In this document: positions 1 through 64,000 of the stretch, piece after piece | Numbering within the stretch: position 1 is the stretch's first letter | Layout: every line of letters begins with the position of its first letter | Source: an uncultured virus (IMG/VR IMGVR_UViG_3300026196_000001) | Taxonomy: Duplodnaviria; Heunggongvirae; Uroviricota; Caudoviricetes | Length of the DNA stretch: 64,000 nucleotides | IMG/VR virus record: IMGVR_UViG_3300026196_000001 | Direction: 5' to 3' (one strand) | The notes under the pieces: generated by a model | Seen by the model: only the letters and a program-made list of their open reading frames with translations | Told to the model about the DNA's origin: nothing | The model's database searches: none | Translations under genes and position numbers: made by a program

Positions 1-1107
1 CCTGGCGAGTGCTTCAGGCTCTTCGGCTATGCCGGGACCGGGAAGTCCACGATCGCCAAGCTCTTCCCGACGATCGCACCTGGGCGGGTGCTTTATGCTG
101 CCTACACCGGCAAGGCCGCTCACGTGCTGACCAGGAAGGGATGCCCTGCCACCACCATCCACCGCCTGATCTACAAGCCACGTGAGCGGGGATCCTACCA
201 CCTGCGCAAGCTGGAGGAGGGCTTGACTGTCGCCCTGGAAGCAGGGGACGGCAGGAAGGTCCGCAAGCTGGAGAACCTCATACGCCTGGAGAAGGAGAAA
301 CTCAAGTCCCCCACGTGGGACCGCAACGACCACTCGGAGCTACAGGAGGCGTCACTGCTGGTCCTCGACGAGGTCTCAATGGTCGGGCAGCAGCTCGGCC
401 GCGACCTCCTGTCCTACGGCACTCCAGTCCTCGCCCTCGGCGACCCTGGGCAGTTGCCGCCGATCGGATCCGTCGGCGGGTTTTTCACCGACCACGAGCC
501 CAACGCCATGCTGACCGAGGTGCACCGGCAGGAGAAGGGCAGCGACGTGCTCGACCTCGCCACCAGCGTGCGCAAGGGGAACAGCCTCTCCCTCGGCCCC
601 TGCGTCGTGCGCAAGGGGACCACGAAGATCAGCGAGCTGGCGTCCTACGATCAGGTCCTGGTGGGCCGGAACAAGACGCGCAAGATCCTCAACACGCAGA
701 TCCGCCGTCACCTCGGGCTCTCTGGGCTGCCCAAGCCAGGGGATAAGCTGGTGTGCCTGCGCAACAACCACGACCTGGGGATCATGAACGGTTCCCAGTG
801 GACCGTGGCCGACAGCACCGAGTTGGGCAACGACCAGATCGCCCTGGAGCTGCGGGACGACGACAACACGAAGGTGGACGTCATCTCGTGGACCCAGCTG
901 TTCGAGAACCGCGAGGCCCCCTACCACAACCAGCGCGACGCCGAGCTGTTCGACTACGGCTACGCCATGACGGTGCACAAGGCCCAGGGCTCGCAGTGGG
1001 ACCGGGTCTACGTCGTCGACGAGAGCGCATCATTCAACAAGGACCGCAGCCGGTGGCTCTACACCGCCATCACGCGGGCCGCAGAAGAGGTGAGGATCAG
1101 CCTATGA
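1..1107 (+). CDS. RecD/Dda-like SF1B helicase (5' truncated)
   Basis: Frame open from base 1; Walker A GYAGTGKS, DEVSM, GDPGQLPP, YAMTVHKAQGSQW, LYTAITRA. Confidence 0.93.
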   Translation, partial: PGECFRLFGYAGTGKSTIAKLFPTIAPGRVLYAAYTGKAAHVLTRKGCPATTIHRLIYKPRERGSYHLRKLEEGLTVALEAGDGRKVRKLENLIRLEKEKLKSPTWDRNDHSELQEASLLVLDEVSMVGQQLGRDLLSYGTPVLALGDPGQLPPIGSVGGFFTDHEPNAMLTEVHRQEKGSDVLDLATSVRKGNSLSLGPCVVRKGTTKISELASYDQVLVGRNKTRKILNTQIRRHLGLSGLPKPGDKLVCLRNNHDLGIMNGSQWTVADSTELGNDQIALELRDDDNTKVDVISWTQLFENREAPYHNQRDAELFDYGYAMTVHKAQGSQWDRVYVVDESASFNKDRSRWLYTAITRAAEEVRISL

Positions 1108-2789
1108 TTGGCCCGAAGACCGAGTTCGCAAAGAACCTGACCCAGGACCGACTGTGCCAGCCCACCGAGGGCTTCGCCGCCTCCATGGGCAGGATCGCCA
1201 CAGCACTCGCGCCGGACATGCACAGCCGTGTGCAGCTGCACGAGGCCCTGCTCAACCAGCGCTTTATCCCTGGCGAGCGCATCCAGCGCTACCTCGGAGT
1301 CAGGGACGACAACATCGCCCTGAGTGGTGTGATGAGCGGAGAGGTCTTCGACAACTTCGGCTCAGCCCTGGATCGGGCAGAGCAGGCCGCAGAGATCTTC
1401 CGTGCCGGAGGTCGAGTGGGGATCGACTTCACCGAGCTGCGCCCAAGAGGGGACCGGATCTTCCGCGGTGGGAACCGCTCCGCCGGGCCCGTGTCGATCA
1501 TGTCCTTCTTCAGTGCGGTGCGCCAGTGCTTCAGCAACGTGGAGCCCGCGAACGGCGCGTTGACGGCGACCCTACGCATCGACCACCCAGACATCATGGA
1601 GTTCATCCTCGCCAAGCAGAACGTCCACGGGTGCGACGCCTTCCGGACCGTGGTCGGCGTGACCGACGAGTTCATGACCGCGCTGGCCAACGGTAAGAAG
1701 TTCGACCTCCGCTGGGGCGGGCACGTCTACTCGACCGTGGACCCGGCCGAGATCTGGGAAATGCTCATGCAGAGCGTCTGGGCGTGGTCCGAGCCACAGG
1801 TCCTGTTCCTCGACACTGTGAACCGCCGGAACAGCCTCGGCTACAAGGAGAACATCACCGCCCTGAGCCCGGTGGGGGAGCAGCCGATCGCGGCGTTCGG
1901 GTCGTCCGTCCTGGGCAACCTGAACCTCACCAAGTATCTCTGCGTCGACAACACGGAGTTCGACTACTACGCCTTCGAGCGTGACATCCACGTCGCCGTG
2001 CGCGCGCTGGATTGCGCGCTGGACGTGATCCACCACCCAACCGACATCCACCGACTGGTCAAGGACCGGAAGCGCCCGATCGGGCTGGGGGTCACTGGTC
2101 TCGCGAACACCATCGAGTCGCTCGGAGCGCCCTACGGCTCGCAGGAGTTCCTCACGTGGACGGTGAGCCTGCTGTCGTTCCTGACGAACAACGCCTACCG
2201 CGCCTCGATCGAGCTGTCCCGAGAGCTTGGGCCGTTCGACGACCTGAACCGCGAGCTGTTCCTGAAGCCCGGCACGTTCGCAGCAGGGCTGCCGGAGGAC
2301 ATCCGACATGGGATCATGCGCCACGGGATCCGCAACAGCCGCCTGACCTGCATCTACCCCTGCTCCCTCACGAGCCTCGCCGCGGACAACGTCTCCCAGG
2401 GCATCGAGCCCGTCACAGACATCATGTCCAGGCGCGTCGTGAACACGCCGCAGGGCCCGCTGCGCGTGGACGTGCCCGACTACGGACAGCTCTTCCTGGG
2501 GACCACACCGAAGGTCCTGGCGGACTGCACGCCGGAGGACCACATGGAGGTGTTCCTGGCCGCGTCTCGCAACGTGGACGGCGGCGTCACGAAGAGCATC
2601 GTGGTCACCCCCGACACGGACTGGTGTGACTTCCAAGCGATATTCGTTCGGGCCTGGGAGGGAGGCGCAAAGAACTGCGCAGTCTACCAGACCGAATCCA
2701 GACGGTTCGGCATCCTGCAACGCCCCGAGGATGCTGCCGCGTGCTACGTAGACCCAAAGAAGCCCGGGAGGGCAGACGACGATGAGTGA
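1104..2789 (+). CDS. Class II (NrdJ-like) ribonucleotide reductase homolog with catalytic residues substituted
   Basis: ATGA overlap with helicase; LRPRG, GPVS, DHPDI.EFI, VTDEFM, IGLGVTG, GIRNS, SQGIEP collinear with phage NrdJ; TNPCGE site reads LSPVGE. Confidence 0.9.
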   Translation: MIGPKTEFAKNLTQDRLCQPTEGFAASMGRIATALAPDMHSRVQLHEALLNQRFIPGERIQRYLGVRDDNIALSGVMSGEVFDNFGSALDRAEQAAEIFRAGGRVGIDFTELRPRGDRIFRGGNRSAGPVSIMSFFSAVRQCFSNVEPANGALTATLRIDHPDIMEFILAKQNVHGCDAFRTVVGVTDEFMTALANGKKFDLRWGGHVYSTVDPAEIWEMLMQSVWAWSEPQVLFLDTVNRRNSLGYKENITALSPVGEQPIAAFGSSVLGNLNLTKYLCVDNTEFDYYAFERDIHVAVRALDCALDVIHHPTDIHRLVKDRKRPIGLGVTGLANTIESLGAPYGSQEFLTWTVSLLSFLTNNAYRASIELSRELGPFDDLNRELFLKPGTFAAGLPEDIRHGIMRHGIRNSRLTCIYPCSLTSLAADNVSQGIEPVTDIMSRRVVNTPQGPLRVDVPDYGQLFLGTTPKVLADCTPEDHMEVFLAASRNVDGGVTKSIVVTPDTDWCDFQAIFVRAWEGGAKNCAVYQTESRRFGILQRPEDAAACYVDPKKPGRADDDE

Positions 2790-3021
2790 AGAGACCCCGC
2801 CGATCATCAAGAGCCAGATGCGCAAGCCATGCGGCTGCATCATCACCGAGCTATCCAACGAGACCACGCAGATGTCCCCATGCGTCCCCTGCGGGATGAT
2901 GGAGGCCGCCCGCGCCCTCGCCAGCGTCGGGCAGATCCTCGCCGCTGTCGCCACCCGGATGCGGGTGGAGCGCGACAGCACGGACATCGACGTGGCCGTG
3001 AAGAAGAGCCTGGAGTCCTGA
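2782..3021 (+). CDS. Hypothetical protein, Cys motifs (PCGC, CxxC)
   Basis: Tiles between neighbours with overlapping start/stop. Confidence 0.7.
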   Translation: MSEETPPIIKSQMRKPCGCIITELSNETTQMSPCVPCGMMEAARALASVGQILAAVATRMRVERDSTDIDVAVKKSLES

Positions 3022-3845
3022 TGGACCTATTCGAGTTCGCGAACGAGCGCGAAGGTGTGCGCCTCATGAGGAAGATCGGGGTCCCCGAGCCGTGGTCCGA
3101 GGACCGCCGCCTCCAGCTCTACCACTTCACGAACATCTTCCGCGAGGACGACCCCACCTCGCAGTGGATCTACGACAACCTGCTCTACGAGGTGCGCTAC
3201 AACCCGGAGCACCTGTTCCGGAACGCCCTGGTCGGGCGTCTGTTCAACAACGTCGTCCCGCTGGAGCGTATCAAGCACATGATGCTGTGCGGCTGGGACG
3301 AGGATGAGATGTTCGATGTCCTTCGTCGTCGCCCAGGAGACCTCCACCCCAGCTGGCGTTTCAGCGGTCACTACCGCGCCCGACTGAAGGCAGGCACCAC
3401 TCGACTGGAGCAGGTCGCTCTGGCAGTGCGGCACGCCGACTCGAAGCAGGTGTGGCGGGTCACCCACTCCTCCACAAAAACCGCTCACTGGGCGATCTGC
3501 CAGCTTCCCCTAGGCGGCCCGCTCGTGGCGAACGAGATCGTCGCGGACCTGCAACGGTTCCCGAGCTTCTTCTGTGGTCAGCCCGACTGCGCCGTCCCCG
3601 AGCGCCACATCATGCGGGGGCTCGGTATCTGGGCTGGCAAGGGCCGGATCTCGCACGAGAAACTCTTCAAGGCACACCAGAAGCTGCGGGGTATACTTGA
3701 GGAGTCGCGCGACCGCTGGGACTACCCCGACCGGCCGTGGACTCTATCCACCGCAGCCCGAGCCGCGCTGCTCTACGGCCGCTACACCGACGACAACTAC
3801 AGGACCCTCCGCAGGGGCCTGAGAAAGGAGAGGATCGCAAGATGA
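3021..3845 (+). CDS. aGPT-Pplase1 / 5-hmdU DNA kinase helical-domain family protein (divergent)
   Basis: N-terminal F..ER....R..G.P.PWSED..LQ.YHFTNIFREDD signature; RLFN; EIVADL. Confidence 0.75.
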   Translation: MDLFEFANEREGVRLMRKIGVPEPWSEDRRLQLYHFTNIFREDDPTSQWIYDNLLYEVRYNPEHLFRNALVGRLFNNVVPLERIKHMMLCGWDEDEMFDVLRRRPGDLHPSWRFSGHYRARLKAGTTRLEQVALAVRHADSKQVWRVTHSSTKTAHWAICQLPLGGPLVANEIVADLQRFPSFFCGQPDCAVPERHIMRGLGIWAGKGRISHEKLFKAHQKLRGILEESRDRWDYPDRPWTLSTAARAALLYGRYTDDNYRTLRRGLRKERIAR

Positions 3846-4066
3846 GACGAATCGGAAACATGCCCGCGGATCGGGTCAAGTATCTGCTCAGGCGTCACAG
3901 CGCCCGTGCTGGCTTTCGGAAGTCCGGACCCGGCGTCCTGGTCAAGCTGCGCGACGCACTGCACAACATGACGCAGGAGCAGCGCGAGATCGCCCTGTCC
4001 GAGGGCTGGGATCGCGGCTTGCTCTACCGCGCCAAGGCAAGTGGCAAGCTGGGGGTGCGTCGATGA
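3842..4066 (+). CDS. Hypothetical basic protein
   Basis: ATGA overlap, upstream GGAGAGG. Confidence 0.65.
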   Translation: MRRIGNMPADRVKYLLRRHSARAGFRKSGPGVLVKLRDALHNMTQEQREIALSEGWDRGLLYRAKASGKLGVRR

Positions 4067-4208
4067 TCGTCGTCGCGAAATACCGCAAGCGGTCCAACGG
4101 AGGCCGCACGCTCACCTACTACAGGGATGTCCTGCTGTTCGGCTTCATCCTCATCCACCTCCTGGCCCGCAAGGGGCACAAGGCACTGCACGCGCGCAGG
4201 AGGCAGCG

Positions 4209-4661
4209 ATGAGCATGGACCGACCCCAGCTGCTGGAGCGACTGCGCAGCGACGGCCGCTTCCCTGACATGCTCAGCGTCGACGGGTGCGTCCGCTTGGA
4301 GACCAGAACCCCGCTCATCGCTGCGTCCTTCTACATCTATCCGCACCACGTGGTGATGGAGACGGCGGTAGACCGCAAGCACCCACAGGTGGTGTCGTTC
4401 TCCGACATGGACAAGCTCCTGAACCTGTGCGCGGATGACGGTCGGGCCTACCTCTACGTCGCATCCGGCTTCCCCGGCGTGGACTGCAACGGCACCAACG
4501 CCTGTGTGCTGGCGACCAGCTTCGCGGAAGCTGAGGCTGCCTTCCGGAAGGCCATCAACGAGAGCCGATACCTGCCGGGGATCAAGGACGGTGTGGTTCT
4601 CCCGATCCGCCGGATGGCACTTGGCGAGGTGGCGATCACCAACGAGGGCTACCTCAGCTAG
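4209..4661 (+). CDS. Hypothetical protein
   Basis: GGAGG RBS before ATG (MSMDRPQ...). Confidence 0.65.
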   Translation: MSMDRPQLLERLRSDGRFPDMLSVDGCVRLETRTPLIAASFYIYPHHVVMETAVDRKHPQVVSFSDMDKLLNLCADDGRAYLYVASGFPGVDCNGTNACVLATSFAEAEAAFRKAINESRYLPGIKDGVVLPIRRMALGEVAITNEGYLS

Positions 4662-4666
4662 TCTGT

Positions 4667-6679
4667 ATGCAGCTACCTTCCTTCTCACCCAAGATCTCGT
4701 GGACGGCCCCTGCTGTCCACACTCTCCCGTCGTGGGCAGACGCCAAGCGGCTGTGCATTGACGTCGAGACCAAGGACCCTCACCTCAAGGCCATGGGCCC
4801 GGGGGTGCGGACCGACGGCTACGTCATCGGGATTGGCGTCGCGATCGAGGACGGCCCGAAGTTCTACCTGCCGATCCGTCACGAAGGTGGCGGAAACCTC
4901 GACGAGGGCCACGTCTGGTCCTACTTGCGCGACAACGCCAAGGCCTTCAGGGGCACCGTGGTCCACGCCAACGGGCAATACGACCACGACTACCTGCTGG
5001 AGAACGACGTCGACCTGCTCCACTGCCGATGGTTCGATGTCCAGCTGGCCGACCCTTGCATCTACGAGCTGCACGACCGCTACAGCCTGGAACACATCGC
5101 GGAGCGCTTCGGTGTGCCCGGCAAGGACGAGACGCTGCTCCGCCACTGGGCCTCCGTCTACGGCATCAACCCGAAGTCTGGCATGTTCCGCCTCCCCGCC
5201 GGTGCCGTTGGTCCCTACGCCGAGCAGGACGTCGCGCTGCCCCTGGCCCTCGCGCGGATGCAGGAGGCCAAGATCAAGGAGCTTGGCCTGGAGAGGGTCT
5301 TCAAGCTGGAGTCAGAGTTGCAGCCGGTCCTGCTGAAGATGCGCCGCCGCGGCGTGGCCGTGAACCTCGATCGGCTGTCCGTGGTCCGCGAGATGGCGCA
5401 GGCCAGGGAGCGTGAGGTCCTGAATGAGATCACCCGTCGCACAGGGATCGGCCTCGGCCCGTCAGACGTCAACGCCAGCGCCTCCTGGGCACAGGTCCTG
5501 AAGAACATAGGCATCGAGGTTCCGCGCACGAAGCAGGGGAATCCGAGCGTGACGAAGGACCTGCTCAAGAGCATCAACCACCCCGTCGCCGATCTGATCC
5601 AGGAGGCCAAGCGCTACAACAAGCTCTACGGCACCTTCTGCTCCTCGGCCGAGCGGTTCACGGTCAACGGCCGGATCCACTGCACATTCAACCAGATGCG
5701 CACCAGCAAGGACGACGGCAGCGACGAAGAGAACGGCGCGAAGTATGGTCGCCTGTCGTGCGTGAACCCGAACCTTCAGCAGCAGCCCAGCCCGGACAAG
5801 GACCCGATCATCGGCAAGGCGATCCGCGACGTGTTCATCCCGGACGAGGGCGGCCAGTGGGCGTGCTTCGACTACAGCCAGCAGGAGCCCAGGTGGACCG
5901 TCCACTATGCAGAGCTGATCGGCGCGCGCGGGGCGAAGGCCGCCGCGGATATGTATCGCACCAACCCGCGCACCGACTACCACGGCATGGTTGCCACCAT
6001 GATCAACCCGAACTGGCCCAGCCTGGATGCCAAGAGCAAGAAGTCCCAGCGGTCCCAGTTCAAGGAGATCTCCCTCGGCAAAGCCTACGGGATGGGAGGA
6101 GCGAAGCTGTGCAGGCGGCTGCAACTGCCCACCAAGACCATCGTGCGCTACCAGAACCGCTGGATCCAGGGTGGCACACCGGAGGCCATGGACGCTCTCC
6201 GGGCAGGTGGCTTCGCGGTGGAGGTGGCCGGGGATGAGGGCTCGGAGGTGCTCCGGAAGTTCGACCGAGGCGTCCCCTACATCTCGGAGCTGGAGCTGCT
6301 CACCGAGCGCAACGCCATCAAGCGCGGCTACATCCGCACGGCCGGTGGTCGGCACTGCCACTTCCCGCGCCTCGCGAAGCCGAAGCATGTGAAGCGCCAG
6401 AATCTGATGACTGCGTTTGACTGGGTGCACAAGGCACTGAACCGCCTGATCCAGGGCAGCTCGGGCGACCAGATGAAGCAGGCCATGATCGACATCGACC
6501 GAGAGAACTTCCCACTACAACTCCAGGTCCACGACGAGGCGGACATGACGGTCTTCGACAGGCAGACCCTGCTCGACGTGCGCGATGTCATGCTGGACGC
6601 TGCCGAGTGCAGTGTGCCGCACCTCGTCGACGTGGAGACGGGCCCGAGCTGGGGCAGCTGCAAGGACGTAGAGCTATGA
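4667..6679 (+). CDS. polA: Family A DNA polymerase with 3'-5' exonuclease
   Basis: Exo DVE/NGQYD/YAEQD; GRLSCVNPNLQQ; motif A DYSQQEPR; motif B R...K....G..YG; motif C VHDE. Confidence 0.96.
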   Translation: MQLPSFSPKISWTAPAVHTLPSWADAKRLCIDVETKDPHLKAMGPGVRTDGYVIGIGVAIEDGPKFYLPIRHEGGGNLDEGHVWSYLRDNAKAFRGTVVHANGQYDHDYLLENDVDLLHCRWFDVQLADPCIYELHDRYSLEHIAERFGVPGKDETLLRHWASVYGINPKSGMFRLPAGAVGPYAEQDVALPLALARMQEAKIKELGLERVFKLESELQPVLLKMRRRGVAVNLDRLSVVREMAQAREREVLNEITRRTGIGLGPSDVNASASWAQVLKNIGIEVPRTKQGNPSVTKDLLKSINHPVADLIQEAKRYNKLYGTFCSSAERFTVNGRIHCTFNQMRTSKDDGSDEENGAKYGRLSCVNPNLQQQPSPDKDPIIGKAIRDVFIPDEGGQWACFDYSQQEPRWTVHYAELIGARGAKAAADMYRTNPRTDYHGMVATMINPNWPSLDAKSKKSQRSQFKEISLGKAYGMGGAKLCRRLQLPTKTIVRYQNRWIQGGTPEAMDALRAGGFAVEVAGDEGSEVLRKFDRGVPYISELELLTERNAIKRGYIRTAGGRHCHFPRLAKPKHVKRQNLMTAFDWVHKALNRLIQGSSGDQMKQAMIDIDRENFPLQLQVHDEADMTVFDRQTLLDVRDVMLDAAECSVPHLVDVETGPSWGSCKDVEL

Positions 6680-7584
6680 GCTACCACGCCGACACGTTCG
6701 TGCTCACGCCCGACGGGTGGAAGCGCATCAGCGATGTCACCTACGACGACCGCGTTGCAGAGATGCACGACGGGGAGCTGGTGTTCTCGCAGCCGGTCGA
6801 CATCAGCAGTCGCAACTTCAGCGGGCAGCTCATCAACGTCGAGGCCCGCAACTACGGGTTCACGGTCACTCCAGAGCACGGCGTGCCCGCGCAGAACCGC
6901 AAGACCGGGGACGAGAGCATCGTCCGGGCCGACGACATGCACACAACCAAGAACCACCTGCTGCATGTCTCTGCTCCGCTTGCGCCTCGCGACCACGAGA
7001 TCCACGACCCAGACTTCGCCCGCATCGCCGGGATGCTGCGGTCCAACCTTTTGCGGATCACCCGCCGCCAGATGACCGTGCGGATCCTACTGTCGACGCT
7101 GCGTCCCTACCTGATCTCGCTGATGGACAAAGCGGGCGTCCACTACGTGCAGGACGATGCCCGGTTCTTGCTCGCCAAGCACCCGCGCCTGATGACCTAC
7201 TTCACGTTCCACGGGAGGCTCCGTCGGTCCACCCTCCTTGCTCTCGACGCCGAGAGCAAGCGCATGTTTGTCCAAGGGGCCATCAGCTGGAAGGCCCGCA
7301 TCCGCCCGCCCTCCTTCCCCACCTACATCACCCGTTTCCCGCCCGAAGACGTGGCCGTGGTCCACGAGCTGTGCGCCCTCGCTGGGCTCTCCAGCACGGA
7401 AAGGGCCGCCGGTGACGGGTGGCTGGAGGTAAAAGTCCGACCGGAACAGAAAAATCTCCTCCCTCCCCGCAAAAATGTGTTACCCTACTCAGGTAGGGTC
7501 TACAACCTCTTCACGCCCAGTGGGACCCTTCTCACCAGAAACCTCACCCGACAAGCCCTCATAGGAGACGGAAGCCATGTCTGA
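6676..7584 (+). CDS. Free-standing intein-derived (Hint + degenerate LAGLIDADG) protein
   Basis: Block A SYHADTFVLTPDGWK, block B TVTPEH, block F/G YSGRVYNLFTPSGTLLTR...IGD; no exteins. Confidence 0.8.
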   Translation: MSYHADTFVLTPDGWKRISDVTYDDRVAEMHDGELVFSQPVDISSRNFSGQLINVEARNYGFTVTPEHGVPAQNRKTGDESIVRADDMHTTKNHLLHVSAPLAPRDHEIHDPDFARIAGMLRSNLLRITRRQMTVRILLSTLRPYLISLMDKAGVHYVQDDARFLLAKHPRLMTYFTFHGRLRRSTLLALDAESKRMFVQGAISWKARIRPPSFPTYITRFPPEDVAVVHELCALAGLSSTERAAGDGWLEVKVRPEQKNLLPPRKNVLPYSGRVYNLFTPSGTLLTRNLTRQALIGDGSHV

Positions 7585-8110
7585 CCTGATGCTCGACCTC
7601 GAAACCCTCGGCAACGGCAACGACGCCGCGATCGTCTCGATCGGTGCCTGCGTATTCAACCCCTTCGGCGGGGAGATCACGGAGCTGTTCTACCGGACGA
7701 TCGACCTGGAGATCTCATCCCACCCAGGGGACCTGGATCCAGGCACCGTGCTCTGGTGGCTCAAGCAGGACGAGGCGGCCCGCAAGGCGCTGACCGACCC
7801 GAAGCAGCACGAGACGCTCCCGCTCGGTGAGGCACTGAACCAGCTCAGGGGCTTCATAATCGCCAATGATGCCAACCGCCTCTGGAGCAACGGCCCGACG
7901 TTCGATGAGGTCATCATCCGCAGTGCGTTCCGCCGCTACGAAATGGAGTTCCCGATCCCCTTCTTTGGCAGCCGCTGTGTGCGCACGGTCAGGGGCCTGC
8001 CCAACGCACCGAAGGCGAAGCCTGTGCATGGGACCGCGCACAACGCGCTCGACGACGCCGTCTCCCAGGCCAAGCACGTGCAGGAGATCTACAGGAGTCT
8101 GGTGCGATGA
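7577..8110 (+). CDS. DEDDh 3'-5' exonuclease (DUF5051-like)
   Basis: MLDLETLG, WSNGPTFD, HNALDDA. Confidence 0.9.
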   Translation: MSDLMLDLETLGNGNDAAIVSIGACVFNPFGGEITELFYRTIDLEISSHPGDLDPGTVLWWLKQDEAARKALTDPKQHETLPLGEALNQLRGFIIANDANRLWSNGPTFDEVIIRSAFRRYEMEFPIPFFGSRCVRTVRGLPNAPKAKPVHGTAHNALDDAVSQAKHVQEIYRSLVR

Positions 8111-8409
8111 GTGAGAGGAAAAATGTCGTAGCTGTCAAGTTCTACCACGCCGGGTTCGGGGTGGTCCGCGTGGTCCAGGAGGACTACACCGGTGCCCGCA
8201 ACCTCGTGGTGCAGATCCAGCACAAGAGCATCATGAATGAGCCTCACTGGGTCAACGCCACTAGGGCTGAAGCTGAGGCCATCATGCCTATAGCCTTCAA
8301 CCATCTTGCGGCGGAACTAGCTGCGACTAAGTCTAGGCTGGAGGACACCCAAAAGAAGCTATCCAACGCACTGCTACCAACAGCAACCGACATGAGGACG
8401 ACGACATGA
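8107..8409 (+). CDS. Hypothetical protein (small paralog family)
   Basis: ATGA overlap; resembles 8406 and 16498 ORFs. Confidence 0.7.
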   Translation: MSERKNVVAVKFYHAGFGVVRVVQEDYTGARNLVVQIQHKSIMNEPHWVNATRAEAEAIMPIAFNHLAAELAATKSRLEDTQKKLSNALLPTATDMRTTT

Positions 8410-8645
8410 TCAAATACCCACGAGTCATCATCAAGCTGGATTGCCTCCATGACGGACCTGTCCGCATAGTCCAACGCACCGAAGGAGTCCCATCCATGGA
8501 TGTAGAGATCATGACGAAGGACTCCATGGGGATGCTTCGCTGGGTCGATGTCGACATGGACTCACCACTGAGATCCCAGGCGTTCCGGCTGGCCCTAATG
8601 CAACTTGCTGACTCCCTGCACACTGCGCGAGGTGGTGAGCTGTGA
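8406..8645 (+). CDS. Hypothetical protein (small paralog family)
   Basis: ATGA overlap; VE....DSMG...W motif. Confidence 0.7.
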   Translation: MIKYPRVIIKLDCLHDGPVRIVQRTEGVPSMDVEIMTKDSMGMLRWVDVDMDSPLRSQAFRLALMQLADSLHTARGGEL

Positions 8646-8893
8646 GGCGACTGGTCCGATTCCTGCTGTTCCCGGTGCCCTATCTGCTGTTCCCGCTGAT
8701 GGCGCTCTACGTCATCTTCGTGCAGCCGTTCACCATCACCATCCCAGCAGCCAAGCAACTTCGTCAGGCATACCCACAGCTCCGGTCGCGACCGCTCTGG
8801 AGGTGCGTCCTACGTGGAATGCACTACCACTTCAAGTGGCTGATCGACGCCACGCGCCAGTGGCCGTCTACCTGGAAGAGGAGCCTCAACTAG
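8642..8893 (+). CDS. Small membrane protein
   Basis: N-terminal hydrophobic segment; GTGA overlap. Confidence 0.65.
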   Translation: MRRLVRFLLFPVPYLLFPLMALYVIFVQPFTITIPAAKQLRQAYPQLRSRPLWRCVLRGMHYHFKWLIDATRQWPSTWKRSLN

Positions 8894-9298
8894 GTGAGTG
8901 GAGAGGCGAGACTACGGAGGGAGGTGGTGCGACTTCTGAAGTCACTCGACGCCCAGCCGGTGGAGAACATCGTGCGCGCCGGGACCCCGGACGTCGAGTA
9001 TCATGGAGGGTGGATCGAGGTCAAGCGCACGAAGTCCTGGCCTGCACGGCCTGACACTCCTGTGAAGCTGGAGCACGACCTCACTCCCGGCCAGCGCCGA
9101 TGGATCCGCAGACGTGAGCGCGTGGGCGGCACCGTCTGGGTCCTGGTGCAGATCGACAGAGCCTACCTCCTGCTCAAGGGCGGCGACGCTGCCCGCTGGA
9201 TCGGAGAGGCAAACAGACGAGAGCTGATCGCGCACGCCCACAAGGTGTGCCTTGGGCTCGCAGAACTGAGAAGGAACCTGCTTGCATGGGTGAGTTGA
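8894..9298 (+). CDS. PD-(D/E)xK nuclease, VRR-NUC/Holliday junction resolvase-like
   Basis: GTPDV...WIEVK, Q..W....G motif. Confidence 0.8.
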   Translation: MSGEARLRREVVRLLKSLDAQPVENIVRAGTPDVEYHGGWIEVKRTKSWPARPDTPVKLEHDLTPGQRRWIRRRERVGGTVWVLVQIDRAYLLLKGGDAARWIGEANRRELIAHAHKVCLGLAELRRNLLAWVS

Positions 9299-11643
9299 AC
9301 CCCAACTACGACGCATCTCTTGACTTTCTGGAATGGGCCCAGCCGGACGGGCCGTGGGTCCTCGTGGCGATTGCCGTGGACAAGACCGGCATCACGACGC
9401 GGACGTTCTCGGACCGCGAGACTGCGAAGGGCTGGCTCGACGAGGTCGGCAGCACCAACAACATCTACTGGACCGTCAACCGCACCATCCGGCCCATGGC
9501 CAGCAAGCCCGGCCGGAAGGACATCTCGAGCCTGGACTTCCTCCACGTGGACATCGACCCCCGGGTCGGGCACGACCTGGAGGACGAGCAGGCCCTGATC
9601 CTGGAGCGGCTGGAGGACTTCCAGCCCCCACCCAGCGCGGTCGTCTACAGCGGCGGCGGCTATCAGGCCTTCTGGAGGCTCCAGGATCCCCTCAAAATCG
9701 ACGGCGAGGAAGACCTATACGAAGACGCAAAGCGCTACAACTTGCAACTGGAGCGCCTCCTGGGCGGCGACAGCTGCCACAACGTGGACCGCATCATGCG
9801 GCTGCCCGGAACGATCAACTGGCCGGACGAGAAGAAGAAGGCCAAGGGCCGGATCGAGGCCCTGGCCACGGTCATCGGGCAGCTGACCAGCCTGGACTAC
9901 CCGCTCGGCGGCTTCACCCCCGCCCCGCAGCTCCAGAACACCCAGGGCTTCACCAGCAAGACCGTCAAGATCGGCGGCAACGTCCCGCGGACCGAGGACC
10001 TCAGCACCCTGCCGGTGTCGGACCTGTGCAAGGTCGTCATCGCCCAAGGCAAGGACCCGGACGACCCGGACCGCTGGGAGAGCCGGTCGGAGCCCCTGTT
10101 CTGGGTGTGCTGCGAGATGATCCGCGCCGAGATGTCCGACGAGCAGATCTTCGGCATCATCACCGACCCCTGCTGGGAGATCAGCAGCTCGATCGTCGAG
10201 AAGGGCAGCAACGCCCAGACCTACGCGGAGCGCCAGATCGAGCGCGCGCGCGAGGAGGCGGTGAACCCCTGGCTGCGCAAGCTGAACGACGACCACGCCG
10301 TGGCCATCGTCAGCGGCAAGACGCGCGTCATCTCCGAGGCCGAGGACATCCTGGAGGGTGGACGTAGGCGCACGCGCCTGCTCTACCAGTCCTTCGATGA
10401 CTTCCGCAACTTCTACAGCAACCAGTTCATCGAGTTCCTCGGAGGCAAGGACAACGAGACCCTGATCCGCATCCCGGTCGGGAAGTGGTGGCTCGCGCAC
10501 ACCGAGCGACGCACCTACAAGGGCGTCGTCTTCAGCCCTGGCAAGACAGTCAGCGGCTACTACAACCTGTGGAAGGGCTTCGGCGTCGAGGCCATCCCCG
10601 GCGACTGCGGACTGTTCCTCGATCACATCCGAGAGAATATCTGCGACGACAGCCCGGAGGTCTACGACTACCTGATCCGCTGGATGGCGACCGCCGTGCA
10701 GTTCCCTGCTCAGCCTGGGCACGTGGCCGTGGTCATGCGCGGACGGCAGGGCACCGGCAAGGGCGCATTCGCGAACACGTTCGGCAAGCTGTGGGGCAGG
10801 CACTTCCTGGCTGTGCGCGACAGCGAGCACCTGTTCGGGAAGTTCAACGCCCACCTCAAGGACTGCGTCGTCCTGTTCGCCGACGAGGCGTTCTGGGCAG
10901 GTGACAAGAAGCGCGAGGGGATGCTCAAGTCCATGGTGACCGAAGAGCAGATGATGTCCGAGCGCAAGGGCTACGACGCCGAGCTGTCGGCCAACTACAT
11001 CCACCTGATCATGGCGTCGAACGAGGGCTGGGTGGTCCCGGCCGGTGTCGACGACCGCCGCTTCCTCGTGCTGGACGTGAAGGACACGAGGATGCAGGAC
11101 GTGCGCTACTTCGCCGCGATCACCCAGCAGATGGAGAACGGCGGCTACGAGGCGCTGCTCCACCACCTGATGTCGATCGACATCTCGGACTTCAACATCC
11201 GCAAGGTTCCACAGACCGGAGCGCTGCGCGAGCAGAAGATGCTCAGCCTCGCGCCCGAGCAGTCGTGGTGGCACGCCAAGCTGGTCGACGGCCGCGTGTT
11301 CGATGACCAGCCGGTCTGGCCCGACTACATCTTCTGCACCCAGCTCACCTACGACTTCGTCGAGGCCCAGCGGACGTGGGCGCGCAACGCGCACAGTTCA
11401 CAGGTCAAGCTGGGGCTCTTCCTGCGCAAAGCCATCCCGATGATGGTGAAGGAGCAGCTGTGGGGGGAGCACCCGGTCGTGCAGGTCAACGGCGACACGA
11501 AGATGGTCGAGCGTCCCTACATCTACCGCCTCCCGCCGCTGAAGGCGTGTCGCGAGTTCTGGGACAAGACCTTCGGCGGGCCCTATGTGTGGCCCGACAT
11601 TCCGGAGGTCCTCGAAGAAGAACCCACGGAGGAGCCGTTCTAA
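9286..11643 (+). CDS. Primase (RepB-like) fused to SF3/DUF5906 helicase
   Basis: HVDID, SGGGYQAFW, RIMRLPGT; Walker A GRQGTGKG, FADEA, MASN, DDRRF. Confidence 0.9.
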   Translation: MGELNPNYDASLDFLEWAQPDGPWVLVAIAVDKTGITTRTFSDRETAKGWLDEVGSTNNIYWTVNRTIRPMASKPGRKDISSLDFLHVDIDPRVGHDLEDEQALILERLEDFQPPPSAVVYSGGGYQAFWRLQDPLKIDGEEDLYEDAKRYNLQLERLLGGDSCHNVDRIMRLPGTINWPDEKKKAKGRIEALATVIGQLTSLDYPLGGFTPAPQLQNTQGFTSKTVKIGGNVPRTEDLSTLPVSDLCKVVIAQGKDPDDPDRWESRSEPLFWVCCEMIRAEMSDEQIFGIITDPCWEISSSIVEKGSNAQTYAERQIERAREEAVNPWLRKLNDDHAVAIVSGKTRVISEAEDILEGGRRRTRLLYQSFDDFRNFYSNQFIEFLGGKDNETLIRIPVGKWWLAHTERRTYKGVVFSPGKTVSGYYNLWKGFGVEAIPGDCGLFLDHIRENICDDSPEVYDYLIRWMATAVQFPAQPGHVAVVMRGRQGTGKGAFANTFGKLWGRHFLAVRDSEHLFGKFNAHLKDCVVLFADEAFWAGDKKREGMLKSMVTEEQMMSERKGYDAELSANYIHLIMASNEGWVVPAGVDDRRFLVLDVKDTRMQDVRYFAAITQQMENGGYEALLHHLMSIDISDFNIRKVPQTGALREQKMLSLAPEQSWWHAKLVDGRVFDDQPVWPDYIFCTQLTYDFVEAQRTWARNAHSSQVKLGLFLRKAIPMMVKEQLWGEHPVVQVNGDTKMVERPYIYRLPPLKACREFWDKTFGGPYVWPDIPEVLEEEPTEEPF

Positions 11644-11888
11644 TGGAGCGCAAGGTCAGCTATGCGAAGGAGATCACCGCCGAGGCCAAGGCCGGAGACG
11701 GCTGCAAGGCCACGGTGTCAGTGGTGTTTCCAGACGGATCTCGGATCGACGAGCAGCAGGCGATCACGCACACCCAGGCCATGTTCCTGAAGTGGGCTGC
11801 CGCCATGGTTTTCTGCGAAGAAAGTCGGTCACTCCCCGATCTGGAGGGTATCCTTAGAAGACTGCTAGAGCAAGGAGCCACCACATGA
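11643..11888 (+). CDS. Hypothetical protein
   Basis: TAATG coupling. Confidence 0.65.
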   Translation: MERKVSYAKEITAEAKAGDGCKATVSVVFPDGSRIDEQQAITHTQAMFLKWAAAMVFCEESRSLPDLEGILRRLLEQGATT

Positions 11889-12583
11889 CACTCAAGTCTG
11901 TCTACTTCATCGGCGACATCGGAGACCAGAACAACCCGCACATCATCGACGTCGACACTGGCCAAGAGCTGATGCAGGTCGAGTCCGTCACCGTGACGGT
12001 GTCCGCCCGCCGCCCTATGCCGGAAGCACTCATCAAGGTGCAAGGGAAAGCCCCGGTGTTCGTGGGTGTGGTCAAGAACCCCAACCCTGGTAGATCCCCG
12101 CAGTTCCCCAAGACCCCCACTACGCTCAGCAAGGGAGCGGTCATGAGCCATATGATCGTGACCCTGGAGGAGGAGTATGAGCCTACGCAATCAGCGACCA
12201 GAGTCACCGCAACTCTGCGAAAGGCCGGGCAGCCTACCCTGACGTGTGCGCGCATGGTGCCGGACTGGGAGGTGGCAAAGTCGCCGAACATCGACGTCGT
12301 CGAGCAGGTCAGGCATACCGTGCTTCAGGATCTACTTCAGCAGGGAGTCATCAACTCTATGTCGAAGCGGTCACCGGCACAGAAGGTGGGGACCAAGTTT
12401 CAGGCTGGAGGCGCAGTCCCGCTCACTATGGGCCTCGGCAAGACGACCACCCAGAGAGGTCTCGGGGTTATGCCGTCGACCGTCGAAGAGAAGAAGCCGT
12501 GCGAGGAGTGCGGCGGCAGCGGAGAGATTCACTTGTTTTCATCCACCCAGAAGTGCAGCAGCTGCACACCACAAGGAGACTGA
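11885..12583 (+). CDS. Hypothetical protein with C-terminal CxxCxGxG...CxxC zinc finger
   Basis: AGGAG RBS; CEECGGSG...CSSC. Confidence 0.7.
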   Translation: MTLKSVYFIGDIGDQNNPHIIDVDTGQELMQVESVTVTVSARRPMPEALIKVQGKAPVFVGVVKNPNPGRSPQFPKTPTTLSKGAVMSHMIVTLEEEYEPTQSATRVTATLRKAGQPTLTCARMVPDWEVAKSPNIDVVEQVRHTVLQDLLQQGVINSMSKRSPAQKVGTKFQAGGAVPLTMGLGKTTTQRGLGVMPSTVEEKKPCEECGGSGEIHLFSSTQKCSSCTPQGD

Positions 12584-12584
12584 C

Positions 12585-13073
12585 ATGCACGAGAAGACCA
12601 AAGAGGCGCTGGAGAGTATCGGCGCATCGTTTGCCTGCACGACCGGAAAGATCGGGAGGGCAGACCGCTTCATGCGGAAGATCCAGGAGAACCTGCCGAG
12701 CGAGAAGTCGCGCAGCGAGCTGGGGCTGAAGTCCTACTACACGTTCGAGAACGACTTCGGGGAGCCGACCATCGTGCTGTGGCAGGCTTCCGAGATCGCC
12801 GAGATCGGCCCGTTCATGCGCGCAGTGCGCTATGCCGGGTTCCGTCGATCCAGCAAGACGGAGGACCCGGCCCACAGGAACATCGACTGGATCTACGCTA
12901 TCGACGACGACGGGGAGGAGATCACCGCCCGTGTCCGGATCTACCTCGAACAGTCCTCAGAGGCGAAGTGCCGTTACGTCGAGACCGGAAAGAAGGAGGT
13001 CCCCGTCATGACGCTGCTGTGCGGCGACGAGCTGGAGGCCTACGAGAACGCGCACGAAGAGACCACAACCTAG
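12585..13073 (+). CDS. Hypothetical protein
   Basis: AAGGAG RBS before ATG. Confidence 0.75.
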   Translation: MHEKTKEALESIGASFACTTGKIGRADRFMRKIQENLPSEKSRSELGLKSYYTFENDFGEPTIVLWQASEIAEIGPFMRAVRYAGFRRSSKTEDPAHRNIDWIYAIDDDGEEITARVRIYLEQSSEAKCRYVETGKKEVPVMTLLCGDELEAYENAHEETTT

Positions 13074-13079
13074 CCGATC

Positions 13080-13436
13080 ATGATCTCCACCTACATGCTC
13101 ATCGCTGTCGCAATCATCTTCGTCGTGGCCCTGGTAGTCATCTACTTCGTGTCAGGGCACAGCTCGAACATCACCATCGAAGAGAGGGACGACGAGGACG
13201 TCCTGTTCGTCGGTGGCCCGTCCGGGCCTGGGCAGCTCCACACGATCCCGAAGGGCTCCGACGCCTGGAGCATCGACGGCCACATCCTGTTCGTCCGGGG
13301 GCGGAAGTGGGTGCTGCTGGGCAGGGGAGTCTACGAGATCGTCACGTTCTTCTACCCGGAAGGGTTGAGCGAGGACGACCACTTCCTGAAGGTCCTGGAA
13401 TACCGAGGAATCCCCTACGAGGTCATCGACTCATGA
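13080..13436 (+). CDS. Membrane-anchored hypothetical protein
   Basis: N-terminal TM helix. Confidence 0.7.
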   Translation: MISTYMLIAVAIIFVVALVVIYFVSGHSSNITIEERDDEDVLFVGGPSGPGQLHTIPKGSDAWSIDGHILFVRGRKWVLLGRGVYEIVTFFYPEGLSEDDHFLKVLEYRGIPYEVIDS

Positions 13437-13888
13437 GCCACACCAACAAGGACACCAACCCGAAGGACGCTGTCGGCTCGAAGAAGGTGCCGATGTCACG
13501 CGTCCCAGTCGCCCCGCTCCTGGAGGTTGCTGCCTCCTTGCACGAAGGGCACGTCAAGGGCTACCGCGGCCACAACTGGCGCATCGCCGGAGTCCGGGCC
13601 TCGATCTACTACGACGCCGCCCACAGGCACCTGATGGCGTGGTGGGAGGGCCAGGACATCGACCCCGACAGTGGGCTCTCACACATCTCGAAGGCCATCG
13701 CTGGGCTCTTCGTCCTGCGCGACGCCATGATCCACGACAACTGGACCGACGACCGTCCGCCCAAGACTCCGGAGGAGTTCCTGGCCGAGATCCAAGCGGC
13801 CATGGACGAAGTCAATCGCCGCTACCCCAACCCCGAAGAGGGGCCATACACGGAGGTGAACGATGGTAAATCCGCTCAGGGTCGGTGA
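13433..13888 (+). CDS. dATP/dGTP diphosphohydrolase domain protein (DUF5664)
   Basis: TNPKDAVGSKK, G..KGY..HNWR, YYDAAHRHL.AWW.G.D.DPDSGLSH. Confidence 0.88.
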   Translation: MSHTNKDTNPKDAVGSKKVPMSRVPVAPLLEVAASLHEGHVKGYRGHNWRIAGVRASIYYDAAHRHLMAWWEGQDIDPDSGLSHISKAIAGLFVLRDAMIHDNWTDDRPPKTPEEFLAEIQAAMDEVNRRYPNPEEGPYTEVNDGKSAQGR

Positions 13889-14059
13889 CCGAGTCGTCAT
13901 CGCCATCCCGACCCCGCGTCCACCCGCCCGTGCCCGCGTGGGCACGGTCATCGAGCTGAGGAACTACAACGCCCTCGCTGTTGTCCGGTGGGACGATCGC
14001 GACTACCTCGGCTTCCAAGTTTCCACCAAGACCGTAGATGTTCTGCGAAAGGTAGCATC

Positions 14060-14467
14060 ATGAACGAAGACCCCTCAACCACTCCTCACACCGCCTACCT
14101 AGCTGGGCCCATGCGGGGAAAACCGCTCTACAACTTCCAGCTGTTCGCCGTCGCAGCCATGGAGATGCGCTCCCGCGGCATCTTCATCTACAGTCCGGCG
14201 GAGCGGGACTTGGCCTCGGGGTTCCAGCCGCACCTACCACTGGATCACCCTGACCAGAAGTTCGACCTGCACGAGGCGTTCGACTGGGACTTCCGTGCGA
14301 TCCAGGAGGCCGATGCAGTCATCCTCCTGCCCGGCTGGGAGGACAGCGACGGCACCAAGCGTGAGATCATCCTCGCCCAGACTCTGGGGAAGGACATCTT
14401 CCAATACTACTACAACAACAGGCTGAAGCTGGTGATCCCCAAGCTGATCGTGAGCGTGGCAACATGA
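14060..14467 (+). CDS. Nucleoside 2-deoxyribosyltransferase-like protein (DUF4406)
   Basis: YLAGPMRG...YNF, SPAE, DAVILLPGWEDS.G...E. Confidence 0.85.
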   Translation: MNEDPSTTPHTAYLAGPMRGKPLYNFQLFAVAAMEMRSRGIFIYSPAERDLASGFQPHLPLDHPDQKFDLHEAFDWDFRAIQEADAVILLPGWEDSDGTKREIILAQTLGKDIFQYYYNNRLKLVIPKLIVSVAT

Positions 14468-17466
14468 GCGACGGACCATACTACACCTATGACCCAGAGC
14501 AGCGGCTGTTTGAGTCATCGAAGGTGCGGAGGGCAAAACTGAACCCGATCATGAAGCTCCACTACGCAGACCTCAAGGACTGCTGCTGGGACACGCTGGA
14601 GGGTTGCGTCAAGTCCATGCGCAAGATGCTGGCCCGGAAGATGCACCTGCTCATCGACGTGCTGACTGAGACCAAGCGGGAGCAGGTCATGCTGGAGCTG
14701 GTTAGCACCTGCGACGGCTGCGAAGACGTTCTCTACGAGGCCGACATGCAGGAGTGGGAGTCCATCAACGGGCGCGTCACGCTCTACCTCTGCGAACACT
14801 GCCACACCTACCGCCAGGAGAACCCCCACTGATGGACCGAGCCGAACAACTGACCCGTGAGCTGTATCTCGTCCACGCCAGCGGCGAGCACTCCGTCGCC
14901 TACGCCGTTGCCCGCATCATCGCCCTGGAGGAGGCCCTCCAAGCCGTGCAGGACAGCCACGTGGACGGGGTCATCGAGCTGGAGCCGGAGCTGGAGGCGG
15001 AGATCGAGAAGCTACTGCCGGATCAGGAGAAATCGTGACACCCGAAGAGAAGTATGATATACTACGTCGTGCGATTGAGAACTACCTCGATCGCCCAGGG
15101 TGCAACAACGCCCAACGGAAGTTGGCCCTGGAGAAGCTGAAGTGGGCTTTGGAGCAAACGAAATGAAACTCTACCTCGTGAACAAGCACCTCGGTGACAG
15201 CTGGTTCAATGTCTGGGTGGGCACCCAGACGGAGGCCCTCAAGGAGGCCAAGAAGGGCGACACCGTCGTCGTGGTCTACACCGAGGGCACGAAGGCCTCG
15301 GGCATCGAGCTGCTCAACAACAGCACCATCCATCACTCGAATCTCGGGGAACTGAAGGGCGTGCGTCTCGTCGAACGCGTCTGGCCGAAGGGGTTGAGGC
15401 GATGAGGCGGCGGCGGCGGAAGAAGCCGGAGCCAGCTCCCCCTGGCAAGTATCTGCGCTCCTCGGGCGGTGTGCCTGCGCGCATCGTCAAGACCAGCAAG
15501 CGCAGCGAGAACGACAAGTGGCTCTACCGCCTGGACTACGGCAACGTGACGGGCAACGGAACCTGGACCCTGGACCAGCTCCTCGGCGCGAAAGTCAAGT
15601 TCCTGAAGCGTCGCCCCAGCGACCTACCACGGAGGGAATCGAAGTGACACCAGAAGAAGTTGACAGCCGCATCAAGGCCATGCTCCTCGCGCACAACGTG
15701 AACCCGGAGGACTTCCCGCGCTTCGACGCCACTCCGGACAACGGTGCTGGCATCCCGCCAGGGACCTACGCGCTTGGGGCCAATGGCCGCTATCAGATCG
15801 AGACCTACTGCTGTGCCATGCGCAAGCACTTCTACCTCGGCATCGTGGGCACGCGCCCGGGAGCGGATGCCCCGGCCGAGGCGGTGAACTTCATTCACTC
15901 CTGGGAGCCCGGCAAGCAGATCGTCTACACCATCAAGTTCTGTCCGTTCTGTGGCACGGAGCTGACGGACGACCAGACCAGGATCGCCCGATGAGGAAGG
16001 CCTGGATCTACAGGAACGACCCGCGCTGGAAGGAGCTGCGCCTTGCGCGGCTCAAGCGTGGGCTAAGATTTGCAGAGCAGCTCGGCGACATGGTAGTCTG
16101 CCGGATCATCACGAAGGAGATTCGCCGTGTTCTGCTCCAAGACTAGATACGCCACCGAGCGGGAGGCTGCCCTGAAGTGCAGCCGCGTGGCCGCACTGAA
16201 TGGCCACGACATGCGGCACTACCACTGCAAGCGTTGCGGAGGCTGGCACCTCACGTCAGACGAGAACAAGATCCTGCCGTGGCGTAGGATCTGCCACTGG
16301 CACTTCGTCGCGAAGTGCAGCACCGGCGGAAAATACGAAGTTCGTCGCGACCGCGAGACGCGCAGGTGGTATGCTTATCTACCGGACGGGCAGAAGGCCG
16401 GTCCATTTCACAGCCTAGGCCTTGCTCGTCAGTGGGTGGACGCGTTGACGTTCCTCCCGGAAGACAAGTGGGACGCAGAAATCGAGAGGGTTAGCAAATG
16501 AACGAGACCGAGACCAAGACACCGAAGCCGAGAGTCTACGAGGCCGTCCGCGTAGCATTGGGCAGTGGACCGAGCCACGTGTATCGTGTGGTCGTGAACC
16601 ACAGACTCGTCATCGTGGAGAGTCGCCGCATCGACGCGCTCGGAGGCGAGAGCTGGACAAGAGTCCAGTCGCAGGACGAGATCCTGGAGGTCCTCCAGGA
16701 GTCTGTCAGGGTGATGTCCCGTGGGTGATCCCTGGTTCCGTGGCGTCGGTGATGACGTCCTCTTCTACAAGTCCTACGATGAGATCGAACACCCGGAAGA
16801 TCCGTTCCAGCTCATCATGATTGCCCAAAGGGGCTTCGGGCAACTGAGGGCGATCCTCTCGTTCGATGACCAGGAGACCAGGGATGCGGTCTTCCTGGAG
16901 GATGGGTGCGCAGACAAGCTCCGCGAGCAAATCGCAGAAATCGAGGCACTGTTCGATGACGAATGACAAGCTACGCAAGTTCCTGTCCAACGCACCCGTG
17001 CGGCGAGGCTGCTCGATCTGCGCGAACGAAGAGCTGACGGCTACCATCGACGCGCATCTGGACATGCTCCGCGACGGCGAGACCTCGATCTCGCTGTCCT
17101 ATGTCCACGAGCACTTCATCATCCCCGAGTTCGGAAAGCCACTCAGCTACGACACCATCCGTGCTCACGTCCGTCGCTGCCTCAAGCGCGCCCCTGCAAC
17201 CGGGGAGAGCCTGTGAAATGAACTACACGGTCAAGCTAATACAGGACGTCGAGATCCGGCCGGGCGACAAGTTCCGCTCGACCTTGAAGGACCATACGCA
17301 CGTTGTGGTGAAGCTGGTCGCTGTGCCCATGGAGAACGGTGACTACACGATGACGGCCTGCCGCTGGATCCTGGTCTCTGAGGACCGAGGATCACCTACA
17401 TGGGATAACAAGTTCCATGCAACGCCGCAAGACGCACTGGGTGTCGGCAAGTGGGAGAAGGTATGA
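14464..17466 (+). other. Run of about 12 short, translationally coupled hypothetical genes, several with Zn-binding Cys motifs
   Basis: E.g. 14464-14832, 15402-15647, 15644-15994 (CC...CPFCG), 16127-16501 (YHCKRCGGWHLT), 16498-16728, 16721-16966, 16956-17216 (CSIC...H...C). Confidence 0.7.
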
Positions 17467-18767
17467 GCAAGAAGAAACTCGATGAGTTCCTGGCTGCACC
17501 TGAGCAGCTGAAGAAAAACAAGACCGAGCTGAAGAAGGCGCGCGACCGCAAGGCGCGAGAATCGGCTCGAAGGGCGCGAGAGTCAGCCCACAAGAGCACC
17601 GACGCCCCGACCATCGAGGACATGCTCGCCGACATCGTGCGGGTAGCAGAGGACGAGCAGACCAACCCCTGGGCAGAGTTCCGCGCGATCAGCCCACGCC
17701 GCTACGAGCTGTATGGGCACTACCCCATGGAGTTCCTGGTCAAGCAGTTCGGCCAGTTCAACCACGCCCTGGAGGTGGCGGGCCTCCGCGACCAGCCGGG
17801 CACCCGCCTGCTGAAGGCCAACCGAGCCCGAGAGAGCAGGCGCGAGCACGCGGCGCGATACATGGAGCGCTACGTCGCCCCCTATGTGGCCCGCCGTGAC
17901 GAGATCCGCGACCTCGTGGGCCGGTCCTACCGGATCCTGTCGATCAGCGACACGCACTCGACCCTGATGGACCCCTTCGTCTGGCTCAGCTTCCTGTCCG
18001 CGGTCCGCGAGCTTCAGCCCGACGCGGTGCTGATGAACGGCGACACCCTGGACCTCGTGAGCCTGGGCCGTCACCCCAAGGTCCCTGGCCACGTGCCCGA
18101 CCTCCAGCTGGAGCTGGACTTCAAGCGCGAGATGTTCCGGCAGGTCCGGAAGGTCCACCATGGAGCCCTGTTCGACTGCGCCGGGAACCACGATCTGGCG
18201 GTCCGGCTGAGCAGCCACCTGACCCAGGTCGATCCAGCCCTCTCCACGCTGCGCTGCTTGCGCGTGGACGAGCTTCTGGGGCTGGGGCGACACGATGTCC
18301 AGCTCTTCCACGGAGGCAGCCTGATGTCCCCTGCGGGCTCTGAGAACGAGAAGGACGGCACCCTGCTGTTCGGCTTCTACCGGATACACCACGGGACCAA
18401 GCTGGGGCAGTCCCCGGCCCTGGCCGAGCTGCGCGCCGCCGGTCGCTCCGGGCAATCCGGCCACGTCCACCGGGCCTCCCTAGCCTACGGCACCACCGAG
18501 CGGGACGAGGGCATGAGCTGGATGAGCACGCCCATGGGGGCCCGTCACGAGGTCGGCAAGTTCTACATCCGTGGGACAACTGCTGGCTGGCAGCGCGGCT
18601 TCGGCTACTGCGAGCTGTTCCCGGATGGATCCGTCCACCAGTATCCGTGCGTGGTCGGCGGGGAGCGCCTCACCTGCGAGGGCTTCTCCTGGACGCGCCC
18701 AGACGATCTTCTCGACCCTGACCCCATGACCAACTGGCTCCTTGACAAGAGGTATCAACTGAAATGA
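17463..18767 (+). CDS. Calcineurin-like metallophosphoesterase with N-terminal HNH-associated-repeat-like domain
   Basis: SDTH, GD.LD, GNHD, HHG, GHVHR; N-terminal FGQFNHALEVAGL. Confidence 0.88.
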   Translation: MSKKKLDEFLAAPEQLKKNKTELKKARDRKARESARRARESAHKSTDAPTIEDMLADIVRVAEDEQTNPWAEFRAISPRRYELYGHYPMEFLVKQFGQFNHALEVAGLRDQPGTRLLKANRARESRREHAARYMERYVAPYVARRDEIRDLVGRSYRILSISDTHSTLMDPFVWLSFLSAVRELQPDAVLMNGDTLDLVSLGRHPKVPGHVPDLQLELDFKREMFRQVRKVHHGALFDCAGNHDLAVRLSSHLTQVDPALSTLRCLRVDELLGLGRHDVQLFHGGSLMSPAGSENEKDGTLLFGFYRIHHGTKLGQSPALAELRAAGRSGQSGHVHRASLAYGTTERDEGMSWMSTPMGARHEVGKFYIRGTTAGWQRGFGYCELFPDGSVHQYPCVVGGERLTCEGFSWTRPDDLLDPDPMTNWLLDKRYQLK

Positions 18768-19321
18768 GCGACTTCCTCAACAACGGGATCTGCCCGAAGA
18801 CACGGCGGATCTTCCTCTATGGTGACGTCGAGGAAGAGGCCGTAGGCAAGGCCATCCGCGGCATCTACGCCATGCTCGCGACGGACAAGAACGCACCCAT
18901 CACGATCTTCGTCAGCAGCTACGGCGGGTCGCTGGACGACGCCATGGCCCTGGTCGACGTGGTGCGCTTAGCCTCCTGCCCGATCCGGACAGTCGCGCTC
19001 GGGAAGTGCATGAGCGCTGCCCCGCTGATCGTCGCCGCCGGAACCGGGGGCCGCTACGCCATGCCCAACACCATGTGGATGCTGCACGATGTGTCGCAGA
19101 ACGTGGGCGAGGGCAGCCCCGCCTTCCTGTCCAGCATGGCCAAGGCCGGGAAGAGCATCGTGGCCCGCTACGCCTCCCTGCTCGGGCAGTGGACGGATCG
19201 CGAGGAGTCATTCTGGAAGGGCATCTTCCGGTCGAAGTCCGACCGGTTCTTCACGTCCGACGACGCCCTCGACTGGGGCATCGTGGACGAGGTCTTCGAG
19301 GAAGAGGAGGAGGAGGAGTGA
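18764..19321 (+). CDS. clpP: ClpP-family serine protease
   Basis: RRIFLYG, SYGG, GKCMSAA (Ser), MLHD (His), DRFF (Asp), ALDWGIVDEV. Confidence 0.9.
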   Translation: MSDFLNNGICPKTRRIFLYGDVEEEAVGKAIRGIYAMLATDKNAPITIFVSSYGGSLDDAMALVDVVRLASCPIRTVALGKCMSAAPLIVAAGTGGRYAMPNTMWMLHDVSQNVGEGSPAFLSSMAKAGKSIVARYASLLGQWTDREESFWKGIFRSKSDRFFTSDDALDWGIVDEVFEEEEEEE

Positions 19322-19852
19322 GCGTCAAACCAATCAATAGGGCCACAGCCGAAGCCCTCGGCTATGAGGTCGTTCGTGGGTCGGAGTGGACTGCCCAGAA
19401 GTGGGTCAGCAACGTGGATCATGTTGTGTATGTGATCCGCAGCGACCGCGAGGATGAGGCGTTGAAGAAGGTCGCCGCCCTGGAGGCCGAGCTAGAACTC
19501 CAGAAGGGGATTGTGCGTCGTCGAGACGAAGCGATCGCAGACCTCAAAGAACATATCGGAGAACTACTAGAGAGCCGCGAGTCCGAGATGCCCGAGCAAT
19601 GCCCCCGCTGTGACACGGGCGGCCAAAACCCGGATGGCTCATGGATTGGCGGGCCGTGCCACTGCGAGGAAGGGGAAGACGAATGAGGAAATACGAAATC
19701 GTGGCTGAGTATCATGTCACCAAGATCCTGACCGTGGAGGTCAAGGAGGGCGGTGACCCAAGTAACGCGGCCGACTGGGCCCGGATCGTTCACGAGGACG
19801 ACAGCGACTGTCGCCTCTGGAATGTCCTATCATACGAGGAGAACTACGACGA

Positions 19853-21655
19853 ATGAAGCTGCTACTACCCATCCTGCTGTTCCTGACGTCCGTCGTCAGT
19901 GGGCAAAGCATCCTGGTCTACAACCCCACGCCATACCCGCGACAGCAGGTGGTGGTATTCGGCATCCCCAAGGGGCAGGCACCGAAGGGCTCTGAGATCC
20001 TCTACAAGCTCCCCACAGTGGACGTCTGCACGGCTAGGGTTCGAGTCCCAGCCCACCACAACGGCTATGTGAGCGTCGCACAGGGCGCTGCGGCCCCCTC
20101 TCCTGGCCTCGGCTTCGACTTCAGTGCGAATCTGCCCATGAGCATCAACGGGACCGCTCCCTTCAAGGAGCTGACCCCCATCGCTGCGAACACCCAAATG
20201 CTGGTCCGCCACCTCGTGGCCAGGACCAAGACAGGCCTCATCGGGCACCTGATCGTCTACCAGGGCTTCGGGGAGGACTGGTGCCGCTACGAGTTCGTGA
20301 TCGCCGCCGAGTTCCTGGATGCCGCCGAGAAGGTCGTCACCGCCGAGCTGGTCCTCGGCGGGCAGAACACCAAGGTAGACCGCCTGATGCCCACAGAGCA
20401 GACAGGGAAGCTGCGCGACCGGCAGGGCTTCGGGTCCTACGGCGCGATCATCGCCCCGGCACACTCCGACGAGACCCTGATGGAGATGTCCACCAAGGCC
20501 GGGCTGCGGATCTGGGAGCTGACCGTGTGCGGGAAGTTCGAGCGCTGGGGCCCGTGGGGCGTGCCCCCTGCTGGGAGACACCTCGACCGCAACATCCGCT
20601 TGGGCCTGCTGGACCACCGCGGGATCATCCTCGACAAGCACCCCGGGAAGACCGGCGAGCAGTTCGGCTTCGGCGTGACCAAGCACCTCGACTGCCAGCG
20701 GCCCGGACAGATCCACCGGCTCGCGCACGATCGCGCCGCTGTCCTCCAGGAGGCCTGCCGCCCGATCTGGCTGTTCGAGCCCGACGGGACGCTGCCGATC
20801 ATCAGCAAGCATCCGCAGTTCATCAGCTGGGATGAGACATGGCACTGGCACCCGAACATCGGGCGCGACCGCTTCGGCCGCACCTACTCGCACGGCGGCT
20901 GGTATGAGGGCTGGATCGGAATGGACCGGCAGCACTACAGCGCGGTCGCCCTGTCCGAGGACGTGCTCCTGCGCGGTGGCTTCCTGTCGCAGCTGATCCT
21001 GAAGATGAAGGTGTTCCACTTCCTGACCGAGATCGGCTACCCCACGTCAGGGCGTGCGCTCGGCCGCTATATGTTCGCGGCCAGAGACCTCTACCTCGCG
21101 ACCGGGGACGAGCGCATCATCGCCGAGATCCGGAAGCGTTGGCTCCCCGAGTTCAAGAAAAACTGGACAGCCGTGAACGGACACTGGGTGCGCCTGACCG
21201 ACCTCCTGGAGACGCGCCCGTTCGTGCTGCGCCTGATCGCCGACGATCCCCACACCAAGATCCCCGGCAACGAGTGGGTGGTCTGGGAGGACGGCATCGC
21301 CGTGCAAGGGCTCGATGTTCTCGGCCGTCTGCTCAACGATCCGGAGATCACGCTCGCTGCGTTCCTGCTCGGGCGCTCCGTCGTGCAGCACGGGTTCTCG
21401 CCCAACGGGAGGATCCTGAAGGCCATCAAGTGGACGGCACCGCTCGCGCCGCTCGGCCCGGAGCTGGCGGACAGTGCGCAGACGAACTACACTGAGTGGG
21501 CGCTGCCTGGACTGGGCGTCACGTTCCTGCACGCCGTCAATCTCCGCGACCAGGGTCTCCAAAAATCTCTGCTTCTTCTGCTGCTCCCGCTCATGCGCAG
21601 CGAGTATGGGAACCTGGACTCCTACCGCGGACTGCTGGGGACGCGTGGCAGCTGA
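19853..21655 (+). CDS. Secreted 600-aa protein, possibly carbohydrate-active (N-terminal beta domain + helical barrel)
   Basis: Signal peptide MKLLLPILLFLTSVVSG; VYNPT..PR...V.FGIP; GRALGR...LYLATGD. Function is inferred. Confidence 0.6.
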   Translation: MKLLLPILLFLTSVVSGQSILVYNPTPYPRQQVVVFGIPKGQAPKGSEILYKLPTVDVCTARVRVPAHHNGYVSVAQGAAAPSPGLGFDFSANLPMSINGTAPFKELTPIAANTQMLVRHLVARTKTGLIGHLIVYQGFGEDWCRYEFVIAAEFLDAAEKVVTAELVLGGQNTKVDRLMPTEQTGKLRDRQGFGSYGAIIAPAHSDETLMEMSTKAGLRIWELTVCGKFERWGPWGVPPAGRHLDRNIRLGLLDHRGIILDKHPGKTGEQFGFGVTKHLDCQRPGQIHRLAHDRAAVLQEACRPIWLFEPDGTLPIISKHPQFISWDETWHWHPNIGRDRFGRTYSHGGWYEGWIGMDRQHYSAVALSEDVLLRGGFLSQLILKMKVFHFLTEIGYPTSGRALGRYMFAARDLYLATGDERIIAEIRKRWLPEFKKNWTAVNGHWVRLTDLLETRPFVLRLIADDPHTKIPGNEWVVWEDGIAVQGLDVLGRLLNDPEITLAAFLLGRSVVQHGFSPNGRILKAIKWTAPLAPLGPELADSAQTNYTEWALPGLGVTFLHAVNLRDQGLQKSLLLLLLPLMRSEYGNLDSYRGLLGTRGS

Positions 21656-22166
21656 ACGGTGCGGCATCTGCGGGTGCCTGACCTACAGCCTGGAAGAGCA
21701 CGTCGTCGCTTGCGAGCGGCGGCGTCGCGACAGCTTGGCCCGAGACGTATCGAAGGCCTGCGACAAGCTGGACTACGTGGCCCACCGACTGCCGAGGAGC
21801 AGCAGGGCCATCCATCAGGACCTCTGGGATGTCCTGATGACGTTTGAGGTGGCGCTGGGAGAGCTGAAGGCCCACGCCCTGGAGATTGACCCACACGAGG
21901 ATAGAGGAGCCATGAGGTGCAGCCGCTGCGGGGAGGACGTTCACAAGAGCAAGATGGATGGGCATCCGTGCGAATACCTCCGCCGGGCCGGGGTCGCCAA
22001 GCGGGCCTTCCGCCTCCAGCGGTCGCTCCGGCGGACCGTGATGCGAGCCGAAAAAGAAAAGATGCCGGAGTGGCTCACGGTCTATCTGCGTGGTATGCTT
22101 TTGAGTATCGAAGATCTGGGCCGGGAGCTGGTCCACCACCGCAACGAAGCTAGGAGAACGAAATGA
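21645..22166 (+). CDS. Hypothetical protein with two CxxC...H/C motifs
   Basis: CGIC...H...C and CSRC...H.C; start uncertain. Confidence 0.55.
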   Translation: MAAERCGICGCLTYSLEEHVVACERRRRDSLARDVSKACDKLDYVAHRLPRSSRAIHQDLWDVLMTFEVALGELKAHALEIDPHEDRGAMRCSRCGEDVHKSKMDGHPCEYLRRAGVAKRAFRLQRSLRRTVMRAEKEKMPEWLTVYLRGMLLSIEDLGRELVHHRNEARRTK

Positions 22167-22597
22167 AGAAGGTCTTTGCCTTGGTCTGCATCATGCTGGC
22201 CATGGCCTGTGTGGGCACTGCTGCCCGAAACGAGGCGCTGATCCCCGCGATGCGGGCGACCTGGGAGTCGTCCATCGCTGAGAGCGTGACGCTGGGCGGA
22301 GGGGATCCCGCGCCCATGACCGAGGCCCTGAAGTCCGGCGAGGTCGAGAAGATCATCGCGGTCAGCTGGGGCGAGATGCGCGACCAAGCGCTGGCTGGCA
22401 TCCGCAAGTTGCAGCGTGATGGCGACATCGGCGGTAACGTGGCCCTCATCATGATGAACGAGGTGGCCATGTTCGACCGTGCCATGCGCGTGCTCTCAGG
22501 GGACGCTGCCCTGGTCGCTCGACGAACCGGGGTCCGCGAGGGCGACCGGATCACCTACCGCAACAACTACCTCCGGAGGTCCACCAATGTTCGATGA
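22163..22597 (+). CDS. Putative lipoprotein
   Basis: AGGAG RBS; MKK-hydrophobic-LAMAC lipobox-like. Confidence 0.65.
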   Translation: MKKVFALVCIMLAMACVGTAARNEALIPAMRATWESSIAESVTLGGGDPAPMTEALKSGEVEKIIAVSWGEMRDQALAGIRKLQRDGDIGGNVALIMMNEVAMFDRAMRVLSGDAALVARRTGVREGDRITYRNNYLRRSTNVR

Positions 22598-22871
22598 AGC
22601 CCTCAACCTCATCATCGACGCCGCCAAGGAGTTCGGTCGCGACATCGACGCCGATGCAGTGCGGGAAGCAGTCAAGACCCAGGCCCGCCTGCTGGCAGCA
22701 GCCTACGGCGAGCCGGGGTATCGGAGGGCACTCATCAGTGCCCGGAACACGGTCGCGCTTGCGGCCGGTATCGACGCGGTCGAGGCGGGAGATCTCGCCG
22801 ATGCCCGCATCCGTGGCGTCATCGAGGGAGTCCTCGGGATCGCCGCCAAGGTCATGGGAGGCCTGATCTGA
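22587..22871 (+). CDS. Hypothetical helical protein
   Basis: GGAGG RBS before ATG (MFDEAL...). Confidence 0.7.
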   Translation: MFDEALNLIIDAAKEFGRDIDADAVREAVKTQARLLAAAYGEPGYRRALISARNTVALAAGIDAVEAGDLADARIRGVIEGVLGIAAKVMGGLI

Positions 22872-23068
22872 TGAACGCCATCAAGAAGATCCTGAAGAGC
22901 CGCCGCGCACGTGTCGCCATCGCTGGTGCTGTGTTCGCGGCCCTGGCAGAGCTGGGAGTTCCCGGCCTGTCCGAGGCCACGGTCCTGGAGATCGTGACCC
23001 TCACCGCAACGCTGATCCTCGGGATCAGCATCGACAAGGAGAAGACGCCCAGTGACGACGCCAGCTGA
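22871..23068 (+). CDS. Holin-like small membrane protein
   Basis: Basic N-terminus (KKILKSRR), two hydrophobic segments, charged tail. Confidence 0.55.
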   Translation: MNAIKKILKSRRARVAIAGAVFAALAELGVPGLSEATVLEIVTLTATLILGISIDKEKTPSDDAS

Positions 23069-23621
23069 CGAAGTCCTGGAGCAGGCCCGCGCCATGCGGG
23101 CTTCTCTTTTGAGTATGGGCGGCAACGTCGCCGTCTCCCGCGCCCAGGAGATGCTGAACTGGAGCAAGCGGGATCAACGTGAACCCACACTCGGGGAGGT
23201 CGTGCAGGCACTGGCTGTGCTGCTGATCGTCGCCGAGCGCAAGCTACTGGAGGGGTCCTATGGAACTGAGTGAACGAGCACAGCAGGTATACACAGAAGC
23301 GCGCAAGAGGTGTGGCTTCATCCTCACCGAACCCCAGGCTGTCGAGGAGGCGCTCAAGCAGCCCATCCCGGAGTTCGTGGTGCAGCTCTGTGAGATCGCC
23401 GCGGATGCCGCTGACTCCCAGAGGAAATCCGCCGACTTCTGGAAGGAGTCTTCCGGTGAGTGGAGAGACCACTACCAGCGGACGAGGCGGGAGCGCCAGG
23501 ACCTCTTCGGGCTGCTCCGGATGGCACTCATGGAGCTGAACTCTGGCCGTCATGCCGCGCAGGGTGATCACCCTGTCGCGATCCACATCAAGGAGAAGCT
23601 GCGCAGTCTCGGGGAGGAGGA

Positions 23622-24308
23622 GTGATGAACCAGACAACCATTCTCGCGTGGCACTTCACCGCTAGGGACAGGCTCCGTGACGGAAATCCCGTCCCACCGA
23701 TCGGCGAGAAGCTCACCCACGAGGGGCCACTGACGATGTGCCGATCCGGGCTTCACGCATCTACGAGGCTCATGGACGCGCTTGGCTACGCGCCTGGTGC
23801 CATGCTCCATCGCGTGGAGTGCGCCGGGGAGACGATCACCGAGGAGGACAAGCTCGTGTGTCGCGAGCGCACGATCATATGGAGCCTCGACGCTGAGCCG
23901 ATCCTGCGTGAGTTCGCCCGATGGTGCGCCTTGGAGGTGATCGACCTATGGGATGCTCCTGACGTAGTGCGGGAGTTCCTGGAGACCGGCGACGCGACAT
24001 TGCGGGCTGCTGCTCGGGCTGCTGTTCGGGCTGCTCGGGCTGCTCGGGCTACTCGGGCTACTCGGGCTGCTTGGGATGCTGCTTGGGCTGCTCAGGATGC
24101 TGCTGCTTGGGATGCTGCTCGGGCTGCTCGGGCTGCTGTTCGGGCTGCTCGGGCTGCTGCTGCTTGGGATGCTGCTTGGGCTGCTCAGGATGCTGCTGCT
24201 GGGGCTGCTGCTGGGGCTGCTGCTCGGGCTGCTCAAGAAGCCAAGCTAATCGAGATGGTCGAGACCAAGCGCGCAGCCGCGAAGGAGGAGACCACCGATG
24301 GACAATGA
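23622..24308 (+). CDS. Phage protein with Ala-Arg/Ala-Trp low-complexity tract
   Basis: CRSGLHAS...DAL.YAPG, EDKLVC.ER; AARAA/AAWDAA repeats. Confidence 0.8.
   Translation: MMNQTTILAWHFTARDRLRDGNPVPPIGEKLTHEGPLTMCRSGLHASTRLMDALGYAPGAMLHRVECAGETITEEDKLVCRERTIIWSLDAEPILREFARWCALEVIDLWDAPDVVREFLETGDATLRAAARAAVRAARAARATRATRAAWDAAWAAQDAAAWDAARAARAAVRAARAAAAWDAAWAAQDAAAGAAAGAAARAAQEAKLIEMVETKRAAAKEETTDGQ
24003..24234 (+). repeat. Tandem GCTGCTCGG/GCTGCTTGG codon repeats
   Basis: Directly visible low-complexity tract. Confidence 0.9.
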
Positions 24309-25303
24309 ACTACTGCTACAGAAGCTGAACGCCCTGACGGAGCGCGTCGAGGCGCTGGAGGGGAAGAAGCGAGAACCGCGCATCTGCGCATCTTGCGGAA
24401 AGCCAGAGGACAATCACCCGTATCGGCATATGTTCGAGCCGCAAGAGTTTGCCAAGCAGCCCGAGCCCGAGATCGACATGGGAGAGATCCCTCATGCAGA
24501 TGACATCGTGAACCAGATCAACCTGCGTGTCGCTCCGCCCGAGCCCGAGATCCCCGACGAGGACCGGGCCGAGTGCGCCGAGAAGGACAAGCGCATCGCG
24601 GAACTCAAGGCGCTGCTGCGGGAGGCAAAGCGTCGCCACTACTACTGCGCGGACCCTTGGTATTCGTGCCCGAAGGCGGACGGAGGATGCGCTAATGAAG
24701 CCCTCGACGATGAGTGCGACTGCGGGGCGGACGAGTGGAATGCACGCATCGACGCCAAGCTCGGGGAGCAGGAGTGATGAGTGGCAAGCTCTATGACAGC
24801 ACGGGCAGGGAGATCCGCGAAGGTGACCTGCTCCGCAGTCCGCACTTCAAGGCCCGTGGTCGGTGGAACTACCTCTACCACATCGCCTTCGTCCACACAG
24901 GCACAGGCAAGATGCGCGCAGCGTATGCGGCCTCGGTCTACGAGAAGGGCTTCACGCTGCACAACAGCTGCGGGCTGTCGCAGAAGCTGACCGACGACAT
25001 GACCATCATCTGTGGCCACAAGGGAGATCCCTGGGGCGAGGACTTCTACAACCGCCCGCGCAGGGGGAGGGCGTGATGGCCAGCTGCGAACGATGCTGGG
25101 CAGCGGCGCGACGGAGAGCCGAGCTTTCGATGTCGGACAACGTGTCGGAGATCTACGAGAAGCTGATCAAAGACAGCGACTGCACGCCGGAAGAGCAGGC
25201 TGGGCCTTCCGCAACCGGCTGCCCGAAATGCGGTCGCAAGACCGTCCACCAGTGGGCCAAGCTGTGCATGTCGTGCGGGTGGGACCCGCTGAAGAGGGCC
25301 TAG
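24298..25303 (+). other. Three coupled hypothetical genes (24298-24777, 24777-25076 YopX-like start, 25076-25303 Zn ribbon)
   Basis: Overlapping start/stops; D..GREIREGD; CxxC pairs. Confidence 0.6.
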
Positions 25304-25926
25304 TCCCGCAGCATGTCGCGGAGCACGGCCTTCGTGACCGGGGTCATCCAGCCCATCCACCCGACCGAGACCTGGACGAAGCCCTGATTCTGGACGGACA
25401 CCGCGCGCACTACGCCGATCAAGTGTCCATCTTCACTGAACACCGGACCTCCGGACGAACCGCCGATGATCTGCGCGCTCATTGTGTCCGGTCCGCAGAT
25501 CCGCCCCTCTGTGATCCTTCGGATTCCTGGGCCAGGGTAGGCGATGATGATGCACTTGTCCCCGAGCTTGGGCAGTGGTCCAGCGATGACGGAGCGGATG
25601 CGCCTGTCGACGACCGGCACGAACACGGTCGCGAGGTCGAGCGTCGGGTGCTCCTTGATGACCTTGATCCCGGTGCGGATGATCCCATACTCGGGGTGGC
25701 TGGCCATCATCTGCGAGCCGATGCCGCGCGTCACGTGCTTCGCCGTCATGAAGATGGTGCCGTTCCGGAGCTTCAGGATCGGGAACATGGTCCCGTGCCC
25801 CCTCGGGGAGGAGAGCTTCCAGCTCTGCTGGTAGTGGAAGGGTCCGACCTGGGGCTCGACAGTGGTTGCGAGCGCGATCGAGACGGCGAGAAGGGGAGCG
25901 GCGGCGAGGACCAGGAATGACTTCAT
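25300..25926 (-). CDS. Secreted trypsin-like serine protease
   Basis: Signal peptide; TAKHV (His), DLA (Asp), GGSSGGP (Ser); GGAG RBS. Confidence 0.88.
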   Translation of the reverse strand: MKSFLVLAAAPLLAVSIALATTVEPQVGPFHYQQSWKLSSPRGHGTMFPILKLRNGTIFMTAKHVTRGIGSQMMASHPEYGIIRTGIKVIKEHPTLDLATVFVPVVDRRIRSVIAGPLPKLGDKCIIIAYPGPGIRRITEGRICGPDTMSAQIIGGSSGGPVFSEDGHLIGVVRAVSVQNQGFVQVSVGWMGWMTPVTKAVLRDMLRD

Positions 25927-26010
25927 GAAAATCTCCGTTGTTTTTGCGAGTGCCACCCCACCCTGCGCGGAGCAGCGGTCCCTCAAGTATACCATGGCAT
26001 CGGCATCTTG

Positions 26011-26108
26011 GGGACAGGAAAAAAGAATGATCGGCACCCCCAATAGGAGGGCCAGGGTGGCCTACCTACTGCGAACCGGTCGCAAGACCTGAAGTGCCCA
26101 TGCCATGG
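26011..26108 (+). repeat. Imperfect ~95-bp direct repeat, copy 1
   Basis: GGGACA..AAAAAGAATGAT..CCAATAGGAGG..CTGCGAA..TCGCAAGA..CCCATGCCATGG shared with 29301-29393. Confidence 0.8.
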
Positions 26109-26318
26109 ACAGGACACAGCGGTCCCATGCCATCGGGCCTTCAGCGGCAGCGTGCGGAATCGCACACCCCGGGCCCGGTCGGGTGGAACCGTGCGAAAGG
26201 CTACCCCGCCGCGGTGCAGCCTGAAGGGGGAATCTTTTTTCTTTTTCCGCCGCACGCGGCCCGCTCGGTGTGTAGTCTTCCTCGGTTCAACCACACACGC
26301 ACACAAGGAGACACGAAC

Positions 26319-26870
26319 ATGACCGACACCAAGCCAACCCGGAAGATCCGCCAGCTCAACAACTACGGCGACGCCCAGTTCCCGCTCTACCTCGTCGACG
26401 TGCCCGAGGTGGGCACCGAGATGGAGGTGAGGCCGCTCGGCAATCGCCGCTTCCACGTCGTCGGTGCGCACAAGGAGAGGGGCCCGGACGGGCTCCCCGT
26501 CGCGAATCCGGTCCTCGTGAATGGCAAGGCCTACCGCGGATCGGCCATCGTAGAGGCCTTCCTGGGCGGCGGGTATGCGTCCTCGATCCCCGGCACGTCG
26601 ATCACCTTCGTCAGCGGTGTGGGGCAGCAGATCATCGGCCAGGACCGGGTCAAGTTGGTCGGGGCCATCTACGACGCCCTCGACGACCTGCGCACGACCT
26701 ACCCCGAGTGCGACGCGCTGGCCACGATTGCGCAGTCCCAAATCGACGAGCGCAAGGCCATCAGTGAGCTGATGGACGCCACCGACGCGCTGATCGGGGC
26801 CCGTAGTCGGTTGACCACCGCCACTCGGCGCAGGGATGAGGCCCGTGAGTTTCTGCGGAGACTTTCGTAG
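26319..26870 (+). CDS. Putative early protein (leader type A)
   Basis: Leader CACGCACACAAGGAGACACGAACATG. Confidence 0.8.
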   Translation: MTDTKPTRKIRQLNNYGDAQFPLYLVDVPEVGTEMEVRPLGNRRFHVVGAHKERGPDGLPVANPVLVNGKAYRGSAIVEAFLGGGYASSIPGTSITFVSGVGQQIIGQDRVKLVGAIYDALDDLRTTYPECDALATIAQSQIDERKAISELMDATDALIGARSRLTTATRRRDEAREFLRRLS

Positions 26871-26933
26871 AATCTTCCGCACGCGGCAGGACAAGGCTGT
26901 ATAGTTCAGCAGTTCAAACAAGGAGCACACACC

Positions 26934-27197
26934 ATGAGCAAGCAAGAAGAGATCCTCAAGCTGCTGGCCGACATCGCCAAGGGCTACGGCCGCAAGGGCG
27001 AGAAGACCAGCGATCCCATCCTCAACGCCACCCGCAAGGCACTGCGGTCCCTCTCCGACAGCATCTACGATGCCCTCTCCCACAGAAAGGGCAGCACTCG
27101 CCACAAGCTGGCGCTGCACGACCTGCGACAGCGTGCGACCGTCGCGAACGACGCTCGTCGGGTGCAGGAGATCAGGGACGAGAGGGGGGAAGTCTGA
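26934..27197 (+). CDS. Putative early protein (leader type B)
   Basis: TATAGT -10, AAGGAG RBS. Confidence 0.8.
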   Translation: MSKQEEILKLLADIAKGYGRKGEKTSDPILNATRKALRSLSDSIYDALSHRKGSTRHKLALHDLRQRATVANDARRVQEIRDERGEV

Positions 27198-27286
27198 CCG
27201 TGATTTTCCCCAGAAGATCCGGCACGCACCCGCGCAAGCGGGTAGTATTCAGCGGTTCAAAGACACGCACACAAGGAGACACGAAC

Positions 27287-27775
27287 ATGGGACGCAACGA
27301 AGACTTCCGGCGCAAGGCCGAGCACATCAGCAACATCTTCGGCGGCACGCTCGTCGAGAACGAGAAGGTCGTCGCACTGGCCGACTACCTGGGCCTGTGT
27401 CCCGAGGAGGACGTCGCCGGTCCGGAGGGGCTCGGTGGGGACGAATACCGCACCCCCAGCGGGAACACCTACAGGGTCCTCACCGATGAGGAGGCCAACA
27501 ATGCCGTGGCCGACTACATCCGGGAGAGCCTGTGGGGTTTCCTGCCCGGATTCCTGGAGGACTACACCCCCGACGGTGTGGACGCCGACATCCTCAGCGC
27601 ACTCCAGCAGTCCAGGTGCGAAGATGCGAACCCCGCATTCCTCGCCCTGGTCGGGGACAAGCTGGACCAGCTAATCTCCGATGTCATCGAGGCCGACGGC
27701 CGCGGGCACTACCTCTCCGACTGGGACAGCGAAGAGGACGACCTGGGCCACGGGTATTTCGCCTACCGAATCTGA
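27287..27775 (+). CDS. Acidic putative early protein (leader type A)
   Basis: 26-nt leader identical to that of 26319; YRVLTDEEA, DGRGHYLS.WD. Confidence 0.8.
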   Translation: MGRNEDFRRKAEHISNIFGGTLVENEKVVALADYLGLCPEEDVAGPEGLGGDEYRTPSGNTYRVLTDEEANNAVADYIRESLWGFLPGFLEDYTPDGVDADILSALQQSRCEDANPAFLALVGDKLDQLISDVIEADGRGHYLSDWDSEEDDLGHGYFAYRI

Positions 27776-27839
27776 AAAATCTCCGCTTCTTTCGGGAGGC
27801 GGGGGTATAGTTCAACAGTTCAGACAAGGAGCACACACC

Positions 27840-28460
27840 ATGAGCAAGACCATCGACATCGTTTTCAGCCGCGGCGAGGATCGCGGCCCGCACGGCTACC
27901 CCGTGTTCTACGCCGACGTCAGCGGCGACCGCATCGAAGGCAGGCTGGAAGTCCTGCCCGGCGGCGACGGCCGGGTCGACATCATCACCGGATACGACGA
28001 CAGCACGCCCGAGCGCAAGGCCCGCACGATCCTCATCAACGGCGTCGAGCACGAGGGCCGGGCCACGCTGAGCGACGGCACCAGCCCGACCGAGAACGAC
28101 CGCCGAACCGGCGAACCGCCTCGGGATCGCGGCCGGTGGCGCTACCGCTACCCCCACGGCTATTTCCGCTTCGGCGGCGGCGGATCCTTCGAGGACCTCA
28201 CCGACTCGGCGCGGGGCAAGCTGCACCGACTCTGCGAGCTGCTCGCGACCCAGCTCCCCGACTTCCACCCCTGGGCCTACGAACTGGGCGACCTCGCCAG
28301 AGCCAAGGCCGACGCGGACGACAAGGCCAGAGCCGTCTTCGAGGCCCAGCAGCACCTCTCCACCCTGGAGGACGAATACGTGGACAAGGTCAACGCCGAG
28401 ATGGACGCCCAGGCCATCGTCAACCGCTTCGAGCGTGCGGCCGAGGAGGGGCGGGTATGA
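27840..28460 (+). CDS. Putative early protein (leader type B)
   Basis: Leader nearly identical to that of 26934. Confidence 0.8.
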   Translation: MSKTIDIVFSRGEDRGPHGYPVFYADVSGDRIEGRLEVLPGGDGRVDIITGYDDSTPERKARTILINGVEHEGRATLSDGTSPTENDRRTGEPPRDRGRWRYRYPHGYFRFGGGGSFEDLTDSARGKLHRLCELLATQLPDFHPWAYELGDLARAKADADDKARAVFEAQQHLSTLEDEYVDKVNAEMDAQAIVNRFERAAEEGRV

Positions 28461-29215
28461 CCCACTACCACCACCTCAACAGCACCGACAAGATCGGGGA
28501 CAGCATCATCCGCGCGTGGGGCCTCACCCCACTCAGCTACCGCTTTCTCTACACCTTCGAGCGTGGGGAGCGCTTCCCGCTGATCCTGCCCGATGCGACC
28601 GCCTACGGCGACTACTTCGGCTACGCCTCCGACCGGGCGAACCAGGAGGAGCTGACCGAGGCCCTCGACGAGATCGAGGAGGCCCGTGGGATTGACCTCT
28701 ACCGCATCGTCCACGAGCGCGGCGGATCCCACACGCTGGTCCTCTACCCGCGGGCGCTGGCCTTCCCGGAGATCCGGGAGCTGCTGGAGGCCCTCGAATC
28801 TCACCCAGTTCTCGACGATGACCGGACGCAACGCATCGAGGAGGAGCTGCGCGCCGAACAGTGGGACCAGATCATCCGCGAGGACTTCCGGGCCGAGCTG
28901 GCCGGGCTGATGCCCGAGACGTGGGGCACTGAGACGTCGCAGGAGACGCCCCAGGACCTCCCAAGCCTCAACCCCTTGGACTACCCAGGGTCCGGCTGGA
29001 ACGGCTCCAGCGGGCTCCCATGGGTCGAGGACGACGCCCCCGACGCGGACGAGGTCCTGGAGGCCTTGACCGACGACGACCTCGACGAGCTGTTTCACGA
29101 GGGCTGCGAGCTGGCAGGCGAATACGTGGAGGAGGAGCGATACGGGGAATACCGCTGGCCGCTGGTCGACGCGGCCAAGGCCCTGGGATGGGACGCCGTC
29201 GCAAAGCGTCTCTGA
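28457..29215 (+). CDS. Very acidic putative early protein
   Basis: ATGA overlap, GGAGG; D/E-rich. Confidence 0.78.
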   Translation: MTHYHHLNSTDKIGDSIIRAWGLTPLSYRFLYTFERGERFPLILPDATAYGDYFGYASDRANQEELTEALDEIEEARGIDLYRIVHERGGSHTLVLYPRALAFPEIRELLEALESHPVLDDDRTQRIEEELRAEQWDQIIREDFRAELAGLMPETWGTETSQETPQDLPSLNPLDYPGSGWNGSSGLPWVEDDAPDADEVLEALTDDDLDELFHEGCELAGEYVEEERYGEYRWPLVDAAKALGWDAVAKRL

Positions 29216-29300
29216 AAATCTCCGCTTCTTTTGCGGACCGAATACCGTGTGTGCTGGAGGGCGTGGCTCGTTTCGATGAGTCGCGCCTTCCTCTTTTCCT

Positions 29301-29393
29301 GGGACAAAAAAGAATGATTTGGGGGTCCAATAGGAGGACCTCGGCCCCCGCACCTGCGAATCATTCGCAAGAGTGGAAAGTCCCATGCCATGG
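29301..29393 (+). repeat. Imperfect ~95-bp direct repeat, copy 2
   Basis: Matches 26011-26108. Confidence 0.8.
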
Positions 29394-30187
29394 GCGGTTC
29401 CGGAAAGCCCCTTGGCATGGGGGCTTCCCTTCTTGCGACCCGTTCGCAGGTAGCGGTATCGCTCGGGTGCGCGGTATCGCCCATCGGAGAGCGAAAACGC
29501 TCAGTTCGGGATCGCACATACCTTGAGCGGATCCGCTCGGGTGTGCGGATTCGATCTATCGCGAACGGTTCGCACGATGTGCGGAATCGCTCGGCTCATG
29601 TGCGGCCCCGCGCGCGTTGCGCTTTCGCCTCACGTTGCGGAATCTCACCCTAGCGGGGTTTTTTCCGCACAGAAGCATACCACATGATGTCAGGTGGCGG
29701 GAAAGTCCCATGGCATGGGGGTTTCCAGCCGGGGTGCACCGAATCGTCGATGGCATGGGCGTTTCGCGGTTGGCATAGCGCTTGCATGGGATTTTCCGTT
29801 CGGCCTTTGTTAGTGTGGCACGGGGAGGCCCATGGCATGGGGACTTCTCACCGGGTATGCTGGAATCGTCGATGCCGTGGGGACGCTGGAAACGCCCATG
29901 GCATGGGGGAAGTAGGTCGGGGTCCAGGAGGCCCCAGGATCGCCTGTGCGGGACTTTGGGCCTAACGGGTGTCCTAGGTCCCGGAAGTCCTCAAGTCGAT
30001 TTTGCGGCAGAAGTCCCGATGGCATGGGAGCGCTGGAATCGTCGATGGCATGGGAGCTTGCGATCGGCCCATGCTATGGGCCTTTCCAGCCGTAGGCCCG
30101 ATGGCATGGGGGTTTCCCAGCACTAGCAATCCACGTGCCAAGATCCGGAAGTCCCGATGGCATGGGGGTTTCACGGTTTGGCATGGG
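29382..30187. repeat. Non-coding array of CCCATG-S-CATGGG palindromes, block 1
   Basis: Perfect at 29382, 29707, 29829, 29895; variants near 29409, 29747, 30016, 30042, 30068, 30098, 30154, 30175. Confidence 0.9.
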
Positions 30188-30335
30188 ATTTGCTCACGCG
30201 TGCGCGCGCGGAACAGAGACGTCTCGGATTCTCCGGACGATTCTCGGTTTCTTTCTCAAGTCCTCCCGACCTCCTGCCGATAAGGGGGGTAGACTTCACC
30301 AAAGCAACCGCCCAACGGGGCAAAGGAAACAGACG

Positions 30336-30743
30336 ATGGAAACCAACGCACAAGAGACCGAGACGATGGCCACCTGGACTGCCGCCCATACCCTCACCGG
30401 ACAGACCTTCCAGCGGGGCAGCTTTGTCGAGAACCACCGGGCAGGAAACGTCATGATAGAGGACTGTTCGCAACGTCCGACCCTCACGTCTCGGATCCTG
30501 GAAAAGCGATTCGAGGACCTCCTGTTTTCGTCCTCCAGGCTGGCGAAAGCAAAGGGCCCGGACTACTTCGCTCGGATTTTCGTCTACTCCAACGGCCGCG
30601 TCTCGGTTTACGTGGAACGGTTCGATATCGCCGATGATGGCCGATTGGAGCCCGGAAGGCCCCACGCTCTCATCTTGTCCAAGGCCTCGATTTCGGCCGC
30701 ATTGAATGCGACCCGCGGGGCCGCTCGGCTTCTGGAAATCTAG
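30336..30743 (+). CDS. Putative early protein (leader type C)
   Basis: AGGAAACAGACGATGGAA leader. Confidence 0.75.
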   Translation: METNAQETETMATWTAAHTLTGQTFQRGSFVENHRAGNVMIEDCSQRPTLTSRILEKRFEDLLFSSSRLAKAKGPDYFARIFVYSNGRVSVYVERFDIADDGRLEPGRPHALILSKASISAALNATRGAARLLEI

Positions 30744-30798
30744 GCTCAAGTCCGGGGCCGATCCTGCCGAAAGGTAGGGTAGGCCCAACCGGGGCCGC
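30741..30798 (+). repeat. 58-bp intergenic hairpin repeat, copy 1
   Basis: 56/58 identical to 31156-31213; differences only in the terminal loop. Confidence 0.9.
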
Positions 30799-30822
30799 AC
30801 CACCACCACAGGAGAACAGACG

Positions 30823-31158
30823 ATGGAACATATCCGCATCTACTTTGGGGCCGACATTCAAGGCCGCGACACCGTCCGACCGGAAGATTTCGAGGCCTTC
30901 CTGTCCGACCACGTCACGCCCTACTGGCCCGGGTTCACCCTCACCGAGGGGACCGGATACTGGCAGGGGAACCCCGAGACCGTCCGGATTCTCTCGGCCT
31001 TGGTCGACGATTGGCAGGGACACGCAAACCGGATCGCAAGGGCCTACGCTCGGGAGTTTTCCCAGGATGCCGTCCTAGTGGAACGATCGGCCGTGTCGGC
31101 GGTTGATTTCGTCTCTGCCGACTCGAAAATCGGCGCTAACGGGAAAATCCACGATTAG
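30823..31158 (+). CDS. SAM lyase-like / DUF3574-like protein
   Basis: YFG...FL...VTP..PGFT....G.W.G..E.V.I...IA..Y...F.QDAVL pattern. Confidence 0.72.
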   Translation: MEHIRIYFGADIQGRDTVRPEDFEAFLSDHVTPYWPGFTLTEGTGYWQGNPETVRILSALVDDWQGHANRIARAYAREFSQDAVLVERSAVSAVDFVSADSKIGANGKIHD

Positions 31159-31213
31159 GCTCAAGTCCGGGGCCGATCCTGCCGATGGGTAGGGTAGGCC
31201 CAACCGGGGCCGC
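31156..31213 (+). repeat. 58-bp intergenic hairpin repeat, copy 2
   Basis: See copy 1. Confidence 0.9.
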
Positions 31214-31239
31214 CTTCACAATCCACAGGAGAACAGACA

Positions 31240-31347
31240 ATGGAAACCGCCAAGCTATACCGACTCACGAAAATCGCCGCCTCAACCGCTATCCTGTGCG
31301 GCCTCCTCTACGTCGTTCTCGGTCTCGCCGTCAACGTCGCCAGCTAG
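31240..31347 (+). CDS. 35-aa single-TM peptide (not in ORF track)
   Basis: CACAGGAGAACAGACAATG leader; METAKLYRLTKIAASTAILCGLLYVVLGLAVNVAS. Confidence 0.75.
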   Translation: METAKLYRLTKIAASTAILCGLLYVVLGLAVNVAS

Positions 31348-31355
31348 GGGGAAGC

Positions 31356-31532
31356 ATGGATCGCAACGCACAAGATGCAATGGTAGCGGCCCAAAAGCGC
31401 CTACTCCGAGCCCGTCTCGGATTCGAGGACTACCGAGCAGCCCAACGCGCTTGGGCCCGGGCCCGGAAGGCCCAACGCAAGGCTTGGGACCGGAAGGCCC
31501 GGAAGGCCCAACGGGATTTCGACGCGGCCTAG
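31356..31532 (+). CDS. Small basic helical protein
   Basis: MDRNAQDAM...RKAQR repeats. Confidence 0.65.
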   Translation: MDRNAQDAMVAAQKRLLRARLGFEDYRAAQRAWARARKAQRKAWDRKARKAQRDFDAA

Positions 31533-31584
31533 GGGCCGCACCAGCACCAGCACCACCACCACCACCACCACAGGAGAACAGACG

Positions 31585-31953
31585 ATGGAACAGAACAGCA
31601 CCACGCCACAGGCCGAGACCGATTCGCGGCCATTGTCCGAGCGAGACATCCCCGAGATTCTGGCAGACTTCCGAGACGGGGCACAGCTCCGGGCCCGAGA
31701 CCGAATCCGGTTGGGGGATCGCCACAGCATCCCCGCATCCCCGGACGGGCTGGCCGCGTATCGCAAGGTCCGGACGGCCGCACAGGAGGTCTCCAACCGG
31801 AATCTCGGGGATCTCGGGGAGACCGAACCGGTGCGGCAAGCGCTGGGGGCCGCCGAGGGGGTTGGATTCGGGTTCCTCTACCCGCTGACCGAGCTGTCCG
31901 AGACGGACGGGGAGCTGGCCAGACTGTCCATCTGTGAGGTCAGCATCATCTGA
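31585..31953 (+). CDS. Putative early protein (leader type C)
   Basis: (CAC)n then CAGGAGAACAGACGATGGAACA leader. Confidence 0.75.
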   Translation: MEQNSTTPQAETDSRPLSERDIPEILADFRDGAQLRARDRIRLGDRHSIPASPDGLAAYRKVRTAAQEVSNRNLGDLGETEPVRQALGAAEGVGFGFLYPLTELSETDGELARLSICEVSII

Positions 31954-31993
31954 GATTCCATCGACTGCCCCGGGTGCGTTGCTCGGGGTCCAG

Positions 31994-32029
31994 GGTCCTA
32001 GGTCGAAAGGCCTAGGGCCTTTTTTTTTT
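31994..32029 (+). terminator. Rho-independent terminator
   Basis: GGTCCTAGGTC-GAAA-GGCCTAGGGCC followed by 10 T. Confidence 0.92.
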
Positions 32030-32042
32030 GGTCTGCCGCATC

Positions 32043-32657
32043 GGTTGGCATGGGGCTTGCTTGTCCGCGCGTAATACGCGGGGCCTGTTATACGATCGTA
32101 TCGGCCTGTGATACGATCGTATGCGGATGCGGACGAAAGGGCGATGGCATGGGACGTTGGGCCAAGCGCGGACGCGTGGGAGCCCCAGTGCCGGACCCCG
32201 AACCATGGGCCGCGGACCACGTTTCCCGGGCCTTGTGCCGTCCCTCCCGCCCCGTTCTCCCCGAACCTTGACCCAAGGGTCGACCCCACCGGATGGCCTT
32301 CTAGGGCCCTTCCTGCCCCTCTCAGGCTATGCTGATGATGCCCATGGCATGGGGCCTTCCACGACACCGGACCCCGGGCCTCGGGCATAGGGCCGATTCC
32401 CTAGGGCCCCGAACCTAGGGCCTTGGTCCTCGGGTCGATCCCCTAGGGTATGTGCCCCATGGGGAGGATACCCTATGGCATGGGTGCCATAGCAGGCCTG
32501 CCATGGTGGGTGTGCCATAGGTAGGATGCCCTATGCTCGAATCGCCCATGGCATGGGGATCTTGGACCGTTGACCAAGGGCCCATGGCATGGGAGGTTGG
32601 GGGCGTGAGGTGGAAGTGCCCATGGCATGGGGCGTTCGGAAAAGCCCATGGCATGGG
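32043..32657. repeat. Non-coding array of CCCATG-G-CATGGG palindromes, block 2
   Basis: Perfect at 32341, 32545, 32581, 32619, 32645; variants near 32043, 32141, 32472. Confidence 0.9.
32082..32122. promoter_or_regulatory. Tandem operator-like palindromes ATACGATCGTAT
   Basis: 32090-32101 and 32111-32122 within a 20-bp direct repeat, 21-bp period. Confidence 0.6.
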
Positions 32658-33197
32658 GGCCTCGGGGTCACCTCTGAGCGCCTGCGCAACCCCCACCAAA
32701 AATGGCCCAGAAAAAAAAATCCCCCACAAAAATCGACCACTCAGTGTCCGCGGAAATGCGTATTACGCTCATCGACGTAAGTCCTTATTTTGCAACAAGC
32801 CGCTCTTGGTCCCTTATACGTAAGCACTACCGCTCACCCTGTTTTCGGTGACCCGAAGCGCGCATAAGCCCAGACAGGGGCGCACTCTATGGCAATCATA
32901 CTCTATCCCCCCCTATATATTAGGGGGTATTGTAGAGGAAAAACCTCGCCGCCCCTGGTGACCCCTCCTGGGCCCGTTCCCTGGGGCCTGGGGATTTTGC
33001 AACTGTCTACTCCACAGACCCTATCCTCGGTCCTCGGAACTCGGTCCACGAACAGAGGTTACGCGCACTTAGGTGTTGCGAAATCCAGGGAGGAGGCCAC
33101 TGTATACCTAAGAGGGCCTAAGTGGCCGATTGTCCCGATCATGTAACAGCGAAAAAACCGCCCGCACGGCGCGCGCCGCCGTCGTATACTTGAACGT

Positions 33198-33686
33198 ATG
33201 GGATCCCGCCGCTTCGATCAAGCCGCCAAAGACATCTACGTGGAGACACTCCGCGAGACCGGCGAACCTGCCGCCGCCGCCGAGGCCTGCGGCTTCACCC
33301 TGGCCACCGTCCGCAAGCACGGGGTCAAGGACCTGGAGTTCGCGGAGGCCGCGCTCGAAGCCCTGCAATCCTACCGCGCGACCATTGCCGCCGAGATCCA
33401 CCGCCGAGCGATCGAGGGGGTCGACGAGCCCGTCTTCCAGGGCGGGGTGTGCGTCGGCTACAAGAGGAAATACAGCGATGCGCTGCTGCTGGCGCACGCA
33501 AAGCGGCACATGCCCGAAGAGTATGGAGACAAGCGCGTGGTCACTCATGAGCATGCGCAGAAGCTGGACGTGGCCAACATGACCCCCGAGAGTAGGGTTC
33601 TTCTGAGGAAGATCCTGGAGCTGGAGAGCAAAGCGAATGAGATGTCCGGAGTGCGGAGCGAAGATCAACCCGAAGAAAGCCCTTGA
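33198..33686 (+). CDS. terS: Terminase small subunit
   Basis: N-terminal HTH, E.HRRAIEGV.EPVF.GG..VG..RKYSD.LL; upstream of terL. Confidence 0.82.
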   Translation: MGSRRFDQAAKDIYVETLRETGEPAAAAEACGFTLATVRKHGVKDLEFAEAALEALQSYRATIAAEIHRRAIEGVDEPVFQGGVCVGYKRKYSDALLLAHAKRHMPEEYGDKRVVTHEHAQKLDVANMTPESRVLLRKILELESKANEMSGVRSEDQPEESP

Positions 33687-33784
33687 GATCTTCCACCACC
33701 CCACGAACCCCAACCTCGTGCAGGTCTACTGCCGAGCCGACTGCGTCCTCGATGCCCTGGCCCGAGGCTATCCCCTCAAGCTCC

Positions 33785-34393
33785 TCACTCTGCGGCCGGA
33801 GCGGCGCGATCGTGGACAATGAGGCACTTCTCCCGCCAGCTGGCCTCCTTGTCGTAGCGCCCCTCCCGGATCCGCCGGACCTGGGCAAGGGTGATCCTGA
33901 ACCTGCGGGCCATGATCTCGTCGCTGACGGCCGTGTTCCGCTGGATGTAGCCGACGTAGGAGAGGCGCAGCTTCCCGTCCTTGAACACGAGGTCCTGCCA
34001 CTCTGGGCGGTAGAACCAGTCCAGGACGGTCCCCGGAGCCTTGCGCGTGGTCCAGAAGAGATTCTCCGCGCGGCAGTCCCCCCGGTTCCCGTTCCGCCAT
34101 CCGGGCACATGCCCCTCGGGCCGTGGTCCGACAAACGTCTCCAGGACCAGCTCGGCGACGCTCCACATCCTCATCTCGTTCCGCATGAGGTTCATGGGGT
34201 TGAGATTGATGGTCACGACCGGGTGTCCGTTGTTGAAGGCCCAGCGCAGCCGCTTCCCCACGCCCAAGGACCCTTTGATCATGGTCCGCTGGTCGTAGGG
34301 GTTGATGTGGCCGATGCCTTTGCCGATGCGGCGGACGTAGCCCCGGTCGGAGATGCAGTATCGGCTCTGCCTGATCTGTCGGTGTTGTTCCAT
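33785..34393 (-). CDS. NUMOD4/HNH homing-endonuclease-derived protein, nuclease motif degenerate
   Basis: Y.ISD.G.VR; LVLETFVGPRPEG...WRNGNRGDCRAENL.W; C-terminal HTH-like segment. Confidence 0.75.
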   Translation of the reverse strand: MEQHRQIRQSRYCISDRGYVRRIGKGIGHINPYDQRTMIKGSLGVGKRLRWAFNNGHPVVTINLNPMNLMRNEMRMWSVAELVLETFVGPRPEGHVPGWRNGNRGDCRAENLFWTTRKAPGTVLDWFYRPEWQDLVFKDGKLRLSYVGYIQRNTAVSDEIMARRFRITLAQVRRIREGRYDKEASWREKCLIVHDRAAPAAE

Positions 34394-34421
34394 GCCCTAT
34401 CATACCACAGCGGAGGGGCTG

Positions 34422-37061
34422 GTGTCTGAGAATCTTTCCCAGGAGGAGCTGATCAAGCGCGCCCTGGCCAACCCGGCCGAGGCCCGGAAGGCCCTGGACA
34501 TGGTCGACTGCGCGGACAGCCTGATCACGTTCATCAAGCAGGCGTGGCACACGATCGAGCCCGGGACCCCGTTCACGTCGGGGTGGGCCGTGGACTGCAT
34601 GGCCCGGCACCTGGAGGCGGTGACCGACGGGCAGATCAAGCGCCTGCTGATCAACGTCCCGCCGGGTCCCATCCCGGCCGGTCAACTGGTCATGACTGCC
34701 GCTGGACGTAAACCCATCGAAGACCTGACGACAGAGGACAGGGTCCTGACGCACAAGGGTAGATACCGCAGGGTCACTGAGCTGCACGACCAAGGTGTTC
34801 TGCCAACACTGGAGATCAGCACCTTCTCGGGACGAACGATCAGGTGTGCGCCGTCGCACCCGCTTCTGACACCAAGGGGATGGGTCAAGGCCCAGGATAT
34901 TCGGGAGGGGGATTTTCTGGCTATAGTGTCCCCAACCGAGGACCACGGTTCTCGGGACAAGGTCACGGCTGAGGAGGCTAGATTCTTCGGCTACCTAGTC
35001 GGAGATGGGTCGGTGACTCAGGCGATGCCCACTCTGACGAACCAGGACTGGGACACTATCGAAGACTTCAGACACTGCGCAAAATCCATAGGGTTCGAGA
35101 CATCCATCTCGAAATACGAAGGCAGGACAGCCTGGACTGTCAGGGTGAAAGGCGGAAAGAGGGTCAGGGACTATCTGAGTAAACACGAGCTACAAGGCAA
35201 GAGTAGCTACACCAAGCGCATCCCACCAGCAGTCCTTGAATCATCGCGCGAGATCATCCGGAACTTCATCGGTGCCTACTGGTCGTGCGATGGTCAAATC
35301 ACTGTCCGTGATAGCCGAAAACGCGGGTCCATCTACAGGGCCAACTGCTCAACTGTGTCAAGAGGTCTGGCTGAGGACTTGCTTCATGCAGTGTCCTTGA
35401 TTGGTATCCGTGGGCGTCTACGCCTAAGGTCAAATAAGCGTGCAACCAAAGCTCAGCCATCTGGTGACTACAAGTATTTCATGATCGAGGTGCAGAACGA
35501 GGTTGACACAGCCAGGTTCGCAACCCTCCCTCGGCTCACAGAACGCAAGAGAGTGCTTGCAGAGAAGTGCCGCCAGCGGTTCGATCAGACCCTCTGGGAG
35601 GATGAGGTGTCTAGAATCACTAAACACGAGTTGGCCAGCTGCTACTGTATCACAGTGGATGAGGACCATTCGTTCACTGTTTCTGATCTAGCAGTGAAAA
35701 ACTGCACGAAGAGTGTTTTGGTGAACACCTTCTGGCCAGCTTGGGAGTGGGGTCCCAAGGGACTCCCACATCACCGGTTCATATCCGCGAGCTATGAACG
35801 AGGGCTGGCGACCCGCGACATGATCCGCTGCCGTGACATCATCCAGGACAACTGGTTCCAGGACCGATGGCCGCTGGCCTTCAAGGACGACCAGTCGGAG
35901 AAGACGTTCTACGCCAACACGTCGACGGGGTGGCGCTTCGCATCGTCGGTCGGCGGACGGCTGACCGGCTACCGCGGTGACAGGATCATCATCGACGACC
36001 CGCACGACACGAAGGGCGCGGAATCGGACCTCGTGCGCGCGACCGCGACCAGGTGGTTCACGGAGACCCTGCCCACGCGCCTGAACAAGGCGTCGGAGTC
36101 GGCCATGGTCATGATCATGCAGCGGCTGCACGTGCATGACCTGAGCGGTATCATCCTGGACAAGCTCGGCGACGAGTGGACGCACCTCGTGCTGCCCATG
36201 GAGTTCGAGAAGAAGAACCGCAGCTTCACGACGGTGCCAGGGAAGTTCCCGGCGCAGCGCATGCGGCGCATCAAGGAGGACGCCGACCCGGTGCCCTACT
36301 TCGAGCCGGACCCGGAGAACGGTGAGCTGCTCTACCTCCAGGACGAGCGGACCGAGGAGGGGGAGCTTTTGTGGGAGGAGCGCTTCAACCGCGAGGCGGT
36401 CGAGAGCCTGAAGAGGGCGTTCCGATCGGGAGAGGGGGGATCCTACGCGGAGAGCGGCCAGCTCCAGCAGAGGCCAGTGCACCGCGAGGGTGGGATGTTC
36501 AAGCGCAGCGACTTCCACCTGACCACGGAGATCCCGCCCGGCTGCCGCTGGGTGCGCAGCTGGGACCTCGCGGGTTCGACCAAGAAGCGGTCCGACTGGA
36601 CCGTGGGGCTGAAGCTCGGCATGAAGGGAGGCGTGCTCTACATCTGGGACGTGGTTCGGTTCAAGGGGGAATCCCATGAGGTGGAGCAACGGATCCTGGA
36701 GACGGCCCAGCTGGACGGCCTCGGAGTCGCGATCTCCATCCCGCAGGACCCCGGTCAGGCAGGCAAGGACCAGAAGCGACACTACGCTTCCCTGCTCGGC
36801 GGGTTTGACCTCCACTTCTCACCGGAGAGCGGCGACAAGCTCGTGCGCGCGAAGCCCGTCGCTGGGCAGGTCGGGGGCGGGAACGTCTTCGTGCGGGAGG
36901 ATGCGCCGTGGCTGATGGCCTTCCTCGCCGAGATCGGGCTGTTCCCGGCCGCCGTCTGGGACGATCAGGTCGACGCCCTCTCCCGGGCCTACGCCTACTT
37001 CCTAGCCAACGAGGGCGATCCGGAGGGGGATGCCATTGGCGCACCGTCGATCTGCTACTAG
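34422..37061 (+). CDS. terL: Terminase large subunit (intein-containing)
   Basis: INVPPG|CTKS Walker A after splicing; IIIDDP; MQRLH; SWDLA, DPGQAG, DDQVDA; GTG start with GGAGG (alternative ATG 34392). Confidence 0.95.
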   Translation: MSENLSQEELIKRALANPAEARKALDMVDCADSLITFIKQAWHTIEPGTPFTSGWAVDCMARHLEAVTDGQIKRLLINVPPGPIPAGQLVMTAAGRKPIEDLTTEDRVLTHKGRYRRVTELHDQGVLPTLEISTFSGRTIRCAPSHPLLTPRGWVKAQDIREGDFLAIVSPTEDHGSRDKVTAEEARFFGYLVGDGSVTQAMPTLTNQDWDTIEDFRHCAKSIGFETSISKYEGRTAWTVRVKGGKRVRDYLSKHELQGKSSYTKRIPPAVLESSREIIRNFIGAYWSCDGQITVRDSRKRGSIYRANCSTVSRGLAEDLLHAVSLIGIRGRLRLRSNKRATKAQPSGDYKYFMIEVQNEVDTARFATLPRLTERKRVLAEKCRQRFDQTLWEDEVSRITKHELASCYCITVDEDHSFTVSDLAVKNCTKSVLVNTFWPAWEWGPKGLPHHRFISASYERGLATRDMIRCRDIIQDNWFQDRWPLAFKDDQSEKTFYANTSTGWRFASSVGGRLTGYRGDRIIIDDPHDTKGAESDLVRATATRWFTETLPTRLNKASESAMVMIMQRLHVHDLSGIILDKLGDEWTHLVLPMEFEKKNRSFTTVPGKFPAQRMRRIKEDADPVPYFEPDPENGELLYLQDERTEEGELLWEERFNREAVESLKRAFRSGEGGSYAESGQLQQRPVHREGGMFKRSDFHLTTEIPPGCRWVRSWDLAGSTKKRSDWTVGLKLGMKGGVLYIWDVVRFKGESHEVEQRILETAQLDGLGVAISIPQDPGQAGKDQKRHYASLLGGFDLHFSPESGDKLVRAKPVAGQVGGGNVFVREDAPWLMAFLAEIGLFPAAVWDDQVDALSRAYAYFLANEGDPEGDAIGAPSICY
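34668..35702 (+). mobile_element. 345-aa intein with LAGLIDADG endonuclease, Pro1
   Basis: PIPAGQLVMT...CAPSHP...GYLVGDG...GAYWSCDG...CYCITV..DHSF...VKN/C; lower GC. Confidence 0.93.
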
Positions 37062-37148
37062 CCGAAATACCATTATCATGGGAACTTTGGGCGAGGATAT
37101 TCGTCTTACTCCCTTGCACTTCAAAGCCTCCCAGGAGACTGTAGCCGC

Positions 37149-38729
37149 ATGTCAGGCCAGAAAATCCTCAACACCTCAGAGCTGAACCTGAACCCACCCA
37201 TCGACGTAGTGGCTGGTGCATCGGGCTCGGTCATCTACAACGGCTACCTCGTCGAGGACGAGAAGGACAGCCGCGTCTCCGGGTCAGAGAAATACGTCAC
37301 GTATTCCAACAACCTCGCGAACACCCCCATCGTGGCGACTGGTGTTCGGTTCTTCCTGCATCTCATCACCAAGGCTGGCTGGAAGGTCGAGCCTGCAAAT
37401 GACAGCGCTGAAGCGATGGAGCTGGCAGACAAGGTGCTCCATGTGATGAACGACATGCGCACGCCCTGGTATAGGGTCGTCCGTCGTGCCGCCATGAGCC
37501 GATTCTACGGCTTCTCCATCCAGGAGTGGACGGCAAAGCAGAACGACAGGGGGTTCGTGGGATTCGTGGACATCGCACCGCGGCCCCAGCGCACAATCAA
37601 GCGCTGGGACGTGGACGATGACGGTTACGTCGTCGGCGTGATCCAACGGGATCCCCAGACGCAGAAGGAGATCTACCTCCCGCGCACGAAGATCGTCTAC
37701 ATCGTGGACGACACGATCAACGACAGCCCGGAGGGCCTCGGCCTGTTCCGCCACACCGTCGACGCCGTGCACCGGCTGAAGCGCTACGAGATCCTCGAAG
37801 GCTGGAGCTTCGAGCGCGATCTCCGCGGCACACCTGTCGGCCGCGCGCCGCTGTCCGCCATCCAGAAGGCGGTGGAGACCAGCCGGATCACGAAGCAGGA
37901 GGCAGACGACCTCCTCTCCCCGATCAAGTCATTCATCCAGAAGGCGCTGGCCGGGAAGGACACCGGGATGCTGCTGGAGTCCGCAGTGTTCACCGGCGGC
38001 GGCGAGAGCCGCACCCCGAGCGCTACCCCCCAGTGGGGCATCGAGCTGCTGAAGGGTGACCCGAAGGGGCAGACCGAGGTGGCCGCTGCGATCGAGCGCG
38101 TGAACCGGGACATCGCCCGCGCCCTGGGAGTCGAGCACCTTCTCCTGGGCAGCACGGACCGCGGGTCGTTCGCCATGAGCAAGGACAAGAGCCAGACCTT
38201 CGGGCTGGTCGTGGACAGCACGCTCACCGAGATCCGCGAGACGTTCCAGCACGACGTCATCGACACCCTCTGGGTGCTGAACGGCTGGCCGGACGAGCTG
38301 AAGCCGATCTTCAAGACCGAGGCCATCGCATACCGCGACATCGAGCAGGTGACCCAGGCCCTGAAGGACCTGTCGCAGGCTGGCGCGCCGGTGATGCCGA
38401 ACGATCCGGCCGTCAACGAGATCCGCACCCAGCTGGGTCTCAGCGACGCACCCGAGATCGACGAGGACCTCGTCCTCCAGAGCATGTATCCCGACCCTTC
38501 CGCGGGTCAGGACAACGGGCAGGATCCAGCCGCTACGGACCCGGAAGAGGACCCAACCGGCACGGATCAGGCAAGCATGGAGAAAGTCCTGATGAGTCCT
38601 CGCAAGGGCGAGACCAGGGCGGACTTCGTGTCACGATTCATGAGCAGCGAGAAGGCGAAGACTGAGTTCCCGGATCGGGACCAGCGGCTGGCCGTTGCCT
38701 ACAGCCAGTTCAAGAGAGGGAAGAAGTAG
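37149..38729 (+). CDS. Portal protein (DUF935-like) with C-terminal extension
   Basis: Position after terL; FYGFSIQEW, SPEGLGLFR, ERDLRG.PVG. Confidence 0.88.
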   Translation: MSGQKILNTSELNLNPPIDVVAGASGSVIYNGYLVEDEKDSRVSGSEKYVTYSNNLANTPIVATGVRFFLHLITKAGWKVEPANDSAEAMELADKVLHVMNDMRTPWYRVVRRAAMSRFYGFSIQEWTAKQNDRGFVGFVDIAPRPQRTIKRWDVDDDGYVVGVIQRDPQTQKEIYLPRTKIVYIVDDTINDSPEGLGLFRHTVDAVHRLKRYEILEGWSFERDLRGTPVGRAPLSAIQKAVETSRITKQEADDLLSPIKSFIQKALAGKDTGMLLESAVFTGGGESRTPSATPQWGIELLKGDPKGQTEVAAAIERVNRDIARALGVEHLLLGSTDRGSFAMSKDKSQTFGLVVDSTLTEIRETFQHDVIDTLWVLNGWPDELKPIFKTEAIAYRDIEQVTQALKDLSQAGAPVMPNDPAVNEIRTQLGLSDAPEIDEDLVLQSMYPDPSAGQDNGQDPAATDPEEDPTGTDQASMEKVLMSPRKGETRADFVSRFMSSEKAKTEFPDRDQRLAVAYSQFKRGKK

Positions 38730-39134
38730 ATGGGAATCCAGAAACACACCCGGCCCACCATTGTGCCGGACGGAGGTAGCGGCGGCTACCGCGACGTAGG
38801 GAGCGAGATCGACCGCACCACTGCGGAGGTGGCGGCAGGCTACACCGACGTCAACGGGGATCCGGTCTACCAGAAGACCATCGTCATCGCGGCGGGTCCG
38901 AACAACGAGACCCTCAATATCGCGCATGGGATCACCGGCCTGAAGAAGCTCGTCCGCCTGGAGGGCTACATCGACAACGGCACGTTCTGGCGCAGCGTCA
39001 ACAACCTGGAGGCCACGGCCACGGCCAACCTCCACTGGGCGCTCAGCGCGACGAACTTCGTTCTGGTCTCAGGCACCGGCGGTGACTACTCCGGCTACTC
39101 CGGGTCCGTCACGGTCTGGTATACGAAGACGTAG
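38730..39134 (+). CDS. Virion protein, paralog of 44907-45326
   Basis: Shared QKH.RPT, Y.KT, NIAHGITGLK.L..LEG, YTKT. Confidence 0.75.
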   Translation: MGIQKHTRPTIVPDGGSGGYRDVGSEIDRTTAEVAAGYTDVNGDPVYQKTIVIAAGPNNETLNIAHGITGLKKLVRLEGYIDNGTFWRSVNNLEATATANLHWALSATNFVLVSGTGGDYSGYSGSVTVWYTKT

Positions 39135-39691
39135 TGAGCAGTCGTTCGATCCAGATCATTGGCGGTGATGACCGCCAGCACGCGCACGTGGACGGCATCG
39201 GCAACTCGCTGGTGGCCATGGACGATGCGCACTACAACATCCACCGCGGGATCTACTTCACGGCATCCTTTGCCGACGAGGCCCTCGCGTCGTCTGGCTC
39301 CATCGACATGCTAGTCACGGTGATCTCCGTGATCCATGCCAAATACTTCGCGGCGGTGGGTGCGCAGTCGATGGCATACCTCTACCCGGCAGCGACATGG
39401 ACCCCGGAGACCGGCACACCGCTGACACCGCTCAACTTCAACGGGCTGTCAAGCCTCGTCCCCGATACCACGTTCGAGATCAACCCGACAGTCAGCGCGA
39501 CCGGCGCACTGTCCTCCTCGGAGTTCATCCCCGGCGGCTCGAAGGGACAGCTCAACGGCGGCTCCTCCTACTCTCCGCTGGAGTTCATCCTCGCTCCGGG
39601 CGACTACCTGATCCGCTTGACGAACAAGAGCACCAGCACCATCATCGCCTCCGTGGCCCTCGACTTCTACCAGCCGAACCTCCTGACATGA
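39134..39691 (+). CDS. Putative virion protein
   Basis: Coupled, beta-rich; H..IH.G..F motif. Confidence 0.7.
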   Translation: MSSRSIQIIGGDDRQHAHVDGIGNSLVAMDDAHYNIHRGIYFTASFADEALASSGSIDMLVTVISVIHAKYFAAVGAQSMAYLYPAATWTPETGTPLTPLNFNGLSSLVPDTTFEINPTVSATGALSSSEFIPGGSKGQLNGGSSYSPLEFILAPGDYLIRLTNKSTSTIIASVALDFYQPNLLT

Positions 39692-40224
39692 CCCACACCA
39701 ACCTCGACATCACCGGACGCGTCGTCGTCGTGCTGGAGAATCAGCGCACCGGCGAGAAGCGGACCTACGTGAGCAAGAACATCGTCACCGATGCCGGGGA
39801 CCTGTTCTACGCGGAGCGCGCGGTGAAGACCGCGGTGCCCACCAACTTCACGGACGGCTCGGGGGACTTCGACGGGATCATCGAGCTATACAATGGGGCC
39901 AGCTCCGCACCAGCCAAGGGCAACGACCGGTCCTCCCTCGCTGGGCTCGTGTCGGGCAGCGGCAAGGCACTGTCGGCCACCTACCCGAAGCTCAACGACG
40001 GCGATGTGGACAACACCGGAGCGGGGGCCGACATCGTCTCCTACTCGACGAGCTACTCGAAGCCGGAGGCGAACGCAGTCGGCATCGCAGACATCGTGAT
40101 CACCAACCCATCGCCCGGCGCGTCGGAGCCGCTGCTCATGCACGCCGAGTTCTCTCCTGCGTTCTCGAAGACGAGCGACGACACTCTGAAGGTCTTCGTG
40201 AACCATAGGATGAACGGAGTATGA
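39688..40224 (+). CDS. Putative virion protein (fibre-base-like)
   Basis: KNIVTDAG...F.KTS.DTL.V pattern. Confidence 0.7.
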   Translation: MTHTNLDITGRVVVVLENQRTGEKRTYVSKNIVTDAGDLFYAERAVKTAVPTNFTDGSGDFDGIIELYNGASSAPAKGNDRSSLAGLVSGSGKALSATYPKLNDGDVDNTGAGADIVSYSTSYSKPEANAVGIADIVITNPSPGASEPLLMHAEFSPAFSKTSDDTLKVFVNHRMNGV

Positions 40225-40225
40225 G

Positions 40226-40648
40226 GTGCGAGTGGGAGTCCTGGTGATCATGTTCTCGCACGAGCACACTGATGCACGTGTCATCGCACGCCCTGGAGCG
40301 TATCGGGATGGCGACGTGGTAGCAGTCTTCAACGGCATCCCACAGGGCCGCAAAGAGCTTAGTGGGCTCATCGGAGAGAAGGCCGCGAACAGCACGAAGT
40401 TCTCTGCGTTCGGCATCACCGACGCGGACATCTCGGATCCCGAGATCCAGGCGCTGCTGGAGACGCAGTATGAGATCGACAGTGTGACCCCTGAGATGGA
40501 AGTCATCCTCAAGCCCACGCGCGTGCGCAAGAAGGGGCTGGACTACAAGAGCGCGCCGTCTGAGCTGAAGGGGCGCATGACAGGTCGGACCCGTATCGGG
40601 TCGACCAGCAAGTCGGAGATCGCAGCCCTGGTGAGGAACAACCCATGA
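40226..40648 (+). CDS. Hypothetical protein
   Basis: ORF tiling; start uncertain. Confidence 0.65.
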   Translation: MRVGVLVIMFSHEHTDARVIARPGAYRDGDVVAVFNGIPQGRKELSGLIGEKAANSTKFSAFGITDADISDPEIQALLETQYEIDSVTPEMEVILKPTRVRKKGLDYKSAPSELKGRMTGRTRIGSTSKSEIAALVRNNP

Positions 40649-41919
40649 CCTCCACCTCCACCATCGGGCCCTCGAAGGACTATGCCACCCCGACGCTCTG
40701 GGAGGCGGACACGCAGGGGACCTACACCGAGATCGTCGAGGGTCTGCTATACCGCAACACAGGCGACGTGGCCTACACGGACCAGCCTGTCTTCTCCGGC
40801 TCCGTGTCGGCGATCGACAAATACCGCGTCATGCGGGCCGCGGATGGCGAGGAGTTCAACTTCGACTGGGGCTCCCCGGCAGGCGTGCGCTTCGACCCGA
40901 ACACCAGCGGGCATGTGATGCAGGTCGGCGAGAGCTACATGCAGCTGTGGAAGCTCGGGATCACGAACAGCTCCCCGGCTTCGTCCGACGAGGGCATCCG
41001 GATCCTCAGTGGCTGCCTCGTGCTCTACATCGAGAAGCTGCACATCCATGGCTTCAGCCAAGCGGATGGCGACGGGATCTACGTGCCCAACCAGAACTTC
41101 GACATCACCGCGAAGGACTGCACGTTCACGAGCATCCACCGCGCTGGGATGCACTTCCAGCACTACAGCGGCGACGGCATCACGCACGTCGGGCTGTTCA
41201 TCAACTGCGCCTTCGGCTCCATGGGCACCAGCGGCGGGAACAACACCTTCGACGGGAAGTGCGTCGGGGTGCGGTGCAACGGCCCCAGCTCCACGTGTGA
41301 CGTCGAGTTAGTGAACTGCTTCAACGCCAACTCCCAGATCACCGGGACGTCAGTCGGCCTGACCGCATCGGGCAGCGGGACCGTGACCTTCACCGGCGAC
41401 TACAACATCGACGAGAAGGCGAACCTCGCCGCGAGCGGCTTCCCGGACGACGGAAGCCACAGCCAATACGGCGCGGTTGCGAAGCGCGAGGCGGACCTCA
41501 CCACCGAGACTGGCGACTACCTCGTCGTCCAGACCTGGGACGACCTGCACATCGTCCTGGACACATTCAAGACCTACACGAACATCGCGATGGGCACCGG
41601 CATTGGCCCGTTGGCCGACGCGCGTGTCCCCTCGACGGACATCGACGGAGACCCGCGCATCGAAGCTACAGCGGACGTCGGCGCAGACGAACTGCCGCGC
41701 ATCGGGGCGGCCATCAAAAAGGTCCTCGACGAGATCGTCCAGCTTCCCGAGAGTGTTGTCAAGAGCATCTTCGCGTATGATCCCACGATTACTGGCAACG
41801 TCGATGTCACTCTTCAGTCAGCCGCCGTCGATGTGGCCCTCGCACCTCCTTCTGTTAGCGTTCCGCTGGAAGACACGAACGCCGACCTCACGCTCAGCTC
41901 CAACAACACGACACCCTGA
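40645..41919 (+). CDS. Beta-helix (pectin-lyase-like) virion protein
   Basis: DYAT...WEA, repeated GI/NC.F strands, TDIDGDPR....DVGADE. Confidence 0.65.
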   Translation: MTSTSTIGPSKDYATPTLWEADTQGTYTEIVEGLLYRNTGDVAYTDQPVFSGSVSAIDKYRVMRAADGEEFNFDWGSPAGVRFDPNTSGHVMQVGESYMQLWKLGITNSSPASSDEGIRILSGCLVLYIEKLHIHGFSQADGDGIYVPNQNFDITAKDCTFTSIHRAGMHFQHYSGDGITHVGLFINCAFGSMGTSGGNNTFDGKCVGVRCNGPSSTCDVELVNCFNANSQITGTSVGLTASGSGTVTFTGDYNIDEKANLAASGFPDDGSHSQYGAVAKREADLTTETGDYLVVQTWDDLHIVLDTFKTYTNIAMGTGIGPLADARVPSTDIDGDPRIEATADVGADELPRIGAAIKKVLDEIVQLPESVVKSIFAYDPTITGNVDVTLQSAAVDVALAPPSVSVPLEDTNADLTLSSNNTTP

Positions 41920-42281
41920 TGGCCTCTGAAATGAACCTCTGTCCGGCAGAGATCGACCTCTGCTTCACGCGCGGCGACAGCACCCCGTGGACGTTCACGA
42001 TCAAGGACTCCTCCGGGTCGGCCGTCAACATCACCGGCTACTCCTTCCTGCTGACGGTCGACCCGTCGGCGACGCCGGTGGACGACATCGCAAACCTCTT
42101 CCAGCTGGTGGGCACGATCATCGACGGCCCGAACGGGATCGTGCAGTTCCAGATGAGCACCGCGCAATCGAACCAGACCCCGGCCGACTACTACTTCGAC
42201 CTCCAGCAGACGGACGGGTCCTCGAACATCCGGACCATCGCCAAGGGCAAGTTCACCATCAGCCAGGACATCACGAAGTAG
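41919..42281 (+). CDS. BppU-N-like structural protein
   Basis: RGDS..W.FT.KD..G.AVNITG, YYFDLQ, G.FTI..DIT. Confidence 0.7.
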   Translation: MASEMNLCPAEIDLCFTRGDSTPWTFTIKDSSGSAVNITGYSFLLTVDPSATPVDDIANLFQLVGTIIDGPNGIVQFQMSTAQSNQTPADYYFDLQQTDGSSNIRTIAKGKFTISQDITK

Positions 42282-42282
42282 C

Positions 42283-42873
42283 ATGGCAATCGCAACCACC
42301 ATCACCCTCGCCGGGATCTCCTACGATGTCTACGGCCTCACCTCCAGCCCGGTCGTTGACGCGGACAGCTACCTGAACGCCAAGCTCGGGGCTACCACCT
42401 GGGCAGCCGCCTCAGCCGACGACAAGGCCCGCGCCCTCGTCAGCGCCGCCCGCTGGCTCGACCGAGTGTCCGCCTTCTCGGGCGACAAGACTTCCGCCTC
42501 GCAGGCCCTGGAGTGGCCGCGCGACGGAGCCTACTGCGGGACTACAGCGATCGCCGACGGCACGATCCCGGACGCTGTTGCGCAGGCGGAGTTCGAGCTG
42601 GCCTTCATCCTGATCGGGGACTCGTCGGCGCAGGACGCCTCCGGCCAGGGCAGCAACGTCAAGCGCGTCAAGGCGGGATCCGCAGAGGTGGAGTTCTTCG
42701 ACGCCACGATCGGGACATTCGACGACACCCGGCTCCCGACGGCAGCGCACGACCTACTGAAGTGTCTGTTCTCCGGAGCAAGCACGAACCTCGGCGGAGG
42801 CACCGCCTACGGCACTGATGGGGACTCGTCATTCACCGAAGAGGACTACGGTCGCTCAGGAGGCTACTACTAA
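42283..42873 (+). CDS. Head-tail adaptor (DnaT-like family)
   Basis: ADSY...W....KARALVSAARWLD...G.K...QALEWPR...IP. Confidence 0.8.
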   Translation: MAIATTITLAGISYDVYGLTSSPVVDADSYLNAKLGATTWAAASADDKARALVSAARWLDRVSAFSGDKTSASQALEWPRDGAYCGTTAIADGTIPDAVAQAEFELAFILIGDSSAQDASGQGSNVKRVKAGSAEVEFFDATIGTFDDTRLPTAAHDLLKCLFSGASTNLGGGTAYGTDGDSSFTEEDYGRSGGYY

Positions 42874-43129
42874 TGGTTGAGAAGAATCGCTCACTCTCGT
42901 TCGCACTCATCCTCAACAGTGATGAACCGGACATCTTCTCCGTCGTCGTCACCGACAAGTCGCGCGACCTGATGGTGGACATCACCAACGACTACGAGGC
43001 CAGCACCGTCCGCCTCAAGGACGGCAGGCTCGGCGTCATCATGGTGGCGAAGCTGCCGGAGGGCCGCGAGGAGGAGGAGCCCGCCCAGCACATCAATCCG
43101 TTCGACCGCCCCGGCCAGGAGAACACCTG

Positions 43130-43516
43130 ATGGGCAACCCGCTCTTCGGTATCAACATCTCGAAGCTGATCAAGGACAACATCGGCCCGGGCCTCCCGGA
43201 CGTGACGCTCACCGTTGTCACCGCAGGCACCCGCACAAGCGGGAACCTCACCGGTGGCACGCAGCCGACCGAGACCGACTACACCTGCAAGGGCTTCATG
43301 GACCAGACCAAGGATCGGTTCATGGGCGGCACCCTCGTGCGCGCGGGCAGCCGCATCGTGGTCCTTGTCGGAGACACCATCGCCAACGGCACCGTCGCCC
43401 CCACCCCGGGCGACCGGATCACCGTCGAGGGGACGGTCTGGCAGATTCCGGAGGACGGCGTCATCATGCGTGACCCTGCCGCCGCGACCTACGAGTGCGA
43501 AGTTCGCGCGACCTGA
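43130..43516 (+). CDS. Head closure/completion protein
   Basis: P.PGDRI...DPAAATY...VR. Confidence 0.7.
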   Translation: MGNPLFGINISKLIKDNIGPGLPDVTLTVVTAGTRTSGNLTGGTQPTETDYTCKGFMDQTKDRFMGGTLVRAGSRIVVLVGDTIANGTVAPTPGDRITVEGTVWQIPEDGVIMRDPAAATYECEVRAT

Positions 43517-43518
43517 TC

Positions 43519-44499
43519 ATGGAAGACATCAACAAGATCCTGAATAGCATCGAGCCCCAGCTGCGCGACGAGCTGCTGCGGATGTTCGCCGCCGCCAACA
43601 AGAGTGTGACGGTCGCGGAGATCGAGGAGCTGGTCGCTCAGGGCCACGTCGACGAGGCGATCCGCCGGGTCCTGCCGCAGGCCGAGCTGTTCACGTCGTC
43701 CTGGGTCTCGGCCTACGTGTTCGCCGCGACGGAGACCGGTGTGGTCATCTCGCGCGAGATCCCGGTAGAGGTGATCTTCGATCAGGTGAACATCCGCGCG
43801 GTGCTCGCCATGCAGAACAACAAGCTGCGCCTGATCCAGGGGCTCACCCAGAAGCAGCGCGAGGCCACCCGAGAGGCCCTGCTGAACGGCATCCGCCGCG
43901 GACTGAATCCGCGAGAGGTCGCCCGGGACGTCCGGGCCAGCGTCGGGCTCACGGCCTCCCAGGTCCGGGCCATCAACAACTACCGCCGGGCCCTGGAGGA
44001 GGGGGACTCAGTCTCGCTCCGCCGCCAGCTCCGCGACCGCCGGTTCGACCCAACCGTCGCTCGTGCCATCAGGACCGGGGAGCCCCTCCCCAAGGCCTAC
44101 ATCGACAAGCTGGTGGACCGCTACACCCAGAGGCAGCTGAAGTATCGGGCCGAGCTGATCGCCCGCACAGAGGCTCTCAGGGCCGTCCACGAGGGCCATG
44201 ACGAGATGTTCCGGCAGGCTATCGCGGATGGCCACATCGCCGCTGAGGATCTGGAGGGCACCTGGAACACGGCCGCTGACGCCAGGGTCCGCGACAGCCA
44301 CATCACCATGCAGGGGCAGACCCAGCCCTACGGCACCCCATTCGTCTCAGGAGCCGGGAACCTGCTCCGCTACCCTGGAGACCCCCTCGCCCCGGTCGAG
44401 GAGGTCGCTCAATGCCGATGCGTCCGATCTTTTCGGATAAAAACCCCATTACATGGGAACTTTAGCCTCGGGAATACGTTGAATACCCTTACCCCGTAG
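43519..44499 (+). CDS. Mu gpF/SPP1 gp7-like minor head protein
   Basis: RAELIARTE, W.T..D.RVRDSH, YPGDP, QCRC. Confidence 0.9.
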   Translation: MEDINKILNSIEPQLRDELLRMFAAANKSVTVAEIEELVAQGHVDEAIRRVLPQAELFTSSWVSAYVFAATETGVVISREIPVEVIFDQVNIRAVLAMQNNKLRLIQGLTQKQREATREALLNGIRRGLNPREVARDVRASVGLTASQVRAINNYRRALEEGDSVSLRRQLRDRRFDPTVARAIRTGEPLPKAYIDKLVDRYTQRQLKYRAELIARTEALRAVHEGHDEMFRQAIADGHIAAEDLEGTWNTAADARVRDSHITMQGQTQPYGTPFVSGAGNLLRYPGDPLAPVEEVAQCRCVRSFRIKTPLHGNFSLGNTLNTLTP

Positions 44500-44505
44500 T
44501 ATAGA

Positions 44506-44907
44506 ATGACCGACTCGAACTTCAGCACATACTCCGAAGTCCTCAAGGTGGACGACTCCCTTGGCATGGTCTTCGGCTTCGCGATCGTCAGCACCGAGGA
44601 CGGCGAGCCCTACTTCGACCTCCATGGGGACCACATCCCCGAGGACGCGATGCTCAAGGCCGCCAGCGACTTCATGCAGCACTCACGTGCCAGCAAGGAG
44701 ATGCACACCGGCGATCCGGACGGGACGGTGGTATTCGCCTTCCCCCTGACCGGTGAGATCGCCAAGTCGCTCGGCATCGAGACCGAGCGCACCGGCCTGC
44801 TCATCGGCATGAAGCCCGGAGAGGAGGCCCTGGCGAAGTTCAGGGACGGGACCTACAGGGGGTTCTCGATCGGCGGTGTCTACATCACCAACGAGGACGC
44901 CACCTAG
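44506..44907 (+). CDS. XkdF-like prohead serine protease
   Basis: VFGFA, DLHGD, EMH, GTYRGFSIGG. Confidence 0.82.
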   Translation: MTDSNFSTYSEVLKVDDSLGMVFGFAIVSTEDGEPYFDLHGDHIPEDAMLKAASDFMQHSRASKEMHTGDPDGTVVFAFPLTGEIAKSLGIETERTGLLIGMKPGEEALAKFRDGTYRGFSIGGVYITNEDAT

Positions 44908-45326
44908 TGGGCTACCAGAAGCACAAGAGACCCACACTGTCCCCGGACGAAGACGGCCTGATGCAGGACGTAGCGGGTGGGGCCGGGGGCGTCGACGACA
45001 CCGCACTCGAACAGGACACGGGACTGCTCGACCTCGCTGGCGACAAGATCTACGCCAAGACGCTGACCCTGGCCACCCACTCGGGAGGCACCAACAACAT
45101 CGCGCACGGCATCACCGGCCTCAAGCGCCTACGGTCATTGGAGGGCTCCATGGAGGAGCAGTCCTCCGGCAAGTGGTTCCCGATCCCCTACGCGTCGGGC
45201 TCCGCCAACATCGGGGCGCAGGTCGCAGTGTCCAGCACGAACATCGAGCTGACCCTTGGGTCCTTCTGGTCCAACGGGCAGATTATCAACATCCGCATCA
45301 CCATCCAATACACGAAGACCGCATAG
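44907..45326 (+). CDS. Virion protein, paralog of 38730-39134
   Basis: See paralog. Confidence 0.75.
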   Translation: MGYQKHKRPTLSPDEDGLMQDVAGGAGGVDDTALEQDTGLLDLAGDKIYAKTLTLATHSGGTNNIAHGITGLKRLRSLEGSMEEQSSGKWFPIPYASGSANIGAQVAVSSTNIELTLGSFWSNGQIINIRITIQYTKTA

Positions 45327-45327
45327 T

Positions 45328-46431
45328 ATGCCTCGCAAGAACATCATGAGGGAGTTCCGGATCGACGAGATCAGCTCTGTCGATCGAGCCGCACAGGAGT
45401 CCGGAGAGCGTGGCATCATCATCAAGCGCGCGCCAGTGAAGAAGGCGCTCGCAGTCACGACGATCAGCAACGGGCACGCGCACACAATCTCCACCTACGG
45501 GCCAGACGGCGCGGAGATGCGGAGCGGCTCGACCGACTACGCCCGGAGCATGGGCGGAGAGAGCGGGCACTCACACAACTGGATCACCGACGAAGTCGGG
45601 AACATCATCATCGCCGACGCAGCTGGGCACGGACATGGTCTGGCCGCGCTGGTCACGAAGAGCGCAGACATTCAGCCCGAGGAGGACCCGCTTGCCGATC
45701 TCCTGTCTAAGGGCGAAACCCCGGCAGGCGAACCGTCAGAGGAAGACACCATGACCGACGAAGACAAGAAGAAGCAGGCCGACCTGGAGAAGTCGGTTGC
45801 GGATCTGACCGCACGCGCCGAGCGCGCCGAGAAGATGGCGGAGCTGAGCGACGCCGAGAAGCTCCATCTCCAGGGACTCCAAGGCGAATCCGCCGAGGCA
45901 TTCCTCTCCAAGAGCGCCGAAGAGCGCAAGAGCGAGATCGAGTCGCTGGCCAAGGCCGACGCCGTGATCTACAAGGACCTGGACGGCCTGGAGTATCGCA
46001 AGAGCGACGACTCGCGCCTCGTGGCGATGGCCAAGCGCGCCGACGCCGAGCGCAAGGCTCGCGAAGAGATCGAGAAGAAGGCCGCCGACGCCGAGCTGGC
46101 CAAGCGCGCCGACGCGTTCTCGCACCTCCCGGGCGAGTCCGAAGACCGCATCGCCCTGATGAAGGGCATCTCCCTCCTCACCGAGGAGGACCAGGAGAAG
46201 GCGCTGAAGTGCCTCAACGCTTCCGAGGAGGCGATGAGCAAGGGCTTCAAGACCCTGGGCACCAGTTCCGCTCCCGAGGGCAGTGACGACTACGACACCG
46301 CCATGAGCAATCTCGCGAAGGGTCTTCGCGAGAAGGATCCCACTCTGACCGAGGCTCAGGCCATGGTCAAGGCGCTGGAGACGGACGAAGGCCGCCGTAT
46401 CTACGCCAAGCAGCACCAGGGCCTGAACTAG
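45328..46431 (+). CDS. Scaffolding protein
   Basis: EISSVDRAAQ N-terminus, GH.H repeats, charged coiled coil; upstream of capsid genes. Confidence 0.75.
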   Translation: MPRKNIMREFRIDEISSVDRAAQESGERGIIIKRAPVKKALAVTTISNGHAHTISTYGPDGAEMRSGSTDYARSMGGESGHSHNWITDEVGNIIIADAAGHGHGLAALVTKSADIQPEEDPLADLLSKGETPAGEPSEEDTMTDEDKKKQADLEKSVADLTARAERAEKMAELSDAEKLHLQGLQGESAEAFLSKSAEERKSEIESLAKADAVIYKDLDGLEYRKSDDSRLVAMAKRADAERKAREEIEKKAADAELAKRADAFSHLPGESEDRIALMKGISLLTEEDQEKALKCLNASEEAMSKGFKTLGTSSAPEGSDDYDTAMSNLAKGLREKDPTLTEAQAMVKALETDEGRRIYAKQHQGLN

Positions 46432-46444
46432 AGGAAGCACAAGC

Positions 46445-46825
46445 ATGGCAACTTCGCAAGAAACCCGTATCGTGTCCGTTGTCGCGGGCTCGACTGTCAA
46501 CATCTACCGATTCGTCGCAATGGCTGCGGATGGTCAATATGACCATCCCTCCGCTCAGGGGCGGATCGACGGCATCGCCGCCGAGGACGGCATCACGGTC
46601 GGCAAGGCCCTCGCCATGGTGATCCCCAACGGGGCCATCGCCAAGGTCGAAGCCGGAGCCGTCTTCTCCGCAGGTCAGCGTGTGGCCTCGGACGCCAACG
46701 GCAAGGCCATCGCCGCAGTCAGCGGCGCGGGCAACTTCCGCGGCGGGATCGCCCTCGACGCCTCTGGCGCAGACGGCGACATCATCCGCATCCAGTTCCT
46801 CGTGGACGAAGACCAGGTCACCTAG
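46445..46825 (+). CDS. Capsid decoration/cement protein (DUF2190-like)
   Basis: KVEAG....G..V.SDANGKA, GIALDA...GDII. Confidence 0.8.
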   Translation: MATSQETRIVSVVAGSTVNIYRFVAMAADGQYDHPSAQGRIDGIAAEDGITVGKALAMVIPNGAIAKVEAGAVFSAGQRVASDANGKAIAAVSGAGNFRGGIALDASGADGDIIRIQFLVDEDQVT

Positions 46826-46853
46826 ACCGTAACCAACAACAAGGAGTAGGCAC

Positions 46854-47843
46854 ATGCCTTACAGCCAGCCGGGTCGCGGTGACGTCCATGTCGATCGCCC
46901 ACTGACCCAGATCTCGATCGCCTATCTGCAAAGCGCAGATGCGTTCATCGCCGACAGGGTGTTCCCCATCGTCGACGTCCAGAAGCAGTCCGACAAATAC
47001 TTCCTCTTCGATCGCGGGGACTTCTTCCGCGACGAGATGCAGCTCAACGCTCCCGGAGCCGTCGCCGCCGAGGCGAACTACAAGCTCAGCACGGACAGCT
47101 ACAGCTGCGACGTGTGGAAGCTCGCCAAGGCCCTCGCCGATCAGGTTCGCGCCAACTACGATTCGCCCCTCGACGCGGATCGCGAGATGACCGAGTTCCT
47201 GACCCTCAAGGGTCTCATCCGGAAGGAGAAGCTCTTCGCGAGCACCTACTTCACCTCCGGTGTCTGGACCGGTGACCAGACGGGCGTCTCGGGCGCACCG
47301 GGTGCGAACCAGTTCCAGCGGTGGGACGAAGCGGCCTCGACCCCGATCGAGGACATCCGCACGTATCGCCGCACCGTCCAGGAGCGCACGGGCTACAAGC
47401 CCAACAAGCTCGTCCTCGGACGCGCGGTCTACGACGCGCTGCTCGACCATCCCGACATCGTCGGTCGCCTCGACAGGGGCCAGACCACGGGTCCGGCCAT
47501 GGTCATGCGCCAGAACCTCGCCGCTCTCTTCGAGCTGGACGAAGTCCTGGTCATGGACAGCGTCGAGAACACCGCCGCCGAAGGCGCGACGGACAGCATC
47601 TCGTTCATCGGTGGCAAGTCCGCCCTCCTGGTCTACGCAGCGCCGTCTCCCGGCCTGATGCAGCCCAGCGGTGGCTACACCTTCTCCTGGTCCGGACTCC
47701 TCGGAGCCGGAGCCCTCGGCACCCGGATGCGCAAGCTCCGCGACGACCGCGCCGAGGCCGACCGCCTGGAGATCAGCATGGCCTTCACGCACAAGCTCGT
47801 GAGCGCAGATCTCGGTCTGTTCATGATCACGGCCGTGAACTAG
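46854..47843 (+). CDS. Major capsid protein
   Basis: VDRPLTQISIAY, FIADRVFP.V.V.KQSDKY, PN.LVLG, GYTF.W; strong RBS. Confidence 0.9.
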   Translation: MPYSQPGRGDVHVDRPLTQISIAYLQSADAFIADRVFPIVDVQKQSDKYFLFDRGDFFRDEMQLNAPGAVAAEANYKLSTDSYSCDVWKLAKALADQVRANYDSPLDADREMTEFLTLKGLIRKEKLFASTYFTSGVWTGDQTGVSGAPGANQFQRWDEAASTPIEDIRTYRRTVQERTGYKPNKLVLGRAVYDALLDHPDIVGRLDRGQTTGPAMVMRQNLAALFELDEVLVMDSVENTAAEGATDSISFIGGKSALLVYAAPSPGLMQPSGGYTFSWSGLLGAGALGTRMRKLRDDRAEADRLEISMAFTHKLVSADLGLFMITAVN

Positions 47844-47882
47844 GCCTGACGCCCGCACTTAGGACCGTCATAGTTCCGACCG

Positions 47883-47913
47883 CCCTCTCCCTGGGTAGCT
47901 CCAGGGGGAGAGG
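47883..47913 (+). terminator. GC hairpin after capsid gene (no U-tract)
   Basis: CCTCTCCCTGG...CCAGGGGGAGAGG. Confidence 0.45.
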
Positions 47914-47947
47914 TGATTGACACAGCAACACCACCAAGGAAGCCACC

Positions 47948-48421
47948 ATGAGAAACTGGAAGGAGAGATGGGACCCGGACGCGGAATACGTGTTCCTCAA
48001 GCGTCTCAAGCTGGGGCTCGACCCCAAGAACCCCTGGGTCCTCCCAGGAGACCCCGTCCCGAAGGATGAGCTTGGGCTACGCCGCCTGCACCGGTGGTGG
48101 GACGCTCAGATCATCGGCCTCGACAAGGAGCGCGTCGACGCGCCGAAGCCTCGCATCGTGCGCATCACGCAGAACTGCTTCGAGGTCCGCGTCCCCGGCA
48201 AGAAGATCATCCGCGTCAACGACAAGCAAGAAGCCGAGGGCGTCCTCCGGGCGATCACCGGCGAGCTGGACAACTCCAAGCCGCAGGACGACAGCCTGGA
48301 GCTGCCCTACATCCAGCGCCTGAACAAGCTCATGTGGGCGCTGCACACCAAGGACGGAGTCGAGAAGATCAAGGGCGCGGACAACGCCATGCAGCGACTC
48401 CACGAGGTAGCGAATGGCTGA
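47948..48421 (+). CDS. Hypothetical virion-module protein
   Basis: AAGGA RBS, position. Confidence 0.7.
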   Translation: MRNWKERWDPDAEYVFLKRLKLGLDPKNPWVLPGDPVPKDELGLRRLHRWWDAQIIGLDKERVDAPKPRIVRITQNCFEVRVPGKKIIRVNDKQEAEGVLRAITGELDNSKPQDDSLELPYIQRLNKLMWALHTKDGVEKIKGADNAMQRLHEVANG

Positions 48422-48803
48422 CCAGCTGAGCCGACTGAAGCGTGAGATGGAGGACTTCGTCAACAAAGCTGTCAGGAAGCTCTCGCTGGAGATCGTTGCC
48501 AACCTCACGGCTCCGCCCAGCTCGGGCGGAACGCCGGTCGACACCGGCTGGGCACGCTCGAACTGGATCCCGGCGATCGGAGTGCCTGTGCGAGACCCCG
48601 CCGGATCACGAAGCGCCGTGACAACTTCCGCCCAGCAGGCCGGAGTCGCCAGCCTGCTGAGCTACACCAGAGACAAAGGCACCGTGTTCATCTCGAACAA
48701 CGTGCACTACATCAACAAGCTGAACGCAGGCTCCAGTAGCCAAGCCCCTGCCGGGTTCGTTCAAGTCGCAATCATCAAAGCCATCGGAAGCCTTCAGAAG
48801 TGA
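48414..48803 (+). CDS. HK97 gp10-like tail completion protein
   Basis: TPVDTG.AR.NW, ISNNV.YI..LN.GSS.QAPAGFV. Confidence 0.85.
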   Translation: MADQLSRLKREMEDFVNKAVRKLSLEIVANLTAPPSSGGTPVDTGWARSNWIPAIGVPVRDPAGSRSAVTTSAQQAGVASLLSYTRDKGTVFISNNVHYINKLNAGSSSQAPAGFVQVAIIKAIGSLQK

Positions 48804-49204
48804 CGACGTTTGCCGCAGCCAAAGAGAGCATCTACCAGCAGTTCGTGACTGACTGGGGCTCGGCGTCTGCCTACACGTTCGACAACGAGAAGTTTGACCC
48901 CCCGTCGGATGCACCGTGGGTGCGCGTCGCGGTCCGCCACGCCGCCAGCAGGCAGGTCTGCTTGGGTGGTGTCGGCAACAGGAAGTTTGATCGCGATGGG
49001 CTCGTTCTGATCCAGGTGTTTGGCCGACTGGATCGCGGAACCAAGGAGGTGGACGACCTCGTGGAGAAAGCACTGGCCATCTATGAGGGAAAGACGATCG
49101 ACCTGATCAGGTTCATCAGCACCGTGCCGAGAGAGATCGGTCCGATCGACGGGTGGTATATGGCCACCCTGGATGCCCAGTTCACCTGGACGGAGAAGAA
49201 ATAA
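48800..49204 (+). CDS. Tail terminator-like protein
   Basis: N..F.PP...PWVR, G...IQVF. Confidence 0.78.
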   Translation: MTTFAAAKESIYQQFVTDWGSASAYTFDNEKFDPPSDAPWVRVAVRHAASRQVCLGGVGNRKFDRDGLVLIQVFGRLDRGTKEVDDLVEKALAIYEGKTIDLIRFISTVPREIGPIDGWYMATLDAQFTWTEKK

Positions 49205-49205
49205 C

Positions 49206-50786
49206 ATGGCAAAGGTATCAACCAACAACACCTCGTTCCAGTATGCGATCGAGTCCTCGCTGGGCGTCCTCCCGGGTTCGCCGATCTGGAAGCTGATGGA
49301 GCCGGACGACATTCCGTCCTTCGGTGCCACGCTCACGACTGTCGCACGTCGCCCGATCTCGAAGGACCGCGGTCGCCGCAAGGGCACCGTCACCAACCTG
49401 GAGTCCACGCCCGAGTTCGACGGCGACCTGACGCTGGAGTCGATGGAGGACTTCCTCGAAGGCTTCCTCTACGCCGAGTTCGCGAACGTCGAGTTCGACC
49501 TCAAGAGCGGCAGCGCCACGGTGCCGCCGCCCGTCGCCTCGGCGACCACGTGGACTGTCGACAGCGTGTCGACCCTCCTGGCAGGCAAGATGCAGTTCGT
49601 CGCACTCGGCCCCTGGCCTCTCGTCTATGCGAAGGGCTACACCAACAGCGCCAACAACGGCCTGCACCAGATCACCGTCGACCCGACCGCCACGGACACC
49701 ACGCTGACGACCGACAGCGCCCTGGTGGCCGAGACCCCGAGCACGAACGCCAGCCTGCAATACTGCGGCGTCCGCTCCGCGATCGGTGACCTCGCCCTGA
49801 CTGTGTCGGGCTCCACCGCCACGATCGTGTCGGCCGCGGACATCACCGACTGGGCCACGCTCGGCCTCCAGGCTGGCATGTATATCCACATCGGCTCGGA
49901 CGACGGCACCGGTGGACGCCAGAACACCTTCGACGACGGCTCCGGCAACGACGTCTACGGCTTCGCTCGGATCTCCTCGATCTCGGGTGCGACGCTGAAC
50001 CTCGACAAGATCGACATCAAGCTCAGCACCTCGGACGCCGCGAACGCCACGCTGGTCGACATCATGTTCGGCCGCTGGGCTCGCAACGTGCAGGTCACGG
50101 CAGACGCGGACGACAACCGCTACCTGGAGCGCAGCTACCAGTTCGAGGGGACCTTCCCTGACCTCGGCGGCGTCGGCACCGATGAGTATGAGTATGCCAT
50201 CGGCAACCTCGCGAACCAGATCGAACTGAACGTCCCGCTCGCTGACAAGGCCACCGTCTCCTGGGGCTTCGTCGGGCTCAGCGTCGATGACATCACCGCA
50301 ACCCGGAAGACCGGCGCTGCTTCGGCGATCGAGCCTCTGCGCACGACCGCCCTGAACACCGGCCTGAACCTCGTCAGCATCACCACGGACGTCATCAGCG
50401 CAGTCTCCGACGTCTGCTTCAAGTCGCTGACGCTCACCATCAACAACAACGCGTCCCCGGAGCAGTGCCTCGGGGTGGTCGGGGCCAGCTTCATCAACTC
50501 CGGCCTGTTCGAGGTGAGCCTCTCCGGGCAGATGCTCTTCACCAACAAGGCGATCGTCAACGCCGTGAAGAACAACACCACAGTCACCTTCGCCGCCATC
50601 CTGGCGAACGAGGATGGAGCAATCGCGATCGACATGCCGACTCTGACGTTCGGTGACGGATCGCGCGAGTTCCCGGTCGACCAGAGCGTTCTGGTCAACG
50701 TCACCGGCGAGACGTTCAAGGGGAGCGTCTTCGACCACGAGATCGGCATCACGATGCTCGCCAGCGTGCCGACCGATCGCACCTAA
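49206..50786 (+). CDS. Major tail tube protein
   Basis: R.PI...R.RRKG, position before chaperone and tape measure. Confidence 0.8.
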   Translation: MAKVSTNNTSFQYAIESSLGVLPGSPIWKLMEPDDIPSFGATLTTVARRPISKDRGRRKGTVTNLESTPEFDGDLTLESMEDFLEGFLYAEFANVEFDLKSGSATVPPPVASATTWTVDSVSTLLAGKMQFVALGPWPLVYAKGYTNSANNGLHQITVDPTATDTTLTTDSALVAETPSTNASLQYCGVRSAIGDLALTVSGSTATIVSAADITDWATLGLQAGMYIHIGSDDGTGGRQNTFDDGSGNDVYGFARISSISGATLNLDKIDIKLSTSDAANATLVDIMFGRWARNVQVTADADDNRYLERSYQFEGTFPDLGGVGTDEYEYAIGNLANQIELNVPLADKATVSWGFVGLSVDDITATRKTGAASAIEPLRTTALNTGLNLVSITTDVISAVSDVCFKSLTLTINNNASPEQCLGVVGASFINSGLFEVSLSGQMLFTNKAIVNAVKNNTTVTFAAILANEDGAIAIDMPTLTFGDGSREFPVDQSVLVNVTGETFKGSVFDHEIGITMLASVPTDRT

Positions 50787-50809
50787 ACCCCAACCAAAGG
50801 CCACCAACG

Positions 50810-51250
50810 ATGAGTAAGTTCGCTCACCTCTCACAGCTCGATGTCTCCGGGAAGACCGCCTGGATGGACCTGGACGACATCGAGGGAACCCCTCGGCTCT
50901 GTATCCGCTACGCCGGACAGTCCAACAGCGGCTACTACAACGCCCTCCTGAAGCGCTCAGGCGGACGCAGCCGCAAGGTCCTTACCGGACAGATGGACGT
51001 CCAGATGATCGTGGACAGCCTCGACGACGATCGCGAGCTGTTCCCGATGCACGTCATCACCGGCTGGGAAGGAGTCAAGGACATGGACGGGAACGACGTC
51101 CCGTTCACCCGTTCAGCCTGCGCCGAGTTCTGCGCCGCGCTGCCGGACTGGATCTTCGACAAGATCCGGAACTTCGCCTCCATGCCGCACCGCTTCCTCG
51201 CCCCAGGTGAGGAGCCTGCACCGGACGCAGAGGAGCTGGGGGGAAACTAA
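50810..51250 (+). CDS. Tail assembly chaperone (gpG-like)
   Basis: ITGWEGV.D.DG..VPF; ends in slippery GGGAAAC-TAA. Confidence 0.85.
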   Translation: MSKFAHLSQLDVSGKTAWMDLDDIEGTPRLCIRYAGQSNSGYYNALLKRSGGRSRKVLTGQMDVQMIVDSLDDDRELFPMHVITGWEGVKDMDGNDVPFTRSACAEFCAALPDWIFDKIRNFASMPHRFLAPGEEPAPDAEELGGN

Positions 51251-51585
51251 GGAAGCGCCTTCTGTATGACCTGCGAATCGCGAGAGACGGCTGGGCGATC
51301 GAGTCCGGCCAGTATCAGCAGACCAGCGCAGGGCAGAAGGCGCTGCCGAAATGGTATACGGATGAGCCCATCCTCTACCGCGGCGACGAGTTCTACATCC
51401 GAGCCTTCTGGGAGCTTTCGAGCTGCCGCCAGTTCGGGCACGTCGTCGGGCCGATCCCATGGCATCGGATCGTCCAGTATGCCCAGCTCTACCGGCTGGA
51501 CCCAGACATGCTGGACGTGTTCACTGTCGTGATTCGGGAGATGGATGAGGAGTATCTGAGTATGCAGCGAGAGAAGACGAAGTGA
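51247..51585 (+). CDS. -1 frameshift extension of tail chaperone (gpGT-like)
   Basis: -1 frame open to 51585: AFWELSSCRQFG..GPIPW..I.QYA; no suitable own start. Confidence 0.85.
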   Translation, partial: LRKRLLYDLRIARDGWAIESGQYQQTSAGQKALPKWYTDEPILYRGDEFYIRAFWELSSCRQFGHVVGPIPWHRIVQYAQLYRLDPDMLDVFTVVIREMDEEYLSMQREKTK

Positions 51586-54302
51586 CCGACTTCAACATCA
51601 ACATCAACGTGAACACCAAGGGTGCAGCGGCTGGCCTGAACAAGGTCAACCGCGGCGTCAATCGCCTGAGCAAGAGCGCTAATCGCGCACACGGCAGCCT
51701 CGGTCGCATGTTCTCCTTGCTCGTCGCTGTCCGTAGTGTCCGTTCTGGTGTGCGGGTCCTCGCGGACTACAGTGACGCTATCCAGACCATCTCTGCTGTC
51801 ACCGGCGAGACCGGCGCACAGCTTGAGCGTCTGAATCAGACCGCCAAGAAGCTTGGCATCACCACGAGCTTCACAGCCACACAGGCTGCTGAGGGCCTGA
51901 CCCTCCTCGCTCGGGCAGGCTTCAGCGTGGACGAGTCCATCGCCGCAATCCCGGCGACCCTGAATCTCGCGAAGGCCGGAGCCATCGGGCTCGCGCAGGC
52001 CACGGAGATCGCCGCGAACACACTGCGCGCGTTCGGCATCGAAGCCGAGAACACCAGCAGGGTGGTGGACGTCCTCGCCCTGACGGCCAACACCACCAAC
52101 ACCAACATCACCCAGCTCGGACAGTCCATGAAGTTCGCAGCCCCCATTGCACGCTCTCTGGGTGTGTCGCTGGAGGCTACCGGATCAGCACTTGGAGTTC
52201 TTGCCGACTCCGGCATCAAGGGATCGCTCAGCGGCACCAGCCTGCGGCAGGTCATGGCGTCCCTGGAGGCACCAACCCGCAAAGCGCAACGCGCCCTCGC
52301 CAGCCTCGGCCTGAGCGTCGAGGATGTCCAGGTCTCCAGCGTAGGCCTTGCAGGTGCGTTCAAGGCCCTCGCAGCTAGCGGTGCCACCCCGACCGAGATC
52401 TTCGCCCTGTTCACGCGGCGCTCCAGCACAGCCGCGTCAGTCCTGCTGGAGAATGTGCAGCGTCTCGAACAGCTGGATGTCGCACTCAACAATGCCGCAG
52501 GCACCGGAGCACGCATGGCTGAGGTCATGGATGAAGGCCTGGGCAAGGCACTGCTCCGCGTCAAGTCTGCCATCCAGGGTGGAATCATCGCCCTCGGCGA
52601 CTCCGGAATCACCGCACTGCTTGTGGAGCAGTTCGACAACCTCGCACTTCGTCTGCGCGCCGTCGCTGGCAACCTCGCTACGGTGGGCAAATACCTCGAC
52701 GACCTTGGCCTCCTGACGAACACCACCGCCAAGAATCTCCGCGAGATGGAGAAGGCGGCCCGCCTGAACGAGCTAGGTGCGCAAATCTCATTCGCCACGC
52801 GCGAGATGAACAACCTGAACCGCGCCATCCAGGAGCAGGAGAGCCGGGGCGGCAGCGCCACTGCTGGGCAGATCGCCCGGCTGGAGCAGCTGCAAGCAGC
52901 CATCGACGCCACGAAGCAGAAGATCAGGGAGCAGGCGGACGCGCAGAAGGTGCTCAACGACATCAGGGAGGCCGCGAAGCCTACCGTAGACTCGCTTCTG
53001 GCAAGGCTGGAGCGGCAGAAGGCGGCCCTGGCTGACCTGACCGAAGAGACGAAGATCCAGGCCAGGACACAGGACGAAGTGTCGCGGCTACTCCTCGCCG
53101 GAGAGAAGGTGTCTCCCGCTCAGAGGGAAGCGATCGCCAACTCGCTCAAGGAGATCGAGGCACTCAAACAGAAGCGCGCGGCGCTGGAGTCGATCCTCGG
53201 GCCGCAGATGAAGAACGAGCAGCAGCTGGCGGCATTCAAGGCTCTTCTCGACGAAGGCGTCATCTCCCTCAGCCAGTTCAGGGATGCCACGGCTGGGCTC
53301 GCTGCCGCTGATCCGTTCCAGACCCAGGTGGAATCCCTGCGACAGGCGAATGAGCAGTTGCAGATCAGGGCGAACAACCAGGGGATCCAGGAGCGCCAGC
53401 TCCTGATCGAGCTGGAGCTTCGCAGGCAGGGTAAGGAGCTGACCGACGCGGAGCGCGACTCCCTCACTGGGCTTCTGACCGAGCACCAGAAGCTGACCGA
53501 TAAGCTCAACGAACAGGCGAAGGCCGAGCGCGAACGGCAGGCTGCCGCCTCCAGGGCCGCGGCACTGGCCGACGCAGAGGCACGCCGGAAGGCCAACCTC
53601 ATCAAGGAGCTGGACGTCACCGGCCAGCTCATCGAGAAGGAGCGCGAACTGCTGGCGCTGCGCGAGGAGTTCCCACTGCTCGCAGACGAGATCAATCGGA
53701 AGCTGGAGGACATCCAGTTGCGCGCGCTGGAGTCGAGCACGGCTCTGGGCGACGGCTTCACGAGGGCACTCATCAAGGTCCGCCGCGAGGCTGAAGACCT
53801 CGCCTCCGTCGGCGAGAGCATCGTGAACGCGTTCGCGGATCAGGCCACGGAAGCCCTGGTCAAGTTCGCCGAGACCGGACAGTTCAAGTTCAAGGAGTTC
53901 GCCAGCGCGATCCTGAAGGACATTACGAGAATCATCGCTAGGCTCCTGGTCATGCAGGCCATCTCCGCTGCACTTGGTGGCGTTGGTGGAGGCGGCGTCG
54001 TGGCCGGGGGCTCAGCACTTACTGGTCTGGCGGGACGAGAGAGTGGCGGCACGGTCCAGCCCGAGCGCTCATTCATCGTCGGCGAAAACGGACCGGAGCT
54101 GTTCACCCCGAACAAGACCGGCACGATCACCCCGAGCGCGGCAACGCAGGCGCAGAATGCTCAGCCGCAGCCGGTGACGGTGCAGGTCGTCAACGTGGAC
54201 GACCCGGAGATGGTCCCGCAGAGTATCAACGACGGCAGCAGCGACGAGGCCATCATCAACGTGCTGTCCAGAAATCGTGACAAGCTGAGAGGCATCCTGT
54301 AA
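51582..54302 (+). CDS. Tape measure protein (TP901-like core)
   Basis: T.FTATQAAEG...LARAG, LADSGIKGS..GT.LR, C-terminal VGENGPELF.P. Confidence 0.93.
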   Translation: MTDFNININVNTKGAAAGLNKVNRGVNRLSKSANRAHGSLGRMFSLLVAVRSVRSGVRVLADYSDAIQTISAVTGETGAQLERLNQTAKKLGITTSFTATQAAEGLTLLARAGFSVDESIAAIPATLNLAKAGAIGLAQATEIAANTLRAFGIEAENTSRVVDVLALTANTTNTNITQLGQSMKFAAPIARSLGVSLEATGSALGVLADSGIKGSLSGTSLRQVMASLEAPTRKAQRALASLGLSVEDVQVSSVGLAGAFKALAASGATPTEIFALFTRRSSTAASVLLENVQRLEQLDVALNNAAGTGARMAEVMDEGLGKALLRVKSAIQGGIIALGDSGITALLVEQFDNLALRLRAVAGNLATVGKYLDDLGLLTNTTAKNLREMEKAARLNELGAQISFATREMNNLNRAIQEQESRGGSATAGQIARLEQLQAAIDATKQKIREQADAQKVLNDIREAAKPTVDSLLARLERQKAALADLTEETKIQARTQDEVSRLLLAGEKVSPAQREAIANSLKEIEALKQKRAALESILGPQMKNEQQLAAFKALLDEGVISLSQFRDATAGLAAADPFQTQVESLRQANEQLQIRANNQGIQERQLLIELELRRQGKELTDAERDSLTGLLTEHQKLTDKLNEQAKAERERQAAASRAAALADAEARRKANLIKELDVTGQLIEKERELLALREEFPLLADEINRKLEDIQLRALESSTALGDGFTRALIKVRREAEDLASVGESIVNAFADQATEALVKFAETGQFKFKEFASAILKDITRIIARLLVMQAISAALGGVGGGGVVAGGSALTGLAGRESGGTVQPERSFIVGENGPELFTPNKTGTITPSAATQAQNAQPQPVTVQVVNVDDPEMVPQSINDGSSDEAIINVLSRNRDKLRGIL

Positions 54303-55951
54303 TGGCATTCCAACGTGAAGTAGGCAGCGGCGTCAACCGCGCAACGGACTATCGGGACCTCTGCTGCAAGATCGTCGGAATGGCCACGAGTCAGCACGTC
54401 GCGACCGTCGCAGTCAACGCGGGTGGCACCGGCTACACCGTCGGCGATCTCCTCACCCTCACGCACGCGGGAGCACTGCTCGATGCGCGCTTCGAGGTCA
54501 CCTCCGTCTCCGCCGGAGTCATCACCGGGCTCCGCATCATCGACAGCGGTGCCTTCTCGAACCGGGTCGCCTCTGCCGTAGTGGGCAGTTCCGGCGGGTC
54601 CGGCTATGCGGTGGGCGACATCCTGGAGCTTCAGGGCGGCACGCAGCGCGAGAAGGCCAAGGTGAAGGTTGCCACACTGAGTGGCTCAGCCGTCGCCACC
54701 GTCACGGTCTTCGAGAACGGTGGGGCCTACACGGTTGCCCCGAGCGCCTCCGACACCACCGTCGGCATCGGGCCAGGAGCCTACGCCGGGGATGACGCCT
54801 GCACGATCACCCCGACCATGACCGGCATGATCGGCACCACCGGGCTCTCTGTCACCGGAGGCACCGGCAGCTCGGCCACCGTCGACATCACACTGGCAGA
54901 GACCGGCTGGACGGTCGACGACCGGAACACCAACGACCGCACCGAGAACGGCCTGACGGACGAGAAGGAAGTCGTCCTCGTGGGCGATGCAACGGGGCTG
55001 ACGAACAAGCCCTACGTCGGCATGATCACGGCCAACCGCACCAGCGGCATCGACACGCGCTACTCGATCGCCATCAACGGAATGGTGGCCCACAATCCGA
55101 GCCTAGCGATCCACCAGTCTCCGCTGATCTACCCGAGCATCAACACCTCCACCGGGCTCCTACAGACCGGGTCCTACCTGCTGTGCCCGCAGAATCAGGC
55201 GCAGGAGATCGACTTCTGGTTCTCGATCGACGCCTTCCGCATCATGGTTGTCACCAACAACAACCCGGCCGCCGCGAACACCGACAACGGTGAATACATG
55301 CGGATGCACATGGGACTGATGAACAGCTATGGGACGGAGAACGAGAACCCCTACCCGATGATGGTGGGTGCTAGCTCGCGCCTGCCGGAGATCGACCCCG
55401 CGTCCTCCAACCTCAGCATCTCCGGGCTTCCGGAGTGTATCTGCCCGACCTCGACGACCCCCGCATGGTTCTGGTATGAGGCCGAGAACAGCGTGTGGCG
55501 CGAGATCGAGAACGGAGAGAACGCAGCGACCGGGGGCGACCACTTCTACGTCGCCTACCCGTTCGGCGACTTGGCTCGACTTAGTTCGTCCTCATCGGCA
55601 GACAAGATCGTCGATGCGGGACCGATCGAGACGTTCGAGACCTGGGCTACCGTGACTCGCGGATCACCAAGCGCGAAGCTACGCCCCATCCCCGGATCCA
55701 CTCCGCAGATCTTCCTGTGGCCGATCAACATCATCCGCCGTGCCGGAGGGGTGGCGAGTAACGCGATCGAGGACGGCCCCCGTGGGGAGGTGCGCGGCAT
55801 GTTCTTCCTGACGGCCACCGACTCCAGCGGGAACCAGATCTCGAACTTCAGTGAGGACTACATCACGATCGGGTCCGACCGCTACCGGGTATTCCACAAC
55901 CACGTGCACACGCAGCGCTACCAATACATCTGTCTGCTGGAGGATGTGTAG
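54302..55951 (+). CDS. Tail structural protein
   Basis: After TMP; GGTGYTVGD/GSGYAVGD repeats; GEV.G.F...SED.I. Confidence 0.75.
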   Translation: MAFQREVGSGVNRATDYRDLCCKIVGMATSQHVATVAVNAGGTGYTVGDLLTLTHAGALLDARFEVTSVSAGVITGLRIIDSGAFSNRVASAVVGSSGGSGYAVGDILELQGGTQREKAKVKVATLSGSAVATVTVFENGGAYTVAPSASDTTVGIGPGAYAGDDACTITPTMTGMIGTTGLSVTGGTGSSATVDITLAETGWTVDDRNTNDRTENGLTDEKEVVLVGDATGLTNKPYVGMITANRTSGIDTRYSIAINGMVAHNPSLAIHQSPLIYPSINTSTGLLQTGSYLLCPQNQAQEIDFWFSIDAFRIMVVTNNNPAAANTDNGEYMRMHMGLMNSYGTENENPYPMMVGASSRLPEIDPASSNLSISGLPECICPTSTTPAWFWYEAENSVWREIENGENAATGGDHFYVAYPFGDLARLSSSSSADKIVDAGPIETFETWATVTRGSPSAKLRPIPGSTPQIFLWPINIIRRAGGVASNAIEDGPRGEVRGMFFLTATDSSGNQISNFSEDYITIGSDRYRVFHNHVHTQRYQYICLLEDV

Positions 55952-55954
55952 GAC

Positions 55955-56554
55955 ATGATTTGCCGACGTTGTAGCCAAGACACTGACCGATTCGCACCTA
56001 AGCGCCGAGTCTGTCGTGACTGCCAAGCCGCAGCCACTCAGGCGTGGAGAGAGGCGAATCGTGATCGTCATCGTAAGGCATCCAGTGATTGGCAGAAGCG
56101 GAACCCTGAAAAAGCCCAAGCAAGAAATAGGCGCTGGAAGGACGCCAACCCAGAGAGACATGCAGAGGTCACATCCAAGGCACATAAGAAGCACAGGGCA
56201 TCAGGCAAAAAGTGGGCTTACGCACAGGAGCGCATGTCTAGTGATACTAACTTCCGGTTGAGAGTCATACTCCGATCTCGCCTAAACTCGGCGATGGCGG
56301 GACGACAGAAAACAGGCTCCGCAGTTCTCGATCTAGGCTGCTCAATCAGTGAGCTACGCGCGCATCTCGCAGCACAGTTCACTCCAGGCATGACATGGGA
56401 CAACTACGGCCTTCGTGGTTGGCATATTGACCACATCACACCACTGGCGTCGTTCGACCTGACCGACCGGGAACAGCTACTACAGGCGTGCCATTACTCT
56501 AATCTACAACCCCTCTGGGCGAGCGACAACCTAACCAAAGGAGCCACAGTCTAA
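55955..56554 (+). mobile_element. Free-standing HNH endonuclease gene
   Basis: MTWDNYG..GWHIDHITP...HYSNLQPLW..DN..KG; lower GC. Confidence 0.85.
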
Positions 56555-57576
56555 TGGCCTACACCAACCAGACGACGACGACCCTGCCGGACCTCATCAG
56601 CAAGCTCAACACATTCCTGGCCGCCAACGGCTGGACCACGCACCACGTCCCCGCGAGTGGGGAGTTCGCCGCGCGCAAGACAGCGACCGGTGTCGACGTC
56701 GCCCTCGCCGGACAGTGGAACACCAGCTCCGCCCTGCACATGGCGATCTACCAGTGGCACGGCGCAGCCTACAACTCCGGCGCAAGCCCATGGGCGCAGA
56801 CCAACGACAGCGGGAACGGGGCAGCCAGCACCTCCAACGCCAGCATCGTCACGGAGCGCCTGATCGGAAACGTCGGCAGCCCGTTGCAGTTCTGGTGCTT
56901 CGAGGGCGACTACTACTTCCACGTCGTGATCGAGGCAAGCGTCGGTGAGTATGTCCACTTCGGCGCAGGAAGCCTGGAGAAGTTCAATGACTGGACCGGC
57001 GGCGACTACGTCTATGGCCATCGCTTCAACGGCTCCAGCAGCACCAACTCGGCTGTGGATGCCGGAACCACGAATCTGCTCGATGGGCTGGTGAACGGGA
57101 CAAATCTGGAGAAGCACGCGGCCACGGTCTATCTGATTGGGATGCTCAACCAGCCCGCTGGTGGCATCTACGGCGTCGTCATGGGCAACCAGTCCGCTGC
57201 CAGCCTGGGCCAGGATCGGCAGAGTGTGCCGAAGGACCGTGTGCACCTTATGGGCGGCTTCCGCGGCGGACCCTCCACGCTCCAGTGGGGCATGTTCCAC
57301 GGCAACGTCGCCAGCGGCTTGCTGCCCGGCTACCCCATCACCATCTTCCACCGAGACGTTCTCGGCGGCACTCCCACCGGCGACATCGAGGGCCCTCTCG
57401 GGCGGATGCCAGACGTGCGGGGAATGAGCATCCGCAACTACGCGGGAGGCGACGAACTGGTCATCGGGAGCGACACATGGGTGGTGTTCCCGTCCTTCAA
57501 GAAGTATCCCGGCAGCGGGTCACTCGCAAACACCTCTGGCTACCAAGGCATCGCCTACAGGAAGAACACACTATGA
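56554..57576 (+). CDS. Tail structural protein
   Basis: L..FL.ANGW, HFG.G.LEK, G..PDVR, DTW.VFP, GIAYRK. Confidence 0.75.
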   Translation: MAYTNQTTTTLPDLISKLNTFLAANGWTTHHVPASGEFAARKTATGVDVALAGQWNTSSALHMAIYQWHGAAYNSGASPWAQTNDSGNGAASTSNASIVTERLIGNVGSPLQFWCFEGDYYFHVVIEASVGEYVHFGAGSLEKFNDWTGGDYVYGHRFNGSSSTNSAVDAGTTNLLDGLVNGTNLEKHAATVYLIGMLNQPAGGIYGVVMGNQSAASLGQDRQSVPKDRVHLMGGFRGGPSTLQWGMFHGNVASGLLPGYPITIFHRDVLGGTPTGDIEGPLGRMPDVRGMSIRNYAGGDELVIGSDTWVVFPSFKKYPGSGSLANTSGYQGIAYRKNTL

Positions 57577-57947
57577 CCAGTCTCATGATCGTCGTCACCT
57601 ACCTCACCGGAGCCGTCCTCGACGGCTCGATCTCGCAGGAGCCTCCCGCACCGCAGGCCGGGGACACCAGCATCCCCATCGATGGCGGATCTCTCCCCTT
57701 GCAGGGCGCGAAGAAGATCCAGGTGATCGACGACGAGGACGAGCTTCTGCTGGGCAACCCGTGGTGGAACCTGAAGATCCAGTTCGTCGACGGCATGGAG
57801 GGCTCGTTCTTCCTCCCGGAAGAGCCTTCCCTCCCACTGCCCCCGGCCGGGTTCGTGGAGCTTCAGGACGCAGACGGCCACAAGGTCTGGGTCCCGGAGG
57901 AGGCCGTGTCCAGTGCAACCTCAAACGGGCCCTACTGGCGCGGCTAG
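57573..57947 (+). CDS. Hypothetical protein
   Basis: ATGA overlap. Confidence 0.6.
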   Translation: MTSLMIVVTYLTGAVLDGSISQEPPAPQAGDTSIPIDGGSLPLQGAKKIQVIDDEDELLLGNPWWNLKIQFVDGMEGSFFLPEEPSLPLPPAGFVELQDADGHKVWVPEEAVSSATSNGPYWRG

Positions 57948-57950
57948 GAT

Positions 57951-59735
57951 ATGGCGTCACACGCAGGAACCACCGACACCGGGGTGAGGGCCGACATCTT
58001 CGGCTACCTCCCCGGCCGATCTGCGGGCTTTGGGATCCCCTTCCACCAGACTGACTACCCGTTCGTCAGCAAGGTCCCCGAGGAGGACCTCAGCGGGGCG
58101 GTGACTGCCGACGGTGGGGCGGCCTCGTCTAAGACGATCTCCACGCACGCCGGGAACGCAGACGACGTTGTGACCTTCGCGGATGCGTGGTTCGAGCAGG
58201 TCCACATCCTCCCTCGGGCCAAGTTCGAGTTCGGCAACATCATCACGCTGATCGAGGACAGCTATGAGATCTACTCGGCCTACCGCAACACGGACGTGAC
58301 GCTCACCACCATCACCAACAACGCCAGCCCGGGCGTCGACCTCCCCGGAGTGAGCGCGCCGCTGTTGGTCCCGGCCCTCTCGTCCATCCTCGACTCCTCC
58401 ACGACTGACAACAGTGCAGGCACCGGCCTCGGTACGATCATCCTCACGAAGATCCAGGCCCTCGCCCAGGGTCTCCCCATCTTCGACACCTCGGTCGACT
58501 TCACCTTCGACTCCGGCGACATGCCCCAGCTCTTCGTGTCTGGGCAGCGCATCGTCCTCCTGCCCACCGAGTATGAGACTCCCGTCAAGGAGACACTGGC
58601 CTTCCTCACCGACGTGATCGAGTCCATGAGTGGAGAGGAGCAGCGCATCGCACTCCGGACGAACCCGCGCCAGATCTTCACTGTGACCTACCGCCTGGAC
58701 ACCGATGAGCGCCAGCGGATGCAGGCTATGCTCATGGACTGGCAGGGCAAGACCTTCGGCTTCCCGCTCTGGCACGAGAAGGTGCTCACCACGGCAGCGG
58801 TCTCGATCGGCGCGACCTCATACCCCATCTCCGGTGGCGACGACGTGGACTTCCGTGTGGGCGGCACGGCCGTCATCATCACCGACGAGCTGACCTTCGA
58901 TGTGATCACGATCACCGCGAAGACGGACACCTCCATCACCGCAGATAGCGGCTCGGTGAACGCCTACCCAGCAGGCAGCACGATCATGCCGATGCGTGCC
59001 GCGATCATCCAGCGTTCCGTCGAGGGGACCCGCCACAAGGTCAACCTCCAGGACTTCCACGTAACCTTCCAGGTCCTGGACAACGACTCCGGAGCACTCG
59101 CCGGAAGCACCACCCCAGGATTCTGGTCCGTCTACGACGGGCGGGTCCTGTTCGACGACTGCAACGTCACGGACGGGGGAATGCAGGAGAGCCACTACCA
59201 GCGCGTCTACCGGGTGGACAACTTCACTGGCGTGGTGACGCAGGACACGGCGTGGGACAAGAACAAGCACAGCTCCGACAAGAACTTCGTCGCCCGCAGC
59301 AGGGCTGAGATCATGCAGCTGCGCAACGTGCTGCTTGCCCTCCGTGGACGGCAGAAGGCGTTCTGGCTCCCGACGTTCATCGAGGACCTCACCCCCGTCG
59401 CCCCGCTCGGCTCTGGGCTTGCGACCATGGACATCCAGTCTGTCGGCTACGTGCGCTTCATCCAGGACCGCAACCCGAAGAAGGTGCTGCGCATCTCCTT
59501 CACCAACGGCGACCCGGATCTCGTCCGCGTGGTCCAGAGCAGCGCGACCGTGAGCACGAGCGTAGAGCGGCTGACGCTCGACACCACGTGGCCCTCCAAC
59601 TACACGGTGGCGGACATCGACCGAATCCAGTTCTACGAGCTGTCCCGCTTCAACTCCGACAACGTCAACATCATCTACCCGCGCATCGGCCTCGCCCAGG
59701 TCAACATGCCGGTGAGGACGGTCTTCGATGAGTAG
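57951..59735 (+). CDS. Distal tail-like structural protein
   Basis: E.L.FLTDV.....G.EQR.ALR..PR, LRGRQKAFWLPT. Confidence 0.78.
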   Translation: MASHAGTTDTGVRADIFGYLPGRSAGFGIPFHQTDYPFVSKVPEEDLSGAVTADGGAASSKTISTHAGNADDVVTFADAWFEQVHILPRAKFEFGNIITLIEDSYEIYSAYRNTDVTLTTITNNASPGVDLPGVSAPLLVPALSSILDSSTTDNSAGTGLGTIILTKIQALAQGLPIFDTSVDFTFDSGDMPQLFVSGQRIVLLPTEYETPVKETLAFLTDVIESMSGEEQRIALRTNPRQIFTVTYRLDTDERQRMQAMLMDWQGKTFGFPLWHEKVLTTAAVSIGATSYPISGGDDVDFRVGGTAVIITDELTFDVITITAKTDTSITADSGSVNAYPAGSTIMPMRAAIIQRSVEGTRHKVNLQDFHVTFQVLDNDSGALAGSTTPGFWSVYDGRVLFDDCNVTDGGMQESHYQRVYRVDNFTGVVTQDTAWDKNKHSSDKNFVARSRAEIMQLRNVLLALRGRQKAFWLPTFIEDLTPVAPLGSGLATMDIQSVGYVRFIQDRNPKKVLRISFTNGDPDLVRVVQSSATVSTSVERLTLDTTWPSNYTVADIDRIQFYELSRFNSDNVNIIYPRIGLAQVNMPVRTVFDE

Positions 59736-60555
59736 CTTCGACACCTATGAGAGCAGCCTGGAAAGCTCGCGCCCGATCGAGATCTACAAGTTCTCGATGG
59801 GCTCAACCACCTGGACCTACACCAGCTGGAGCCAGGACGTCACGGTGTCCTCTGTCCTCTACGCGGCCACCCCGATCAAGCGCTCGCGCATCGTGCAGGC
59901 GGCCGACCAGAAGACCCGCAACACACTGGTGACGGTCCCGAGCGAGAACCCGTTCGCCGCTCAATACATCAACGTCTCTCCGGGCGAGAAGGCGACGCTG
60001 ACCATCTTCCGCCTACAGCCAGACGAGGTCCCGACGTTCGACACGCAAGTCATGATCTTCAAGGGGACCGTGCAGGCCGTGACCTTCCCTCGCGACGGCT
60101 ACACCTCCGAGATCGTGGTCCGCAGTATCGAATCTGCCAAGAACCAGAACCTGCCGCGCGTCACCTACATGGGGATGTGCCAGCACTCCCTCTATGACGG
60201 CGCGTGCGGTGTCGACTCCGGCCTGTTCAACTTCGTCGGCCCGGTCGCCTCCGGCGGCACGACCGCCGAAATCACCGTCACCGGGGCTAACTCCAAGCCG
60301 GACGGCTACTGGACCGCCGGGTATGTAACCCCCCTGTCGGGCAGCCAGGACTTCCGGTTCATCGTCAAGCACGTCGGCAACGTCCTGACCCTGCTCCTGC
60401 CCTTCGCCTCCGACGTGTCCGGGCAGAACGTCCAGGTCTTCGCTGGCTGCGACCACGTCGCAACAGGCGACTGCAAGACGAAGTTCGAGAACGTGCTTGA
60501 GTTCGGCGGCTGTCCGTTCGTCCCCAATCGTAACCCCTTCTCCAGTGGTTTGTAG
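59728..60555 (+). CDS. DUF2163/BR0599 family tail protein
   Basis: C.H.LYD..CGV; AGCD.....C..KF.N...FGG.PFVP..NPF. Confidence 0.88.
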   Translation: MSSFDTYESSLESSRPIEIYKFSMGSTTWTYTSWSQDVTVSSVLYAATPIKRSRIVQAADQKTRNTLVTVPSENPFAAQYINVSPGEKATLTIFRLQPDEVPTFDTQVMIFKGTVQAVTFPRDGYTSEIVVRSIESAKNQNLPRVTYMGMCQHSLYDGACGVDSGLFNFVGPVASGGTTAEITVTGANSKPDGYWTAGYVTPLSGSQDFRFIVKHVGNVLTLLLPFASDVSGQNVQVFAGCDHVATGDCKTKFENVLEFGGCPFVPNRNPFSSGL

Positions 60556-60556
60556 G

Positions 60557-60964
60557 ATGGCTATGACGGGTGCAGAGCGGAAGCGTAAGTATAGAGCCAC
60601 TGAGAAAGGGAAGGCTGCACAGAAAAAGCAGTATGAACGATTCAGGGAGCGTCTGGCCGGAGATCCGGACCTCCGACGTCACGTCCGTGATCAGCAGTTC
60701 AAGCAGCATCATGGGGTAGACCGCCCGGAGGCGGACCGTATGATAGATGAGCAGGGTGGCCTGTGTGCGATCTGCGGAAAACCAGCCTCCGGGAAGGGTC
60801 ACTGCTCTCGCCTGCACGTGGACCACGACCACAAGACAGGCGCAGTGCGCGGGATGCTCTGCCATCGCTGCAACGCAGGGCTGGGGCAGTTCGGTGACGA
60901 TTCGTTAGTTCTGGAAGCGGCACTCGCGTATCTGAAGAAGCACGCCAAGGAGACGTCTTCATGA
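60557..60964 (+). mobile_element. Endonuclease VII-like homing endonuclease gene
   Basis: Q.G.CAIC, LHVDHDH.TG.VRG.LC..CN.GLG.F.D. Confidence 0.88.
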
Positions 60965-63900
60965 GAGCCTCAGATCACCCCGTAATCGACTTCGGCGCTC
61001 CTCTGAGGGCTTTGTCATACTGGCCCCGCAAGATCGTCTGTGGGACGCTCCTGGCGCTCCTGGGGCACTCCCTGTGGGTCCACAGCCAGCCGCGCCCCGA
61101 TGGAGCCCCGGCGGAGGCCTTCCTGCTGACCCTGGCCCTGTTTGCGGTGGCCGTGGTCCTCCAGGAGCTGCTGCGCCCGAAGCCCCAGATCGAGGACGCC
61201 CGCCCCGCCGGACTGGGCGACTTCAGCTTCCCCACCGCCACCGAGGGCCGGGTGATCCCGCTCGTCTTCGGGCGGAACAAGCTGAAGGGCCCCAACGTGA
61301 TCTGGTATGGAGACCTCACCCAGGATGCCGTGAAGGAGACCCAGAAGACCGGGCTTTGGTCGAAGACCACCTTCATCAAGGGCTGGAAATACAAGGTCGG
61401 CTTCCAGTTTGGCCTCTGCCGCGGCGACGACACGATCCCTGTTGTCCTGCGCCGAGTCTGGGTCGGGGAGGACGAGGTCTTCTCCGGGTCCGTCGCCTCG
61501 GGTGGACGCTTCGACATCGACGAGCCCACGCTCTTCGGCGGGGACGATCTCGGCACCGGCGGCATCCAGGCCACCTGCGACTTCTACGGCGGCACCTCCA
61601 CACAGGCCGTCAACGCCTACCTGGACGACCCGGCCCGGCAGCAGATCGCCATGGCGACGGCCACGGACACCGCCCCCCGCTACACCGGCACCTGCCACCT
61701 CGTCGTGCGCGAGATGACTGGCGCGGCCCCATCGGCCTCCAACCTGGGGGCCTACGTCGGCAACTCCACGAACATCCCCGCCTGGGCGTTCGAGATCGAG
61801 CGCTACCCGGACCTCTTCTCCGGGCAGACCGGCTCAGAGAACAAGGTGGGCGTGGACTGCAACCCCATGAACGTGATCTACGAGGTCCTGACCAACAGCG
61901 ACTGGGGCTTCGGCTTCCCGGCGGCCGACATCGACGTCGGCGTGGGCAGCTCGTTCCTCCTGGCGAGCGACTCCCTGATCGCGGAGGGTAACGGTTTCTC
62001 GATGATCGTGGACAAGGCCATGACCGCCGCGGACTTCCTGGCCGAGCTGGAGCGCCAGATCGGCGGAGTCCTGTTCCTCGACCAGCGCACGGGCCTGTGG
62101 ACCGTCAACCTCGCCCGGGAGTCCAGCCACGGCTACTTCGGCTGGGACATCAACACGGTCCCGCAGCTGAGCGACAGCAACGTCAAGTCGGTCTCCGACT
62201 TCAGCCGCGGCTCGTGGGAGGACACCACGAACCAGATCGCCGTCCAGTTCCACAAGCGCGACGATGACTACAAGGAGAGCTACGCGATCGCCCAGGACAT
62301 GGCGAACGCGATGATCCAGGGCGGCGGCACCGTCACCAGCCGGAAGCTGGTCAGCGCCCAGGTGGTGTTCCCGGGAGTGAAAGACAGCGACCTCGCGAGC
62401 AACCTCGCATGGCGCGAGCTGCGCAGCCAGAGCTTCCCGCTCGCCCGTGGGAAGTTCACTGTCAGCCGCCAGTTCTGGGATCTGAAGGTCGGCAGCGTGG
62501 TCGCCTGGACCACGACCAAGCTCGGCTTCACGAAGCTCCCGATGCGCGTGATGTCGATCGACTACGGGCTCCTCCAGGACAACAAGATGGAGGTGGTCCT
62601 GGTGCAGGACGTCTTCAGCTTCGCTGCGGCGAGCTACGGCTCCCCGGCCGCGTCCGGCTGGACCGCGCCGAGTGTGGCCCTGTCTGCCTACCCGAGCACC
62701 GAGCAGCTCGTGCAGGAAGCCCCCCGCGCACTCATCGTCCGGGACCCGGACTACCTCGGCGACGCCAACATCTCGAAGGTCCACTGCGCCACGCACCGCC
62801 AGGGCGGAGAGGCTACGTTCGACATCACGCAGCGCAACTCCTCGGGCACCCCGAGCGGGGCCTACGCCGACGCCGGACAGGTGGTGTCGTTCTCCCTGCT
62901 CGGTGAGCTGAAGACCGCGCTCGCCGCGGGCACCGCCATCCCGACCACCACCATCACCATCACGCCGTCCGACGACAGCCAAGCCGCACTGGAGAGCGCC
63001 TTCAACGATGCCGCGACCCTGACCGACATCGGGCAGTCGCTCCAGCACCTGATCAAGGTCGGCAACGAATACATGCTGGTCTCGTCCGCCGCGAACAACG
63101 TGTCCGACGTCGACCTCCAGAACGTCTACCGCGGAGCGCTGGACAGTGCCCAGATGTCGCACGCAGCCGGGACCAAGGTCTGGCTGCTCTTCACGGGCTC
63201 CGGGCTCAGCGACACCATCTTCCCGAACACCAACAACGTGGACATCGAGCTGCGCATGAAGTCTGCCGCATCGCGCTTCTCGGGCTCGGTGACCACCGTG
63301 AGTCAGGCGATGGCCCAGCGGGCGGTCCGCCCCTACCCGCCCGCTGCCCTGCTCTACAACGGCTCTTCGACGGAGTTCGGCGCGATCGACCTGGAGGCAG
63401 ATGGCTCCGGCCTGAATGGCGTCGGCTTCGACGTCGACTGGTGGCGGCGTGCCTACACCACTCCCGACGAGGTGCTGTCCCTGACCGCGGACGACGCCGG
63501 TGTGGATGCCAGCACTGAATATCGAGTGTCGGTCTACGTAGACCCGACCGGCTCGAACGTCCTCGCCTACCAGTCCTCCTGGGCAACCGGAGCTTCGCTC
63601 GGCACGCGCCCGACTCAGGCCGAGATCGCCAATGAGGCCGCTGCTGGGACCGAGATCCGCGTGCGCATCGAGACGCGCCACGACTATTCCGACTCGAAGG
63701 AGACGCTCACCAACCTGGAGAGCCGCTACACCCTCGACCACGACGTCACGCCCACCAGCTCCCGGAGCAGCCACTTCTACCTCGGCGGAGACCTCTCCGG
63801 CGGCGTCGGCTCGAACGTCTACACCGCAGCCGCCTCCGGCACGTTCACCGTCAACATCGGCGCGATCTTCAACAGCCAGATCCAGTATCGCATCAACGGC

Positions 63901-64000
63901 GGCACGTGGACCAACCTCTCAGGATACACCCCCAACGTCAGCACGACCGGCACCATCCCCGGTGTGGTCGCCACAGACACCATCGAACTGAAGCACCTCA
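60961..64000 (+). CDS. Tail tip/central hub protein (3' truncated; absent from ORF track)
   Basis: Frame 1 appears open to window end; FPTATEGR.IP.VFG...LKGPNVIWYGD, GWKY..G.QFGLC.G, DCNP...IYE.LTN.DWG. Confidence 0.88.
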   Translation, partial: MRASDHPVIDFGAPLRALSYWPRKIVCGTLLALLGHSLWVHSQPRPDGAPAEAFLLTLALFAVAVVLQELLRPKPQIEDARPAGLGDFSFPTATEGRVIPLVFGRNKLKGPNVIWYGDLTQDAVKETQKTGLWSKTTFIKGWKYKVGFQFGLCRGDDTIPVVLRRVWVGEDEVFSGSVASGGRFDIDEPTLFGGDDLGTGGIQATCDFYGGTSTQAVNAYLDDPARQQIAMATATDTAPRYTGTCHLVVREMTGAAPSASNLGAYVGNSTNIPAWAFEIERYPDLFSGQTGSENKVGVDCNPMNVIYEVLTNSDWGFGFPAADIDVGVGSSFLLASDSLIAEGNGFSMIVDKAMTAADFLAELERQIGGVLFLDQRTGLWTVNLARESSHGYFGWDINTVPQLSDSNVKSVSDFSRGSWEDTTNQIAVQFHKRDDDYKESYAIAQDMANAMIQGGGTVTSRKLVSAQVVFPGVKDSDLASNLAWRELRSQSFPLARGKFTVSRQFWDLKVGSVVAWTTTKLGFTKLPMRVMSIDYGLLQDNKMEVVLVQDVFSFAAASYGSPAASGWTAPSVALSAYPSTEQLVQEAPRALIVRDPDYLGDANISKVHCATHRQGGEATFDITQRNSSGTPSGAYADAGQVVSFSLLGELKTALAAGTAIPTTTITITPSDDSQAALESAFNDAATLTDIGQSLQHLIKVGNEYMLVSSAANNVSDVDLQNVYRGALDSAQMSHAAGTKVWLLFTGSGLSDTIFPNTNNVDIELRMKSAASRFSGSVTTVSQAMAQRAVRPYPPAALLYNGSSTEFGAIDLEADGSGLNGVGFDVDWWRRAYTTPDEVLSLTADDAGVDASTEYRVSVYVDPTGSNVLAYQSSWATGASLGTRPTQAEIANEAAAGTEIRVRIETRHDYSDSKETLTNLESRYTLDHDVTPTSSRSSHFYLGGDLSGGVGSNVYTAAASGTFTVNIGAIFNSQIQYRINGGTWTNLSGYTPNVSTTGTIPGVVATDTIELKHL

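Follow-up and report, generated by a model that had tools for sequence, protein, structure and literature searches.

The window, that is, the whole 64,000-nucleotide stretch of phage DNA that was analysed, opens within a helicase gene, which is followed by a gene for a ribonucleotide reductase (RNR)-like protein (P0001), a small Cys-rich ORF, a 5-hmdU DNA kinase-like gene and PolA (Table 1). The RNR-like gene is a single open frame of 561 codons plus a stop under translation table 11. Its product carries the PF02867 RNR barrel domain over residues 83-448 (E 1.8e-63; 215.4 bits vs a gathering cut-off of 23.9), and its best PDB match, in sequence and fold searches alike, is the class II enzyme NrdJ of T. 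maritima (1xje), class I R1 chains being matched more weakly in the sequence search (E 1e-15 or worse). Alignments of P0001 with phage NrdJ proteins are collinear and of equal length, at 36-41% identity. The equivalog cut-off of TIGR02504 (399.95 bits) is missed by P0001 (307.8) and by two apparently dead relatives described below, P0124 (313.0) and P0125 (288.5), and is passed by all the intact sisters, namely P0002 (514.6), P0003 (517.7) and P0274 (478.2).

The start codon of P0001 overlaps the stop codon of the helicase as ATGA, with an AGGA 7 nt 5' of the ATG, and overlapping start and stop codons flank the gene on both sides. Its codon usage resembles that of the PolA, portal and capsid genes, with a GC3 of 0.88 and a CAI-like index of 0.724 (0.89 and 0.731 for PolA). 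The preliminary description had taken the 561-aa ORF to be intact, translationally coupled and normal in codon usage, and it was right on each point. A scan of positions 1-9000 for promoters and terminators gave nothing above shuffled controls.

Downstream, the 79-aa ORF overlaps the stop codon of the RNR-like gene by 8 nt and ends in a TGATG shared with the start of the kinase gene. Its GC3 is 0.91, whereas the competing frame has 0.52; no Pfam or PHROG family matches it, and an Atlas search gave no usable match. The kinase start was revised from 2829 to 3021 on the basis of codon-position GC and of the N-termini of the orthologues in contigs L004 and L250. These two contigs have the same helicase-RNR-hmdU kinase-PolA order as the window, and their RNRs carry all the motifs. 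Judged by sequence and position, P0001 is shown to be the positional orthologue, or in-place descendant, of a phage AdoCbl-dependent NrdJ. The search for a second intact RNR that had been advised covered six frames of the window plus 2.1 kb of flanks, which makes 66 kb of a genome of ~70 kb, and found none. No thioredoxin or glutaredoxin family was found among the small ORFs of the window. An antisense ORF at 1572-2987 and other shadow ORFs were considered as a source of constraint and rejected: they belong to no Pfam family, and in the antisense frame the GC-rich position comes first, unlike in the real genes of this DNA.

Table 1. Coordinates of the genes, start signals and altered motifs at the locus
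Feature	Position	Strand	Basis
Dda/RecD-like helicase, cut by the window start	1..1107	+	Pfam AAA_30, UvrD_C_2; phrog_325
Shine-Dalgarno-like GAGGTGAGGA then ATGA, helicase stop overlapping RNR-like start	1087..1107	+	direct sequence reading
P0001, apparently catalytically dead NrdJ (class II RNR) homologue, 561 aa	1104..2789	+	Pfam, TIGR02504, AF2/Foldseek
S74-G75 in place of family N-C (first redox Cys, T. maritima C134)	1323..1328	+	family alignments, coordinates
Degenerate loop 2, S144 to T154	1533..1565	+	1xje and family alignments
Finger-loop remnant L254-S255-P256-V257-G258-E259	1863..1880	+	1xje and family alignments
G266-S-S268-V-L-G271, second redox Cys (T. maritima C333) replaced by Ser	1899..1916	+	1xje and family alignments
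Degenerate phosphate-binding loop C416-I-Y-P-C420-S-L-T (family S-I-A-P-T/C-G-T-I)	2349..2372	+	family alignments
C-terminal tail, C547 kept, second tail Cys replaced by D558	2742..2777	+	family alignments
Cys-rich orphan ORF (CxC...CxxC), 79 aa	2782..3021	+	codon-position GC3
5-hmdU DNA kinase-like gene	3021..3845	+	Pfam HMUDK_hel E 1.7e-16

Functional residues lost from the NrdJ framework

Residues were mapped with family alignments (115 homologues) and with an HMMER alignment to T. maritima NrdJ 1xje, whose numbering was validated by K202/Q203. Each motif change listed in the preliminary description is present in these alignments. Thus, NCFV has become S74-G75-V76-M77 and GACLLG has become G266-S267-S268-V269-L270-G271. 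In the finger loop, where the family reads TNPCGE, T. maritima N320 corresponds to S255 and the thiyl-radical Cys C322 to V257, with E324 kept as E259. The three active-site Cys, whose loss had been proposed, align with G75, V257 and S268. The codon of V257 is GTG, three nucleotide changes away from any Cys codon, so the loss of the thiyl Cys is not recent.

The damage extends beyond the Cys. In loop 2, K202 and Q203, to which a role in linking effector and substrate is attributed in T. maritima (PMC3267527), are replaced by S144 and N145, and the two Arg of the family GHRRGA by A149-N150, so that RRGA reads A149-N150-G151-A152; in the AF2 model of P0001, pLDDT within the core is lowest in this loop (66). 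The phosphate-loop motif APTGT has become Y418-P419-C420-S421-L422. The last barrel strand, described as lining the adenosyl pocket (PMC9531940), shows the changes G524N and T527V at conserved positions of the family alignment. In the tail, a single Cys remains, as had been stated, its partner being D558. Besides E259, part of loop 1 is kept (R113, P114 and G116).

Over the whole protein, 48 of the 78 columns that are invariant in the 115 homologues are kept by P0001, as are 100 of the 152 columns conserved at 95% or more, of which its closest relatives keep 150-151. With another set of 210 conserved columns, 77 are lost in P0001 and 13 in its intact sister P0002. The full C-N-C-E-C pattern was found in 463 of 475 unique homologues in a census. 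With the three active-site Cys and further residues all lost, these alignments give good support to the conclusion that P0001 would be unable to carry out radical ribonucleotide reduction.

It is extremely improbable that P0001 is a working RNR using other residues, or that it results from an assembly artefact or an unusual genetic code. Such readings can draw on the intact ORF and fold and on nothing more. Indeed, residues 19-141 and 178-279 contain no Cys, and all RNRs that have been characterised are described as requiring the thiyl Cys (PMC9531940). An artefact is opposed by the IMG/VR contig L001, identical DNA over 12,467 bases, and by contigs from two runs that align to the window with zero differences within the RNR-like gene. 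An unusual code is opposed by the uninterrupted reading of the frame with table 11 and by its ordinary codon usage.

Relatives, retention and decay

P0001 falls in a clade supported at 100/100 together with the intact P0002, P0003 and P0274. The same clade, of six lineages, includes two further lineages that appear dead, P0124/P0007 and P0125, which have lost the finger loop and the RR of loop 2; their frames remain open for 485-529 aa, and all their deletions are in frame. The three apparently dead lineages are 47-59% identical to one another. Identical conserved columns have been lost in all three 25 times, vs 7.9 expected, and the replacements at these shared positions differ, as for G104, which is replaced by R, N or E.

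The progressive loop deletions of P0124 and P0125 can also be read as erosion.

The branching order within the clade depends on the data set. P0001 and P0124 group with an SH-aLRT of 96 in a quick tree of 43 rows and at 56/90 in a careful tree of 18 rows; with P0125 and P0274 added, the three apparently dead sequences group at 95/90. In AU tests, neither a P0124+P0125 pair (p 0.086) nor a position of P0001 outside the other five (p 0.21) was rejected. A grouping of P0001 with the three intact sequences was rejected (p 0.0175). There may have been one loss or two, and the loop deletions that P0124 and P0125 share and P0001 lacks argue for two.

The AF2 model of P0001 (pLDDT 90.9, pTM 0.91) predicts a ten-stranded alpha/beta barrel like that of solved NrdJ, and its top Foldseek match is 1xje_A (E 1.2e-38, TMq 0.83). 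This predicted fold is weak evidence of retention because the alignment driving the model consists of intact enzymes.

The substitution pattern of P0001 is non-neutral. When neutral substitution was simulated on its own DNA, with indels ignored and one mutation model assumed, 5 of 2000 replicates were stop-free at the divergence that removes ~35% of residues, and none of 2000 was at the 47% actually observed. Only three gap events, all in frame, separate P0001 from P0002 (561 vs 562 aa), and intact enzyme pairs show six. Mismatches have a mean BLOSUM62 score of -0.29 and -0.18 in P0001 and of -0.01 to -0.26 in intact pairs, and random mutation gives -0.72 (sd 0.10, maximum -0.42, 300 replicates). 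Conserved columns are kept at 111 of 157 scaffold positions vs 22 of 53 in active-site blocks (Fisher p 2.4e-4, with blocks delimited post hoc). Hydrophobic positions are still hydrophobic in 67 of 75 cases, and one of six conserved Cys is kept.

These data have to be weighed against the possibility that P0001 is the relic of a dispensable reductase, drifting without function, with a frame left open by chance in GC-rich DNA or through coupling and polarity on the downstream small ORF, hmdU kinase and PolA. The terminal branch of P0001 is 1.4-2.4 substitutions per site, vs ~0.10 in its intact sisters, which is 13-24 times longer and could mean near-neutral evolution. Outside the active-site blocks, 46 of 157 conserved scaffold columns (29%) are among the 77 of 210 lost, far above the 13 of 210 of P0002, and constraint on P0001 is therefore weak. 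P0001 is also a single lineage without orthologues, its gene is tightly coupled to its neighbours, P0124 and P0125 bear erosion-like loop deletions, and curators of viral RNRs drop such sequences as likely non-functional (PMC6370689). However, the rarity or absence of stop-free replicates under neutrality, with indels ignored, runs against a relic, and selection against polarity alone would not hold the protein at 561 vs 562 aa with three gap events. It would explain neither replacements that are ~4 sd more conservative than random nor the sparing of the scaffold. Moreover, a useless insert of 1.7 kb in a capacity-limited phage should be removed by in-frame deletion. A relic thus seems rather unlikely to us.

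A search for orthologues sharing the substitutions of P0001 in protein libraries of 5.8 billion and 1.84 billion entries found none, the nearest relative being 52% identical. Scans of viral, metagenome and genome contigs with P0001 recovered nothing but identical copies and relatives that share no more than 45% identity, and a contig scan with P0124 gave no match. Two soil runs, both of which may be the source of the gene, carry an identical gene sequence with zero variants, and no RNA data set with the gene was found among the runs listed. For the earlier suggestion of selection on the fold, the support is only indirect: ORF intactness compared with simulation, the few in-frame indels, conservative replacements, a scaffold better kept than the active site and two further dead but open relatives speak for it, and the strongly accelerated branch speaks against it. 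Taken as a whole, the comparisons suggest that P0001 is probably not a case of plain decay but a catalytically dead protein of RNR fold that has been retained.

Retention could also reflect new, non-radical catalysis or ligand binding, for example of nucleotides or within a hypermodified-thymidine pathway, perhaps through C416. The fold is predicted to be retained, E259 and loop 1 residues R113, P114 and G116 are kept, the gene adjoins a 5-hmdU DNA kinase-like gene, and the new C416 lies near C420. New chemistry at gained Cys of a TCIYPC motif had been among the earlier proposals. C416 is indeed new, but C420 is inherited, since the intact sisters read APCG at the phosphate loop, and this weakens the proposal. 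Nor can a newly conserved set of residues be defined without orthologues. The differing replacements at shared lost positions, as at G104, resemble relaxation, with no new site, and the adjacency of RNR and kinase is ancestral, being also found in phages with an intact NrdJ. The available text of the main paper on thymidine hypermodification has 0 mentions of "ribonucleotide reductase". We consider a repurposed enzyme of this kind improbable.

Proposed role and comparison with known systems

The reading to which we give fair credence is that P0001 is a dead descendant of NrdJ, expressed and selected as a folded scaffold for a non-catalytic role. According to this proposal, a phage nrdJ gene would have lost in place the residues for radical and redox chemistry and for the positioning of substrate and phosphate, leaving a protein that would no longer reduce ribonucleotides. 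P0001 would still be made and be kept as a folded ten-stranded barrel by purifying selection that is relaxed but real. Its role would most likely be non-catalytic and depend on the scaffold: P0001 might bind another protein, for instance, or serve as a structural part of the replication and nucleotide-metabolism module, in which its gene is translationally embedded. In that case the host would supply the dNTPs. A nucleotide or cobalamin sink, poisoning of host NrdJ and a decoy had been put forward earlier as candidate roles. Expression of P0001, selection on the protein as such and the identity of any partner or function are our inferences.

A broader version is more tentative, and we doubt it somewhat more than we believe it: a small clade of uncultured soil siphoviruses may have turned a B12-dependent NrdJ into a non-enzymatic protein that selection has preserved across deep divergence. 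No earlier phage equivalent of the herpesvirus R1 pseudoenzymes would then be known. In that case, the partner might be a component of replication or nucleotide supply, the 79-aa Cys-rich protein, a defence sensor or the host RNR.

RNR genes are among the commonest auxiliary genes of phages and are common markers in viral ecology. Sequences without catalytic residues are routinely dropped from viral RNR sets as non-functional (PMC6370689), and a full-text literature search found no paper describing a catalytically dead RNR in a phage. In a phage, the gene for NrdJ can outlast the need for its catalysis. If selection does maintain a dead NrdJ here, phages, like betaherpesviruses, put the RNR barrel to a second use that is non-catalytic, and counts of "RNR-encoding" viruses overstate metabolic capacity. 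P0001 would then be a defined entry point to a new interaction, between phage and host or within the replisome.

Among known systems, the dimeric-type class II NrdJ, represented by T. maritima 1xje and by the nrdJ genes of Pseudomonas phages PaMx28 and YuA (gp07), is the closest. P0001 shares its Pfam barrel, length and collinearity, its predicted fold (TM 0.83) and the genomic position of the intact NrdJ of L004 and L250, whereas it is without the thiyl Cys, the redox Cys pair, the finger-loop Asn, the loop-2 RR, the phosphate-loop motif and one tail Cys. The curated family NCBIfam NF005401 (PRK06948) bears the label "ribonucleotide reductase-like protein", which is RNR-related but does not name an enzyme. 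P0001 scores 257.6 bits against it, below the cut-off of 906, and belongs to a different, phage clade; for a distant Cys-less homologue, P0268 (pattern S-N-R-D-S), this family is the best-matching model, at 445.5 bits. No protein exceeded the cut-off in a search of 14 control genomes and of G001, a fragment of 31 kb from the phage analysed here that does not include the RNR-like gene.

The R1 homologues of betaherpesviruses (HCMV UL45, MCMV M45 and HHV-6B R1) are inactive and have taken on the binding of host signalling proteins instead, and these viruses are described as relying on the host dNTP supply (PMC11772975, PMC5469499). Like P0001, they are inactive viral homologues of the RNR large subunit kept at full length. 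However, they are class I proteins of animal viruses with shown host partners and with R2 gone, whereas P0001 is a phage protein of the single-subunit, cofactor-dependent class II and descends from class II NrdJ, not from herpesvirus class I R1.

Gene, fold and catalytic residues

The 561-codon gene is a single open frame whose product, P0001, carries an RNR barrel domain (PF02867, E 1.8e-63), also matches phrog_84 and has as its top solved-structure match the dimeric class II NrdJ of Thermotoga maritima (1xje, E 1.5e-37). Its closest homologues in cultured phages are the annotated nrdJ/RNR proteins of YuA-, PaMx28-, PhiJL001- and RcRudolph-like siphoviruses, with 36-41% identity over 96-99% of the length. 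The AF2 model (pLDDT 90.9, pTM 0.91, loop 2 being the weakest core segment at pLDDT 66) gives a TM of 0.83 against 1xje, which speaks for compatibility with the fold and not for stability because the underlying alignment consists of intact enzymes.

Residues were mapped by a HMMER alignment of P0001 with 1xje, gap-free over query residues 80-176, whose numbering is sound since K202 and Q203 of T. maritima land exactly at the places published in PMC3267527. In this alignment, the thiyl-radical cysteine C322 is replaced by V257, N320 by S255 and C333 by S268, and E324 is retained as E259. In family alignments of 17 and then 118 sequences, the first redox cysteine is gone (family N-C, S74-G75 in P0001), loop 2 reads EPANGA for GHRRGA, the phosphate loop reads CIYPCSLT for SIAPTGTI, and the second cysteine of the C-terminal pair is D558. 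Thus, all substitutions listed in the preliminary description are real. Of the cysteines in TCIYPC, there regarded as gained, C416 alone is new, the intact sister sequences reading APCG at C420.

The codon of V257 is GTG, three changes away from either cysteine codon, so that the loss is old and the open frame nevertheless survived it. In all characterised RNRs the finger-loop cysteine is the essential thiyl-radical site, and nucleotide reduction is coupled to the oxidation of a conserved cysteine pair (PMC9531940). Taken with this established enzymology, the residues indicate that P0001 cannot perform radical ribonucleotide reduction.

Genomic setting

The window, which has 64% G+C and encodes a terminase, a portal, a capsid, a tail tube and a tape-measure protein, is a phage genome, and its portal shares 40-52% identity with the portals of Shewanella phage S0112 and of the Roseobacter RDJL phages. 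The RNR-like gene is present in two sequencing runs, both of soil metagenomes. Its translational coupling, proposed from the start, was confirmed: the ATG overlaps the stop of a Dda/RecD-like helicase gene (ATGA), with AGGA 7 nt upstream. At the other end, its own stop overlaps the ATG with which a 79-codon ORF begins (ATGAGTGA), and the stop of this ORF in turn overlaps the start of a 5-hmdU DNA kinase-like gene (TGATG). This small ORF has no relative in Pfam, PHROG or Atlas, and no counterpart between RNR and kinase in L004 or L250, two IMG/VR contigs of related phages. Its GC3, against 0.52 in the frame first given to the kinase, marks the 79-aa frame as real by codon-position G+C, which places the kinase start at 3021 and not 2829; the N-termini of kinase orthologues fit this later start.

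Downstream of the kinase lie PolA, then the weak thymidylate-synthase-like ORF, then an exonuclease gene. L004 and L250 share the order helicase-RNR-kinase-PolA, and their RNRs have NCF, NPCGE, GACLLG, RRGA, APTG and the C-terminal cysteine pair all present. Since this order is shared with normal RNRs, P0001 descends in place from a normal NrdJ and is not an extra paralogue. No further RNR-like sequence was found in six frames of the window, in 1001 bases upstream (contig L001) or in 1078 bases downstream (contig L273), a search that covered about 66 kb of a genome of roughly 70 kb, the longest contig encoding P0001 having 70,168 bases.

Features of the phage genome, with positions in the window
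Feature	Position	Strand	Remarks
RNR homologue (P0001)	1104-2789	+	
79-aa orphan ORF	2782-3021	+	Cys pattern CxC...CxxC; GC3 0.91
5-hmdU DNA kinase-like gene	3021-3845 (first assigned 2829-3845)	+	
Weak thymidylate-synthase-like ORF	6607-7584	+	phrog_85, E 5e-5
dATP/dGTP diphosphohydrolase N-terminal domain ORF	12779-13888	+	PF18909, residues 227-326
ClpP-like protease ORF	18764-19321	+	PF00574, E 2.1e-26
Large terminase gene (Terminase_6C)	34353-37061	+	Intein with LAGLIDADG homing-endonuclease domain (Pfam LAGLIDADG_3, Intein_splicing)

Together, the hmdU kinase-like, thymidylate-synthase-like and PF18909 genes suggest that the DNA contains modified bases; a gene resembling PurZ was not found in the window. 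The first part of the PF18909 ORF has a non-coding GC3 of 0.58. The ClpP-like ORF lies in the early/middle region, apart from the head genes. In the two soil runs, single contigs connect position 2863 to 8040 and position 8222 to 10935, omitting 5176 and 2712 bases; at each joint only 21 letters fall on the shorter side, and both are probably chance matches or derive from other organisms.

Rarity and phylogeny of the degenerate sequences

P0001 keeps 48 of the 78 columns invariant in 115 homologues, and 100 of the 152 columns at least 95% conserved, against 151 and 150 in its intact sisters P0002 and P0003. The Cys-Asn-Cys-Glu-Cys pattern is found in 333/337 unique homologues of a first census and in 463 of the 475 unique sequences of a second one (proteins of 450-660 aa and ORFs cut from loci). 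The remainder of the latter comprises four N-terminally cut sequences, one with Thr at the first cysteine, which may reflect a shifted alignment, and the four lineages that deviate, namely P0001, P0007/P0124, P0125 and the distant P0268. The cut-off of TIGR02504, the curated equivalog model for NrdJ, is 399.95 bits; against this model P0001 obtains 307.8 bits and the degenerate P0124 and P0125 obtain 313.0 and 288.5, whereas the intact sisters P0002, P0003 and P0274 reach 514.6, 517.7 and 478.2.

P0268 is a 633-aa NrdJ-type homologue, about 32% identical to P0001, in which the five catalytic positions read S-N-R-D-S; it scores best against NF005401, the NCBIfam 'ribonucleotide reductase-like protein' (445.5 bits, cut-off 906), and may be part of a distinct Cys-less family of RNR-like proteins. 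In many long homologues (P0126-P0272), the match to P0001 is split into two or three stretches, with the break at query residues 253-258; this is where the thiyl-radical cysteine lies and where inteins classically insert in RNRs.

Among 5.8 billion proteins and 1.84 billion cluster representatives, no sequence more than 52% identical to P0001 was found, and a search with P0125 as query appears to complete its clade. This clade (support 100/100) consists of six 90%-identity clusters, three intact (P0002 with 4 members, P0003 and P0274) and three degenerate (P0001, P0007/P0124 and P0125). Both P0124 and P0125 are without the four loop-2 residues GHRR and carry a deletion containing the finger loop, of 24 and 21 residues respectively; P0125 also lacks 9 loop-1 residues and the second redox cysteine, with both tail cysteines kept. 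Pairwise identities are 58.5% for P0124-P0125, 48.9% for P0001-P0124, 46.8% for P0001-P0125 and 85% for P0002-P0003.

The best 15-row tree groups the three degenerate sequences (95/90) with P0001 beside P0124 (90/87), a pairing supported at only 56/90 in an 18-row tree without P0125. Long-branch attraction or parallel relaxation of the same sites could produce this grouping. AU tests reject a single topology, that of P0001 with the three intact sequences (p 0.0175); a P0124+P0125 pair (p 0.086) is retained, as is P0001 at the base (p 0.21). Given these results and the deletions common to P0124 and P0125 and absent in P0001, one or two losses of catalysis are both compatible with the data.

Probable retention, possible role and precedents

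Seven patterns (open frame, length, kind of replacement, location of losses, codon statistics, catalytic codon and the other dead lineages) make it fairly probable that P0001 is kept as a folded protein. When neutral substitution of the gene's DNA was simulated under an HKY model without indels (kappa 2, base frequencies of the window), 5/2000 replicates were stop-free at 0.2 changes/site, where amino-acid divergence is 35% and similar to the fraction of invariant residues missing from P0001, and 0/2000 at 0.3 changes/site, where it is 47%, as between P0001 and its sisters. At 561 aa, P0001 is almost exactly as long as the sisters (562 aa), with three gap events relative to P0002, all in frame, whereas P0002 has six against the intact P0004 or P0005. 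Mismatches have a mean BLOSUM62 of -0.29 with P0002 and -0.18 with P0003, values that fall within or near those seen between two intact enzymes (-0.01 to -0.26); the expectation from random mutation is -0.72 (sd 0.10, best of 300 replicates -0.42). Codon usage is normal, as first described, its statistics equalling those of the PolA, portal and capsid genes.

Losses concentrate in six active-site blocks (Cys1 strand, loop 2, finger loop, Cys2 strand, phosphate loop and SKTxN strand), where 22/53 conserved columns are kept against 111/157 elsewhere (Fisher p 2.4e-4, a value weakened by block limits set after the data were seen). P0124 displays the same contrast (23/53 against 114/157). Independently of these limits, P0001 keeps 29/40 Gly/Pro, 51/75 hydrophobic (67/75 still hydrophobic), 52/89 polar and 1/6 Cys residues. 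Across the three degenerate lineages, 25 conserved columns are lost in common, with 7.9 expected under independence, and 92/208 are kept in all three. Retention in P0001 is best in the second barrel half and its helical insert (34/41 in residues 276-410, 13/15 in 426-490). The parts that make up the dimer and effector site of NrdJ, helix A and loop 1, keep 5/11 and 9/16 columns, not above average, and thus lend no specific support to a surviving dNTP-effector site.

Against retention count the terminal branch of P0001 (1.4-2.4 substitutions/site, versus about 0.10 for P0002 and P0003), the loss of 77/210 columns at least 90% conserved, 46 of them outside the catalytic blocks, and the fact that no orthologue or population variant usable for dN/dS was found; L001, a copy from IMG/VR, agrees at every one of 12,467 bases, and the gene is identical in both soil runs. 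The main rival, a functionless relic with its frame protected only by chance or translational polarity, would explain the long branch but neither the preserved length, nor the conservative replacements, nor the sparing of the scaffold, and is judged rather unlikely. For a retained P0001, the most economical mechanism would be to act as a scaffold or binding protein within the closely coupled module for replication and nucleotide metabolism, the host then providing the dNTPs.

Full-text literature searches gave no description of a catalytically dead RNR in a phage, and no mention of RNR turned up in a paper on thymidine hypermodification pathways. One curation protocol (PMC6370689) regards such RNR sequences as probably non-functional and discards them. 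The case is clear and partly quantitative, but confined to a single uncultured lineage. Among known systems, NF005401 is already a curated family, below whose cut-off P0001 scores, and inactive RNR large subunits are known from betaherpesviruses, whose R1 homologues have been shown to act as decoys or inhibitors (PMC11772975); by analogy, such a role for P0001 would be equally allowed by its fast evolution.

What the first reader, a model, noticed from the sequence alone, without database searches (positions are those of the whole stretch)
1104..7584. Cluster of three intact but catalytically eroded genes around active helicase and PolA
Within 6.5 kb the RNR homolog, the aGPT-Pplase1-like gene and an intein-derived gene all keep full reading frames and start/stop coupling. 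Each has lost its catalytic motifs, while the flanking helicase, PolA and exonuclease keep theirs. A fourth case is the HNH at 33785. Neutral decay deep enough to erase so many motifs would usually leave stops or frameshifts. Inference: a domesticated pseudoenzyme module (replisome accessories or decoys). This is my best candidate for an undescribed system.
Basis: inference. Interest (0 to 1): 0.8.

Follow-up and report, generated by a model that had tools for sequence, protein, structure and literature searches.

The report
Dead RNR and tamed intein in phage
A soil phage's DNA-replication operon carries a ribonucleotide reductase copy that has lost its chemistry, a stand-alone former intein that is still kept by selection, and an orphan DNA-modification protein, but these look like three separate stories, not one new system.

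Summary
The observation largely holds; the "module" reading does not.

(1) RNR homolog, 1104-2789. It has lost all three catalytic cysteines, and 51 of 154 family-invariant residues are changed. All 109 aligned homologs keep the cysteines. The loss is specific to this lineage and sits on a 3.5-fold lengthened branch. The frame is open and the RNR fold is predicted intact.

(2) aGPT-Pplase1-like gene, 3021-3845. It is a PF18723 protein from a seven-member subfamily that lacks two canonical motifs. It occurs here without the thymidine-hypermodification genes. Its branch is not lengthened in this phage. No catalytic motif is defined for PF18723, so "lost its catalytic motifs" cannot be claimed.

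(3) Intein-like ORF, 6676-7584. It is a free-standing intein (Hint plus LAGLIDADG). The endonuclease acidic residues and the terminal Asn are replaced. Eight sequences share this state. It sits after PolA in the closest relative too, with dN/dS 0.37, like its neighbours.

Relatives appear to combine (2) and (3) with an intact RNR, so the three do not travel as a dead set.

Best reading: three independent non-catalytic derivatives in a PaMx11/M6-like replication operon. The intein derivative is the clearest domestication, probably a DNA-binding protein. No expression data were found, and no complex prediction could be run.

The parts
1..1107 (+). Dda/RecD-like SF1 helicase, 3' part. The full gene is 391 codons in the identical contig L001.
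   Evidence: AAA_30 4.3e-24, UvrD_C_2 5.1e-18. phrog_325 1.3e-86. L001 933-2108.
1104..2789 (+). RNR large-subunit homolog (class II-like, 561 aa) without the three catalytic cysteines: a pseudo-RNR.
   Evidence: PF02867 1.8e-63. T. maritima NrdJ 1xje 1.5e-37 with alignment. Motif columns. 51 of 154 invariant columns changed. Branch 0.94 against 0.26-0.27. Atlas model pTM 0.89, TM 0.94-0.95 to RNR models.
2782..3021 (+). 79-codon Cys-rich ORF, coupled to both neighbours, no family match.
3021..3845 (+). Stand-alone PF18723 protein (HMUDK_hel; the 'aGPT-Pplase clade 1' of the papers) of a divergent orphan subfamily.
   Evidence: PF18723 2.7e-16, covering profile positions 7-194 of 281. Five relatives at 40-46% identity. 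Alignments. Tree.
3842..4066 (+). 74-codon ORF. Its C-terminal 30 residues are 73% identical in the relative L093.
4209..4661 (+). 150-codon ORF with no family match, and no relative found in any fetched locus.
4667..6679 (+). Family A DNA polymerase with an N-terminal 3'-5' exonuclease region and the polymerase motifs intact. The last 67 codons are mosaic relative to the closest relative.
   Evidence: PF00476 2e-41. phrog_17 2.8e-92. A3 alignment. Segment identities.
6676..7584 (+). Free-standing intein-derived protein (Hint + LAGLIDADG, 302 aa). Splicing and nuclease residues are replaced.
   Evidence: 643 hits, two of them free-standing and full-length. Alignments. Same position in L082. 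dN/dS 0.37. Foldseek top hits are HE-associated inteins, 8.6e-8. Atlas TM 0.82-0.87 to intein parts.
7577..8110 (+). Rv2179c-like DEDDh 3'-5' exonuclease.
   Evidence: PF16473 8.9e-46. phrog_255 7e-52.
33785..34393 (-).
   Evidence: PF13392 1.1e-8. Alignment with RpY1 and Rumpelstiltskin gp91.
34353..37061 (+). Large terminase carrying a bona fide intein with a LAGLIDADG domain. It is not closely related to the free-standing one.
   Evidence: LAGLIDADG_3 1.5e-13, Terminase_6C, and Intein_splicing 1.4e-8 (35.1 bits, just under its 35.8-bit cut-off). blastp to the free-standing protein E = 0.012.

Best explanation
The stretch is the nucleotide-metabolism and replication operon of a high-G+C tailed phage. 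Its gene order matches PaMx11/M6-like phages: helicase, RNR, a thymidine-modification slot, PolA, a small helicase-like gene, primase. It holds three non-catalytic derivatives with three separate histories.

(a) The RNR. In this lineage only, it lost the thiyl-radical cysteine, the redox cysteine pair and the phosphate-binding loop, and then evolved about 3.5 times faster. It kept an open frame, coding-type composition and a predicted RNR fold. It can no longer reduce ribonucleotides, so the phage must use host dNTP supply. I infer that it is retained for a binding or scaffolding role, or is at a late but still selected stage of loss.

(b) The PF18723 protein. It belongs to an old orphan subfamily that replaced two canonical motifs at its base. 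It lives without the kinase, hydroxymethylase and transferase genes that accompany canonical members. It is a conserved helical protein, probably HhH-type and DNA-binding, with an unknown role. It is not a locally eroded enzyme.

(c) The ORF after PolA. It encodes exactly an intein polypeptide, with Met followed by intein residue 1. Its endonuclease acidic residues and terminal Asn were replaced in the common ancestor of at least eight sequences, and it has since been under purifying selection. I infer a domesticated intein that works as a non-cleaving DNA-binding protein. It is probably the remnant of a homing element that once targeted the 3' end of PolA.

Shown: homologies, residue states, rates, synteny. 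Inferred: present functions.
For: RNR:
- Residue losses.
- 51 of 154 invariant columns changed, against 0-6 in ten other homologs checked.
- Branch from the common ancestor 0.94, against 0.26 and 0.27 for the two intact sisters, in a 22-sequence LG tree.
- Expected nonsense mutations 4.8-13.9 for that excess.
- GC2 0.44 and GC3 0.88, like the neighbours.
- Atlas model pTM 0.89 with TM 0.94-0.95 over 546-556 residues to RNR models.

PF18723:
- 60.2 bits here against 141 bits for PaMx11 gp50.
- GPGAxRG and EHxLCExDKY are present in 7 canonical members and replaced in the 5 of 7 subfamily members aligned. The 7-row A1 alignment shows the same replacement segments.
- The canonical members checked (L004, L018, L050, L097, PaMx11) sit beside a thymidylate-synthase homolog. 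Some also have ADDT, a P-loop kinase, an FAD enzyme or TAGT nearby.
- None of these families was found among about 70 window ORFs scanned.
- The window branch is 0.70 against 0.71-1.21 for its sisters.
- M6 gp55, the second aGPT-Pplase paralog (gp51 is the clade 2 transferase), was not needed for the in vitro reaction (PMC8989533, passages). Its assignment to PF18723 is my inference from its position beside the kinase gp54, matching PaMx11 gp49/gp50.

Intein-like:
- Full-length alignment to inteins of PolA, RNR large and RNR small subunits.
- Eight free-standing sequences with 70 invariant columns, TP[DE]H kept, Asn (7 of 8) and Lys/Arg/Asn at the two acidic positions, and an invariant terminal Asp-Gly.
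- Same slot between PolA and the exonuclease in L082, whose PolA is 75% identical.
- dN/dS 0.37, and 0.28 for the LAGLIDADG part.
- The last 67 PolA residues are 54% identical against 77% for the rest. That ratio of 0.69 is below all 45 other pairs, whose minimum is 0.72.

Separate histories: contig-length matches place an intact RNR (P0003), a PF18723-like protein (P0126) and an intein-like protein (P0285) on one 67,233-base contig.
Against: - No second sequence of the dead RNR exists, so selection on it is inferred from rate and frame integrity only. With strong GC-biased mutation and a smaller neutral excess, P(no stop) rises to 0.12.
- The changed invariant positions are only marginally clustered (runs test P = 0.055).
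- NG86 dN/dS values rest on one pair with dS near 1 and strong codon bias.
- The lower identity of the intein-like block may partly reflect recombination with a more distant lineage: dS is 0.94-1.37 against 0.56-0.75 for PolA and primase.
- The same-contig claim rests on equal contig lengths, not on sequence in hand.
- The window is about 64 of about 70 kb, so a modification gene could lie outside it.
- My own fold models were poor (pLDDT 54 and 57).
Confidence: 0.6

Rival explanations
1. The three proteins form one domesticated pseudoenzyme module. They act together, with PolA and the helicase, as replisome accessories or as decoys for host defences.
For: - All three lie in one translationally coupled operon with no terminator-like site on the + strand between 480 and 12000.
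- RNR and PF18723-like genes are neighbours in several relatives (L004, L018, L050, L052, L084, L085).
- The intein-like gene is coupled to PolA by an ATGA overlap.
- Two of the three show signs of selection.
Against: - The dead RNR does not co-occur with the others elsewhere. The relatives that appear to carry the PF18723-like and intein-like genes have an intact RNR.
- The intein-like gene is absent from the other 32 of 34 PolA-anchored loci; it is present only in L082 and L092, which are the same contig.
- In L082 the intein-like gene is separated from PolA by about 270 nt.
- The operon order is simply that of PaMx11-like phages.
Confidence: 0.1
2. Neutral relics. The RNR-like gene, and possibly the other two, are recently inactivated genes on their way out. 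They stay open only because stop codons are rare in G+C-rich DNA.
For: - The genome is 64% G+C, and a 471-codon ORF lies on the opposite strand of the RNR gene.
- One third of invariant RNR positions are already replaced.
- The phage lost the neighbouring modification cassette as well.
- P(no stop) reaches 0.12 under the most lenient model.
Against: - GC2 stays at 0.44 although GC3 is 0.88.
- No frameshift in 561 codons, and coupling is preserved at both ends.
- A confident full-length RNR fold is predicted.
- For the intein-like and PF18723-like genes, 8 and 7 diverged intact copies exist, and dN/dS is 0.37.
Confidence: 0.15
3. The proteins are still enzymes using non-canonical residues. The intein-like protein would be an active WHO/HO-type homing endonuclease for the PolA 3' end. 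The PF18723-like protein would be an active DNA-modifying or glycosylase-type enzyme.
For: - The position directly downstream of PolA and the mosaic PolA 3' end match the WHO-element mechanism (PMC7282813, abstract).
- Block B TP[DE]H and many Hint residues are invariant.
- The PF18723 subfamily has 86 columns invariant in all seven members.
Against: - Both LAGLIDADG acidic positions are non-acidic in all 8 sequences.
- The two lineages compared are only 58% identical, so any homing is ancient.
- The subfamily lacks the only conserved Cys of canonical PF18723.
Confidence: 0.1

Closest known systems
Betaherpesvirus R1 homologs (HCMV UL45, MCMV M45)
   Same: A virus keeps a full-length RNR large-subunit homolog that is catalytically inactive and has been repurposed. 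PMC5469499 (abstract) calls UL45 an inactive homolog of the RNR large subunit. PMC12282084 (abstract) says herpesviruses have repurposed R1. Both were seen in the listing.
   Different: Here the homolog is a class II-like, B12-type phage protein. The loss is confined to one phage lineage, there is no added N-terminal interaction domain, and no function is known. My searches found no phage example in print.
Yeast HO / WHO elements (free-standing intein-derived genes)
   Same: An intein-like protein is encoded as its own gene, needs no splicing, and sits immediately downstream of a housekeeping gene whose 3' end shows a separate history (PMC7282813, abstract).
   Different: HO and WHO proteins are active endonucleases with a zinc-finger tail. 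Here both catalytic acidic residues are replaced in all 8 sequences. Only 2 of 8 have a C-terminal tail, and its HTH match is weak (E = 0.05).
WhiA-type LAGLIDADG-derived DNA-binding regulators
   Same: A LAGLIDADG fold without catalytic residues is kept as a protein under selection. The WhiA N-terminal LAGLIDADG domain 3hyj appears among the fold matches (rank 50, E 5.4e-3).
   Different: WhiA has no Hint domain and is cellular. The functional analogy is from recall and was not tested.
PF18723 proteins of thymidine-hypermodifying phages (PaMx11 gp50; M6 gp55 by position)
   Same: Same Pfam family and the same operon slot between RNR and PolA.
   Different: Canonical members score 141 bits over the full profile and sit beside the kinase, ADDT and thymidylate-synthase homologs. 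The window protein scores 60 bits over two thirds of the profile, lacks GPGAxRG and EHxLCExDKY, and has none of those partners.

Membership tests
Ribonucleotide reductase large subunit (class II-like, PF02867) | Homologous alpha/beta barrel domain | tested here: met
   PF02867 1.8e-63. 1xje 1.5e-37. Atlas structure TM 0.94-0.95.
Ribonucleotide reductase large subunit (class II-like, PF02867) | Thiyl-radical Cys and Asn in the finger-loop NPCGE motif | tested here: not met
   The window has SPVGE. 108 of 109 other homologs have N and C; the remaining row is truncated.
Ribonucleotide reductase large subunit (class II-like, PF02867) | Redox-active cysteine pair in the active site | tested here: not met
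   C75G and C268S. 109 of 109 others keep both.
Ribonucleotide reductase large subunit (class II-like, PF02867) | Conserved APTGT loop (its role in phosphate binding is recalled, not tested) and the C-terminal Cys | tested here: not met
   A418Y, T420C, G421S, T422L and C559D.
PF18723 (HMUDK_hel / aGPT-Pplase clade 1) | Pfam score above the gathering cut-off | tested here: met
   60.2 bits against 25.
PF18723 (HMUDK_hel / aGPT-Pplase clade 1) | Canonical motifs GPGAxRG and W..W.MREVEHxLCE[FY]DKY shared by members from hypermodifying phages | tested here: not met
   Replaced by PERHIMRGLG and DRPWTLSTAARAALLYGRY. The same kind of replacement occurs across the subfamily.
PF18723 (HMUDK_hel / aGPT-Pplase clade 1) | Genomic association with a 5-hmdU DNA kinase, a dUMP hydroxymethylase (TS homolog) and ADDT | tested here: not met
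   None among about 70 window ORFs scanned. About 6 kb of the genome lies outside the window.
PF18723 (HMUDK_hel / aGPT-Pplase clade 1) | A defined catalytic activity or residues | not testable with these tools
   The papers read assign no activity. M6 gp55, the second aGPT-Pplase paralog, was dispensable in vitro (PMC8989533).
Intein (homing-endonuclease-containing) | Hint fold with an inserted LAGLIDADG domain | tested here: met
   Full-length alignments to PolA and RNR inteins. Foldseek hits to VMA inteins 8.6e-8 and I-DmoI. Atlas TM 0.82-0.87.
Intein (homing-endonuclease-containing) | Embedded in frame within a host protein (exteins on both sides) | tested here: not met
   The ORF starts Met-Ser at intein residue 1 and ends 4 residues after the terminal Asp (5 after the Asn-equivalent position). 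The same holds in 8 sequences.
Intein (homing-endonuclease-containing) | C-terminal Asn followed by Cys/Ser/Thr | tested here: not met
   Asp-Gly is invariant in 8 of 8. The five true inteins aligned have GN followed by S or C.
Intein (homing-endonuclease-containing) | N-terminal Cys/Ser nucleophile and block B TxxH | tested here: inconclusive
   Ser in 7 of 8 and Gly in 1. TP[DE]H is invariant. With only Met upstream there is nothing to splice.
LAGLIDADG homing endonuclease | Acidic residue at the end of each LAGLIDADG motif | tested here: not met
   First motif: Asn in 7 of 8, Ser in 1. Second motif: Lys/Arg/Asn in 8 of 8.
HO/WHO-type free-standing intein-derived homing genes | Sits beside its target gene, whose 3' end is replaced on homing | tested here: inconclusive
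   The gene lies directly after PolA in 2 lineages. The PolA C-terminal identity ratio of 0.69 is below the 45 other pairs. No cleavage site is known.

The most novel reading that the evidence does not exclude
The free-standing intein family is a domesticated intein of phages. It would be a former PolA-targeting, WHO/HO-like homing element that lost cleavage and splicing and now serves as a sequence-specific DNA-binding factor of the replication operon or replisome. In this one lineage the pseudo-RNR and the orphan PF18723 protein would have been recruited in the same way, so that the operon carries a set of non-catalytic accessory proteins built from enzyme bodies.
Probability: 0.15. Interest if true: 0.75.

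Novelty: new variant of a known kind. Interest (0 to 1): 0.5.

Why it matters
- Inactive RNR homologs kept for other jobs are known from cytomegaloviruses. My literature searches found none described in a phage. This one gives a dated, lineage-specific case with intact sister genes for comparison.
- The free-standing intein family shows that an intein can survive as an ordinary gene under selection after losing both splicing and cleavage. The closest precedent is yeast HO/WHO. It offers a handle on how selfish elements are tamed in viruses.
- The orphan PF18723 subfamily shows that this still-uncharacterised partner of thymidine hypermodification can persist without the pathway. That argues it has a function of its own.

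Tried and rejected
- Complex prediction of PolA with the intein-like protein was never run.
- Sequencing runs: no RNA holder was listed. Two soil DNA runs hold the stretch and may be its source.
- The window's own assembly is not held. The nearest virus record, G001, does not cover this region.
- Megablast against phage records found only two matches of under 60 nt.
- My own AlphaFold models were of low confidence: PF18723-like pLDDT 54.3, not searched further; intein-like pLDDT 57.0.
- A profile search of the PF18723 subfamily against the PDB gave only weak OGG1 HhH matches (E 0.15-0.7).
- Attempts to fetch the sister-lineage contigs failed. A viral-contig scan with P0280 returned only L001. 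A genome-contig scan with P0126 gave two spurious short matches.
- The idea that the free-standing intein came from the phage's own TerL intein, or from inteins of the homologous RNRs, was rejected. blastp E-values were 0.012 or weaker, against 1e-15 to 1e-19 for other PolA and RNR inteins.
- A PolA-intein translational fusion was rejected. The two genes are in different frames here and about 270 nt apart in L082.
- The HNH protein has no PDB relative.
- The earlier-findings index had nothing for this genome or this sequence.
- timed out and was rerun with faster settings.

Full report
What the region is.

The window is a 64% G+C phage genome segment with nearly all genes on the + strand. An identical 13.5-kb IMG/VR contig (L001) extends it 1,001 bases upstream.

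From 1 to 11643 the genes are:
- a Dda/RecD-like helicase (1-1107)
- an RNR homolog (1104-2789)
- a 79-codon ORF
- a PF18723 protein (3021-3845)
- three small ORFs
- PolA (4667-6679)
- an ORF without a Pfam match (6676-7584)
- an Rv2179c-like exonuclease (7577-8110)
- small ORFs, a phrog_2165 gene and a primase

Consecutive genes overlap by ATGA, 8 nt or TGATG. No terminator-like site lies on the + strand between 480 and 12000. The order matches Pseudomonas phage PaMx11. There the slot between RNR and PolA holds the thymidine-hypermodification cassette (PMC8989533, passages read).

The RNR homolog.

The protein matches PF02867 (1.8e-63) and the Thermotoga maritima B12-dependent RNR (1xje, 1.5e-37). 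I aligned 110 of the 120 best homologs listed. Rows of 640 aa or more, and the last few of the list, were left out.
- The window protein has Gly, Val and Ser at the three cysteine columns and Ser for the finger-loop Asn.
- The other rows keep Cys in 109 of 109, 108 of 109 and 109 of 109 cases. The single miss is a truncated 485-aa row.
- 78 of 79 related IMG/VR loci also encode an NPC motif. The exception, L076, is a partial match.
- Of 154 columns at least 95% conserved in the other 109 rows, the window protein differs at 51. Ten other homologs that I checked differ at 0-6.
- The changes include the SxGxRR segment, the APTGT loop and the C-terminal Cys. At moderately conserved columns it matches the consensus at 118 of 243 positions, against 158-188 for four others.

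The nearest relatives, P0002 (52% identity) and P0003 (50%), are 85% identical to each other and catalytically intact. In an LG tree of 22 sequences the window branch from the common ancestor is 0.94 substitutions per site, against 0.26 and 0.27 for those two. The inactivation is therefore specific to this lineage and was followed by roughly 3.5-fold faster change.

Is it decaying neutrally?
- If the 0.68 excess substitutions per site had been neutral, 4.8-13.9 nonsense mutations are expected under three mutation spectra. That gives P(0) between 1e-6 and 8e-3, not counting indels. With an excess of only 0.3 and the strongest GC bias, P(0) rises to 0.12.
- GC2 and GC3 are those of functional neighbours.
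- The ESM Atlas model of this exact sequence is confident (pTM 0.89). It superposes on RNR models at TM 0.94-0.95 over 546-556 residues.
- Against this, the changed invariant positions are only marginally clustered (P = 0.055).
- There is no second dead copy for a dN/dS test. The protein's cluster has one sequence, seen on four contigs.

I conclude that it is a pseudo-RNR that cannot reduce nucleotides. It is probably still under selection for an intact protein, but a late stage of loss is not excluded.

A side observation concerns six longer homologs. In five of them the inteins sit exactly at these cysteines: P0069 and P0084 before the NPC Cys, and P0039, P0090 and P0096 at the NCF Cys. The insert in P0070 lies elsewhere.

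The PF18723 protein.

The score is 60.2 bits and covers profile positions 7-194 of 281. No other family appeared even at E up to 10. A search of the 5.8-billion-protein set gave only five relatives at 40-46% identity, all 259-271 aa. A further cluster member was added.

All seven members share 86 invariant columns, including an LPxxGPxxANEI(V/I/L)ADL segment. I read that segment as HhH-like. The PDB profile search gave only weak OGG1 matches (E 0.15-0.7).

I aligned five of the seven with PaMx11 gp50 and eight relatives from fetched loci.
- The seven canonical members (PaMx11 gp50, L004, L018, L050, L052, L086, L097) share GPGAxRG and W..W.MREVEHxLCE[FY]DKY.
- The subfamily has PHWGVMAGLG (PERHIMRGLG in the window) and DRPWT.TTAARAALLYGQY instead.
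- L084 and L085 form a second divergent group.
- The canonical members I checked sit next to a thymidylate-synthase homolog (L004, L018, L050, L097). Some also have ADDT (L050, L097), a P-loop kinase (L050), an FAD oxidoreductase (L097) or a TET-associated glycosyltransferase (L004, L018) nearby.
- None of these families was found in about 70 window ORFs scanned, out of the 99 from my crude caller. The unscanned ones are mostly short.
- The window protein's branch (0.70) is no longer than those of its sisters (0.71-1.21).

So the motif loss is old and shared by the whole subfamily. Whether the lost motifs are catalytic is unknown. M6 gp55 is the second aGPT-Pplase paralog of M6. I take it to be the PF18723 member because, like PaMx11 gp50, it sits beside the kinase. 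It was not needed for the reconstituted reaction (PMC8989533). The sister-lineage proteins share contig lengths with intact RNRs: 33,462, 17,874 and 7,890 for the P0002 cluster, and 67,233 for P0003.

The intein-derived gene.

The 302-aa product has no Pfam match. An exhaustive HMMER search found 643 proteins at E up to 0.001.
- Two of them are free-standing and match end to end: P0127 (56% identity, 303 aa) and P0128 (45%, 359 aa).
- The rest are segments of long proteins.
- The hosts of the full-length matches are PolA (P0231, P0257, P0189), RNR large subunit (P0222) and RNR small subunit (P0215).
- Among cultured phages, the 8 records covering at least 80% of the query are all RNR inteins of T5-like phages at about 22% identity. 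None is free-standing.

Alignment with five true inteins shows:
- Met followed directly by intein residue 1, which is Ser in place of Cys
- block B TPxH kept
- the motif-1 Asp replaced by Asn
- the motif-2 Asp replaced by Lys/Arg
- the terminal G-N followed by S or C replaced by G-D-G and a 3-5-residue tail

A profile search then raised the family to seven database proteins. With the L082 copy that makes eight aligned sequences, although P0283 is nearly the same as L082.
- 70 columns are invariant.
- Position 2 is Ser in 7 of 8 and Gly in 1.
- The first acidic position is Asn in 7 of 8 and Ser in 1. The second is Lys, Arg or Asn in all 8.
- The terminal Asp-Gly is invariant.
- Two members carry a roughly 60-aa C-terminal tail with a sub-threshold HTH_38 match (E = 0.05).

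My model was weak (pLDDT 57). Foldseek nevertheless ranked HE-associated VMA inteins (8.6e-8), PI-SceI and I-DmoI first. The Atlas's own model (pTM 0.76) superposes at TM 0.82-0.87 on intein parts of viral proteins.

In the closest relative found, L082 (the same contig as L092), PolA is 75% and the primase 79% identical. There the gene lies in the same slot between PolA and the exonuclease. It is absent from the other 32 PolA-anchored loci.

NG86 dN/dS between the two phages:
- intein-like gene: 0.37 (dN 0.39, dS 1.06)
- exonuclease: 0.35
- PolA: 0.25
- primase: 0.26
- orf8894: 0.24

The LAGLIDADG-like part is the most constrained, at 0.28. P0285, at 54% identity, is on a 67,233-base contig. 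That is the same length as the contig of the intact RNR P0003 and the PF18723-like P0126.

The last 67 PolA residues are 54% identical between the window and L082, against 77% for residues 1-603. This ratio of 0.69 is lower than in all 45 pairs of other relatives (median 0.99, minimum 0.72). The block from there to orf8894 also has higher dS, 0.94-1.37 against 0.56-0.75. This mosaic boundary at the PolA 3' end recalls yeast WHO elements. Those are free-standing intein-like homing genes that replace the 3' end of the neighbouring FBA1 gene (PMC7282813, abstract). Ordinary phage mosaicism would explain it as well.

The free-standing gene is not a copy of the phage's own terminase intein (E = 0.012).

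Putting it together.

- The RNR inactivation is unique to this phage.
- The PF18723 subfamily's divergence predates the split from lineages with an intact RNR.
- The intein-derived family also occurs with an intact RNR, and only in close relatives of this phage.

They are neighbours because all descend from the standard replication and nucleotide-metabolism operon. A joint module is not excluded, but nothing supports it. The PolA/intein-like complex prediction could not be run (see Tried and rejected), and no RNA data were found.

Mycobacteriophage Rumpelstiltskin gp91 shows the same Trp, so this too looks like a family trait.

What is known.

Inactive viral RNR homologs with new roles are established for cytomegalovirus UL45 and M45 (PMC5469499 and PMC12282084, abstracts in the listing). 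My searches for 'ribonucleotide reductase' with 'pseudoenzyme' (4 papers) showed no phage case. My search for free-standing, domesticated, stand-alone or derived inteins (22 papers) showed none either. These searches cover open-access text only. The Atlas lists viral 'hypothetical protein' clusters of 328-348 aa with 57-204 members as the nearest look-alikes of the intein-like protein. Free-standing intein-sized genes may therefore be commoner in phages than the eight sequences suggest. I could not inspect those clusters.

Verdict.

This is a new variant of known kinds: a viral pseudo-RNR and a domesticated intein-derived gene. Interest is moderate.

Noticed in passing
window 34353-37061 (+): The large terminase gene carries a genuine intein with a LAGLIDADG domain. 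The hits are LAGLIDADG_3 at 1.5e-13 and Intein_splicing at 1.4e-8 (35.1 bits, just under its 35.8-bit cut-off). This one phage therefore holds both an embedded intein and a free-standing intein derivative, and the two are not closely related (E = 0.012).
   Followed up: partly
window 33785-34393 (-): This HNH_3-family ORF overlaps the terminase start on the opposite strand. It has Trp where Ralstonia phage RpY1 HNH has the first His. Mycobacteriophage Rumpelstiltskin gp91 has the same Trp. 73 of the 77 matching phage records are mycobacteriophages.
   Followed up: partly
window 6476-6679 (PolA codons 604-670) through 9298: A mosaic block. The PolA 3' end, the intein-like gene, the exonuclease and orf8894 are 54-64% identical to L082, with dS of 0.94-1.37. 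The rest of PolA and the primase are 77-79% identical, with dS of 0.56-0.75.
   Followed up: partly
P0039, P0069, P0084, P0090, P0096 (RNR homologs of 859-912 aa): In five of six long homologs of this RNR, inteins are inserted exactly at the catalytic cysteines (NP|C and N|C). These are the same two residues that the window protein has lost.
   Followed up: partly
P0128 residues ~304-359; P0287 ~304-364: Two free-standing intein-like proteins carry a conserved C-terminal tail of about 60 aa. The tail in P0287 has a sub-threshold HTH_38 match (E = 0.05).
   Followed up: partly
window 13433-13888 and 14111-14467 (+): There is a dATP/dGTP diphosphohydrolase N-terminal domain protein (PF18909, 1.1e-24) and a DUF4406 protein. 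These are nucleotide-pool genes in a phage that has lost RNR activity.
   Followed up: no
L004 13970-14737; L018 5217-6044: These relatives have a canonical PF18723 gene and a thymidylate-synthase homolog. They also carry a TET-associated glycosyltransferase (PF20691) instead of ADDT, which hints at a different thymidine modification.
   Followed up: no
L093 366-1340: In a close relative (PolA N-terminus 77% identical), the space before PolA holds a 324-codon ORF with a KxDG-type motif. By eye it looks ligase- or nucleotidyltransferase-like. It takes the place of the window's orf4209, so this slot is variable.
   Followed up: no
window 18764-19321 (+) and 25300-25995 (-): There is a ClpP-family protease (2.1e-26) and, on the minus strand, a trypsin-like peptidase (1.6e-9), outside the structural module.
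   Followed up: no

Follow-up and report, generated by a model that had tools for sequence, protein, structure and literature searches.

Three non-coding blocks of a phage genome carry dense copies of the palindrome CCCATG-S-CATGGG, the last of them close to the small terminase gene (terS), which raises the question of what protein, if any, reads these repeats and to what end. The window, i.e., the whole stretch of 64 kb that was analyzed, is part of a circular map of ca. 70 kb with a gene order like that of phage YuA. Its source is an uncultured soil phage. YuA-like phages are not known to have mapped packaging signals, origins, or late-gene switches.

A palindrome array in three non-coding blocks

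Exact copies of CCCATG-S-CATGGG were found nine times in the window, against 0.00 expected from 100 shuffles, and these were the same nine perfect copies that an earlier note on this DNA had listed. When up to two mismatches were allowed, the number rose to 25 (2.42 +/- 1.68 expected; the largest shuffle gave 8), of which 21 fell at 25991-26136, 29382-30166, and 32141-32657, in three blocks that together account for 4.3% of the window. The claim of about 23 clustered copies was thereby borne out. This strong excess across the window left outside the blocks only four matches (730, 44445, 44558, and 51456), which is the level of chance. Likewise, GCATGGG occurred 29 times (12.6 expected), 23 of them inside the blocks. 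The blocks, 2,756 bp in total, were classified as non-coding because of their third-codon-position GC. Their elements are as follows (strand in brackets).

25927..26318: NC1, between the minus-strand secreted protease gene and cassette 1
25991-26003 (+, 2 mismatches), 26097-26109 (-, 1 mismatch), 26124-26136 (-, 1 mismatch): palindrome copies in NC1
26070..26084 (-): palindrome TGCGA-N5-TCGCA, 9-10 nt downstream of the minus-oriented copy at 26097
29355-29369 (-), 29434-29448 (+): the composite of motif and TGCGA-N5-TCGCA again
29216..30335: NC2, coming after the terminator-like hairpin 29256-29291
29409, 29707, 29747, 29829, 29895, 30016, 30042, 30098, 30154 (+): copies in NC2
29382, 30068 (-): copies in NC2
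29784, 29869: weaker copies in NC2
31954..33197: NC3, coming after the terminator-like hairpin 31992-32021
32141, 32341, 32472, 32545, 32581, 32619, 32645 (all +): copies in NC3

The unit is a tiled dyad

Position counts revealed a 25-bp dyad, GAA-N3-CCCATG-G-CATGGG-N3-TTC, with the 13-mer as its core. The flanking extension described previously is real: GAA at -12..-10 was exact in 14 of the 21 block copies and TTC at +10..+12 in 10 of 21, over a background of about 1.5-1.8% per position. Pooled over the window and two relatives that carry the array (L152 and L305, see below), 17 of 36 neighbour distances measured 25-27 bp, leaving 1-2 bp between adjoining dyads. Spacing is therefore less irregular than had been stated, and the description holds outside the tiled runs. 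Most copies (17/21) are oriented on the plus strand (p = 0.007).

A structured RNA, terminator, or REP-type hairpin was rejected, as none of 29 variant pairs was compensated and no Rfam family reached its threshold. Folding energies of the units ranged from -13.6 to -1.6 kcal/mol. Since compensation is lacking, the hairpin is not the selected feature. A CRISPR array, which would have repeats of 28-37 bp and unique spacers of constant length, was also rejected because the units abut at 25-27 bp and are otherwise irregularly spaced.

Conservation of the motif in distant relatives

The same tiled motif was detected in two distant uncultured relatives, L152 (11 copies) and L305 (7 copies). L152 shares with the window 30% protein identity in TerS, 39% in TerL, and 51% in the portal. 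When the window was compared with both by blastn, similarity was found only inside the arrays and at one 19-mer (outside the array, the sole match of NC3 to L152), while the flanks were unalignable. From this comparison, it is the motif and not its flanks that is under selection in the three phages. Three further elements lie between array 3 and terS.

32695..32798: A-tract and A/T-rich segment, directly 3' of array 3
32778..32796 (+): the 19-mer TAAGTCCTTATTTTGCAAC, 18/19 positions common to L152
32919..32930 (+): ATTAGGGGGTAT within the palindrome CCCCCTATATATTAGGGGG, an identical 12-mer in L152

With 57% A+T, positions 32699-32798 are richer in A/T than any other 100 bp of the window. CTAGGGG repeats related to ATTAGGGGGTAT are found in L305 and at 32399-32450. 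The window and L152 share the order array, A/T-rich tract, short iterons, terS; in L305 the array, the A/T-rich tract, and iterons are likewise present. In L152, the array occupies the stretch from 1270 to 924 bp before terS; 8-bp AAGTAGA(C) iterons come in between, and the motif orientation relative to terS is reversed. Neither the L152 nor the L305 contig contains replication genes. The array was absent from about 55 other relatives and GenBank phages examined and from YuA itself, and the only IMG/VR contig with it was L155, the same contig as L152. The motif, whose conservation in relatives the earlier note had made a touchstone, is thus present in two of them and missing from most.

Overall, the array looks like a set of protein-binding sites, and neither like a hairpin nor like a canonical promoter. 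The proposal that it serves a dimeric protein is supported by the 25-bp two-fold symmetry, the 25-27 bp tiling, the lack of compensated pairs, and a motif kept without its flanks in two distant relatives.

The small terminase as candidate reader

33198..33686 (+): terS, 162 aa; predicted N-terminal helix-turn-helix (HTH) with recognition helix 35-44, LATVRKHGVK

Between the end of cluster 3 and the start of terS at 33198 there are 541 bp. The earlier placement of the array just upstream of terS is right for this cluster, and the L152 array also adjoins the gene, but clusters 1 and 2 do not. We tentatively prefer the reading in which the array belongs to a region of packaging initiation and late control and is bound by the small terminase. 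The TerS HTH would be the reader, with HTH pairs filling the two half-sites and neighbouring units being filled cooperatively. The units that adjoin the bendable tract, the most A/T-rich DNA upstream of terS, could then fold into a large nucleoprotein complex, a tag on the concatemer at which packaging would be initiated and to which TerL would be recruited. In this reading, the clusters at 26.0-26.1 kb and 29.4-30.2 kb may be remnants of one ancestral array, which two promoter-to-terminator cassettes would have split by inserting into it.

The symmetry, the tiling, and the absence of compensated pairs argue for this reading, as do the conservation of the motif alone in L152 and L305 and the synteny with terS in the window and L152. 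The circular assembly fits headful packaging, which requires a pac site. In addition, the recognition helix covaries with the array (n = 2): it reads TLATVRKH in the window and HYLTFRKH in L152, and the T-V/F-R-K-H helix is common only to these two array-bearing phages with known terS, closer relatives being without it. The pattern GF...T(V/F)RKH was found in 2 of the 27 TerS relatives that were matched across the HTH region and in 2 of the 17 TerS of a MAFFT alignment. Scanning IMG/VR with the HTH peptide patterns of these two phages gave 164 matches and one confirmed relative, L155 (the L152 contig). In the TerS model, R39-K40-H41 lie in the third helix of the HTH, and the best fold match, a weak one, is the Sf6 small terminase (prob 0.95, E 0.2, TM 0.37/0.45). 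In other members of the TerS family, different short repeats precede terS by 330-810 bp; this position is therefore generally repeat-rich in the family. Among the roles that had been suggested, packaging or terminus recognition thus appears to gain some support from the shared helix and the synteny, and staged-injection stops gain none.

On the other hand, the block adjoining terS holds just 7 of the 21 copies, and 3 kb lie between terS and the largest array (NC2). Small terminases of the Sf6 type form rings with HTH domains related by rotation, and therefore suit direct rather than inverted repeats. The AAGTAGA(C) iterons of L152 are more like the repeats usual upstream of terS in this family, and the flipped orientation of the motif in L152 also speaks against TerS. 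The shared helix (n = 2) could be inherited, because the window, L152, L116, and L338 form one weakly supported, non-separated group in the TerS tree (87/94). Finally, a transcription regulator would account no less well for the promoter sites described below and for the motif copy at the midpoint of two of them.

Small terminases are known to read repeats in the cosB R sites of lambda, the P1 pac hexamers, and the SPP1 pacL/pacR boxes. These resemble the array in being short repeated sites by bent or A/T-rich DNA, upstream of or in terS, with an N-terminal HTH reader. However, they number 3-7 against 21 here, and the array consists of perfect dyads tiled at 26 bp, with further clusters 3 and 6.5 kb away. 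As a cis element the array is sharply defined; selection has kept it in three uncultured phages, and TerS is the candidate reader. If TerS does read it, the group would have a defined pac signal, and with it a case in which tiled dyads are read by a small terminase. If another protein does, the array would suggest that a so far unrecognised regulator is at work on sigma54 promoters.

Sigma54-type promoters in the array blocks

Perfect matches to the sigma54 consensus TGGCAYG-N4-TTGCW occur three times in the 64 kb, all in NC2 and NC3 (0.78 expected at up to one mismatch), and are the best consensus matches among all phage DNA examined.

30125..30140 (-): TGGCACGTGGATTGCT, perfect match, pointing left
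30154..30166 (+): motif copy, its centre at 30160 being the symmetry centre of the divergent sigma54 pair
30179..30194 (+): TGGCATGGGATTTGCT, perfect match, 140 bp upstream of cassette 2 (start 30336)
32046..32061 (+): TGGCATGGGGCTTGCT, perfect match, directly after the cassette-2 terminator, towards array 3 and terS

The copy at 30154-30166 would lie at about -45/-46 from both predicted starts of the divergent pair, as counted from coordinates. Two of the three sites read TTGGCATGGG where the motif has ATGGCATGGG, and therefore each contains the right half-site; none of the three is itself a palindrome copy. Conversely, the copies carry TGGCA with near-invariance at each position (20-21/21 in the window, 10-11/11 in L152, and 7/7 in L305), including the GG at -25/-24 within TGGCAC/T, but not the GC at -13/-12, exactly 10 bp after GG (+11 is T in 17/21 and G in 1/21). 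Because of such systematic departures at conserved promoter positions, the copies were rejected as canonical sigma54 promoters. YuA, with which the gene order is shared, has sigma54-dependent (-24/-12) promoters according to PMC10914365 and the annotation of the YuA record. Promoters of YuA-like phages share the TGGCATG core with the array; they differ from it in having GC at -13/-12, where the palindrome copies have TC, and Y before TGGCA, where the copies have A.

An alternative that we consider possible, if doubtful, is that the units are operators or architectural sites of a dimeric phage regulator controlling the sigma54-type promoters and the two cassettes. The tiled dimers would occlude or bend promoter DNA and so switch between cassette and late transcription. 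This would account for the only three perfect sites sharing NC2 and NC3 with the array, for the half-sites within two of them, for the copy centred exactly between the divergent pair, and for the prevailing orientation. The composite of motif and TGCGA-N5-TCGCA, present three times and pointing in NC1 towards the minus-strand protease gene, and the promoters of the syntenic YuA are also consistent with it. However, Pfam scans of 73 ORFs and an NCBIfam scan of 20 ORFs detected no HTH, RHH, Mor/C, ParB, or sigma54-activator domain, with about 6 kb of the genome lying outside the window, and the L152 and L305 arrays are without the sigma54 consensus in the available DNA (L152 scanned, L305 by eye). 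To our knowledge, regulators rarely have ten or more tiled sites. The stoperators of cluster A mycobacteriophages are comparable in being 13-bp, non-coding sites in ca. 24-30 copies with one orientation relative to transcription, but they are asymmetric, single, and scattered between genes, whereas the array is palindromic and tiled and no repressor was found. Should TerS be the reader, as we prefer, the bound protein would also sit on or beside the three promoters, and its occupancy could couple late transcription to packaging.

Less probable readings

It is rather unlikely that the array is a replication origin in which the palindromes are initiator iterons by a DNA-unwinding element and the upstream clusters are auxiliary, like ori and crr of satellite phage P4, whose initiator is a primase-helicase. 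On the one hand, the array adjoins an A/T-rich tract in all three phages, as iterons of an origin would, that of the window being its most A/T-rich stretch, and a primase-helicase is encoded.

9247-11643: primase-helicase gene, 20 kb from the array; 798-aa primase/SF3-helicase with RepB_primase and DUF5906 domains and a C-terminal part without an assigned domain

The side-by-side dyads also resemble the four O-protein iterons of ori-lambda, and ori-lambda and P4 ori/crr, taken together, show adjoining dyad sites by an A/T-rich tract, several clusters, and a primase-helicase replicase. On the other hand, those sites are in or near replication genes and the array is not: synteny is with terS, domain scans of the window ORFs found no cognate initiator gene beside the arrays, and cumulative GC skew has no turning point there.

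With still lower probability, the array might be a sigma54 look-alike, that is, a phage protein's operator into which evolution has built the -24 element of host sigma54 promoters, with tiled dimers of the protein competing with, handing over, or titrating the holoenzyme at the three true promoters. If so, it would be a phage-built switch for an alternative sigma factor, and two point mutations would turn a unit into a true promoter: A->T before TGGCA and T->G at -13.

We find it very unlikely that the array is centromere-like or condenses DNA, in the manner of F sopC or RK2 KorB sites, with a ParB-type reader encoded in the ca. 6 kb outside the window. The KorB operators (TTTAGC-S-GCTAAA) and sopC repeats have the same format of 13-bp palindromes with a G/C centre, in at least a dozen copies, tandem or clustered, and the three clusters would suit this role. 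Yet scans against Pfam and PHROGs found no ParA, ParB (KorB or SopB), integrase, or repressor gene in the 64 kb, and the context is a packaging module in a phage with the gene order of a virulent-type YuA-like phage.

Of the host-regulator sponge proposed in the earlier note, only a version for sigma54 is weakly conceivable. Here, the copies would be decoys or weak sites for the host holoenzyme, with closed complexes titrated or fed to nearby true promoters, which seems highly improbable. Copies with TGGCATG followed by T, T, C at +10 to +12 are one base short of TGGCAYG-N4-TTGC, and a universal consensus could explain an identical motif across phages of 55-64% GC. Nevertheless, the base before TGGCA is A in 20/21 copies (consensus Y), position -13 is T in 17/21 (consensus G), the conserved left half (CCC, GAA) plays no part in sigma54 binding, and the footprint of the holoenzyme is longer than the 26-bp spacing.

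Least probable of all are conserved linkers for cassette exchange, with the repeats acting as homology in recombination and not as binding sites: a ca. 180-bp block shared by NC1 and the left end of NC2, a promoter-like element duplicated on both sides of cassette 2, and a run, X3, with only non-coding-block pieces at 99% or more (depth 2, three pieces) favour it, but it leaves unexplained the two-fold symmetry, the tiling, and the conserved motif amid unalignable flanks in L152 and L305.

A tiled palindrome in three non-coding blocks

All nine perfect copies of the 13-bp palindrome CCCATG-S-CATGGG that the earlier note had placed (29382, 29707, 29829, 29895, 32341, 32545, 32581, 32619, and 32645) were recovered, with none expected by chance. 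Over the whole window, 25 matches with at most two mismatches were counted against 2.4 expected. The proposed three clusters were borne out by 21 of these matches (25991-26136, 29382-30166, and 32141-32657), and the remaining four, outside the clusters, correspond to the chance level. Third-codon-position GC placed the clusters, as had been claimed, in non-coding DNA. Together the three blocks (NC1, NC2, and NC3) cover 4.3% of the window (2,756 bp), and they bracket two cassettes of small genes.

Features of the array region
25927-26318, NC1, non-coding block by third-codon-position GC
26319-29215, cassette 1, small genes, with a terminator-like hairpin at its end (29256-29291)
29216-30335, NC2, non-coding block by third-codon-position GC
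30336-31953, cassette 2, small genes, with a terminator-like hairpin at its end (31992-32021)
31954-33197, NC3, non-coding block by third-codon-position GC
33198-33686, terS

The left end of NC2 (29213-29395) is a duplicate of 25926-26110, the upstream region and ribosome-binding site of a minus-strand protease gene, and carries neither start codon nor gene. Repeated leader blocks precede cassette genes (26899-26917 and 27805-27823; 26295-26321 and 27263-27289; 30741-30838, 31156-31245, and 31560-31600). The leader-block sequence GTATAGTTCAGCAGTTCAA is similar to the -10/+1 part of the 28-bp phage-specific promoters of Pseudomonas phage YuA (CACTATACTTCTTTCAAC), and an extra copy lies on the opposite strand about 0.9 kb past the right end of the window, in the nearest record (G001). 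No consensus sigma70 promoter was matched in 25500-33400.

Anatomy of the repeat

When the copies were aligned by their centre, the 13-mer proved to form the middle of a 25-bp dyad, GAA-N3-CCCATG-G-CATGGG-N3-TTC. Of the 21 copies, 14 had an exact GAA arm and 10 an exact TTC arm (background below 2% per position), and ATG-G-CAT at the centre was nearly invariant. When the three phages carrying the array were pooled, 17 of 36 neighbour distances were 25-27 bp, and dense copies abut. Variant copies were altered in one half only (e.g., CCGATGG or TCGATGG in seven copies), no compensated pair was found among 29 variant pairs, and the folding energy of one-half variants fell to as little as -1.6 kcal/mol versus -13.6 for the best unit. 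A hairpin or RNA element was rejected on the lack of compensation and because TCGATGG variants barely fold. The predicted fold of 32062-32700 did not show one hairpin per copy, and Rfam returned nothing above threshold, with a sub-threshold BjrC68 match on a terminator. Since halves vary without compensation and such variants lose the hairpin, we conclude that selection acts on double-stranded sites for a reader of two-fold symmetry rather than on a hairpin. The two-fold symmetry of the unit and the uncompensated pairs agree with the earlier suggestion of sites for a dimeric protein. Our confidence is high that these tiled dyads are genuine protein-binding sites under selection.

The centre G was on the plus strand in 17 of 21 copies (p = 0.007). 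To the left of three of the four exceptions lies a further palindrome, TGCGA-N5-TCGCA; of these three, the two in NC1 aim at the minus-strand protease gene.

Distribution of the array among relatives and databases

Conservation in relatives held for two distant uncultured relatives (L152 and L305) but not for most of the relatives examined. In L152 (viral contig, 4.4 kb, 55% GC), 11 copies recur mostly at 27-bp intervals. After this array come an A/T-rich tract, iterons of AAGTAGA(C), a small gene, and then terS, terL, and a portal gene; the L152 proteins share 30% (TerS), 39% (TerL), and 51% (portal) identity with those of the window. L305 has seven copies 25-29 bp apart within the 636 bp examined of a 1.8-kb metagenome contig. 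When both were compared with NC2 and NC3 by blastn, all similarity apart from one 19-mer lay inside the arrays, where it occurred in any register. Selection has therefore kept the motif while its surroundings diverged. Relative to terS, the copies in L152 point the other way, which argues against a role as terS promoter.

The motif is rare: it was absent from 36 TerS relatives and 19 portal relatives, as well as from Shewanella phage S0112, RDJL Phi 2, and YuA. No array was found in GenBank phages by blastn with 29370-30200, and three pattern scans of IMG/VR returned a single contig, that of L152 (also numbered L155). Scanning for two copies of the motif gave 66 loci in 185,579 species genomes and at least 109 in JGI metagenomes, nearly all of them coding HGMG-type repeats, microsatellites, or satellites; tblastn of 63 window proteins against these loci gave no matches. 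A host REP-like element or a widespread bacterial array was rejected because the loci were mostly coding repeats or satellites. A full-text literature search gave no publication of the motif among the papers listed.

Two metagenome contigs (L229 and L248) have the palindrome in 46-50-bp tandem satellites, within low-GC DNA devoid of long ORFs; this DNA looks eukaryotic, and we judged the satellites unrelated to the phage array. An unrelated low-GC viral record (G003) has the 14-mer in a stretch of about 80 bp repeated near both record ends; one copy falls within a gene resembling that of a sigma factor, which would fit prophage insertion into this gene. Many TerS relatives have 8-10-bp repeats of their own 330-810 bp upstream of terS. 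S0112 has a different oriented repeat, GGCAGCGATG(N)TTTT, present in at least nine copies; these form two clusters (record positions 20330-21470) in stretches without annotated genes on either side of a small gene.

Candidate readers of the array

Searches of the window ORFs against Pfam, PHROGs, and NCBIfam identified no DNA-binding domains besides those of TerS and homing endonucleases, and a basic 87-aa protein (26934-27197), modeled as a helical bundle, had no named match. TerS had no sequence match in PDB. The protein was modeled (mean pLDDT 84.6) with a helix-turn-helix at its N-terminus, the third helix of which is LATVRKHGVK, and the best fold match, a weak one, was the Sf6 small terminase. 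Pairwise and multiple alignments both identified GF...T(V/F)RKH in the third helix as common to the TerS of the window and L152, while the remaining TerS relatives, including overall-closer ones, have S-R-x-T-V-Y-x-W-R or similar. An IMG/VR scan with the helix-turn-helix patterns of these two proteins confirmed the contig of L152 alone, so the array and this variant of the helix go together. This co-occurrence, in two genomes, is suggestive of TerS as the reader. In the TerS tree, the window, L152, and two further relatives (L116 and L338) formed one weakly supported group that was not split further.

The best single mechanism, which we put forward tentatively, is that TerS reads the array as recognition sites in the region of packaging initiation and late control. 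One ancestral array would have been split into three by cassette insertion. Three points count against reading by TerS: the largest array is 3 kb from terS, the additional iterons of L152 are nearer to its terS, and ring-shaped small terminases are better suited to direct than to inverted repeats.

A second possibility, doubtful in our view, is that the array is read by a putative regulator of sigma54 promoters. Every copy holds TGGCATG followed four bases on by TTC, close to the sigma54 consensus TGGCAYG-N4-TTGC, and the only three perfect consensus sites (TGGCAYG-N4-TTGCW) in the 64 kb were all in NC2 or NC3.

Matches to the sigma54 consensus
29771-29786, plus strand, sigma54-like site with one mismatch
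30125-30140, minus strand, perfect consensus
30179-30194, plus strand, perfect consensus
32046-32061, plus strand, perfect consensus

Two of the perfect sites read TTGGCATGGG. The copy at 30154-30166 is exactly midway between two divergent sigma54 sites, with about 45 bp to either predicted start, which favours a regulatory link. After each perfect plus-strand site comes a short palindrome, close to where the start is predicted (CACGCGTG; CGCGTAATACGCG). According to the text of PMC10914365, YuA uses host sigma54, and the YuA record is annotated with -24/-12 promoters. The palindrome copies themselves were rejected as canonical sigma54 promoters because conserved promoter positions differ: in 20 of 21 copies TGGCA is preceded by A versus a pyrimidine in the consensus, position -13 is T in 17 of 21 versus G, and the conserved left half of the motif has no counterpart in sigma54 promoters.

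Beyond the L305 array lie an A/T-rich tract and repeats of CTAGGGG, and in the window the array gives way to the 100 bp richest in A/T of all 64 kb. We regard origin iterons as improbable. A centromere-like array is a good deal less probable, followed by copies acting as sigma54 decoys, which resemble the consensus yet depart from it at the positions just described, and lastly by recombination linkers, which we consider highly improbable.

Genome context

The window derives from a siphovirus-type phage of 64% GC with nearly all genes on the plus strand and the gene order of YuA. Replication and nucleotide genes (Dda-like helicase, ribonucleotide reductase, family-A DNA polymerase, and primase/SF3-helicase) occupy 0-14 kb, and Mu-type portal and tail genes come after terL. 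GenBank contained no phage with close DNA similarity (29200-33000 had no match by megablast), and the best portal match was 52% identical. With contigs of a soil run the map closes to a circle of 70,041 bp, and the arrays were present without a single difference in a second soil study. G001, the same phage, covers 33735-64000 plus 1,078 nt beyond the window. Of 24000-35000, a wetland run (X3, about twofold depth) contained just three pieces at 99% identity or more, 26032-26212, 32165-32415, and 32502-32752, all non-coding-block DNA; the blocks may be shared by a phage with other cassettes, or this may be chance.

The terL gene (34353-37061) encodes 902 aa with an intein bearing a LAGLIDADG domain at roughly residues 108-450, and an HNH_3 endonuclease gene (33785-34393, minus strand) lies between terS and terL. 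A trypsin-like protease with a signal-peptide-like N-terminus (25300-25926, minus strand) is encoded by the sole minus-strand gene of its region, and a ClpP-family protease gene is located upstream (18764-19321). GTAC occurs once versus 113 expected; AATT (0 versus 12), TTAA (0 versus 2.5), and GCATGC (2 versus 15) were also below expectation, and CATG was not avoided (304 versus 312). These counts suggest that the phage has been under GTAC-type restriction by its host. A gene set typical of thymidine hypermodification (2829-3845, 6607-7584, 12779-13888, and 13988-14467) comprises a 5-hmdU DNA kinase helical domain, a dATP/dGTP diphosphohydrolase domain, a nucleoside 2-deoxyribosyltransferase-like gene, and a thymidylate-synthase-like gene annotated in YuA as dUMP hydroxymethyltransferase.
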